Assembly (NCBI GenBank): GCA_050330975.1 | Contig: JBHJHK010000090.1 | Coordinates: forward strand, 1 to 15,189 | Direction of reading: 5' to 3' | DNA from: Candidatus Competibacterales bacterium | GTDB taxonomy: Bacteria; Pseudomonadota; Gammaproteobacteria; Competibacterales; Competibacteraceae | DNA length: 15,189 nt | In this document: positions 1-15,189 of the stretch, piece by piece | How positions within the stretch are numbered: the first letter of the stretch is position 1 | Layout of the letters: every line of letters starts with the position of its first letter | Translations under genes and position numbers: made by a program | The notes under the pieces: generated by a model | Told to the model about the DNA's origin: nothing | The model's input: only the letters and a program-made list of their open reading frames with translations | Databases searched by the model: none

Positions 1-1
1 T

Positions 2-208
2 GTCGACGCCCACTTCGCCGCCGCTGCCCTGGCAAGGCTCAACGGTCCCCAACGGCGGGTGATTTACCTCGGAGTGGTGGAGGGTTTGAGCCACCGAGAA
101 ATCGCCCAGTGCCTCCAGTTGCCCCTGGGCACTGTCAAGACCCACCTGCGGCGCGGTTTGCTGCAGATTCGCAACCTTCTTTGCAACGCGACCCAACGGC
201 GATCATGA
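2..208 (+). CDS. ECF-type (sigma-70 family) RNA polymerase sigma factor, C-terminal fragment (5' end outside window)
   Basis: Frame 2 translates to ...RVIYLGVVEGLSHREIAQCLQLPLGTVKTHLRRGLLQIRNLLCNATQRRS*, a textbook sigma-70 region 4.2 helix-turn-helix. Stop TGA 206-208 overlaps the next gene's ATG (ATGA). Confidence 0.75.
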   Translation, partial: VDAHFAAAALARLNGPQRRVIYLGVVEGLSHREIAQCLQLPLGTVKTHLRRGLLQIRNLLCNATQRRS

Positions 209-1098
209 ATACCGCTCGCCCCTCCGTCGATGCCGCGGCATTGACCCGTCTGCTCCAGCTCCAGGCCGATGGGGCCACCGAGGGCTTGGGGCCTGTAGAG
301 CAGGCCGAACTCGCCGAGCTCTTGGCGCGCTATCCCCAAGTGGATCCTCGGGGGTTGGACCGGGCCGCCGCCGCGGTGGATTTGGCCCACCTCGGCGGCG
401 AGGAGTCCTTGCCCCGGGATTTGGCGCTGCGCATCGCCGCTGCGGCGCCGCGGCATTTGCCCACTGCTCCCCCGGGCGCGGGCTCGGCCGTGGCCGGTCG
501 AGGTCTTGGGAGAGGACGCTTTCCCCGCCCCTCGAGGGGCGTTCCCTGGGCCCTGGCGGCGAGCCTTGGGGTGGCTGTGGTGGGCTTTTGGTTGCTGGGC
601 GTCTTGTGGTGGACCGCCCCCGGCGGTTTGGCGCCCCCGGCGGCTCCGTCACCCGCCACCGTGGTGGCGCGCTTTGAAGCGCGCCATCGAGACACCGTGG
701 CCGTCCCCCTGAGGGCTCCCCAGGAGCCCATGGGCCAACGGCCCGTGGGCGAGCTGCTGTGGAGTGCCAAGGCCCAGGGGGGGTATCTGCGCTTGACGGG
801 CCTTGGGGCCAACGATCCCCGCCGCAGTCAGTACCAGCTGTGGCTCGTCGACCGTCGCCGTCCGGGGCCTTACCCAGTGGATGGCGGGGTGTTCGACGTG
901 CCCGCTGGAATTCAAGAGACTCTAGTGGCCATTCGCCCCGCGTTGAGGGTCTTGGATCTCGCCGCCGTGGCCATTACCCGAGAACCCCCCGGCGGGGTGG
1001 TGGTATCTGAAGGTGCCCCCGTGGTGGCCACGGCCAATCTCCCGGCCAATTCCCACGACTCGCCAGACGATTTGCCACCTGGGAAAGAAAACAACTAG
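205..1098 (+). CDS. anti-sigma factor, RskA-like (N-terminal sigma-binding region, one TM helix, C-terminal anti-sigma-K RskA-type periplasmic domain)
   Basis: ATG 205 overlaps the sigma-factor stop (translational coupling). One hydrophobic TM segment, WALAASLGVAVVGFWLLGVLWW. C-terminal ...LWSAKAQGGYLRLTGLGANDPRRSQYQLWLVDRRRPGPYPVDGGVFDV... resembles the RskA C-terminal domain. The track ORF 109..1098 is an out-of-frame 5' extension into the sigma gene. Confidence 0.7.
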   Translation: MNTARPSVDAAALTRLLQLQADGATEGLGPVEQAELAELLARYPQVDPRGLDRAAAAVDLAHLGGEESLPRDLALRIAAAAPRHLPTAPPGAGSAVAGRGLGRGRFPRPSRGVPWALAASLGVAVVGFWLLGVLWWTAPGGLAPPAAPSPATVVARFEARHRDTVAVPLRAPQEPMGQRPVGELLWSAKAQGGYLRLTGLGANDPRRSQYQLWLVDRRRPGPYPVDGGVFDVPAGIQETLVAIRPALRVLDLAAVAITREPPGGVVVSEGAPVVATANLPANSHDSPDDLPPGKENN

Positions 1099-1122
1099 TG
1101 GGTGAAATTTTTGTGACAGTGC

Positions 1123-1150
1123 TTGTCAATAACGGCGAGCTGTTTATACT
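1123..1150 (+). promoter_or_regulatory. candidate sigma-70 promoter (TTGTCA - 16 bp - TATACT)
   Basis: -35-like TTGTCA at 1123-1128 and -10-like TATACT at 1145-1150 lie in the only AT-rich stretch (1099-1250) downstream of the anti-sigma gene. Predicted by eye only. Confidence 0.3.
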
Positions 1151-1369
1151 ACGCATCTAATTCGTGTTGAACACTTTATTGGCCATAGGTATCCGTCGTG
1201 GGTAAAGATTTGAACCAACACTATATATCTCTCCCAGCCCCCAAGGGCTGTCGTCGTGGGCGGTTGTGGCCCTCGGCTGTGAGACCTATGCCGGTCTTTG
1301 CCCAGTCCCGGGCCTTTTAGCGCCGACCTTCTCTCCAGGGGGGCGGCAGGTAGATCCCCCGTGCGATGA

Positions 1370-1413
1370 CGACATCCCCGGCGGGTCACCGACCCCCGGG
1401 GATGTCGCTTTTT
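1370..1413 (+). terminator. rho-independent terminator (12-bp GC-rich stem, 14-nt loop, CTTTTTG tail)
   Basis: cGACATCCCCGG (1370-1381) pairs perfectly with CCGGGGATGTCg (1396-1407) and is followed by CTTTTTG (1408-1414). No protein gene ends immediately upstream. Confidence 0.55.
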
Positions 1414-1612
1414 GAGGCGGCGACTGGGCTGCCTGGAATTTGCAGAATCCACCCTCTGCAAATGACCCTTTCTGGGGCAGTGGCAAAAGCCATTGCCGCC
1501 AACCGAGCAGGAAGGGGCGGAGAAAATCAGCGGTTCCGATTCTGAATATCGGACTGGCACAGGGGGGTTGCGTTCTCCTTTTGTGTACCGATCCTCGCGC
1601 CTTTTCGTGCCC

Positions 1613-1684
1613 TTGGATATAGCTCATCGGTAGAGCATTCGACTCATACTCGAAATGTGGCGGGTTCGATTCCCGTTATCCGAC
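1613..1684 (+). tRNA. tRNA with CAT anticodon (elongator Met, or Ile2 if lysidine-modified); CCA not encoded
   Basis: Manual cloverleaf: acceptor TTGGATA/TATCCGA (7 bp, one G-U), D-arm GCTC-ATCGGTA-GAGC, anticodon arm TTCGA-CTCATAC-TCGAA (U33, CAT at 34-36, A37), variable ATGTG, T-arm GCGGG-TTCGATT-CCCGT, discriminator C1684. The U1-A72 closing pair is unusual. Anticodon stem lacks the three G-C pairs of an initiator tRNA. Confidence 0.6.
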
Positions 1685-1985
1685 CATCTGAAAAATGGTA
1701 CTAACCTGTGGAGCTATTCCATCCGCTGGGCGTCGGTTAACGCCTAACCCGGGAGCCAGCTCCCGCGGTGGCCGTTGGGGGGGTGGGGCCAATGCCCCCG
1801 AGCCTCAGCGGTCGACCGCAGCGCCTGTGCCGCCTGCGCGGCGGTTGAGCGCCGGGGTCCAGCTCGAGACGAGGTGTCGTCCCGCTCCGGCAGGGGATGA
1901 TGGGCTCGCCCCGGTGCCCGACCCCGGTCCCAGCCGCCGCCCGCAGCGTCGGCGCGGGGCTGGCTCCCTCATTATTCGCTAGAGG

Positions 1986-3158
1986 ATGGCCGTCATGTTG
2001 GGCTTACAACGCTATGTTATCGCGCAGCACGAGCGCGCCTTTTTATACCGCAGTGGTCGCTTTGAGGCCGTGCTAACCCCGGGGGTCTACAGCTACCTCG
2101 ATCCCTTGGGACGGCTGACCGTCGAGCGCTTCGACCTCAACCGGCCCGCCTTCAGCGGCCACCGGTTGGAGGACTATTTTCTCCAGGAGCGGCCCGACCT
2201 GGTCGAGGCCCATTTCCAGGTGGTGGAGGTGGGGCCCGAGGCCGTGGGGCTGGTATACCACAACGAACGGTTGGTGAACTTGTTGCCGCCCCGCAGCCGT
2301 CAGCTGTTCTGGCGGGGGCCCACCCAGGTGCGGGTGGACACCACGCCTTTGGGGGGGGATCTTCGGGTGCCCAAGGACGTGGCGGTGCTGCTGCGGGACC
2401 CTCGCCATCCGTTCTTGCGCCAGGCCCTCGTCAACGCCGCCGTGTTTGCCGAGGTGGGCCAACACCAGGTGGGGCTACTCTTTGTGGACGGCGCCCTGCG
2501 GGAGACCTTGAGCCCTGGGGTATACGCCTTCTGGGGTTACCAAAACAGCGTCAAGGTGGAACTCATCGACGTGCGCCTCCAGCCCTTGGAGGTGTCGGGG
2601 CAGGAGATCCTCACCAAGGACAAGGTGTCGTTGCGGGTCAACTTGTCGGCCAGCTACCGGGTGGTGGACCCCGTGGTGGCCCGGGAGGGGGTGGCGAACT
2701 TCAAGGATTTTCTCTACCGAGAATTGCAGTTCGCCCTGCGCTGGGCGGTGGGCAACCGCACCCTAGAGGAGCTTTTGACCGACAAAGAGCGGGTGGACGC
2801 CGTGGTGAATGAAGCCGTGGTCCCCAAGGTCGCCGAGCACGGTTTGGAACTCAAGGGCGTCGGGATCAAAGATGTGATTTTGCCCGGGGAGATGCGCACC
2901 ATCTTCAACCAGGTGGTGGAGGCCGAGAAGGCGGCCCAAGCCAACGTCATCAAGCGTCGGGAGGAGACGGCGGCCACCCGTTCGCTCCTCAACACCGCCA
3001 AGTTGATGGAGGAAAACCCCTTGTTGCTGCGCCTCAAGGAGCTGGAGATGCTGGAAAAGGTCACCGACAAGGTGGAGAGCCTCACGGTGTTTGGCGGCTT
3101 GGAAGGGGTGCTGCAAGAGCTGGTGAAGATCCGCCCCAACACCGTGGCTGGGCGCTGA
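1986..3158 (+). CDS. SPFH/band-7 (stomatin/prohibitin/flotillin/HflKC-like, slipin-type) protein without N-terminal TM; N-terminal beta-module present three times
   Basis: 390-aa ORF with clean codon structure. The C-terminal 200 aa is typical SPFH (...KDKVSLRVNLSASYRVVDPVVAREGVANFKDF...KGVGIKDVILPGEMRTIFNQVVEAEKAAQANVIKRREETAATRSLLNTAKLMEENPLLLRLKELEMLEKV...). ATG 1995 (SD AGAGGA 1981-1986, 8-nt spacer) may be the real start rather than ATG 1986. Confidence 0.85.
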   Translation: MAVMLGLQRYVIAQHERAFLYRSGRFEAVLTPGVYSYLDPLGRLTVERFDLNRPAFSGHRLEDYFLQERPDLVEAHFQVVEVGPEAVGLVYHNERLVNLLPPRSRQLFWRGPTQVRVDTTPLGGDLRVPKDVAVLLRDPRHPFLRQALVNAAVFAEVGQHQVGLLFVDGALRETLSPGVYAFWGYQNSVKVELIDVRLQPLEVSGQEILTKDKVSLRVNLSASYRVVDPVVAREGVANFKDFLYRELQFALRWAVGNRTLEELLTDKERVDAVVNEAVVPKVAEHGLELKGVGIKDVILPGEMRTIFNQVVEAEKAAQANVIKRREETAATRSLLNTAKLMEENPLLLRLKELEMLEKVTDKVESLTVFGGLEGVLQELVKIRPNTVAGR

Positions 3159-3194
3159 TGGCGCTCTGAATTTTTGACAGCGGGAAATGCTTCA

Positions 3195-3227
3195 CCCGGG
3201 GCTTTAGGGATGAACCCCGGGTTTTTT
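3195..3227 (+). terminator. rho-independent terminator downstream of the SPFH gene
   Basis: CCCGGGG (3195-3201) pairs with CCCCGGG (3215-3221) around a 13-nt loop and is followed by TTTTTTGTG. It lies 37 nt after stop codon 3158. Confidence 0.55.
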
Positions 3228-3246
3228 GTGTCCGGCCCAAGGGAAC

Positions 3247-3423
3247 TCAGGCCCGGGAGGTTTCCTGGTGTGCTGTGGCGGCAAGGGTGGCTTTGATGCA
3301 TGCCGCCGTGGTGTCGATGGCCGCCAGCTTCAGAGCCAACCGCTGCCGCCGCGGCCGGGAGCAGACCAGCTTGGCCAGTAGTGCGCGGGCTCCCTGGGGG
3401 GTGGTGAGGTTGTAGGCATTCAT
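3247..3423 (-). CDS. small hypothetical protein (58 aa), divergent from the His-rich gene and with an operator copy in its upstream region
   Basis: Reverse strand reads MNAYNLTTPQGARALLAKLVCSRPRRQRLALKLAAIDTTAACIKATLAATAHQETSRA*. GGAGAG Shine-Dalgarno sits 5 nt upstream of the ATG at 3423-3421. The listed track ORF starts further upstream at a weaker start. No recognisable domain. Confidence 0.4.
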   Translation of the reverse strand: MNAYNLTTPQGARALLAKLVCSRPRRQRLALKLAAIDTTAACIKATLAATAHQETSRA

Positions 3424-3449
3424 GGCAGCTCTCCAAATTTGGGTTGGAT

Positions 3450-3482
3450 TTAGATCAATTCTAAAAATGAGAACGGTTCGCA
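3450..3482. promoter_or_regulatory. operator-like motif copy 1: TTAGAT-caa-TTCTAA-aaa-TGAGAA-cgg-TTCGCA (two adjacent 6-3-6 palindromes)
   Basis: Read directly. First palindrome matches the Irr ICE box TTTAGAA-N3-TTCTAAA. Second palindrome TGAGAA-N3-TTCKCA is loosely Fur 7-1-7-like. It lies 27 bp upstream of the - strand gene start. Confidence 0.55.
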
Positions 3483-3551
3483 AAAAATCATGGAAGCAGT
3501 ATAACCGTCTGTAACCTCAGTACAAGATCTCAGCGGGGATTGGGGGTGAAT

Positions 3552-3584
3552 TTAGAATGATTCTATTAATGAGAGTGATTTGCA
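3552..3584. promoter_or_regulatory. operator-like motif copy 2: TTAGAA-tga-TTCTAT-taa-TGAGAG-tga-TTTGCA
   Basis: Same 6-3-6-3-6-3-6 architecture as copy 1 (about 30/41 identities over the extended alignment). It lies 30 bp upstream of the His-rich gene start (3614). Confidence 0.55.
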
Positions 3585-3613
3585 TAACGCCTAGGGCTTG
3601 GGGTAGCTTTTAA

Positions 3614-4105
3614 ATGAAGCGTCTATCATCGTCCCCAACGGTCGATTCGCGGCGCCGAATCGCCTCCCTCGCCACTGATCCTTCCGAGAGTGCCCACTCA
3701 TCGGCGGAGGCCCACGGCGGCCCCCATAGCCACGGTCGGGGCCACGGTCAGGGCCACGGCCAAGACTATGACCACAGCTACAGCTACGGCTACGGCTACC
3801 TTCCCCAACCCATGGCCATGGGACCCTTGACCCGAGTCGGCGTCGCCGGGGCGTTGGTGGGGGCCAGCGCCAGTGCCGCCCGCCACATGCGCCAGGTCCA
3901 GGCCATGGAGATGTCCCCCGTGGAGGCTGCCTTACACACCGTGGGCGACGCCTTAAAGGTGGGCGTTGCCACCGCCGCTGCCAAGGTGGCCGTGGACACG
4001 GTGCGGGGTGGGCCGGCGTTGTCCACCATGGTGATGGTGGCGGCGAGTACCGCGGTGCTATTCGCCCTGGAGGGGCGCTCGACTCAGAGCAAGGGCGATG
4101 AGTAA
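3614..4105 (+). CDS. His/Gly/Tyr-rich putative metal-binding protein with C-terminal two-helix Ala/Gly/Val-rich region (MamC/Mms13-like pattern)
   Basis: 163 aa. N-terminal ...AHGGPHSHGRGHGQGHGQDYDHSYSYGYGY..., then RVGVAGALVGASASAARHMR...VEAALHTVGDALKVGVATAAAKVAVDTVRGG...MVMVAASTAVLFAL. Operator copy 2 is 30 bp upstream. Stop TAA 4103-4105 overlaps the next ATG. Confidence 0.6.
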   Translation: MKRLSSSPTVDSRRRIASLATDPSESAHSSAEAHGGPHSHGRGHGQGHGQDYDHSYSYGYGYLPQPMAMGPLTRVGVAGALVGASASAARHMRQVQAMEMSPVEAALHTVGDALKVGVATAAAKVAVDTVRGGPALSTMVMVAASTAVLFALEGRSTQSKGDE

Positions 4106-4301
4106 TTATTACTCTGGGTATTACCCGCCGCCGGGTTACGGGCCCGCGCCGAATGATCAACCCCCCCCGGGTTCGCCACCCCCCGGCGCCAACCCAGGTG
4201 CGCCACCCCCCGGCACGCCGGGGGTGCCCAACCGCACGGGGCGCTTTGTCACCGGCCTGGTGGTGGGGGTGGCCGCCGCCTACTTCCTCAGCAACGAGTA
4301 G
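4098..4301 (+). CDS. Pro/Gly/Tyr-rich small protein with C-terminal TM anchor (67 aa)
   Basis: MSNYYSGYYPPPGYGPAPNDQPPPGSPPPGANPGAPPPGTPGVPNRTGRFVTGLVVGVAAAYFLSNE. ATG 4098 overlaps the previous gene by 8 nt (translational coupling). Low complexity, so it could also be a frame artefact of the GC/CCC-rich DNA. Confidence 0.45.
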   Translation: MSNYYSGYYPPPGYGPAPNDQPPPGSPPPGANPGAPPPGTPGVPNRTGRFVTGLVVGVAAAYFLSNE

Positions 4302-4363
4302 GCGCAAAACAACCTCATCCGCACCGTGGTGAAGAAGACGAACCCGCCCCCGACGGCTTTAGC

Positions 4364-6172
4364 GTGGTGGGCCACGGTCTGTTGGCGTTGCTGACCCTGG
4401 CATTGCCCGGGAGTCTGCGGGCTTGGCTCACCTACGCCAACATCGCCCCAGTGGTATTCAAGGGGGTGGATACGCTGATTCACGAGGGCCTCAAGGTGGC
4501 GGTACTGGACGCCGTGGCCCTGAGCGTCACCGCCGGCCGGGGGGAGTTTTTCACCACCAACCTCACCAAGACCTTGCTGGTGACCGGGGAATACCTGGAA
4601 CACCACACCGCCCGGGAATCGGAGTCTTTGATCGTGGATTTGTTGGCCCCGGCGGCGGGCTCGGTGTGGGTGGAGCGCGAGGGCGAAGTGCGGTCGTGCC
4701 CCGCCCGGGAACTGGTGGTGGGGGACACGGTGTGGGTGGGGCCCGGGGAGACCATCGCCGTCGACGGCGAGATCCTCCACGGCGAAGCCCTGATCAACCA
4801 GGCCTCCATCACCGGTGAAGACGTGCCCGTGCGGCGTTTTACCGGGGAGCGGGTGCTGTCGGGCACCGTGGTGGAGGAGGGCAACGTGCGCCTTCGGGCC
4901 CTCCAGGTGGGGGAGGACACCACCACCGCCCGCATCAACCGCTTCTTGCTGGAGTCCCTCCAGAGCCGCTCCAACACCCAACAGGTGACCCAGGCCATGG
5001 CCGACCGCCGGGTGCTGATCACCCTGGGGGTGGGGAGCGGGGCCTTTGCCCTGACCCGGGATCCCCGGCGGGTGGCGGCGGTATTCCTGGTGGACTACGG
5101 CTGCGTCCTCAAGCTCTCCACCCCCATCAGCTTCAAGGGGGGCATGTACCGGGCGGCCCGCCACGGGGTGCTCCTCAAGGGGGCCAAGGCCATCGAAGAC
5201 CTGGCCACCGTGGACGCCGTGGCCTTCGACAAGACCGGTACCCTCACCCGGGGCGAACTGGACGTCACCCAGGTGATCAGCTTTGAGCCCACCCTCGACG
5301 GCGACGCCCTCCTGGCCCTGGCGGCCGCCCTGGAGGAACACGCCCGCCACCCCATCGCCAGCGCGCTAGTGGCCGCCGCCGCGGCCAGGGGCTTGGACCA
5401 TCCCCCCCACGGCGACGTGGAGCACCTGGTGGCCCGGGGGGTGCGCAGCACCTACCGCGGCCGCGGGGTATGGGTCGGCAGCCGCGCCTTTGTGGAGGGG
5501 GAGGGGGGGGTGGATTTCTCCCACCTCGACGACCGCATCCACGCCCTGGAAGCCGCCGGCCAGATGGTGTTGCACCTGGCGTGGGGCGACCGTCCCCTGG
5601 GGCTCATCGCCCTCAAAGACGAGCTGCGCCCCGAGGCCCGCCGCCTGCTGAACCGCCTGCGGCGCCAGGGCGTCCAGCGCTTGGTGTTGCTCACCGGCGA
5701 CCGCACCTCCAAGGCCGAGGCCCTGGGGGCTCGCCTGCCCCTGGACCAGGTCCACGGCGATTTGAGCCCCGAGGGCAAGGCGGCCATCATCCGCCGCCTC
5801 CAGGCCCGGGGGCGGCGGGTGGCCTTCGTCGGCGATGGGGTCAATGACGCCCCGGCCCTGACCACCGCCGACGTGGGTATCGCCATGCCCCGGGGCGCCG
5901 ATGTTGCCCGCCACATGGCCGATGTGGTCCTCACCGAGGACCATCTAGGGGGAGTCGCCGCCGCCCGCCAGGTGGCGGTGGATACCATGGGGCTGATCCA
6001 CGGCAACATTCGCTTCGCCGAGATCTTTAACTCCGGCGTCATGGCCGGTGCCGCCCTCGGCCTTTTGTCTCCCGTGGCCAGCGCCGTACTCCACAACGGC
6101 TCCACCCTGGCGGTGATGGCCCGCGCCGTGGCCAGCACCACCCGGCGGCCCTTGGAGCGCTTGGGCGGGTAG
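4364..6172 (+). CDS. atypical short P-type ATPase of the P1 (heavy-metal/KdpB-like) lineage; no N-terminal metal-binding domain; YGC in place of CPC
   Basis: Actuator TGE motif (SITGEDVPV), phosphorylation motif DKTGTLT, HP motif (EEHARHPIASALV) and hinge VGDGVNDAPAL are all present. The TM before DKTGT reads DYGCVLKLSTPISF where P1B pumps have CPCALGLATP. Only ~600 aa, ~2 TM before the A-domain. GTG 4364 is the first in-frame start after the upstream stop and has no clear SD. Confidence 0.8.
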   Translation: MVGHGLLALLTLALPGSLRAWLTYANIAPVVFKGVDTLIHEGLKVAVLDAVALSVTAGRGEFFTTNLTKTLLVTGEYLEHHTARESESLIVDLLAPAAGSVWVEREGEVRSCPARELVVGDTVWVGPGETIAVDGEILHGEALINQASITGEDVPVRRFTGERVLSGTVVEEGNVRLRALQVGEDTTTARINRFLLESLQSRSNTQQVTQAMADRRVLITLGVGSGAFALTRDPRRVAAVFLVDYGCVLKLSTPISFKGGMYRAARHGVLLKGAKAIEDLATVDAVAFDKTGTLTRGELDVTQVISFEPTLDGDALLALAAALEEHARHPIASALVAAAAARGLDHPPHGDVEHLVARGVRSTYRGRGVWVGSRAFVEGEGGVDFSHLDDRIHALEAAGQMVLHLAWGDRPLGLIALKDELRPEARRLLNRLRRQGVQRLVLLTGDRTSKAEALGARLPLDQVHGDLSPEGKAAIIRRLQARGRRVAFVGDGVNDAPALTTADVGIAMPRGADVARHMADVVLTEDHLGGVAAARQVAVDTMGLIHGNIRFAEIFNSGVMAGAALGLLSPVASAVLHNGSTLAVMARAVASTTRRPLERLGG

Positions 6173-6186
6173 AAAAAAGGTTGTTA

Positions 6187-6217
6187 TTAGAAAGCTTCTA
6201 AAAGAGAATGGTTCTCA
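6187..6217. promoter_or_regulatory. operator-like motif copy 3: TTAGAA-agc-TTCTAA-a-AGAGAA-tgg-TTCTCA
   Basis: Both palindromes are perfect or near-perfect; the middle spacer is 1 nt instead of 3. It lies 76 bp upstream of the HMA_2-like gene (6293), immediately after the ATPase stop. Confidence 0.55.
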
Positions 6218-6292
6218 ACAACTTTTGTCTTCTCGCCTTTGCGGTAGCTTCGGCGCTCTATTACCCCACTAAAACGTCCAGGAGAGTCCAGC

Positions 6293-6664
6293 ATGAAACC
6301 CTATGTTCACCACGTGCCCGGTCGTCTGCGCTTTAGTGCCCGCAGCTTGGTCCGTCGTCCCGCCGCCCTGGAGGCCCTGCGGGAAGCGTTGTACGAGTGC
6401 GAGGCCGTAGAGAGCGTACGCACCAATCCCCGGGCTGGCTCCATCACCGTGGAATACGACCCAAAAGGCACCACCCAGCGGGCGTTGCTAGATGTGATCC
6501 ACGCCGAGCAGGCGGCCATTGCCGGACCCGCACCCGCGGTGGGCGTCATCTCGCCAGCTGTCCAGCACAAGGCCGGCACGGTATTTGGCCAGGCGCTCTT
6601 TGGGGTAGTACTGGAAAAGACTCTTCAGCACTCGGTGACCTCTTTGGTGGCGGCGCTGCGCTGA
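6293..6664 (+). CDS. stand-alone HMA_2-like (cysteine-less heavy-metal-associated-like) domain protein
   Basis: MKPYVHHVPGRLRFSARSLVRRPAALEALREALYECEAVESVRTNPRAGSITVEYDP... The HHxPGRxRF...V(R/E)VNPxxGSxxxxYD pattern is the N-terminal domain found fused to some P-type ATPases. SD GGAGAG is 6 nt upstream of ATG 6293. Confidence 0.6.
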   Translation: MKPYVHHVPGRLRFSARSLVRRPAALEALREALYECEAVESVRTNPRAGSITVEYDPKGTTQRALLDVIHAEQAAIAGPAPAVGVISPAVQHKAGTVFGQALFGVVLEKTLQHSVTSLVAALR

Positions 6665-6726
6665 CGGAGCTCATCTCTTTCCAGGTCGCTATCCCGTCCC
6701 TCCGGTGCAAAAAACATCCATGAACA

Positions 6727-7788
6727 ATGTGTGATCTCTCCGCCGCCCCGCCGTCCCGCGACCCCGATTCCACCATTTCCTTTGCCCCGCGTGACAGCGC
6801 CCCGTTGGAGCCCAACGGCGGTGGCTGCGGGCGACGGCGCAAGCTTTGGGAGCTGGAGCCCCACTGCCACTGCGCGGTATTGGGCACTTGCTTGCCGGTC
6901 AAAGTGTTGCGGCAAATCTACACCCAGATCCAGGGAGAGGCCCCGGTTCACCTGAGCGATTACCAAATCCACAGCTTGTTCGTCAAAGAGGCCAGTGCTC
7001 CCTGTGCCGCCATTCGCCGGGTCCACAAGGCCCTGGAAGCCCGCTACCGGGTTGCCGTCCAGCGCTTTGCCAAGGCCAAGGATGAGGCCGAGTTGACGGC
7101 CTTGTGGGAAGTCGCGGTGGTCAACGAGGAGGAGGTGGCAGGCGCCTACTGGGCCCTCATGACCCATCCGCGCCTCAGTAAAATCCTGGCCGCCCGGGCC
7201 TTTGGCGACGTCCATATGCTCTCCCACCTGGCTGGACGTTGTCGTCAGCGCAGCGCCCGGCAACAGCAGCAGCTGGAGAGGCGTTGTCGGGAACTCCAAA
7301 GCCAGTTGGCCGAGCGCAGCACGGCGTTGTGTCGACTGCAGCGGGAGCGCCACGACGAGCGCCGGACCCTGGAAAAGGCCCAGCAAGCCCTCCGGGAGCG
7401 AGAGGCCACCATCGCTTATCTCGAGGCGCAACTGGTGGCGTTGGAGACGACGACGGAACTCGCCGACCTCCGCCGCCAGCTGGCCGCCGCCGAGCGCCGG
7501 GCCCAGTGGGCCGAGGGGCGGCTGGCCGCCCTGGCTTCTGAGGTGCCGCCCGCCGTCGAGGCCGAGCCCGAAACCATATCTCCCCCCCGGTGCCGGTCAA
7601 TCCCGAGCCCCCGGCATTGCCCCCTTGCCCCACCCCACCGAATTTGTGTGGTCGCTGTATTCTCTACGTCGGCGGTCGCCAGGGCTGCCGCGCCCGGCTC
7701 CAGCGCCTGGTGGAGGCCGCCAACGGCCGCTTTCTCTACCACGACGGCGGCCGGGAAGACGCCTCGGCCAGGCTCGGGGAGCTTCTAG
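6727..7788 (+). CDS. Cys-rich N-terminus plus long coiled-coil; probable N-terminal part of a DUF2325 protein, reading frame lost at the C7 tract 7582-7588 (nominal stop 7786-7788 is out-of-frame read-through)
   Basis: CGRRRKLWELEPHCHCAVLGTC motif, then an Ala/Arg/Glu/Gln-rich heptad region (...RQQQQLERRCRELQSQLAERSTALCRLQRERHDERRTLEKAQQALREREATIAYLEAQLVALETT...). After the poly-C tract, frame 1 turns into low-complexity junk. Start codon uncertain (no SD at 6727). Confidence 0.5.
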   Translation: MCDLSAAPPSRDPDSTISFAPRDSAPLEPNGGGCGRRRKLWELEPHCHCAVLGTCLPVKVLRQIYTQIQGEAPVHLSDYQIHSLFVKEASAPCAAIRRVHKALEARYRVAVQRFAKAKDEAELTALWEVAVVNEEEVAGAYWALMTHPRLSKILAARAFGDVHMLSHLAGRCRQRSARQQQQLERRCRELQSQLAERSTALCRLQRERHDERRTLEKAQQALREREATIAYLEAQLVALETTTELADLRRQLAAAERRAQWAEGRLAALASEVPPAVEAEPETISPPRCRSIPSPRHCPLAPPHRICVVAVFSTSAVARAAAPGSSAWWRPPTAAFSTTTAAGKTPRPGSGSF

Positions 7789-7964
7789 AGCGGGCCGATG
7801 CGGTGATTTGCCCTTTGAACTGCATCAGTCACAACGCCGTCAACGGGGTCAAGCGCCGCTGCCGCCGGGCGGCCAAGCCGGTGGTCATGGTGAAGAGCCC
7901 CAGCCTCGCCGCCCTGAACGCCGCCCTCCACCGCCTGCCCAGCGCCGAGGCGCCCCCACCGTGA
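7590..7964 (+). CDS. DUF2325 domain ORF (C-terminal part of the split gene above)
   Basis: ...PPALPPCPTPPNLCGRCILYVGGRQGCRARLQRLVEAANGRFLYHDGGREDASARLGELLERADAVICPLNCISHNAVNGVKRRCRRAAKPVVMVKSP... matches the Cys-x2-Cys...Cys-P-x-N-C-I-S-H pattern of DUF2325. GTG 7590 lies immediately 3' of the C7 tract and has no RBS of its own. Confidence 0.55.
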   Translation: MPVNPEPPALPPCPTPPNLCGRCILYVGGRQGCRARLQRLVEAANGRFLYHDGGREDASARLGELLERADAVICPLNCISHNAVNGVKRRCRRAAKPVVMVKSPSLAALNAALHRLPSAEAPPP

Positions 7965-8929
7965 CGCCCCCGCCGGGTCTCCCCCTGGGGCGCCTTTCGC
8001 CCCAGGCCAACGCCGTGGTGGTGACTTTGCGCTGCTGTGGTGGCGACGCCGGGGATACAGACCCCGCCGCCGTGGCCCTGCACCTCGCCTTGCCCCATCC
8101 CGCCGCCCGGGCCGTGGCGACGATCTCGGGGGAGGTGATGGCGCGCTGGTGGGCCCACGGCCACCGCCGGCCCCAGCTGCTCGACGTCGCCGCGCCGCGC
8201 CTGAGCGTCGACGAGGTGACCCTCTTGGGTCTGCTGGCGGCTTGGCAGGGGACGGACGAAGTGCGGGCCCACAGCCTCGCCCGGCGGCTGGTGGTGCCCG
8301 GGGGCGTGGGTGGGCTTTTGGGCGCCGCCGGACAACTGGCCGGGGTGCTGGCCCGGGCCAAGCGGCGTCTGACGGCGGAGGATACCCGTTGGCTGGCCCA
8401 CTGGGCCTCGGAGTGGTCGCACCCATCATCCGCGCCCCGGCGGGTCGCCGACCTGTCGGCGGCGGAGCGGTGGCTGTTGGCGGGGTTGCGGCTGTGGGCC
8501 CATCCCGGCCGGCGGGGCCGGTCTGCCGTGCCGCTGTTGTGGGACCACTTCGCCCCCTGGGGCACCGAGGTGATCGCCGGGGGTCTGGATCGCCTATTGG
8601 TCACCCTGGATCGCGCCCGGGCCTTGGAGCTGGGCTGCCCCGGCTGCGCCGTGGTCTCCGGCCACGAAGGCCAGCTGTTGGCGGCCATCGCCGGCGCCCA
8701 GGGGGCAGCCCATGGCCAATCGCGCGGCGAGTCCCCGGGGCCGAACGCCCTCCCCACCCCCCTGGAGGCCGACCAACGGGCCCTGGTGGCGGTGCTGTTG
8801 ACCCGCATCGGCGCCGTCCTGGCGGCGGCGGGGGTCAAGCTGCCGATCCCCGGTGGGGGGGAAGAGCGGGGGCTAACCCCCCCAACCCCGGGTTCGGACC
8901 CAGGGCTGTTTAAAACGCAAGGTATCTAA
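7961..8929 (+). CDS. hypothetical protein (322 aa), translationally coupled to the DUF2325 ORF (GTGA)
   Basis: GTG 7961 overlaps stop TGA 7962-7964. The downstream frame has a good coding pattern (...ATISGEVMARWWAHGHRRPQLLDVAAPRLSVDEVTLLGLLAAWQG...LELGCPGCAVVSGHEGQ...). The track ORF 7202..8929 is an artefactual 5' extension across the upstream gene. Confidence 0.5.
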   Translation: MTPPPGLPLGRLSPQANAVVVTLRCCGGDAGDTDPAAVALHLALPHPAARAVATISGEVMARWWAHGHRRPQLLDVAAPRLSVDEVTLLGLLAAWQGTDEVRAHSLARRLVVPGGVGGLLGAAGQLAGVLARAKRRLTAEDTRWLAHWASEWSHPSSAPRRVADLSAAERWLLAGLRLWAHPGRRGRSAVPLLWDHFAPWGTEVIAGGLDRLLVTLDRARALELGCPGCAVVSGHEGQLLAAIAGAQGAAHGQSRGESPGPNALPTPLEADQRALVAVLLTRIGAVLAAAGVKLPIPGGGEERGLTPPTPGSDPGLFKTQGI

Positions 8930-8931
8930 GT

Positions 8932-8964
8932 AAAAAATAATTAATTTAATGAGAATCGTTAGCA
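8932..8964. promoter_or_regulatory. operator-like motif copy 4: degenerate AT-rich first half plus TGAGAA-tcg-TTAGCA
   Basis: AAAAAA-taa-TTAATT-taa-TGAGAA-tcg-TTAGCA, about 70 bp upstream of the imelysin start. This is the only AT-rich island in the 8.9-9.0 kb region. Confidence 0.45.
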
Positions 8965-9035
8965 ATCTTATTTCAGATTTACCCCAGGGGTCCCCCTGCG
9001 TGAAACCCCCCTACATGAAACGAGGAGTGTGCGCT

Positions 9036-10412
9036 ATGTCGAGTGATGGTCGTGCCCTATGGCTGGGTTGTGCCCTGTGGCTGGGCGTGGGGGGCGCGTT
9101 TTGCGCCCACGGTGCAGAAGTGAGCCGCGAAGCCGTGGTGGCGCAAAACGCCGCCATCGCCTTTGCCGTGTACAGCGACAGCGCGGAGACGGCCAAGGCC
9201 CTCCAGGCCGCCGTTGACACCCTGGTGGAAGCTCCCACGGAGGCCCACCTGGCGGCCGCCCGGGAGGCGTGGCTCGCGGCCCGAGAGCCCTATGGCCAGT
9301 CGGAAGTCTACCGGTTTCGCAACGGCCCCATCGACGCCCTCACCGTCGCCGGGGAAATGATCCCCGGCGAGGGGCGCGAGGGCTATATCAATGCCTGGCC
9401 CCTGGACGAGGCGTTGATCGACTACGTGGTGGAGGTGGACGGCAACGCCCGCAACGAGGACCAACCGGTGACCTCGCTGATCGCCGACGAACGCTTTGAG
9501 ATCACCCCCGCCAACCTCAACGCCATGAACGAGTTGGGGGAAAACGAAGCCAACGTCGCCACGGGTTACCACGCCATCGAGTTTTTACTCTGGGGTCAGG
9601 ACCTCAACGGCGACCGCGCGCCCCACGACGGCCGTCGGCGGCGGGACGACACCCCGGGGCAGCGGCCGGTGACGGACTACAGGGCCGACGCCGACTGCAC
9701 CAGCGGCGCCGAGTCGTCCCCGGCGGCGATTTGCGAGCGCCGGGGCCAGTACCTCCGGGCCGCCGCCGCGTTATTGGTGGAGGACTTGACCCGCATCGCC
9801 GCCGCCTGGGACCCCGACGGTGGCGCCCACTACCAGCGCTTTACCGCCGGTGAGGACGAGGGACGCGCCTTGTTGAAGATCCTCATCGGCATGGGCAGCC
9901 TGAGCTATGGCGAGCTGGCCGGCGAGCGGATTTTGGTGGCGTTGGCCGCCAACTCCCAGGAAGACGAGCACTCCTGCTTTGCCGACAACACCCACCGGGA
10001 CATTTACCTCAACGCCCTGGGGATCCAGAACAGCTACCTCGGTCGCTACACCCGGGTGGACGGCGCCGAGGTCACGGGCCCCGGTATCGACGCCCTGCTT
10101 CGGGCCCAGGGTCACACCGAGCTCGCCGACCGGCTCAAGGCCCAGCTGGCCGCCACCATGGAGGCCGCCCAGGTGATCGTCGACAAGGCCGAACAGGGGA
10201 TGCCCTTTGACAGGCTCATCGAGCAGTACCCCGGGGAAGACAAGGACGGCCGGCCGATCCTCAACGCCAACATGGCCAATAACATCCTGGTGAACGACGT
10301 GGTGGTGGCCCTCCAGCGCCAAACCCGCACCATCGAGGACGCCATCGCCGCGCTGTTTGGCGAGGGCATAGACTACGACATCGAGGACAGCCCGGCCTTT
10401 GCCGGTGGCTAG
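9036..10412 (+). CDS. imelysin-like protein (peptidase M75 / IrpA / ICMP family; iron-regulated periplasmic protein)
   Basis: Contains the imelysin HxxE-type motif context GYHAIEFLLWGQDLNG and GYINAWPLDEALIDYV, with an N-terminal signal-like hydrophobic segment. ATG 9036 has a GAGGAG SD 8 nt upstream; ATG 9015 is also possible. Confidence 0.8.
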   Translation: MSSDGRALWLGCALWLGVGGAFCAHGAEVSREAVVAQNAAIAFAVYSDSAETAKALQAAVDTLVEAPTEAHLAAAREAWLAAREPYGQSEVYRFRNGPIDALTVAGEMIPGEGREGYINAWPLDEALIDYVVEVDGNARNEDQPVTSLIADERFEITPANLNAMNELGENEANVATGYHAIEFLLWGQDLNGDRAPHDGRRRRDDTPGQRPVTDYRADADCTSGAESSPAAICERRGQYLRAAAALLVEDLTRIAAAWDPDGGAHYQRFTAGEDEGRALLKILIGMGSLSYGELAGERILVALAANSQEDEHSCFADNTHRDIYLNALGIQNSYLGRYTRVDGAEVTGPGIDALLRAQGHTELADRLKAQLAATMEAAQVIVDKAEQGMPFDRLIEQYPGEDKDGRPILNANMANNILVNDVVVALQRQTRTIEDAIAALFGEGIDYDIEDSPAFAGG

Positions 10413-10471
10413 AAACCATAGCAACGGCCATGACGGCGGGCGCTGAAATCGCTCGCCCGAGGAGGTGTCCC

Positions 10472-12050
10472 ATGTTCCCGAGGCGTCTGTCGAGCCTGGC
10501 TGTGGCCGCGGTCATCGCCGCCCAAGTCCCAGCCGTCGAGGCCTTGGCGGTGGGAGCCGATGGCGCCCCCCCCTGGGCGTTCGACCCGTCGGAGGTCTAC
10601 CCCGGGGGCGCTGCCACCGCGGAGGTTTTCAACGAACGGGCCTATTCCCAGTTTCCCCCGGGGTTGGGTTTCATCGACCAGGGGAGTTTTAAGCGGGGCG
10701 ATCACCTGTTTCGCGGGGTACACAGGGGGTTGGGTCCTCTGTACAACGCCCGCAGTTGCCAGGGATGCCACGTCCACGACGGCCGCGGCCATCCCCCGAG
10801 CCATGGCGACGAGACCATGGTGTCGATGTTTCTGCGCCTCAGCGTCCCCGGGGTGGGGCCCCACGGCGGCCCGCGCCCCGAGCCCCGCTACGGCGACCAG
10901 CTCCAGACCTTCGCCATGGCCGGCCCCGGGGGCGAGGGCCACAGTTTTGTCGACTACGAGACGATCCAGGGTCAATACCCCGACGGCGAGCCCTTTGAAC
11001 TGCGCCGGCCGATTTACAAAGTCCGGGCCTTGACCGAGGGGCCCCTGGCGCCGACGGTGATGTTTTCCCCTCGGGTGGCGCCGCCGGTGTACGGTTTGGG
11101 CCTCATTGAAGCCATCCCCGCCGCCGCCATCGAAGCCCGGGCCGACCCCCGTGATCGCGACGGCGACGGCATCTCCGGGCGGGTCAACCGGGTGTGGGAC
11201 GCCGTGGCCGGCCGCGCCGCCGCCCCGGGTCGGTTTGGCTACAAGGCGGCCTCCCCCAGTTTGCTGCTACAGCTAGCCGGGGCCTACCGCGGGGATATGG
11301 GGGTCACCAATGAGAGCAGGCAAGTCACGAAGGGAATGGGGACGTACCTACCGCGGGGATATGGGGGTCACCAATCCCCTGTTCCCCGAGGAGTCCTGTA
11401 GCCCGCTGCAGATCACCTGTCGGGAACAAGCCCGGGAGGAACCCAGTGCCCGACCCAACGCCACCGCCCTGGAATTGGCCCTCGTGGAATTTTACAACCG
11501 CACCTTGGCGGTGCCCCGGCGCCGGGACGCCGACGACCCGGTGGTGTTGGCGGGCAAGGGCCATTTTCACCAAACGGGCTGTGTCGGCTGTCACACCCCC
11601 CGCTACGAGACCGGTCCCTTGGTGGGCTCGGCCCTGGGGGAGATCAACGGCCTGTTCCTCGACCCCGAGGCCGAGCCCCGGGAGATCGAGGTGTTGTCCC
11701 GCCAGACCATCTGGCCCTACACCGACTTGCTGCTCCACGACATGGGGGGCGAATGTCGGGCGGTGACCGAGGAGACCCCGGGGGTATGGGTCCAGCGCTG
11801 TACGGGCCTCGCCGACGGCCGCCCGGTGTTCGACGCCTCGGGGAGCGAGTGGCGCACCCCACCGCTGTGGGGCATCGGCTTGACCCAGACCGTCAATCCC
11901 CGGGCGGGATTCCTCCACGACGGCCGGGCGCGCACCGTGGAGGAGGCGATTTTGTGGCACGATGGCGAGGCCAGGGCCGCCAAAGAGGGCTTTATGGCGT
12001 TGCCCCGGGCGGCCCGGGCCGCCCTGCTGCGGTTTGTGGAGTCGTTGTAA
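10472..12050 (+). pseudogene. DUF1111 di-haem cytochrome c (di-haem peroxidase-like 'thiol oxidoreductase') paralog A, frame broken by a 64-bp insertion
   Basis: Track ORFs 10430..11401 and 11310..12050 are the two halves. Two CxxCH motifs (CQGCH, CVGCH). Removing 11312-11375 restores a continuous ...AYRGDMGVTNPLFPEESCSPLQITC... frame homologous to paralogs B and C. Start ATG 10472 has a GAGGAGG SD. Confidence 0.7.
11283..11375. repeat. perfect 29-bp direct repeat (CCTACCGCGGGGATATGGGGGTCACCAAT) flanking a 35-bp unique segment
   Basis: Copies at 11283-11311 and 11347-11375. The intervening GAGAGCAGGCAAGTCACGAAGGGAATGGGGACGTA has lower GC than its surroundings. Net insertion is 64 bp (+1 frame). 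Confidence 0.9.
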
Positions 12051-13472
12051 ATGTACCATTGGGTCGTCGCGGGACTGTTGGCTGCGGGCCTGGTGGGAGG
12101 GCCTTGGGCGTGGGGGGCGGATATCCCGGCCCTCGACCCCCGGGAGGCCTACCCCGGAGGCGAGGCCACGGCGAGGGCCACCCGGGGCCCCCTCCACTGG
12201 CGCCTGGCGCCGAATTTGGACCTGGCGGCCCAGGGCCAAGCCCTGGTGGGCCACGGCTTTTTCTCCGACCCGTGGGTGATGGCACCGGCCTCCACCACCG
12301 CCCGGGACGGCCTGGGGCCCTTGTACAACGCCCGGGCCTGTACCAGCTGCCACGCCGACGGCGGCCGGGGACGCGTTCCCCCCGGGGGTCCCTGGGTGTC
12401 TTTGGTGTTGCGCCTGCGGCCGTCCCCCCGGGGGGCCATGCCCTACGGCGACCAGCTCCAGCCCCTGGGGGTGGGACAGCCCGGGGAGGGCCACTTGCAG
12501 GTGAGCTATACCCCGCGTCCGGGTCACTACCCCGACGGCACCCCCTACACCCTCTACGTCCCGCGCTACACCGTCGTCGATACCGTCGCCGATACCGTCG
12601 CCGATACCGTCGCCGATGGGACCCCCGACTCGCCGAACCCCGGCTCGCCAAAGCGCCTCCCCGGCCCCGCCTCGGCGCGGCTGGCCCAGCCCCTCTACGG
12701 CCTGGGGCTGTTGGAGGCCATTCCCCCCGGGGTCATCGAAGCCCGAGCCGACCCCGGTGATCGCGACGGCGACGGCATCTCCGGGCGGGCGGCCCAGGTG
12801 GTGGAGCTCGCCAGCGGCGCCCGGCGGTTGGGACGCTTTGGCCACAAGGCCCGCCATCCCACGGTGCACCAGCAGGTGGCCCACGCCTTTGCCAACGACA
12901 TCGGCATCACCAACCCCCTCTACCCCGCCCAGCCCTGCGCCCCCGCCCAAGTCCGCTGCCTAGCCGGGCCCCACGGCCCCGGGCCGGGCACCGACCACGA
13001 GATCGACGCCGAGCGCCTGGCCGCCGTGACCCGCCTCACCCAGAGCCTCGGTCCGCCGCGGCGCCCGGACTGGGATGACCCCGCGGTGGTGGCGGGGCGG
13101 GCCCTGTTCCACCGGGTGGGATGCGCCACCTGCCACACCCCCCGCTTTGCCCTCGACCCCGGGACCGACCCCGCCGGCCCGGGCCAGGTGATCTGGCCCT
13201 ACAGCGACGTGTTGCTCCACGACATGGGGGACGAGCTGGCCGACGGGGTCGCCGAGGGGGACGCCTCGGGGCGGGAATGGCGCACGCCGCCCCTGTGGGG
13301 TTTGCGGGCCGTGGACCCCCGCCACGCCCGCTACCTCCACGACGCCCGCGCCCGGACCCTGGAGGAGGCGATTTTGTGGCACGGCGGCGAGGGCGCCGCC
13401 GCCCGGGAGGGCTTTCGCCGGCTGACGGCGACCCAGCGCCGGTTGCTGCTGCGGTTTTTGGCCTCCCTTTAA
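12051..13472 (+). CDS. DUF1111 di-haem cytochrome c paralog B
   Basis: CTSCH and CATCH haem-binding motifs; conserved DRDGDGISGR, GRFGHKA, EWRTPPLWG and EEAILWHGGEG blocks shared with paralogs A and C. ATG 12051 abuts the stop of A. Signal-like N-terminus. Confidence 0.8.
   Translation: MYHWVVAGLLAAGLVGGPWAWGADIPALDPREAYPGGEATARATRGPLHWRLAPNLDLAAQGQALVGHGFFSDPWVMAPASTTARDGLGPLYNARACTSCHADGGRGRVPPGGPWVSLVLRLRPSPRGAMPYGDQLQPLGVGQPGEGHLQVSYTPRPGHYPDGTPYTLYVPRYTVVDTVADTVADTVADGTPDSPNPGSPKRLPGPASARLAQPLYGLGLLEAIPPGVIEARADPGDRDGDGISGRAAQVVELASGARRLGRFGHKARHPTVHQQVAHAFANDIGITNPLYPAQPCAPAQVRCLAGPHGPGPGTDHEIDAERLAAVTRLTQSLGPPRRPDWDDPAVVAGRALFHRVGCATCHTPRFALDPGTDPAGPGQVIWPYSDVLLHDMGDELADGVAEGDASGREWRTPPLWGLRAVDPRHARYLHDARARTLEEAILWHGGEGAAAREGFRRLTATQRRLLLRFLASL
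12571..12617 (+). repeat. in-frame 12-bp tandem repeat (GATACCGTCGCC, three full units plus partials) encoding (DTVA)n
   Basis: Units at 12579-12590, 12591-12602 and 12603-12614. They encode ...YTVVDTVADTVADTVADGT... in a loop that is absent from paralogs A and C. Confidence 0.85.
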
Positions 13473-13613
13473 CACCCCTTGGGATAGACCCTTCACCATG
13501 ATCGATGGGATTGATGCTCCCTTTGGCCTCGGCACCGCCGTTGAGGCGTTGTTCTTCGCCCCGGTGTTGAACACCGTCCCCTGGGAGCTGGCCTTCAACG
13601 AGGAGGACGGCCA

Positions 13614-15002
13614 TTGAGACCGATGCCTCTTGGCGCCCTCGGGGGGATCGCCCTCCTCGGCGCCGGCCTCTGGACGACGGGGTGGACGGCGCCGGGGGCG
13701 TTGTCTCCCCCCTCGGTGGCGGTGGGGGCGGCGTTGTTCAAGGCCGACCACCCCAAGGCCGGCCCGCTCCTCAACGCCGCCGCCTGTAGCGCCTGCCACG
13801 CCGGCGGGGGTCGGGGCGACGCTCCGGCGGCCAGTGGTCCCTTGCCGGCGGCGGTGGTGTTGCGCTTGAGTGCCCCCGCCCGCCGCCGCACCGGAGAACC
13901 GGCCCCCGATGTCCGCTACGGCGACCAGCTCCAACCCCTATCCCACCACCCCCACCACCCCGGGCTGGGACTGGGGGAGGGACGCATCGACGTGGTGTAC
14001 CGCCCCGTGGAGGGTCGTTATGCAGACGGCACCCCCTACACCCTGCGGGCTCCGGTGTACCGGGTGCGCGGTCTGGCCCACGGCCCCCTGGGGGAGGGGG
14101 TGACCTTTTCGGTGCGCAGCGCCCCGGCGGTGGTGGGGCTAGGGGCCCTCCAGGCCATTCCGGCCACGGAACTCGCCGCCCGCGCCGACCCCTTTGACGC
14201 CGACGGCGACGGCATCTCCGGGCGGATCAACTGGGTGTGGGACATCTTAGAAGCTCGCCACGCCCCGGGGCGCTTTGGCCACAAGGGGGAGATGCCCTCG
14301 TTGGTCCAGCAGATCGCCGGGGCCCTGTGGAGCGACATGGGGGTCACCAGTCCTCTGTTTCCCTGGCCGGTGTGCACCGCCGTCCAGGGGGATTGTTTGG
14401 CCCGGGTCGATTTCGCCGTGCTCGACGCCGACGGCGGCCAGTTGGCGGCCCTAGAGGCCTTTCACCTCGCCCTGCCGCCCCCCGCCCGGCGCGGCTATCC
14501 CCAAGACCCCGAGGTGCGCCGGGGGGCCGAGTTGTTCGAGGGGTTGAATTGCAGTACCTGCCACACGCCTCGCCAGCGGGTGGGTCCCATCCGCCCGTCG
14601 CCCCTGGCCAGTGGCTTGCAGCGGACGGGGCGCGGCGCCGTACCCCGCCCCCCCGGGGGGATAATTTGGCCCTACACCGACCTATTGCTCCACGATATGG
14701 GGGGGGACTGCGACCCCGTGGTCCAAGAGGGGGACGCCTGGGTCCAGCGCTGCACCGGGCTCGCCGACGGTCGGGTGGTATTCGACGCCTCGGGCCGAGA
14801 ATGGCGCACCCCGCCCCTGTGGGGGCTGGGGTGGGCCAAGGCCCTCAATCCCGAGATGGGCTACCTCCACGACGGCCGCGCCCGGACTTTGGAAGAAGCG
14901 ATCCTGTGGCACGGCGGCGAGGGCACCGCGGCGAGGGAGGGATTCCGCCAGCTGACGGCGGCCCAGCGCCGGGCGCTGCTGCGGTTTTTGGCTTCCCTTT
15001 GA
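13614..15002 (+). CDS. DUF1111 di-haem cytochrome c paralog C
   Basis: CSACH and CSTCH motifs; same conserved blocks as A and B. TTG 13614 is preceded by GAGGAGGA 13601-13608 at 5-nt spacing; ATG 13623 is the alternative. Stop 15000-15002. Confidence 0.8.
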   Translation: MRPMPLGALGGIALLGAGLWTTGWTAPGALSPPSVAVGAALFKADHPKAGPLLNAAACSACHAGGGRGDAPAASGPLPAAVVLRLSAPARRRTGEPAPDVRYGDQLQPLSHHPHHPGLGLGEGRIDVVYRPVEGRYADGTPYTLRAPVYRVRGLAHGPLGEGVTFSVRSAPAVVGLGALQAIPATELAARADPFDADGDGISGRINWVWDILEARHAPGRFGHKGEMPSLVQQIAGALWSDMGVTSPLFPWPVCTAVQGDCLARVDFAVLDADGGQLAALEAFHLALPPPARRGYPQDPEVRRGAELFEGLNCSTCHTPRQRVGPIRPSPLASGLQRTGRGAVPRPPGGIIWPYTDLLLHDMGGDCDPVVQEGDAWVQRCTGLADGRVVFDASGREWRTPPLWGLGWAKALNPEMGYLHDGRARTLEEAILWHGGEGTAAREGFRQLTAAQRRALLRFLASL

Positions 15003-15121
15003 GCCCGTGGAGACCGCGCCCTACCGTCGAGTCGTCCGTCGGGGAATGCTGCTTGTACGTCCCATAGCCGCTATCCTATGGGGCCATTGTTCGCCCCCAA
15101 AAGAGCCCTAGAGCGCACCCC

Positions 15122-15189
15122 ATGGCCGACACCGACCACGCCTACAAATTGCTCTTTTCCCATCGAGAGGCCGTCATCGATTTGGTGAA
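15122..15189 (+). CDS. 5' end of an Rpn/YhgA-like (PD-(D/E)XK, transposase_31 family) putative transposase/nuclease; continues beyond the window
   Basis: MADTDHAYKLLFSHREAVIDLV... resembles the N-terminal H-D-x-x-(F/Y)-K-x-L-F-S-x-P-E motif of Rpn-family proteins. Only 22 codons are visible. Confidence 0.3.
   Translation, partial: MADTDHAYKLLFSHREAVIDLV

Follow-up and report, generated by a model that had tools for sequence, protein, structure and literature searches.

The stretch of DNA analysed here (the window, 15,189 nucleotides) comes from an uncultured gammaproteobacterium; the class is indicated by its NCBI name, Candidatus Competibacterales, and by the best named matches of the SerA protein encoded on the same contig, which are from Gammaproteobacteria (66–75% identity). 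Judged from its genes, the window is predicted to carry a ferrosome-like cluster (MamC-like protein, P1B-6-like ATPase, HMA_2 protein and DUF2325 protein), followed by an imelysin/di-haem oxidoreductase (DHOR) cluster. The genes served by the sites described below are:

3247..3423, minus strand: 58-aa hypothetical gene without a family match, preceded by a GGAGAG ribosome-binding site and divergent from the fez-like cluster (S1 unit)
3614..4105, plus strand: 163-aa protein rich in His and Gly, with a hydrophobic GxxxG stretch and a weak likeness to MamC (FezA-like; precomputed PF26373)
4098..4301, plus strand: 67-aa hypothetical protein, in the same unit as the MamC-like gene
4364..6172, plus strand: 602-aa P1B-type ATPase, P1B-6/FezB-like, without an N-terminal HMA_2 domain, with DYGCV and HNGST motifs
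6293..6664, plus strand: 123-aa HMA_2 protein, FezC-like, with the R-rich motif HHVPGRLRF
6727..7964, plus strand: DUF2325 gene, split in the window by a 1-bp deletion near 7581
7961..8929, plus strand: 322-aa hypothetical protein, the final gene of the S3 unit (L001, 11670-12638)
9036..10412, plus strand: imelysin (Peptidase_M75) gene, opening the S4 unit
10430..15002, plus strand: three DHOR (DUF1111) genes

Two other assemblies encode an unbroken DUF2325 protein of 412 aa, whereas the first DHOR gene is divided in both assemblies into the ORFs 10430-11401 and 11310-12050. Like known ferrosome (fez) clusters (Grant et al., bioRxiv 10.1101/2020.01.10.902569), the cluster has a P1B-6-like ATPase, a protein with an HMA/R-rich motif and a small membrane protein with a GxxxG segment. 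The putative FezA-like protein is small and hydrophobic, contains the GxxxG stretch GVAGALVGA and reaches 41 bits with the NCBIfam MamC model, which is under the 100-bit cut-off; MamC-like genes flank the ATPase in loci L040 and L071-L073. The putative FezC-like protein (Pfam HMA_2, E=1.7e-9) has an R-rich (RxR) segment, HHVPGRLRFSAR, that agrees with the N-termini of full-length homologues. Unlike in known fez clusters, HMA_2 is here a separate gene (in homologues it is fused to the ATPase N-terminus) and DUF2325 is a partner. Of the two transmembrane motifs sought in the ATPase, D[Y/F]SCA and HNxxT, the latter is present as HNGST, whereas TM4 reads DYGCV (S to G and A to V), as compared with DYSCA in homologues P0118, P0107 and P0023 and DYACA in P0001.

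The relation of these genes to iron, proposed in an earlier note on this DNA, is supported by two operons of Ca. Competibacter with homologues, in which canonical Fur boxes lie 5' of ferritin-feoAB-HMA_2-ATPase (TGATAATGATTCTCA) and of DUF2325-hemP (TGATAATGATTATCA). A search of four other gammaproteobacterial fez-like loci, with no close orthologue among them, found no boxes. The three units that the earlier note presented as new candidate members of an iron/metal stimulon are those of the fez-like cluster, which it did not recognise. Control of such clusters by iron and Fur is already known: ferrosomes are reported to be induced by iron limitation and controlled by Fur (Grant et al.; C. difficile work cited in PMC13463818 and PMC13307979).

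Four intergenic sites (S1 to S4) are candidate operators for metal regulators of the Fur family. Three of them, S1 (3450-3482), S2 (3552-3584) and S3 (6187-6217), are composites in which an A box (TTAGAW-N3-TTCTAW) is followed, after 3 bp in S1 and S2 and after 1 bp in S3, by a B box (WGAGAR-N3-TTNKCA), with the consensus TTAGAA-N3-TTCTAA, 1–3 bp, TGAGAA-N3-TTCKCA. The individual boxes, with scores for the Caulobacter Fur matrix introduced below, are:

3450..3464: S1 A box, TTAGATCAATTCTAA, a palindrome of the ICE/PerR-box type, with the ATG of the 58-aa gene on the minus strand 27 bp away; 17.9 bits
3468..3482: S1 B box, TGAGAACGGTTCGCA, a Fur box of the Fur-alpha/TGAGAA type; 24.8 bits, the top matrix match in the window
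3552..3566: S2 A box, TTAGAATGATTCTAT; 13.1 bits
3570..3584: S2 B box, TGAGAGTGATTTGCA, whose end lies 30 bp 5' of the ATG at 3614; 18.1 bits
6187..6201: S3 A box, TTAGAAAGCTTCTAA, matching TTAGAA-N3-TTCTAA at 12/12 positions
6203..6217: S3 B box, AGAGAATGGTTCTCA, 1 bp past the A box and 76 bp 5' of the ATG at 6293; 21.6 bits
8950..8964: S4 B box, TGAGAATCGTTAGCA, a Fur box with no A box beside it, 72 bp 5' of the imelysin ATG; 23.4 bits

Inside the 190-bp divergent region, S1 and S2 point the same way, as direct repeats and not as mirror images. The earlier note had described four composites; S1-S3 agree with that description, while S4 possesses the B box only, its supposed first palindrome (AAAAAATAATTAATT, 8932-8949) being an AT-rich segment that matches TTAGAA-N3-TTCTAA at 5/12 positions and gives no ICE match. 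The distances to start codons were reproduced (27, 30, 76 and 72 bp for S1-S4, within the 27–76 bp given before).

Enrichment of the motif is real. A search with TKAGAANNNTTCKMA (≤2 mismatches) found the seven boxes as the sole matches in the 15-kb window, i.e. 13 strand-hits against 1.1 expected, a number reached in none of 200 shuffles; TTAGAANNNTTCTAA (≤2 mismatches) gave 3 matches against 0.01 expected. Searching 21 kb of this contig yielded no additional box, and a second assembly of the organism has the sites unchanged. The preservation of seven AT-rich boxes, all of them promoter-proximal, in a genome of 65–70% GC argues for purifying selection and also speaks against the view that the boxes serve an unrelated regulator or are non-functional relics of a horizontally acquired island. 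A tRNA-Met gene 1.7 kb upstream of S1 and the isolation of the cluster, which has no close relatives and whose best ATPase match is 54% identical, would fit such an island; no att-like repeat of the tRNA-Met was found in the window, and the boxes match Fur sites strongly. We regard both an unrelated regulator and relic sites as very improbable.

That match was assessed with a matrix built independently from 27 published C. crescentus Fur sites, which themselves span 15.7–28.7 bits; the 95th percentile of its local-shuffle maxima was 15.8 bits. In the window the B boxes take the first four ranks (24.8, 23.4, 21.6 and 18.1 bits), all within the training range, and they fit the 7-1-7/TG-N11-CA form of Fur boxes, which are inverted repeats of 15–19 bp; we therefore take the B box, present at all four sites, as the predicted Fur box of the organism. 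The S4 B box differs at 3 positions from TGATAATNATTATCA, used as a Fur-box test. The earlier note's wording, that the second palindrome is loosely related to Fur boxes, was right in kind and too cautious in degree for a genuine Fur-type box of 18–25 bits. The 15-bp core, TGMGAA-N3-TTCTCA, is shared with the Caulobacter crescentus Fur-alpha box (da Silva Neto et al. 2009, PMC2724300), and the B boxes score like validated sites of that bacterium. In both cases promoters of iron genes carry the sites, in many instances in the region separating two divergent genes and in some with several sites at one promoter; the host here, however, is gammaproteobacterial and the B boxes are predicted sites. 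Moreover, Caulobacter sites upstream of the -35 element activate, whereas the positions observed here suggest repression.

The A boxes are weaker with the Fur matrix (13–18 bits) and closely resemble the Irr iron control element (ICE) TTTAGAA-N3-TTCTAAA, with 1/14, 2/14 and 1/14 mismatches in S1, S2 and S3, respectively, as the earlier note had recognised. The ICE lacks the TG-N11-CA that is common to Fur-type boxes (PMC1698941), and positions 2 and 14 are T/A in 3/3 A boxes and G/C in 4/4 B boxes. The pairing itself, also noticed earlier, is a real recurring architecture: an A-then-B composite with a gap of 2–3 bp, within the 1–3 bp of S1-S3, stands directly after irr and upstream of rubrerythrin at 22 alphaproteobacterial loci (18 distinct sequences; Parvibaculum, Reyranella, Rhizomicrobium, Robiginitomaculum and others). 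The collection-scan pattern fixed the discriminating bases, and ascertainment therefore accounts in part for the separation of A from B in other genomes. The sampled Fur-like genes at these loci exceed the NCBIfam IrrA cut-off, and a reading with two proteins is natural there. The S1 B box agrees with their TGAGAA-nGG-TTCGCA form. At the irr-rubrerythrin loci the composite adjoins the regulator gene and lies upstream of a TTGAC -35-like element, while here it lies 27–106 bp from ferrosome-like start codons, in either orientation.

These likenesses might suggest that a true haem-responsive Irr of the Bradyrhizobium kind (Rodionov et al. 2006, PMC1698941) binds together with Fur, which would be a special case of the explanation preferred below. 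The A boxes agree with the ICE consensus, the composite has the order and spacing found downstream of genuine irr genes, and the target genes, like those of minimal Irr regulons, concern iron storage. Against this, Irr has been reported only from Alphaproteobacteria (PMC1698941) and the host is gammaproteobacterial; tblastn with Fur and PerR queries found no Fur-family gene, and hence no irr, in 24.6 kb of the contig (window, L001 and further contig sequence); and S4 lacks the element. The palindrome is also not specific to Irr, since the reported Fur box of Riemerella anatipestifer, ATTTAGAATTATTCTAAAT (PMC5609570), has exactly the palindrome of the A-box/ICE consensus and controls an imelysin gene as well as TonB receptors, and the same palindrome occurs at Fur-type targets in Firmicutes; the A box is thus no proof of Irr, and Fur or a PerR-like protein could read it. 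We consider a true Irr unlikely, and the Irr part of the earlier note's interpretation unsupported or overstated. ICE-like operators do exist in Gammaproteobacteria, as shown by an A-B composite 5' of rubrerythrin in a metagenome-assembled genome of the Woeseiaceae and by TTAGACTTAGTCTAA, just past the -10 element and 5' of rubrerythrin, in Woeseia oceani. The claim that the dual-palindrome arrangement was undescribed is doubtful in concept, as both tandem Fur sites and dual control of rhizobial promoters by ICE and RirA box (PMC1698941) have been published. In the latter, too, adjacent palindromes serve two iron regulators at one promoter, and the second box here fits TGA-N9-TCA; the partner here, however, resembles Fur and not the Rrf2-type RirA, and the two boxes keep a fixed order at a close spacing of 1–3 bp.

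Fur alone could account for much of the above, and we put this at somewhat under an even chance. The composites would then be adjacent Fur dimer sites, a strong B and a weaker A, the extra occupancy tightening repression of the ferrosome-like cluster, with a single site at S4. Several Fur sites per promoter are common (2–4 at some Caulobacter genes, with two footprints mapped at CC2194; PMC2724300), and the S1 A box, at 17.9 bits, is inside the Fur training range. In the Firmicutes Aliicoccus, Bacillus alkalicola and Paenibacillus the composite lies 5' of FecCD/ABC iron-transport genes, where Fur alone is expected; low-GC marine contigs carry arrays that mix TTAGAAT and TGAGAAT units. Together with the Riemerella box, the known range of Irr and the lack of a second regulator gene in the 24.6 kb, these observations count against a two-protein reading. 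However, Riemerella belongs to the Bacteroidota lineage and uses the ICE-like palindrome as its main Fur box, not as a companion to a TGAGAA-type box. Furthermore, all three A boxes have T/A where proteobacterial Fur boxes have G/C, the S2 and S3 A boxes (13 bits) are under every Caulobacter training site, a perfect ICE core as in S3 is odd for a Fur-selected site, the A-then-B order is constant and never mixed, and the alphaproteobacterial copies of the composite are tied to irr.

The best explanation, to which we would give only just less than an even chance, is that Fur binds at B and a second, Irr/PerR-like paralogue of the Fur family at A. As the scan detected no consensus sigma-70 promoter, only the distances to the start codons suggest that operators and promoters overlap; a candidate read by eye at S3, TTGTTA (6181-6186) and GAGAAT (6204-6209), matches the consensus at 8/12 positions, is under the scan threshold and has its 17-bp spacer filled by the A box. 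Under the two-protein explanation, Fe2+-Fur would occupy the B box, which would overlap the core promoters or lie immediately downstream of them, and under sufficient iron repress four units: (i) the 58-aa gene, (ii) MamC-like/ATPase, (iii) HMA_2/DUF2325 and (iv) imelysin/DHOR. Iron limitation would then induce the ferrosome-like storage and the uptake clusters together, as reported for ferrosomes elsewhere. The boxes divide along functional lines, with B only at the uptake cluster (imelysin/DHOR) and A plus B at the storage-cluster units. The A box, confined to the three ferrosome-cluster promoters, would offer a site to a second dimer, one with the specificity of Irr/PerR boxes (T/A versus G/C at the outer +/-6 positions). 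Its reader is most likely an Irr/PerR-clade paralogue whose gene would lie elsewhere in the genome; through it the storage genes alone would also respond to a second signal, haem or peroxide status. Sites S1-S4 would in this way place ferrosome-like iron storage and iron uptake under metal control, a plausible and fairly ordinary regulon.

Four intergenic sites in the window, S1 to S4, had been described in the earlier note as copies of one composite operator, in which a TTAGAA-N3-TTCTAA palindrome (the A box) is followed after 1-3 bp by a TGAGAA-N3-TTCKCA palindrome (the B box). Both palindromes are indeed present at S1-S3, but S4 consists of a B box only, the 15-mer upstream of it sharing 5 of 12 positions with the A consensus. 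The distances to the start codons (27, 30, 76 and 72 bp) all proved correct on direct reading.

Operator sites of the window, read directly from the sequence (A box, gap, B box), and the units associated with them
S1, 3450-3482: TTAGATCAATTCTAA-AAA-TGAGAACGGTTCGCA; minus-strand gene for a 58-aa protein without an assigned family
S2, 3552-3584: TTAGAATGATTCTAT-TAA-TGAGAGTGATTTGCA; 163-aa His/Gly-rich protein (weakly MamC-like, with a GxxxG segment), 67-aa hypothetical protein, 602-aa P1B ATPase
S3, 6187-6217: TTAGAAAGCTTCTAA-A-AGAGAATGGTTCTCA; HMA_2 protein, DUF2325 protein, 322-aa hypothetical protein
S4, 8932-8964: AAAAAATAATTAATT-TAA-TGAGAATCGTTAGCA, of which only TGAGAATCGTTAGCA is a box (B); imelysin gene and, downstream, three di-haem oxidoreductase (DHOR, DUF1111) genes

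A search of the 15,189 bp with the degenerate 15-mer TKAGAANNNTTCKMA, allowing up to 2 mismatches, returned these seven boxes and nothing else (13 strand-hits versus 1.1 expected; 0 of 200 shuffles reached 13), and the A consensus by itself gave 3 matches in the window versus 0.01 expected. All seven boxes are intergenic and lie within AT-rich troughs, the surrounding sequence having 65-70% GC. No additional boxes were found in 21 kb of the same contig, and the sequences of S1-S4 are identical in a second assembly of the organism. An Rfam search gave no match at the sites, and an RNA hairpin or terminator was rejected on account of the 6-bp AT-rich stems, the lack of a following T-tract and the location upstream of genes. 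Another perfect palindrome, TGACAGTGCTTGTCA (TGACA-N5-TGTCA; 1114-1128, just past the stop codon of an anti-sigma-like gene), bears no relation to either type of box.

Judged by their genes, the units behind S1-S3 constitute a putative ferrosome-like cluster. The best homologues of the ATPase (52-54% identity) are proteins of ~700 aa with an N-terminal HMA_2 domain, an HxxPGRxRxR motif and the P1B-6 signatures DYSCA and HNGTT, i.e. signatures of the type that defines the ferrosome ATPase FezB (bioRxiv 10.1101/2020.01.10.902569). In contrast, the ATPase of the window has DYGCV and HNGST, and its HMA_2 counterpart (HHVPGRLRF) is a separate gene downstream rather than a fused domain. No close orthologue of the cluster was found in the collections searched, and the SerA-derived relatives (L080, L082 and L083) lack it. 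The companions of the ATPase in other gammaproteobacterial loci are MamC-like genes, HMA_2, hemP, ferritin and DUF2325. At a Ca. Competibacter locus (L036, 867-13446) and at L040 and L071-L073 a FezB-like ATPase gene lies amid a recurrent set of one or two MamC-like proteins, HMA_2, DUF2325, hemP, ferritin and feoAB; of these, DUF2325 and hemP seem to accompany ferrosome-type clusters without having been recognised as doing so.

Canonical Fur boxes precede two operons of Ca. Competibacter: TGATAATGATTCTCA is located upstream of ferritin-feoAB-HMA_2-x-x-x-ATPase, and TTGACA-tctaaa-TGATAATGATTATCA upstream of DUF2325-x-hemP. At four other gammaproteobacterial fez-like loci no convincing boxes were found. 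The FUR gene beside the Competibacter ferritin-feo-fez operon was considered and rejected; it has a cobW neighbour, retains two CxxC pairs and scores below every NCBIfam cut-off, and it is probably Zur-like and uninformative on the A box.

One C is missing at ~7581 of the window (present at L001 11290 and L002 2080, both from other assemblies of the organism), which splits the DUF2325 gene into ORFs 6727-7788 and 7590-7964; the gene is intact (412 aa) in the two other assemblies, and either misassembly or strain variation probably accounts for the 1-bp deletion. In both assemblies the first DHOR gene (10430-12050) reads as two ORFs that overlap (10430-11401 and 11310-12050), which is either a genuine frameshift (pseudogene) or a shared error. 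The second DHOR paralogue contains a 12-bp indel between assemblies at 12577 (L001 16287-16298), inside a tandem GACACCGTCGCC repeat (DTVADTVADTVA), and the assemblies differ at five more single bases spread over 7641-13986.

The window was scanned with a weight matrix derived from 27 C. crescentus Fur-binding sites (Table 3 of PMC2724300), among which 11 were validated by EMSA and 3 by footprinting. Training sites score 15.7-28.7 bits, and the maxima for 100-bp local shuffles of the window had a mean of 11.7 bits and a 95th percentile of 15.8. The four best positions in the window were the B boxes, with 24.8 (S1), 23.4 (S4), 21.6 (S3) and 18.1 (S2) bits. Because they top the scan, the B box is predicted to be a Fur box of the 'Fur-alpha' (TGAGAA) type, using a C. 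crescentus matrix for a gammaproteobacterial host; the resemblance is closer than the loose one proposed at first. The likeness of the A box to the iron control element (ICE) of Irr was likewise confirmed, with 1 (S1), 1 (S3) and 2 (S2) mismatches out of 14 to TTTAGAA-N3-TTCTAAA. Both boxes belong to known operator classes. They have a common core, AGAA-N3-TTC, and are separated consistently by positions 2 and 14 (T/A in A, G/C in B). Fuangthong and Helmann reportedly told the Fur and PerR boxes of B. subtilis apart at the same position in 2003. The ICE lacks the TG-N11-CA that is common to Fur, RirA and related boxes (Rodionov et al., PMC1698941).

With the Fur matrix the A boxes score 17.9 (S1), 13.4 (S3) and 13.1 (S2) bits, and these values bear on which protein reads them. 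There is close to an even chance that a second regulator, a Fur-family paralogue of the Irr/PerR clade, acts at the A box, as the low scores at S2 and S3, the consistent base difference, the perfect ICE core of the S3 A box, the fixed order (A, then B) and the confinement of A boxes to storage-type units would suggest. That Fur alone binds both boxes is only slightly less likely: the S1 A box falls inside the training range, the Fur box of Riemerella is the same palindrome (PMC5609570) and several Fur sites per promoter are common (PMC2724300). Some other factor, or a relic, at the sites is very improbable.

The identity of the host is relevant here. Proteins from the contig are deposited under 'MAG: Candidatus Competibacterales bacterium', and the best named matches of SerA, encoded on the same contig, are from Competibacteraceae, Cellvibrionales, Xanthomonadales and Plasticicumulans (66-75% identity); therefore the contig comes from a gammaproteobacterium and is not an alphaproteobacterial fragment binned in error. 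Irr is known only from Alphaproteobacteria, with none known in Gammaproteobacteria (PMC1698941), which favours Fur alone and makes it distinctly unlikely that the supposed paralogue is a bona fide Irr. No Fur-family regulator gene was detected by tblastn in the window and L001 (queries: E. coli Fur and B. subtilis PerR) or by gene calling on a further 6 kb of contig, so the 24.6 kb of contig sequence searched holds no gene for a paralogue, again in favour of Fur alone. A tRNA-Met (CAT) gene at 1613-1685 (+ strand), 1.7 kb upstream of S1, lies in a gene-free stretch of ~900 bp between the anti-sigma-like gene and a Band_7 gene; it could be an island insertion point, but its 3' end is not repeated anywhere in the window.

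The composite was then sought in other genomes with a pattern fitted to S1-S3 (TTAGAW-N3-TTCTAW-N1-3-WGAGAR-N3-TTNNCA). In the genome collection, which does not contain this MAG, 33 loci matched (none from Competibacterales) versus ~3 expected by our estimate under uniform composition, and 30 further loci matched in the metagenome collection. The A/B distinction in these genomes is partly ascertainment because the pattern fixed the discriminating bases. Thirteen Methanobrevibacter matches (L010 5600-5632 and 12 similar loci) were rejected as coincidental, lying within a conserved 82-aa coding sequence on the opposite strand.

In Alphaproteobacteria (e.g. Parvibaculum, Reyranella, Rhizomicrobium, Robiginitomaculum, Rhodobiaceae and Rhodospirillaceae), the composite was found at 22 loci (18 distinct sequences) where it directly follows a Fur-family gene and precedes rubrerythrin. 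All four regulators sampled exceed the NCBIfam IrrA equivalog cut-off, and the HHH/HQH motif is present in 12 regulators extracted from genome-collection loci; this tie to irr supports a second regulator at the A box. Read towards rubrerythrin, the order is irr stop, TGCGAACCnTTCTCA, 2-3 bp, TTAGAAnnnTTCTAA, 4-5 bp, TTGAC. The minimal irr-rubrerythrin regulon is already known (PMC1698941); no description of the adjacent Fur box was found in the literature searched. At L003, L005, L011, L015, L018, L033-L035 and others the ICE and Fur-box pair lies upstream of the TTGAC -35-like element, which is the position of Caulobacter Fur activation and suggests that rubrerythrin may be activated by Fur and repressed by Irr. 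In Roseovarius the composite precedes a Dps-like gene. In Pelagibius and two high-GC metagenome contigs (L017, L043 and L063) it is flanked by a gene for a DUF2061 membrane protein and one for an HD-domain protein, and the same regulators may have another conserved target there.

Other matches are at Fur targets in Firmicutes, as expected if Fur alone binds both boxes: in Aliicoccus, Bacillus alkalicola and Paenibacillus the composite is ahead of FecCD, ABC-ATPase and cation-efflux genes. In low-GC marine contigs the genes that follow it encode a binding protein of the iron type and a porin, and the composite is sometimes part of a longer array. The pattern matches both Irr-linked and plainly Fur-type contexts. 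Among Gammaproteobacteria, a Woeseiaceae MAG carries the composite 17 bp upstream of a rubrerythrin start. In cultured Woeseia oceani (L075, CP016268, ~9951-9965) a perfect palindrome, TTAGACTTAGTCTAA, directly follows a TTGACA-17-TAAAGT promoter of a rubrerythrin-CCG-DUF3501 operon, without a B box; it is a putative ICE-like operator variant with no known cognate regulator.

Sigma-70 consensus scans of three intergenic regions gave no promoters or terminators. By eye, a weak candidate promoter (8/12 to consensus) can be made out at S3: TTGTTA (6181-6186) and GAGAAT (6204-6209) are 17 bp apart, the A box would occupy the interval between them, and the -10 would be provided by the B box. Start codons follow the ends of the B boxes by 30-76 bp, and 27 bp separate the S1 A box from the ATG of the minus-strand gene; given ordinary 5' UTRs, the boxes would cover the -10/+1 region. 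In iron-replete cells Fe2+-Fur on the B boxes would repress, and under iron limitation the ferrosome-like and imelysin/DHOR units would be derepressed jointly. This would agree with reports on ferrosomes, which in C. difficile form when iron is limiting and are dependent on Fur status (PMC13463818; PMC13307979).

Dual control by an ICE and a RirA box (PMC1698941) and tandem Fur sites (PMC2724300) are already published. The advance is a modest one: a gammaproteobacterium has an ICE-type box, this box is paired with a Fur box at a ferrosome-like cluster, and irr-rubrerythrin loci repeatedly carry the pair in the same order. Should Fur alone bind both boxes, the result is routine Fur-regulon annotation. 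The broadest reading, which we consider rather unlikely, is that an Irr/PerR-specificity Fur paralogue outside Alphaproteobacteria and Fur jointly read a conserved operator made up of two boxes in fixed order (ICE-type box, 1-3 bp, Fur box), which alphaproteobacterial irr-rubrerythrin loci have in common with Woeseiaceae rubrerythrin and with this Competibacterales cluster; control of ferrosome-type iron storage would then depend on two signals (iron, plus haem or oxidant) and not on Fur alone. As a by-product, a tightly spaced ICE-type/Fur pair, not found described in the literature searched, recurs in fixed order across several alphaproteobacterial orders and some Gammaproteobacteria, and would let iron-storage and oxidative-stress genes respond to two inputs through a simple logic. 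If the proposed regulation is true, it provides a concrete, testable regulatory map for a ferrosome-like cluster (MamC-like protein, split P1B-6-like ATPase, HMA_2 and DUF2325) in an uncultured gammaproteobacterium of the wastewater/sediment type, and would tie DUF2325 and the 58-aa, 67-aa and 322-aa proteins of unknown function to iron homeostasis.

Follow-up and report, generated by a model that had tools for sequence, protein, structure and literature searches.

Two small overlapping genes in a Candidatus Competibacterales metagenome-assembled genome (MAG) probably form the start of a reduced ferrosome (fez) operon, which is itself probably controlled by Fur. They encode proteins of 163 and 67 residues and lie in contig JBHJHK010000090.1 within a 15,189-nt stretch that we call the window, meaning the whole stretch of DNA analysed. 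The assignment is carried by homology, synteny, a conserved gene junction, truncations and Fur-like boxes, all of which are found in the DNA itself (Table 1). An earlier note on this DNA had suggested a metal-sequestering membrane structure, and this fits the actual context, that of a fez operon.

Table 1. Features of the gene pair and its surroundings (positions in the window)
Feature	Position	Strand	Remarks
Fur-like "iron box" AATGAGAACGGTTCGC	3466-3481	+	AT-rich promoter gap upstream; exact motif match shared with 8948-8963; resembles Fur-box consensus
Second Fur-like element, palindrome TAGAATGATTCTA + AATGAGAGTGATTTGC	3553-3583	+	31-61 nt upstream of ATG
163-aa ORF	3614-4105	+	ATG 3614, TAA 4103-4105
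N-terminal low-complexity tail, residues 1-70, including HGGPHSHGRGHGQGHGQDYDHSYSYGYGY	3614-3823	+	Predicted disordered, pLDDT 45-63
MamC-family core, residues 71-163, FezF-type	3824-4105	+	GxxxG helix 1, acidic loop/helix 2, hydrophobic helix 3
Stop/start overlap ATGAGTAA, 8 nt	4098-4105	+	Probably couples the 163-aa and 67-aa ORFs
67-aa ORF	4098-4301	+	ATG 4098, TAG 4299-4301; Tyr/Pro-rich tail-anchored GxxxG protein, truncated FezG/E-type family member
Post-stop remnant	4302-4363	+	67-aa frame reads AQNNLIRTVVKK..., fits family pattern (alignment)
FezB-type P1B-6 ATPase, 602 aa	4364-6172	+	GTG start, 62 nt past 67-aa ORF
Iron box before HMA_2 gene	6201-6216
HMA_2 protein, FezC/D-type, HHVPGRLRF "R-rich" motif	6293-6664	+	PF19991, 38.2 bits
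Coiled-coil + DUF2325 protein	6727-7964	+	Split in window; intact 412 aa in NCBI record

The gene pair and its junction

Both reading frames are exactly as the earlier note described them, and the peptide segments that it quoted are correct. The frames overlap by 8 nt, and the ATPase gene follows 62 nt downstream (GTG at 4364). Three loci have an identical ATGAGTAA junction, among them those of Shewanella (L013) and a Pseudomonadaceae MAG (L022), and overlaps of the same size (-8) join the gene pair at L007, L009, L011, L020 and L083. The two genes are probably coupled in translation through this overlap.

As the DNA is of high GC content, carries a 238-aa antisense ORF across the same stretch and encodes two low-complexity products, one could suppose that one or both frames are open merely by chance. 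This explanation is effectively refuted. About 30 loci have homologues of both genes with order and strand conserved, and these loci differ widely in GC content, those of Shewanella and Photobacterium being AT-rich. Because of this conservation, we regard the two ORFs as real genes and not as a GC-frame artefact, a possibility that the earlier note had raised for the smaller one. The junction shared by three loci also speaks against chance, and so does the GC3 pattern, which favours the sense frames: it amounts to 0.87 for the core of the 163-aa protein, 0.81 for its His/Gly/Tyr segment and 0.95 for the transmembrane (TM) segment of the 67-aa protein, but to only 0.61 for the long antisense ORF.

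From 3614 onwards, the next in-frame start codon of the 163-aa ORF is Met67 (3812), so that synthesis of its N-terminal tail requires initiation at 3614. Use of this start codon, and hence translation of the tail, is a prediction. The codon lies directly downstream of the Fur-like boxes with a GGGG stretch 11-14 nt upstream of it, and GC3 in the first 29 codons of the ORF is only 0.62.

The Fur-like motif has four matches in the window, where 0.51 would be expected, and none of 200 shuffled sequences reached this number; the matches are enriched in promoter gaps. The copy at 3568-3583 differs from the motif at 2 positions. It is on these boxes that the probable control of the operon by Fur rests. 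A scan of 3150-4450 for a consensus sigma-70 promoter found nothing.

Relationship of the 163-aa protein to MamC

MamC (Mms13) is a small integral membrane protein of an iron-mineral organelle, in which its loop contacts the crystal (PMC4306944). Profile comparisons identify the 163-aa protein as a true but distant relative. The NCBIfam MamC model NF038051 matched residues 74-151 (profile positions 11-88 of 97) with an E-value of 1.5e-10 and 41.2 bits, and neither eight shuffled versions nor the reversed sequence of the protein gave any MamC match even at E<=10. The precomputed Pfam annotation, from which we took this second match, lists PF26373 (MamC) without a mark, which corresponds to E<=1e-5. 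With hhalign, the protein aligned to 18 true MamCs at 96.6% (E 5.8e-10), and true MamC aligned to the fez-linked set at 99.1% (E 1.2e-18) over 98 ungapped columns. An exhaustive phmmer search reached the NCBI-named MamC P0020 at 41% identity, and a pairwise BLASTP comparison with MC-1 MamC returned no match. The relationship is detectable at the profile level only. The resemblance that the earlier note had pointed out is a genuine homology that depends on the order of the residues and not on composition.

The two proteins are homologous in their cores over about 78-98 ungapped columns. They share a G-x-x-G-x-x-x-G helix 1, a loop in which R/K is followed by acidic residues and a conserved E-A, a G-x-A-T segment, a GG turn and the final helix. 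In the predicted loop of the 163-aa protein, E104 corresponds to the conserved E-A of MamC and H108 occupies the position of a MamC Asp. Unlike MamC, however, the 163-aa protein has a charged middle helix and a long His-rich N-terminal tail, and its gene lies in a fez and not in a mam context.

The strongest reading of the earlier note was that of a true MamC orthologue, and hence of magnetite or magnetosome-type biomineralisation in the host. Although the profile similarity is significant over the whole core, the likelihood of this is negligible, and by sequence criteria the protein is not a MamC orthologue. Its 41.2 bits are far below the curated equivalog cutoff of NF038051 (100 bits), and it keeps only 12 of the 27 positions that are invariant in 18 bona fide MamCs. 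The N-terminal MxFxLAxxLAxS motif of MamC (F4/L6/L10/S13) is absent, the C-terminal KYAWD (K91-Y92-x-x-D95) is replaced by LFALE, and a distance tree places the protein outside the tight MamC clade. The 20.5 kb examined of the 29-kb contig contain no mam genes, and the neighbours are of the fez type. As a control, the true mamC of M. marinus MC-1 adjoins a gene for a MamE-type protease and not an ATPase gene.

Structure prediction gives, with moderate confidence, three helices for the core (residues 71-96, 102-129 and 134-162). The earlier note's proposal of two hydrophobic TM helices holds in part: only the last helix is strongly hydrophobic, the apolar run of helix 1 is no longer than 15 residues and the middle helix is charged (K115, K124, D128, R131), which makes a MamC-like two-TM topology uncertain. 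Among solved structures, none was related to the 163-aa protein, and a resemblance to the GxxxG helix of ATP synthase subunit e was non-significant (E 0.055).

The 70-residue tail contains 7 His, 10 Gly, 5 Tyr and 12 Ser. Among the 31 MamC-like members, the 163-aa protein alone has at least 5 His within 30 residues, and similar His-rich tails are found on FezE/G-type proteins at 15 loci. A Pfam match to the sulphur globule protein SGP (PF17228; E 0.015) was rejected as compositional: its 16.6 bits compare with a gathering threshold of 26.7, and it is confined to the Gly/Tyr/His low-complexity residues 39-78. When the 163-aa protein was used in a word-indexed search for homologues, only the query itself came back. 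In an alignment-based search low-complexity candidates dominated, and only hypothetical proteins of the Thauera/Azotobacter type were returned.

The ferrosome gene context

About 30 loci with FezB orthologues show one and the same gene order: a MamC-like protein, then a GxxxG protein, then FezB. The window gene pair follows this order, with the 163-aa gene upstream of a FezB orthologue on the same strand and the GxxxG gene between them. The 163-aa protein is related to its counterparts in the fez loci of Shewanella, Rhodopseudomonas and Desulfovibrio; it matched the fez-linked profile with 106.5 bits and the proteins of L005, L003, L026 and L013 in phmmer comparisons with E-values from 2.5e-10 to 5.7e-5. 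All five database relatives with available context are located in P-type ATPase clusters, with HMA_2 in four of them and FeoA in two. A MamC-like protein outside a magnetosome island, which the earlier note would have considered new, is therefore a regular fez component. We found no mention of homology between MamC and fez proteins in the searchable literature.

The layout at L166 is canonical (HMA_2, a 270-aa protein, MamC-like, a 126-aa protein, FezB, HMA_2) and matches the published fez inventory of S. putrefaciens, which comprises a chaperone-like FezD, the GxxxG proteins FezE and FezG, FezF with two TM helices, FezB and FezC (10.1101/2020.01.10.902569). By the architectures described in that preprint, and not by sequence identity to published FezF, the 163-aa protein can be classified as FezF-type; on the same architectural basis, the 67-aa protein would be FezG/E-type.

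The ATPase, which the earlier note did not recognise as FezB, is 42-51% identical to its orthologues in Shewanella, Rhodopseudomonas palustris, Desulfovibrio, Photobacterium and Halochromatium; scans of metagenomes and genomes found no relative above 51% identity. Besides this orthologous ATPase, the window operon has in common with the fez clusters of Grant, Komeili et al. (10.1101/2020.01.10.902569) the order of FezF-type (MamC-like), FezG-type (GxxxG), FezB and HMA_2 genes, the presence of GxxxG in each of the small proteins, an HMA_2 protein with the R-rich HxxPGRxR motif and an iron-related neighbourhood. It differs from them in that fezD and fezE are absent, the FezF-type protein bears the His/Gly/Tyr-rich 70-aa tail, the FezG-type protein is without its C-terminal amphipathic helix, FezB has neither the N-terminal HMA_2/R-rich domain nor an SCA motif (GCV instead), and a DUF2325 coiled-coil gene is appended. 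This exact arrangement was seen in one genome only.

Truncation of the 67-aa protein and of FezB

The 67-aa protein is rich in Tyr, Pro and Gly and has a single hydrophobic helix (residues 47-66, with GLVVG) at its C-terminus. The FezE/G TM motif G-x-x-x-G-x-A-x-x-Y/F-L-L-S/T-N is present, as TGLVVGVAAAYFLSNE versus MGLAAGAAVAYLLSNK in Shewanella. The earlier note missed that the protein is a truncated family member. Its match to the family profile (E 1.9e-5, HMM positions 32-116) ends at the TM helix, whereas all other members directly upstream of FezB reach position ~155-162. The ORF terminates with LSNE, 3 residues past the TM helix, while all relatives in the FezG position read on, and the C-terminal amphipathic helix of the family (W..V.G..EE.KER..D.EAE) is missing.

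A six-frame HMM search detected no trace of the missing helix in any frame of the window, and a homopolymer frameshift was on this ground ruled out as the cause of the loss. The region between the TAG codon and the ATPase gene has a GC3 of 0.85 when read in the 67-aa frame, but of 0.45 when read in that of the ATPase. It is probably the site of a deletion by which both the C-terminus of FezG and the N-terminal domain of FezB were lost. An independent Logan contig, L002, ends upstream of the 67-aa stop.

Full-length FezG/E-type relatives resemble the YtxH-like and DUF5132 families (PF12732, PF17195) in having a TM helix rich in Gly and Ala with an amphipathic helix behind it, and they give weak matches to them (E 8.6e-4 to 0.045, all below the Pfam gathering scores). 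In contrast, the 67-aa protein has the TM part only and no Pfam match.

Most FezB orthologues are 683-721 aa long and carry an N-terminal HMA_2 domain. The window FezB starts at the linker before TM1 and is shorter by ~90 aa, with the R-rich (HxxPGRxR) HMA_2 domain absent. In TM4, the SCA motif of P1B-6 ATPases, as defined in PMC13460109, is replaced by GCV (D-Y-G-C-V-L-K); the orthologues have D-Y/F-S-C-A in 10 of 12 cases and A-C-A in the other 2. The N...H-N-x-(S/T) motif between TM5 and TM6 is kept (FNSG...LHNGST) with the same spacing as in all aligned orthologues, and the catalytic motifs TGE, DKTGT, HP and GDGVND are intact.

These losses raise the possibility that the cluster is decaying, and that the small ORFs are relics of little or no function left after deletions had taken out fezD and fezE, the C-terminal part of FezG and the N-terminal domain of FezB. 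The premature LSNE terminus with a coding-like remnant in frame behind it, the shortened FezB with its altered TM4 motif and an arrangement not shared by any close relative would fit with decay. We nevertheless consider it unlikely, as all the remaining ORFs are intact, including an ATPase with its full set of catalytic motifs, and the GC3 of the small ORFs is coding-like. Furthermore, the coupling junction and the Fur-like boxes have been retained, and the MamC-like core still scores 106 bits against the family profile. A reduced fez operon remains our preferred explanation. However, with a FezB that is shortened and lacks SCA, a truncated 67-aa protein and neither fezD nor fezE, the system may be impaired or may work differently.

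Possible function of the two proteins

The location of the proteins in an organelle membrane, their topology and metal binding are what we infer from these relationships. Both proteins would insert into the membrane around an iron deposit that is filled by FezB. Their GxxxG helices could pack against each other and against other Fez proteins, and in this way build or stabilise a small vesicle. By homology to MamC, the loop after helix 1 of the 163-aa protein (E99, E104, H108, D112) would face the lumen. The His/Gly/Tyr tail is expected on the cytoplasmic face of the membrane because it contains 6 K/R and a signal peptide is absent. On this side it could capture Fe(II) or another divalent metal and pass it on to FezB. 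Elsewhere such tails are carried by FezE/G-type proteins, and the window operon has no fezE.

The same genes could, in principle, encode a module for metal efflux or resistance that sits at the cytoplasmic membrane without any organelle; the small proteins would then act as scaffolds or metal-binding partners of a P1B ATPase. P1B ATPases with small single-TM partners are documented: in mycobacteria, PacL proteins form "effluxosomes" together with the P1B-6-like CtpC (PMC13460109). Like the window pair, PacL proteins are small membrane proteins encoded with a P1B-6-like ATPase, with which they are co-expressed, and have low-complexity segments, which bind metal in PacL and may do so here. The parallel concerns the arrangement alone: no sequence similarity was detected, and PacL functions in efflux at the plasma membrane and not in an iron-storage organelle. 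In favour of such a module, a His-rich tail would suit metal capture, and the window FezB is without the N-terminal domain and SCA motif typical of fez. We find this explanation quite improbable, however. The ATPase is orthologous and syntenic to the FezB of species whose ferrosomes need fez genes, FezG/E-type proteins have no detectable similarity to the PacL/DUF1490 family (only the weak YtxH and DUF5132 matches), and the neighbourhood, with its Fur-like boxes, is one of iron uptake and storage and not of resistance.

A membrane protein family possibly common to two iron organelles

Ferrosomes have been described as the work of gene clusters that differ from those of magnetosomes, and MamC is commonly seen as specific to magnetotactic bacteria. 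The homology described here suggests that the two iron organelles of bacteria have a family of membrane proteins in common. We tentatively propose that the MamC of magnetosomes could be a specialised offshoot of a broader and older FezF-type family, in which a conserved loop faces the iron mineral. The Competibacterales protein may in addition have captured a His-rich tail of the FezE/G type, perhaps by a deletion that fused fezE to fezF, and would thus unite metal binding and residence in the organelle membrane.

If this is correct, a structural membrane component is common to the ferrosome and the magnetosome, two organelles that have been called genetically distinct. MamC-family proteins belong to the usual make-up of fez clusters in Proteobacteria and Desulfobacterota, which provides a concrete and testable link between the two iron organelles, and the MamC loop and the use of MamC as a membrane anchor offer a well-studied model for an uncharacterised ferrosome protein. 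The reduced operon of the window is a "minimal" variant made by nature, from which one could learn what ferrosome formation can spare; alternatively, it may record the decay of a fez cluster.

Genes downstream of FezB

The HMA_2 protein encoded behind FezB has homologues that likewise lie downstream of FezB at L006, L010, L011, L012, L023 and L166. The DUF2325 coiled-coil protein is probably an accessory member of the operon, as its homologues adjoin fez at L014 and L084. The split of its ORF in the window is due to a 1-nt homopolymer difference (C7 vs C8). Further downstream, the window contains iron genes that encode an imelysin and di-haem oxidoreductases.

Coding evidence for the two overlapping genes

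We consider it quite probable that the two overlapping genes encode a FezF-type and a truncated FezG-type membrane protein of a reduced, Fur-box-preceded operon for the ferrosome (fez), an iron-storage organelle. Both open reading frames (ORFs) are present just as the earlier note described them. They are also called as genes by NCBI (record GCA_964603305.1), and the window does not differ from that record in the region 3614-4364. The GC content by codon position favours the sense frames: GC3 reaches 0.87 in the core of the 163-aa protein, 0.81 in its His/Gly/Tyr segment and 0.95 in the transmembrane (TM) segment of the 67-aa protein, and it is 0.61 in a 238-aa antisense ORF. The first 29 codons of the 163-aa ORF show a weak GC3 of 0.62. 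As the frame offers no other start codon ahead of Met67, translation of the tail requires initiation at 3614, which is the likely but unproven start.

Features of the fez region and its surroundings in the window
Feature	Position	Strand	Remarks
tRNA-Met (CAT) gene	1613-1685
Terminator-like hairpin	3150-3166
58-aa ORF	3247-3423	-
Fur-box-like copies	3466-3481, 3568-3583, 6201-6216, 8948-8963		Motif scan
163-aa ORF	ATG 3614 to TAA 4103-4105	+
67-aa ORF	ATG 4098 to TAG 4299-4301	+
Overlap of the two ORFs			8 bases, ATGAGTAA
602-aa P-type ATPase	4364-6172, start GTG 4364		After gene pair; heavy-metal P1B ATPase (TIGR01525, 462 bits)
123-aa HMA_2 protein			Downstream of gene pair; motif HHVPGRLRF
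Coiled-coil/DUF2325 protein	6727-7964		Downstream of gene pair
Imelysin gene and four tandem di-haem oxidoreductase (DHOR/DUF1111-type) paralogues	8949-15002

Relationship of the 163-aa protein to MamC

The likeness to the magnetosome membrane protein MamC, which the earlier note had proposed, is borne out. The NCBIfam MamC model NF038051 matches residues 74-151 of the 163-aa protein (E 1.5e-10, 41.2 bits), and the public precomputed annotation assigns the protein to Pfam PF26373 'MamC'. Neither eight composition-preserving shuffles nor the reversed sequence gave a MamC match even at E<=10, and the true core matched at 2.2e-10 in the same test. Hence, it is the order of the residues that produces the match, and not their Ala/Gly/Val content. 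When 18 named MamCs, including Mmc1_2265 of Magnetococcus marinus MC-1 and Magnetospirillum sequences, were compared by hhalign with 27 fez-linked relatives, the window protein being left out, the probability was 99.1% (E 1.2e-18, 98 ungapped columns); for the window protein alone against the true MamCs it was 96.6% (E 5.8e-10). Among 1.8 billion representatives, searched exhaustively with phmmer, only 21 sequences matched, and one of them (P0020, 41% identity) bears the NCBI name 'magnetosome protein MamC [Magnetococcus sp. WYHC-3]'. Pairwise BLASTP against MC-1 MamC found nothing, so the homology is remote. Judging by the profile comparisons, the resemblance is real as family homology.

The 163-aa protein is not itself a MamC. 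Its 41 bits fall short of the 100 bits set as the equivalog cutoff, it shares 12 of 27 residues that are invariant in true MamCs, it has no N-terminal MxFxLAxxLAxS motif, and its C-terminal KYAWD is replaced by LFALE. In a neighbour-joining tree, which is descriptive and carries no support values, the true MamCs group closely in a single clade within the far more diverse fez-linked sequences, and the 163-aa protein lies outside this clade on a long branch. The gene neighbourhoods differ as well: mamC of strain MC-1 adjoins a MamE-type protease with magnetochrome domains and has no ATPase beside it, whereas the window gene lies upstream of an ATPase. In MC-1 (CP000471.1, locus L168, 6001-7646) the bona fide mamC is directly followed by a DUF2202 (PF09968) gene, a possible second connection, at gene level, between the magnetosome and the ferrosome clusters.

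The probable ferrosome context

The inference of a metal organelle in the earlier note was right, the genes being those of a fez cluster. Such clusters encode the P1B-6 ATPase FezB, FezC with an HMA domain, proteins with a GxxxG hydrophobic region and proteins with an R-rich motif; the six-gene set of S. putrefaciens consists of FezD (soluble, chaperone-like), FezE and FezG (GxxxG), FezF (two TM domains), FezB and FezC (10.1101/2020.01.10.902569). The best relatives of the window ATPase (42-51% identity) are found in Shewanella, Photobacterium, Pragia, Rhodopseudomonas palustris, Desulfovibrio, Halochromatium and Thiospirillum, and Shewanella, R. palustris and Desulfovibrio take in species in which the fez cluster was defined.

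The fetched loci share a gene order: an HMA_2 protein, a 220-300-aa Pro/Gln/His-rich GxxxG protein, the MamC-like protein (100-165 aa), a Tyr/Pro-rich GxxxG protein (83-237 aa) and FezB, mostly with an N-terminal HxxPGRxR domain, followed in several loci by a second HMA_2 protein. An iterative profile search located the MamC-like ORF in about 30 loci with a FezB orthologue, in each case just upstream of FezB and on its strand. The expectation that a MamC-like protein outside a magnetosome island would be new is thus wrong. All five database representatives with context carry PF26373 and cluster with a P-type ATPase, four of them with HMA_2 and two with FeoA. By architecture, the MamC-like protein would correspond to FezF, and the 67-aa protein would belong to a FezE/FezG-type family. 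The window operon contains neither fezE nor fezD. Given its fez-type context, the pair represents a type of system that is already known, here in a form both unusual and reduced.

The pair also shows magnetosome and ferrosome proteins to be linked, a connection that has apparently not been discussed so far. This homology was not found in full-text literature searches, which did not extend to the final Nature ferrosome paper: just four papers contained both terms, none of them on this subject as judged by title or abstract, and in one of them, on Mad28, the terms stand in unconnected passages. The fez preprint makes no mention of MamC (10.1101/2020.01.10.902569). The connection is already implicit in the Pfam PF26373 annotations.

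In some fez clusters two MamC-like paralogues lie close together in the same operon (L167, 1497-2430; L014, 3055-4094). A coiled-coil and DUF2325 protein occurs beside fez genes in the window, in L014 (511-2028) and in L084 (6743-7906), the latter two loci being from Halochromatium salexigens and one metagenome contig. Perhaps this protein serves as a lineage-specific accessory of the ferrosome, e.g. for positioning. At 7582-7589 the homopolymer is C7 in the window and C8 in the contig as recorded at NCBI; C7 splits the gene into frames 6727-7788 and 7590-7964, which form a single 412-aa ORF in the NCBI record. The two versions differ further at 7641, 8791, 11268, 12417 and ~12618.

Truncation of the FezG- and FezB-type proteins

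The 67-aa protein (MSNYY...GRFVTGLVVGVAAAYFLSNE) aligns with the Shewanella sequence MSNYPPYGYGYGYG...THFAMGLAAGAAVAYLLSNK and about 60 relatives, and its ORF is a real gene. Shewanella (L013) and a Pseudomonadaceae MAG (L022) share the stop/start junction of the window letter for letter, and the -8 overlap is also seen in other loci, which points to an ancestral translational coupling of the MamC-like and GxxxG genes. All other members just upstream of FezB carry a conserved amphipathic helix, W..V.G..EE.KER..D.EAE, and extend to HMM positions ~155-162. The match of the window protein stops at position 116, and the missing helix is not encoded in any frame of the window; on the profile evidence, the protein is a truncated family member. 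The in-frame sequence past the TAG, AQNNLIRTVVKK, still matches the family pattern xVQxxxIxxxVKx, and its GC3 is 0.85 in the 67-aa frame versus 0.45 in the ATPase frame.

The window ATPase is a divergent FezB. It starts exactly at the linker preceding TM1, and so it lacks the N-terminal HMA_2/R-rich domain of ~90 aa that 12 of 12 aligned orthologues carry. One deletion across the 3' end of fezG and the 5' end of fezB would be the simplest account. The main rival to a reduced ferrosome operon is a decaying cluster, which we consider rather unlikely. The P1B-6 'SCA' motif of TM4 (SCA in 10 and ACA in 2 of the 12 orthologues) is GCV in the window ATPase; the catalytic motifs TGE, DKTGT, HP and GDGVND are all kept, as is the P1B-6 motif N...HNG(S/T) with the spacing of the orthologues.

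Structure and His-rich tail of the 163-aa protein

An AlphaFold model based on a 26-sequence alignment contains three helices (71-96, 102-129 and 134-162; core pLDDT 70-90, pTM 0.43), and residues 1-70 are predicted to be disordered. To speak of two clean TM helices would be an over-simplification: hydropathy marks a strong TM segment at 132-154 only, helix 1 has a 15-residue apolar run with G76/G79/G83, and helix 2 is charged (K115, K124, D128, R131). Positions 21-69 of the MamC-like family profile, i.e. the GxxxG helix and the loop after it, show a weak, non-significant likeness (9b0x_T, E 0.055) to ATP synthase subunit e, another small protein with a GxxxG motif, associated with membrane curvature. 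The C-terminus of MamC is cytoplasmic. By homology with MamC, the segment past helix 1 would lie on the lumenal side of the organelle membrane. The tail, which has six Lys/Arg residues and lacks a signal peptide, would remain in the cytoplasm. The inter-helix loop of MamC touches the crystal (PMC4306944).

In 15 other loci, small proteins encoded by fez genes have stretches with at least five His per 30 residues (e.g. HPHSHHGYGYGYGYD in L088), always on FezE/G-type proteins. Among MamC-like members, the window protein is the only one of 31 to carry such a stretch. A fezE-fezF deletion fusion, suggested by compositional similarity only, would give exactly this tail architecture.

Fur-like boxes and flanking elements

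With three mismatches at most, the motif AATGAGAAYSGTTNGC has four copies in the window, where 0.51 would be expected, and no shuffle reached four. By likeness to the consensus it resembles a Fur box. Two copies directly precede the MamC-like 163-aa gene, and the HMA_2 and imelysin genes have one copy each ahead of them; all four lie in AT-rich gaps upstream of iron-related transcription units. The imelysin/di-haem oxidoreductase stretch, with its Fur-like box ahead, resembles an iron-acquisition block.

The putative 58-aa ORF, called by NCBI and divergent from the fez promoter gap, has no family match. The terminator-like hairpin sets off the upstream SPFH (Band 7) gene, and SPFH was not found in other fez loci. 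The tRNA-Met gene lies between an ECF-sigma/anti-sigma-like region and this SPFH gene.

Follow-up and report, generated by a model that had tools for sequence, protein, structure and literature searches.

The locus raises the question of whether a P-type ATPase of only ~600 residues, with Y-G-C in the place of the CPC transport motif and an HMA_2-like protein encoded separately downstream, represents a new kind of metal pump or an altered member of a known one. The first-pass annotation had proposed a divergent or new subtype whose HMA_2 domain was split off as a separate gene. From our analysis of the window, the whole 15,189-nt stretch of Candidatus Competibacterales DNA, we consider it likely that the region is a ferrosome (fez) cluster with a fezB-type pump, an N-terminal domain lost by deletion, and a separate HMA_2 component. 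The result is mostly a correction, in which the odd features would come down to a motif misread by one residue and a deletion scar.

Assignment of the ATPase to the P1B-6/FezB family

The ATPase is encoded on the forward strand at 4364-6172 by a frame that starts with GTG and specifies 602 amino acids without an R-rich/HMA_2 N-terminal domain. All of the catalytic signatures previously listed for this P1B ATPase were located: TGE at residues 150-152, DKTGT at residues 289-293 (the phosphorylation site, nt 5228-5242), HP at residues 329-330, and GDGVNDAPAL at residues 490-499. These motifs and a TIGR01525 score of 462 bits (cut-off 346) place the protein among the P1B heavy-metal ATPases, whereas its KdpB score is far lower, at 137 bits; the stretch STPISFKGG, once regarded as KdpB-like, corresponds instead to the family-conserved [GS]TPVAFKSG. 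In a distance-based neighbor-joining tree of 106 P1B ATPases (541 columns), the D[YF]xCx clade including the ATPase obtained a bootstrap support of 100/100, and the ATPase is nested inside P1B-6/FezB. The FezB family HMM scores it at 846 bits, compared with 676-1156 bits for FezB-like proteins and at most 528 bits for all other P1B types. The best homologues share 50-54% identity, are ~700-720 amino acids long, and carry an N-terminal HxLPGRLRxR/HMA_2 domain and the sequence VDY-S-C-A-LKL-[GS]-TP. No relative above 54% identity was found; a metagenome contig scan gave no close relative, the best match being 46% identical, and a genome contig scan, swamped by the generic GDGVNDAP pattern, yielded only three FezB-like loci.

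The HMMER alignment places y-g-c directly beneath the C-P-C of A. fulgidus CopA, as had been noticed. The surrounding TM4 segment reads D-Y-G-C-V-L-K-L-S-T-P (residues 244-254, with DYGCV at nt 5093-5107) and retains the core of D-[Y/F]-small-C-x followed by LKLxTP. P1B-6/FezB pumps were defined by D[Y/F]SCA and HNxxT (Grant et al., bioRxiv 10.1101/2020.01.10.902569). The TM6 of the ATPase contains HNGST (residues 577-581, nt 6092-6106), in agreement with HNxxT; the literal D[Y/F]SCA is absent, and DYGCV stands in its place. The triplet at the SCA position is SCA in 98, ACA in 17, SCI in two, and ACS in one of 120 homologues, and ACP, SCG, SCV, and VCS occur among a wider set of representatives. 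Because ~18% of the undisputed P1B-6/FezB clade members deviate from the literal D[Y/F]SCA, this string is not clade-defining. G as the first residue of the triplet was not seen among ~270 relatives, nor was the exact GCV triplet found in any relative examined. The invariant columns of a 78-sequence alignment that includes the ATPase comprise D244, Y245, C247, K250, and L251 in TM4, N556 in TM5, and H577, N578, and T581 in TM6. As judged from the sequences, Y-G-C is the family motif D-Y-S-C-A taken one residue early, here D-Y-G-C-V, and DYGCV is a conservative variant of D[Y/F]SCA.

The ion specificity had been called unpredictable from the known P1B subclasses, yet the pump falls into P1B-6/FezB, the very "SCA" class named among them. 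Placement inside a characterized subclass, which the first-pass annotation had itself named as counting against a new subtype, is what the tree returned. The epithet divergent therefore holds and that of a new subtype does not: by its family scores, motifs, and position in the tree, the ATPase is classified as a divergent FezB-type P1B-6 pump, not as a new pump kind. The divergence is considerable. Of 158 positions with a conservation of 95% or more across the family, the ATPase deviates at 17 (median 1 and maximum 13 in other members), including E46A, E159F, and three conserved histidines of the N-domain, so its function may have changed or been lost.

Predicted structure and transport site

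The AF2 model of the ATPase alone (pLDDT 84.6) adopts the CopA fold, with a TM-score of 0.84 to 7r0g_B. Helices 2-10 and 16-41 precede the equivalents of M1/M2, and the earlier view that the first TM pair is missing is not borne out as worded. Eight helices lie in the membrane region of the model, of which the first two are short or amphipathic, and Kyte-Doolittle hydropathy is not decisive on the helix number. The literature topology for P1B-6/FezB, based on TOPCONS, has six membrane helices. Any reduced topology is a property of the whole family and not peculiar to the 602-residue ATPase. By homology, the pump would be phosphorylated on D289 and would move Fe(II) from the cytosol to the granule lumen through a putative transport site composed of C247 in TM4, N556 in TM5, and H577, N578, and T581 in TM6.

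The CopA/ZntA-type pumps of P1B-1/P1B-2 (PDB 7r0g, 3rfu, and 4umv) share the overall fold and the catalytic cycle motifs with the ATPase at 29-31% identity. Unlike them, the ATPase has neither CPC nor a CxxC metal-binding domain, presents N...HNxxT as the TM5/TM6 ligands, and lies in another genomic context. Mycobacterium tuberculosis CtpC (P1B-6-like) belongs to a related R-rich P1B branch with the N...HNx(S/T) hallmark in TM5-TM6 (PMC13460109), but it is described as having CPC and an R-rich N-terminal domain and as exporting Zn/Mn.

Absence of the N-terminal domain and a probable deletion scar

The DKTGT motif lies at residue 289 of the ATPase, compared with a median of ~385 in 120 homologues, so ~96 N-terminal residues are missing, and the alignment to the family HMM begins only at position 84 of 705. 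The absence of the N-terminal domain, already noted in the first-pass annotation, is thereby borne out. Most FezB homologues carry an R-rich N-terminal motif; the RxR/RxRxR motif of P1B-6/FezB is not found in the ATPase. Apart from the 123-residue protein described below, no HMA_2 signal was detected in any frame of the window. Seventeen FezB-like loci were searched in six frames. Wherever the contig includes the 5' end of the gene, FezB begins at HMM position 3-6, through a frameshift in two cases; two further FezB are fragments interrupted by a contig end, and a beginning at position 84 is confined to the ATPase of the window. An N-terminal extension of ~95-125 residues is likewise present in all complete FezB-like representatives of a 1.84-billion-protein library. 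Two apparent homologues without the domain, P0050 (617 aa) and L093, proved to be frameshift cases with the HMA_2 domain in another frame, directly upstream in P0050. The cluster representative P0122 is an unrelated 57-residue protein and a clustering artefact.

A second lesion adjoins the first. The gene immediately upstream (4098-4301, forward strand) encodes a Pro-rich GxxxG protein of 67 residues that carries GLVVG and ends at a premature TAG (4299-4301). In 15 of the 17 loci searched, such a gene immediately precedes fezB. The family module reads RFxKGxxxGAAAAYLLTNxxVQxxxIKxxVKxWSxLQGGVEExKERFxDAEAEL, of which the first 19 residues alone precede the TAG. Homology runs 12 codons beyond the stop, through a remnant on the same strand at 4302-4337 (AQNNLIRTVVKK), and then ends at what we take as the left edge of the deletion; the conserved tail is missing. 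The profile score is 21.6 bits up to the TAG and 34.6 bits with the TAG read through, a value that none of 200 tail shuffles attained. The remaining 26 nt on the forward strand (4338-4363) would hold the deletion junction and, for the shortened fezB, an untranslated leader. GTG 4364 has no Shine-Dalgarno sequence in front of it, and between it and the stop at ~4154 there is no other ATG, GTG, or TTG in frame. An acidic linker remnant, suggested upstream of this GTG by the HMM alignment, was rejected: it adds only 2 bits and was equaled by 99 of 300 shuffles.

The pump has no N-terminal domain, and its upstream neighbor is cut short. A deletion best accounts for the ~96 missing residues. A single event of an estimated 0.4-0.6 kb probably took the 3' tail of the upstream gene together with ~85-95 codons from the beginning of fezB, the start codon among them. 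The frame that remains can begin at no codon other than GTG 4364, immediately at the first hydrophobic helix and without a Shine-Dalgarno sequence.

The free-standing HMA_2 protein

The downstream protein of 123 residues (6293-6664, forward strand) begins with ATG behind a good AGGAGA Shine-Dalgarno sequence, and its N-terminus, MKPYVHHVPGRLRF, contains the HHVPGRLRF motif. In agreement with its earlier description as HMA_2-like, it passes Pfam HMA_2 (PF19991) with 38.2 bits (cut-off 30, E 1.7e-9). On the classical HMA profile (PF00403) it scores 18.3 bits (cut-off 24.8), and the protein has no CxxC and a single Cys, at residue 36. Its C-terminus forms a GxxFGxALxG helix. With HHxPGRLR and PF19991 it belongs with the R-rich proteins of the FezC/FezD class, but it lacks the two clear transmembrane helices described for D. 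magneticus FezC. A word-indexed search returned the protein itself and one match of 35% identity.

The first-pass annotation regarded this protein as a domain detached from the pump. The alignments point elsewhere: the protein matches the free-standing HMA_2 genes of three other loci (L003, L084, and L086) end-to-end with 52-58 bits, compared with at most 35 bits for the N-termini of FezB, and such free-standing genes coexist with a domain-bearing FezB in at least ten loci. By these matches, the 123-residue protein is orthologous to the free-standing genes of other fez clusters. It would be a regular part of such clusters, conserved in its own right and served by an operator and a ribosome-binding site of its own, and the N-terminal domain of the pump was probably deleted rather than relocated.

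Gene composition and operators of the fez cluster

Ferrosomes were first described in 2020-2022, and in the characterized relatives FezB and small GxxxG membrane proteins are required for a membrane-bounded iron-phosphate storage granule. The window combines fezB with hydrophobic GxxxG proteins and an R-rich protein, as expected of a fez cluster. Besides the Pro-rich protein (4098-4301) and the HMA_2 protein (6293-6664), a MamC-like membrane protein of 163 residues is encoded at 3614-4105 on the forward strand, with a GxxxG motif (GALVG) and a His/Gly/Tyr-rich N-terminus; it is a member of the FezA/E/G class. Its record carries a precomputed PF26373 match; on NCBIfam MamC (NF038051) it scores 41.2 bits (E 1.5e-10), under the cut-off of 100, and is thus MamC-like only. 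MamC-like genes occupy the equivalent position in L003, L085, and L086, and the set of MamC-like, Pro-rich GxxxG, FezB, and free-standing HMA_2 genes recurs in L003, L084, L085, and L086. Antisense ORFs inside the ATPase gene gave no Pfam match. In its gene content the region is a fez cluster; an Fe(II) substrate and ferrosome formation are inferred.

The closest known systems are the fez clusters of Desulfovibrio magneticus, Shewanella putrefaciens, Rhodopseudomonas palustris, and Clostridioides difficile. The pump shares with their FezB the well-supported clade, the TM4 D-Y-x-C-x with its invariant Cys, the TM6 HNxxT, and all P-type catalytic motifs, and the neighbors are again MamC-like, Pro-rich GxxxG, and free-standing R-rich/HMA_2 proteins with iron-type operators. 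It differs in lacking the R-rich/HMA_2 N-domain found in every other complete relative examined, in GCV instead of SCA, in the changed conserved positions, E46 among them, and in the truncation of the upstream partner.

Palindromes resembling TTTAGAA-N3-TTCTAAA, the consensus of the Irr ICE (PMC1698941), occur at 3449, 3551, and 6186, compared with 0.04 expected; none of 200 shuffles reached three. Copy 1 (3449-3481), upstream of the fez genes, consists of TTTAGATCAATTCTAAA (3449-3465) followed by GAGAACGGTTCGC (3469-3481). Copy 2 (3551-3567, TTTAGAATGATTCTATT) is located 47 nt upstream of the MamC-like gene. Copy 3 (6186-6216) combines ATTAGAAAGCTTCTAAA (6186-6202) with the perfect palindrome GAGAATGGTTCTC (6204-6216) upstream of the HMA_2 gene, where an operator copy had indeed been noted between the two genes. 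The three copies deviate from the ICE at one, two, and one of the 14 specified bases, respectively, and like it precede iron-related genes. However, the ICE belongs to alpha-proteobacteria and the host is a gamma-proteobacterium, neither Irr nor another regulator gene lies within the window, and a second GAGAAnGGTTCTC palindrome follows each box. No ICE-like motif was found in the fez loci of relatives, the E. coli Fur-box consensus had no match at three or fewer mismatches, and a promoter and terminator scan was uninformative. Both transcription units carry operators of the Fur-superfamily type, so expression of the cluster is probably iron-responsive.

Alternative explanations and the state of the pump

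Could the truncation be an artefact, the MAG assembly having collapsed or mis-joined a region in which the real genome holds fezB at full length behind an undamaged upstream gene? The Logan contigs of SRR6462993, an independent assembly, end at ~4214 and restart at 5503, so that they break on either side of the junction and do not cover it. The DUF2325 gene (6727-7964, forward strand) is frameshifted in the window by a C7 run at 7582-7588 that is C8 in two other assemblies, and exact look-ups of the 67- and 602-residue products gave no match. Nevertheless, the junction is identical in the window and a MAG contig of 99.87% identity, the only two in which it was seen, and these are six substitutions and two indels apart elsewhere. 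Assembly errors do not typically remove several hundred bases cleanly from within a single-copy region, and the premature TAG with homology beyond it is a point lesion independent of a mis-join. We therefore regard an artefact as very unlikely. Hardly credible is the reading as a P1-type ATPase subtype that is new or defies classification, with an HMA_2 domain for metal delivery or regulation split off as a trans-acting gene. The pump indeed lacks the domain while a gene 120 nt downstream encodes a protein that shares the R-rich motif, GCV was found in no relative, and the C-terminal helix of the 123-residue protein aligns with the first hydrophobic helix of FezB; yet the pump falls within the P1B-6 clade, the protein has its orthologs beside domain-bearing FezB, and the truncated upstream gene points to deletion, not fission.

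With the deletion as the preferred reading, whether the shortened pump is still produced in an active form is its least secure part, and here we find the matter evenly poised. The cluster may instead be decaying and fezB dead, either untranslated or translated without ferrosomes being formed in the absence of the R-rich domain and the partner's tail, a substantial possibility if not one toward which we lean. The start codon and ribosome-binding site are gone and GTG 4364 lacks a Shine-Dalgarno sequence, the upstream partner bears two lesions, the pump exceeds all other members in changes at sites conserved in the family, the first DHOR paralogue nearby is split in both assemblies, and no other complete FezB-like protein examined lacks the domain. 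Against a dead remnant stand the intact frame of 602 codons in DNA of 68-70% GC, the retention of all catalytic and metal-site residues, and the three intact operator copies. Conserved sites are moreover ~4-fold less changed than the protein average (~11% vs ~48%), hence purifying selection through most of the divergence, and in other P1B pumps the N-terminal domains have a regulatory role and are not essential (PMC13460109). That the pump without its domain still builds ferrosomes, with the R-rich/HMA_2 function supplied in trans by the free-standing paralogue and with GCV, E46A, and the lost histidines marking a retuned pump instead of decay, appears unlikely, although the paralogue has the domain-linker-helix layout of the FezB N-terminus; if so, the R-rich domain would be a modular, trans-complementable targeting or regulatory unit.

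On the preferred reading, the cluster would extend fez clusters to the Competibacterales, organisms of wastewater interest, here with an uncultured host, and the natural deletion could serve for probing the role of the FezB R-rich domain. In proteobacterial clusters, the gene that immediately precedes fezB, with a coiled tail that is conserved, emerges as a near-universal partner. The DUF2325 gene also adjoins fezB in a Competibacter genome.

The ATPase is a divergent member of the P1B-6 (FezB) group

The system in the window (GC ~68%) is, judged from its sequence, of a known kind, a ferrosome (fez) cluster with a P1B-6 FezB pump, and this member of the fez clusters is new, divergent and partly degenerate. 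The ATPase ORF (4364-6172, forward strand, GTG start, 602 aa) contains the TGE, DKTGT, HP and GDGVNDAPAL signatures and matches the Pfam E1-E2_ATPase and Hydrolase domains. Against the NCBIfam models it scores 462 bits with TIGR01525 (P1B heavy-metal ATPases, cut-off 346) and only 137 bits with KdpB. Residues 244-254 read D-Y-G-C-V-L-K-L-S-T-P, and the CPC of A. fulgidus CopA aligns over y-g-c; the first-pass annotation was accurate in these sequence features, namely both ORFs, the catalytic motifs and y-g-c under C-P-C.

A search of 5.8 billion clustered proteins gave best homologues with an identity of only 50-54% and a length of ~700-720 aa, many of which have a precomputed N-terminal HMA_2 match. 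Their alignment reveals a family-wide N-terminal HxLPGRLRxR domain and a TM4 of VDY-S-C-A-LKL-[GS]-TP, in which VDY-S-C-A contains the motif known as "SCA" in P1B-6 ATPases (PMC13460109). The P1B-6/FezB group is defined by D[Y/F]SCA and HNxxT, most members have an N-terminal R-rich motif, and fez clusters contain, in addition, genes for GxxxG proteins and for R-rich ones such as FezC (Grant et al., bioRxiv 10.1101/2020.01.10.902569). Unlike the literal D[Y/F]SCA, the window ATPase has DYGCV. The alignment indicates that "YGC" arises when D-Y-[S→G]-C-[A→V] is framed one residue too early, and that the second Cys of CPC corresponds to the invariant Cys of the family. The TM4 triplets vary among 120 homologues (SCA 98, ACA 17, SCI 2, ACS 1), wider representatives adding ACP, SCG, SCV and VCS; therefore, GCV is a new combination at two variable positions. 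C247, N556, H577, N578 and T581 are invariant in the family alignment.

With a family profile built from 112 full-length homologues, the window ATPase scores 846 bits, within the 676-1156 bits of FezB-like genes in the fetched loci, and the DYHTG/DFVTG and CPC/SPC types reach at most 528 and 470 bits, respectively. In a distance-based NJ tree (541 columns, 106 P1B ATPases), the clade of D[YF]xCx ATPases, to which the window ATPase belongs, has 100/100 bootstrap support, and the ATPase is nested on a long branch in a gamma-proteobacterial subclade (73/100). In direct comparisons, Shewanella and Competibacter homologues served as stand-ins for FezB of experimental organisms. The first-pass annotation had proposed a new P-type ATPase subtype, to be given up if phylogeny placed the protein inside a well-characterised subclass; the profile score and the tree place it inside one, and the proposal is not supported.

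The AlphaFold2 model (78-sequence alignment) has a mean pLDDT of 84.6 and a pTM of 0.74, with M4 unwound at residues 242-245. The best Foldseek superposition is with the E1 state of CopA (7r0g_B, TM-score 0.84 over 640 columns), which is alike in fold but has CPC where the window ATPase has y-g-c. In the model, the M1/M2 equivalents come after two further helices (2-10 and 16-41); hence, absence of the first TM pair, as stated earlier, is shown neither by the model nor by hydropathy analysis.

Absence of the N-terminal domain

DKTGT lies at residue 289 of the window ATPase versus a median of ~385 in homologues, and its match to the family profile begins only at HMM position 84, whereas every FezB with its 5' end on the contig (17 loci) starts at HMM position 3-6. 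Every complete FezB-like protein found by phmmer (1.84 billion representatives, at least 40% identity) carries a 95-125-aa extension before the window-matching region; the window FezB is without this N-terminal domain. No HMA_2 signal exists in any window frame besides 6293-6664, and no in-frame ATG, GTG or TTG lies between the stop at ~4154 and GTG 4364. An acidic peptide in frame upstream of this GTG was considered as a linker remnant; its shuffle test was not significant. The homologue P0050 (617 aa), apparently N-less, and the comparison locus L093 (3748-4419) have the HMA_2 domain in an adjacent frame and are therefore frameshifted, as is the short-looking gene of L003, a metagenome contig (1711-2000). 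Database annotations of short FezB proteins should be treated with caution.

The family of the upstream 67-aa Pro-rich GxxxG-helix protein lies directly 5' of fezB in 15 of the 17 FezB-like loci, often overlapping it, and looks like an obligate FezB partner. Its module is RFxKGxxxGAAAAYLLTNxxVQxxxIKxxVKxWSxLQGGVEExKERFxDAEAEL, the tail after the GxxxG helix running from VQxxxIK to the end (L003-L006, L084-L094). The window copy ends at TAG 4299-4301 after 19 module residues. Reading through the TAG restores homology for 12 codons (AQNNLIRTVVKK, 4302-4337) and raises the profile score from 21.6 to 34.6 bits (+13), which none of 200 shuffles reaches; since these codons still match the family profile, the lesion is recent. 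The remaining tail is missing. Most simply, a nonsense mutation was accompanied by one deletion, which would have taken out the end of the upstream gene, the spacer between the two genes and ~85-95 codons at the start of fezB. Exact-sequence look-ups trace the window proteins to a Candidatus Competibacterales MAG. Between the window and L001 (CAZRVC010000059.1 of GCA_964603305.1) identity is 99.87%: the two agree throughout 1-7588 and differ by 6 substitutions and 2 indels beyond. The junction has the support of only these two almost identical MAG assemblies; independent contigs from Logan stop short of it.

The free-standing HMA_2 protein

The 123-aa protein (6293-6664, forward strand) begins MKPYVHHVPGRLRF and matches HMA_2 (PF19991, 38.2 bits, cut-off 30). 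With phmmer it matches end to end L003 4799-5179 (57.7 bits), L084 4189-4557 (a Competibacter MAG, 52.0 bits) and L086 8755-9105 (an ENA contig, 51.9 bits), versus at most 35 bits for FezB N-termini. When the 17 FezB-like loci were searched with a profile in all six frames, free-standing HMA_2 ORFs appeared alongside domain-bearing FezB in ten (L003, L005, L006, L084, L085, L086, L087, L091, L092 and L093). Both kinds share an R-rich motif, a βαβ-type core, a linker and a hydrophobic helix, and no CxxC occurs in those compared; the similarity indicates that they are paralogues. The idea that the domain had split off from the ATPase, for which fusion of orthologues had been suggested as a check, is thus not supported, as free-standing genes coexist with domain-bearing FezB.

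Regulation and activity of the truncated pump

Operator copies at 3449-3481, 3551-3567 and 6186-6216 match the ICE consensus TTTAGAA-N3-TTCTAAA of alpha-proteobacterial Irr (PMC1698941) with 1-2 mismatches (3 matches versus 0.04 expected) in a gamma-proteobacterial host (Competibacterales), and a GAGAAnGGTTCnC palindrome follows in two of them. No site in the window fits the E. coli Fur-box consensus, the ICE-like motif was not found in fez loci of relatives, and ferrosome production in C. difficile is under Fur control (PMC13307979); we therefore infer iron-responsive control of the window fez genes.

It is about equally probable that the truncated pump is functional and that it is dead or impaired. 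Loss of activity is suggested by the damaged partner gene upstream, by the lack of a ribosome-binding site (no Shine-Dalgarno sequence was found before GTG 4364), and by changes at 17 of 158 positions at least 95% conserved (including E46A, E159F, Y354H, H358R, H375A and H380E), compared with a median of 1 and a maximum of 13 in other members. However, the 602-codon frame and all three operators are intact, no catalytic or predicted metal-site residue has been lost, and conserved sites appear from the alignment to have changed ~four-fold less than the protein average; moreover, in other P1B pumps the N-terminal domains have a regulatory role and are not essential (PMC13460109). The FezB family has a conserved histidine cluster in the nucleotide-binding domain (H346, H349, H358, H375 and H380; residues 346-380, window 5400-5510), of which the window keeps two of five, having lost those at 358, 375 and 380.

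The fez neighbourhood

Upstream of the ATPase, ORF 3614-4105 encodes a MamC-like protein of 163 aa that bears a GxxxG motif; it scores 41 bits with NCBIfam MamC, below the cut-off, and has PF26373 on record. Its N-terminus (~residues 30-62, window 3700-3800) contains a His/Gly/Tyr-rich stretch, HGGPHSHGRGHGQGHGQDYDHSYSYGYGY, that may face metal or mineral. The MamC-like and Pro-rich families also flank full-length FezB in L003, L084, L085 (Shewanella sp. UCD-KL12) and L086. A DUF2325 gene adjoins fezB in the window (6727-7964) and in Competibacter L084 (9739-11446), where hemP comes after it, and may be an unrecognised fez-cluster accessory in this lineage. It is frameshifted in the window only, at a C7 homopolymer (7582-7588) that is C8 in L001 and the comparison locus L002, a mistake in assembly or a strain-level indel being the probable cause. 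In L088, which also carries a FezB homologue, a second P1B ATPase (754-2967) with an R-rich N-terminus and CPC fits the "FezH" of Grant et al.

A Band_7/SPFH (flotillin-like) gene (1986-3158), which has a terminator-like hairpin at 3150-3166, is located shortly before the fez operators; none of the other loci examined has such a gene beside fez. Farther downstream come an imelysin gene (8949-10412) and then three DHOR (di-haem oxidoreductase) genes in tandem. The first DHOR gene is split into two overlapping ORFs (10430-12050) covering 54-310 and 291-499 of the Pfam profile, with the same split called in L001; the other two paralogues are intact (12051-13472 and 13614-15002). A 12-nt tandem repeat, ACCGTCGCCGAT, occupies 12570-12617 in a DHOR paralogue, and L001 has one copy more.

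Follow-up and report, generated by a model that had tools for sequence, protein, structure and literature searches.

In the window analyzed here, a whole contig of 15,189 bp from a MAG labelled Candidatus Competibacterales bacterium (proteins MGF15259xx), the first of three tandem DUF1111/DHOR genes, paralog A, is split by a 64-bp insertion in which a 29-bp piece of the gene is found twice, as identical direct copies on either side of a unique 35-bp filler. The lesion is ordinary in its effect, one of three seemingly redundant paralogs being turned into a pseudogene, and unusual in its form. Indeed, a 29-bp repeat, a 35-bp spacer and a second 29-bp repeat make up the geometry of a minimal CRISPR unit, and this geometry points to a specific enzyme, Cas1-Cas2, where the initial annotation had evoked a generic mobile or recombination event. 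We tentatively propose that off-target spacer integration by Cas1-Cas2 made the insertion and gave rise to a "neo-CRISPR" unit. This reading, which rests on the geometry and on the exclusion of rivals, is in our view a serious possibility, somewhat short of an even chance. The features concerned are the following.

10430 to 11401, forward strand: N-terminal fragment of paralog A, 323 aa (ORF list), with a Pfam DHOR match (54-310 of 499), a signal-peptide-like start and the first CxxCH motif
11283 to 11311, forward strand: first repeat copy (R1), 29 bp, exact repeat, belonging to the original reading frame of paralog A and coding for (A)YRGDMGVTN
11312 to 11346, no strand assigned: filler or "spacer" (X), 35 bp, GAGAGCAGGCAAGTCACGAAGGGAATGGGGACGTA, unique in the window and absent from orthologs
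11347 to 11375, forward strand: second repeat copy (R2), 29 bp, identical to R1, running in the correct frame into the remainder of paralog A
11310 to 12050, forward strand: C-terminal fragment of paralog A (ORF list), with a Pfam DHOR match (291-499 of 499) and the second CxxCH motif, without signal peptide
12051 to 13472, forward strand: paralog B, intact DUF1111/DHOR gene (ORF list; Pfam)
13614 to 15002, forward strand: paralog C, intact DUF1111/DHOR gene (ORF list; Pfam)

The 29-mer, CCTACCGCGGGGATATGGGGGTCACCAAT, has exactly two copies in the window, 35 bp apart and with 0 mismatches between them, as the initial annotation had it. Two matches were obtained in none of 200 dinucleotide shuffles. 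The repeat is not extendable on either side, the left neighbours being G vs. A and the right neighbours G vs. C. From left to right, the order at the site is GCTAGCCGGGG - CCTACCGCGGGGATATGGGGGTCACCAAT - GAGAGCAGGCAAGTCACGAAGGGAATGGGGACGTA - CCTACCGCGGGGATATGGGGGTCACCAAT - CCCCTGTTCC. The repeat-filler-repeat as a whole covers 93 bp, and the added length is 29 + 35 = 64. Since 64 nt correspond to 63 + 1, the reading frame is shifted, a consequence that the initial annotation had also drawn. The 35-bp filler has a single copy in the window, even when up to 3 mismatches are allowed. Its GC content had been described as lower than that of the locus. The value is indeed lower, 57% against a mean of 71% (sd 9%), but it lies only at the 9th percentile among 35-bp windows of the locus and the difference is not significant.

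Joining 10430-11311 to 11376-12050, that is, removing the 64 bp, restores an open frame of 518 aa that codes for a DUF1111/DHOR protein. The repaired protein has two CxxCH motifs, CQGCH and CVGCH, and its best intact homologs are 59-65% identical. Against the Pfam DHOR profile (PF06537), the two fragments cover positions 54-310 and 291-499 of 499. With this full-length profile match and the two CxxCH motifs, the host gene is a DUF1111/DHOR di-haem oxidoreductase. Once the insertion is taken out, paralog A thus has its full length and can be aligned collinearly with B, with C and with all orthologs, which bears out the view of the initial annotation on paralogs A, B and C. As it stands, however, the gene consists of two overlapping ORFs that meet at the insertion (10430-11401, 323 aa, and 11310-12050, 246 aa). 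From 11312 onwards, the N-terminal ORF translates the filler and then R2 out of frame, until the stop codon at 11399-11401, and its product carries a tail of 30 residues foreign to the native protein, ESRQVTKGMGTYLPRGYGGHQSPVPRGVL. In NCBI, this fragment starts at 10469 and has 309 aa, the identical protein being MGF1525981.1. The C-terminal ORF extends from the ATG at 11310 onwards, and the gene call in another assembly, GCA_964603305.1, begins at the ATG at 11361 and gives 229 aa. Attachment of c-type haem is periplasmic. As it has no signal peptide, the C-terminal half should therefore be inactive. We infer a loss of function of paralog A, in agreement with the initial annotation, which had judged the gene broken as written: what is left is an N-terminal ORF of 323 aa whose tail is out of frame, followed by a C-terminal ORF that has no leader. 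In annotations, a single pseudogene should take the place of two DHOR proteins for paralog A.

The 29-mer codes for a conserved motif, AYRGDMGVTN / AGAYRGDMGVTN, which is part of LAGAYRGDMGVTNPLF. Comparison with relatives shows the motif uninterrupted and the insert absent in 11 orthologs and in paralogs B and C, the 35-bp segment being found in none of them. Because the motif is conserved and uninterrupted in the relatives, the 29-mer is the duplicated target and not an imported repeat, and the filler is lineage-specific. In paralog C, the counterpart of the 29-mer is 69% identical. In a protein database of 5.8 billion clusters, no intact allele of paralog A was found; the split N-terminal fragment is the sole match at ~100%, and the next ones are at 59-65%. 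An uninserted close relative was also sought among genome contigs, where the best match is 59% identical. Fifteen bp upstream of the insertion, a SNP at position 11268 distinguishes the window (T, Leu) from GCA_964603305.1 (A, Gln). The Gln is invariant among orthologs (LQQLAG), and the non-synonymous change of Gln to Leu, which is a single observation, would fit a decaying paralog A.

The insertion is real and heritable, even if the three assemblies in which it is seen may share one sampling project. The same locus is carried by a 29,019-bp contig of a second MAG, GCA_964603305.1. Over 14.3 kb, 6 SNPs and 2 indels separate this contig from the window, the indels being 1 bp in a homopolymer (C7/C8) and one unit of a 12-bp tandem repeat, and the 93-bp repeat-filler-repeat is identical in both. 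In addition, a per-run contig from Logan, SRR6462993_266296 (1,319 bp), starts at window position 11289 and spans 23 nt of R1, the filler, R2 and the sequence onward. The k-mer size of the Logan per-run assembly is presumably 31. As the 29-bp repeat is shorter than that, the graph should not have collapsed at the repeat. The initial annotation had considered that the structure might be an artefact of assembly. Such an explanation, extended here to sequencing errors and implying an intact paralog A in the true genome, could draw on the facts that every dataset is a metagenome assembly, that reads of one project may be common to the three assemblies, that breaks between Logan contigs fall close to the insertion (at 11180 and 11289), and that the window has a C7/C8 homopolymer difference elsewhere. 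We nevertheless consider it very unlikely, since an identical structure is found in assemblies that differ by SNPs and indels and were made by different assemblers. Moreover, the per-run contig reads through R1, X and R2, and the search of the 5.8 billion protein clusters gave no trace of an intact allele. The three paralogs had furthermore been presented as near-identical. This is not the case, as paralogs A, B and C have a protein identity of 51-53% only and their longest exact common stretch is 25-33 nt, and a misassembly driven by the paralogs is thereby ruled out.

A contig of the same Logan run (SRR6462993) begins one base after the SNP at 7641 (7641-7642) and has GCA_964603305.1-type alleles at both 8791 and 12417, so that the SRR6462993 sample may well contain two strain variants side by side.

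CRISPR repeats generally measure ~23-47 bp and spacers ~26-50 bp. To our knowledge, Cas1-Cas2 is the sole integrase that duplicates ~28-37 bp by staggered cuts while inserting ~30-40 bp. In the proposed mechanism, Cas1-Cas2 loaded with a ~35-bp prespacer would have acted outside a CRISPR array, performing two transesterifications on opposite strands, 29 bp apart inside paralog A. Repair of the two single-stranded gaps would have duplicated the 29 bp, and the product would be a "neo-CRISPR" unit with one spacer, repeat(29)-spacer(35)-repeat(29). The additional 64 nt would then have shifted the frame and made paralog A a pseudogene, in which the N-terminal haem domain would end in the 30-residue non-native tail and the C-terminal haem domain, devoid of an export signal, could not receive haem in the periplasm. 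Provided that they are redundant with paralog A, the intact paralogs B and C would account for the lesion being tolerated. What is seen at the site resembles a neo-CRISPR locus in two respects. The duplicated sequence is a pre-existing one, present as a single uninterrupted copy in the 11 orthologs and in paralogs B and C. In addition, the insert is unique, of spacer length, unrelated to its flanks and without inverted ends.

Other features count against the proposal. Although they are within the general CRISPR range, 29 and 35 bp do not correspond to type I-E or type I-F geometry. In Proteobacteria, the commonest arrangements are I-E, 29 + 32 (61), and I-F, 28 + 32 (60). The 64-bp period observed here is nearer to I-B-like values, ~30 + 35, than to those of I-E or I-F. 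The 29-mer has no hairpin (MFE of -4.5 kcal/mol, weaker than shuffles), which counts against a CRISPR repeat, and it starts with C or A, depending on the strand, instead of the usual 5' G. In the 29-kb contig of the host, there are no cas genes and no CRISPR arrays, and no further CRISPR-like repeat pairs were found in 30 kb of host DNA including the window. Comparison by hand of the 29-mer with type I-E repeats, which we take to read ...CAGCGGGGATAAACCG, gave a match, GCGGGGATA, that is out of register, as it would place the cuts 9-10 bp from their observed positions in either orientation, and is regarded as a coincidence. Exact repeats at distances of 40-110 bp were also sought, as a background, in 1.57 Mb of unrelated loci, and one of the geometric look-alikes was inspected. 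This 27/33 arrangement, at position 6901 of one unrelated locus, is an imperfect 30-bp tandem repeat and belongs to a different class. The literature gave nothing useful on CRISPR in Competibacter or on SRR6462993.

As for the origin of the filler, a template was sought in 30 kb of host DNA, on both strands. Nothing reached 10 nt, the only matches being chance 7-9-mers, and local templated insertion or template switching was rejected on this ground. Another candidate was that the filler derives from the repeat by decay (GGGA-ATGGGG vs. GGGATATGGGG). The local alignment score is 8, a value equalled by 8.6% of shuffles (p ~0.09), and this candidate was discarded. Simple tandem duplication was likewise rejected, as the filler matches neither flank and its similarity to the repeat is not significant. 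Hence, the initial description of the site as a target duplication plus unrelated DNA, and not a tandem duplication, stands. The ends of the filler, GAGAGC... and ...GACGTA, are not inverted repeats, as can be read directly. The possibility of further copies of the 35-bp segment, also raised initially, is not borne out in the window, in the 30 kb of host DNA or in the collections searched. By blastn, the full 35-mer has no match in phages and plasmids. In viral contigs (IMG/VR), no match was found to the exact 35-mer, to pieces of 19-22 nt or to three wobble-masked phases, and two 22-mers of the filler have no match in JGI metagenome contigs. Most natural spacers have no known match either. 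An IS, a MITE or another transposon was rejected as the source in view of the 29-bp duplication, the absence of inverted ends and the absence of a second copy in the 30 kb or in the collections.

The same repeat-filler-repeat product could have been reached without CRISPR enzymes, either by end-joining with filler DNA, in which a 35-bp fragment was captured between two nicks lying 29 bp from each other and the gaps were then filled, or through an integrase with a long stagger. Such an origin would agree with the lack of cas genes in the 29-kb contig, with the lack of a protospacer in phage, plasmid, viral and metagenome collections and with a 29-mer that does not have the usual features of CRISPR repeats. 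However, the rejoined junctions show no microhomology, a template switch would find no local template, and we know of no described bacterial pathway that yields 29-bp duplications with ~35-bp filler. We regard this origin as unlikely, though it keeps an appreciable weight. Integrated elements, for their part, are flanked by identical direct repeats of 15-60 bp, and the filler is unrelated to host sequence. Both points would be compatible with the remnant of a site-specific integrative element, of which the 29-mer would be the att core, present in attL and attR, and of which all but 35 bp would later have been deleted. This scenario is improbable: it calls for two events, with an internal deletion sparing by chance just 35 bp, at a site located mid-gene in a conserved motif that is not a known att target. 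Neither an integrase nor debris of an element is present nearby, and no related element carrying the 35-mer was found in the phage, plasmid, viral and metagenome collections.

The remaining explanation concerns the gene product and not the origin of the DNA. The initial annotation had left room for a +1 recoding event by which paralog A would still be functional. This could take the form of a 64-nt ribosome hop from R1 to the identical codon in R2 or of a +1 shift within 11275-11398. For each codon of R1, the same codon indeed recurs 64 nt further on as a landing site, a hop would restore exactly the ancestral protein, and both frames are open across the insert. Yet there is no stop after any take-off codon, the first in-frame stop being 29 codons after R1. 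There is no stem-loop either, the site folding no better than shuffles (z = +0.77), and no Rfam family was found at the site. The insert is not conserved in any relative, and the change of the Gln at 11268 in one lineage is what is expected of a decaying gene. With no supporting stop codon or RNA structure at the site, this escape is hardly credible. If recoding were nevertheless true, paralog A would provide, on a bacterial chromosome, an equivalent of the bypassing known from T4 gene 60, made in one duplication-insertion step.

Several observations concern the neighbourhood of the insertion. The stop codon of paralog A directly adjoins the ATG of paralog B at 12051 (window 12048-12053), and the frameshift in paralog A could lower the expression of paralogs B and C, by loss of translational coupling or by polarity. 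Within paralog B, a 12-bp tandem repeat, ACCGTCGCCGAT, which encodes DTVA, has 4 units (window 12570-12617). The same repeat has 5 units in the GCA_964603305.1 contig (12095-12154), which makes it an in-frame copy-number polymorphism in an intact DUF1111 gene, and one Logan contig (SRR6462993) terminates within it. At window 7575-7582, a run of seven C is found where GCA_964603305.1 has eight. The C7 splits a gene for a 412-aa DUF2325 protein that is intact in the other assembly (6255-7493), and it could be either a homopolymer sequencing error or a second true frameshift.

AT-rich motifs resembling Fur boxes are located at window 8945-8963, 3454-3482, 3556-3584 and 6204-6222, upstream of the imelysin gene, of a 163-aa ORF at 3614 and of the HMA_2 gene. 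One example, TTTAATGAGAATCGTTAGC, has 5 mismatches to the 19-bp Fur consensus. These motifs suggest that the cluster made up of imelysin and the three DUF1111 genes is iron-regulated. For the 163-aa ORF (3614-4105), the precomputed gene table gives PF26373 (MamC, magnetosome protein). At odds with this listing, hmmscan against Pfam-A found no match at E <= 0.01. Finally, a tRNA-Met (CAT) gene is present at 1613-1685, between an ORF at 109-1098, which has no Pfam match, and a slipin/Band_7 gene.

If the insertion does stem from Cas1-Cas2, it would join the very small number of natural cases on record in which CRISPR adaptation struck a chromosome elsewhere than in an array. The event took place in the gene of a conserved enzyme, and two or more variants of a wild population have inherited it. 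It would mean that spacer acquisition can be mutagenic in nature, that gene redundancy can buffer the cost of spacer acquisition and that one-spacer "seed" arrays can persist. If, on the other hand, the cause is not CRISPR, the site would reveal an undescribed route by which bacteria duplicate a long target around a short filler.

The site can be compared with several known systems. Programmed bypassing is known from phage T4 gene 60, with a 50-nt gap, and from the "byps" of Magnusiomyces mitochondria. As in these systems, paralog A has a non-coding gap in an otherwise intact frame, with identical take-off and landing codons. In contrast, the gap is here of 64 nt, no stop follows the take-off codon, and neither a take-off hairpin nor conservation is seen; the identity of the take-off and landing codons is moreover trivial, as it results from the duplication. 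Transposons, MITEs and casposons also place foreign DNA between direct copies of the target. Their target-site duplications are of 2-15 bp for transposons and MITEs and of 14-15 bp for casposons, which use a Cas1 casposase. Here, the duplication is of 29 bp, and the insert has neither inverted repeats nor coding capacity and is present once only. Canonical CRISPR arrays, virus-borne mini-arrays and solitary repeat units have in common with the site the succession repeat-spacer-repeat, here 29/35/29. Canonical CRISPR repeats are dedicated, non-coding sequences that often are palindromic, form hairpins or have a conserved 3' handle, and that lie beside a leader or cas genes. In contrast, the repeat is here a piece of the reading frame of an enzyme, without hairpin or leader and with no cas gene in the 29-kb contig, and a canonical array is ruled out on the basis of this coding repeat without hairpin and of the lack of cas genes.

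The closest parallel to the proposed Cas1-Cas2 event is provided by the neo-CRISPR loci. As reported in vivo in E. coli, integration can occur off target, outside arrays, and putative, circumstantial natural cases are mentioned for two further species (Nivala et al., 2018, summarized in 10.1101/148544, PMC11788318, and PMC9456107). According to the papers citing this work, off-target integration in E. coli was seen only with over-expressed Cas1-Cas2 (Nivala et al., 2018). For Cas1-Cas2 of P. furiosus, off-target integration was obtained in vitro (PMC6698737). The present site departs from neo-CRISPR loci by its 64-bp period, vs. 61 for I-E and 60 for I-F, and by the fact that no protospacer, PAM or leader/IHF-like context was found. 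It also differs by its position inside a coding motif that is conserved, and by its fixation in no fewer than two of the variants sampled. The likeness lies in the structure itself. Indeed, neo-CRISPR loci, as they are outlined in the available accounts (Nivala, Shipman and Church, Nat Microbiol 2018), lie outside arrays and have neither inverted ends nor a transposase, and a pre-existing genomic sequence of repeat length is doubled in them around one unique insert of spacer length, which is the very arrangement found in paralog A.
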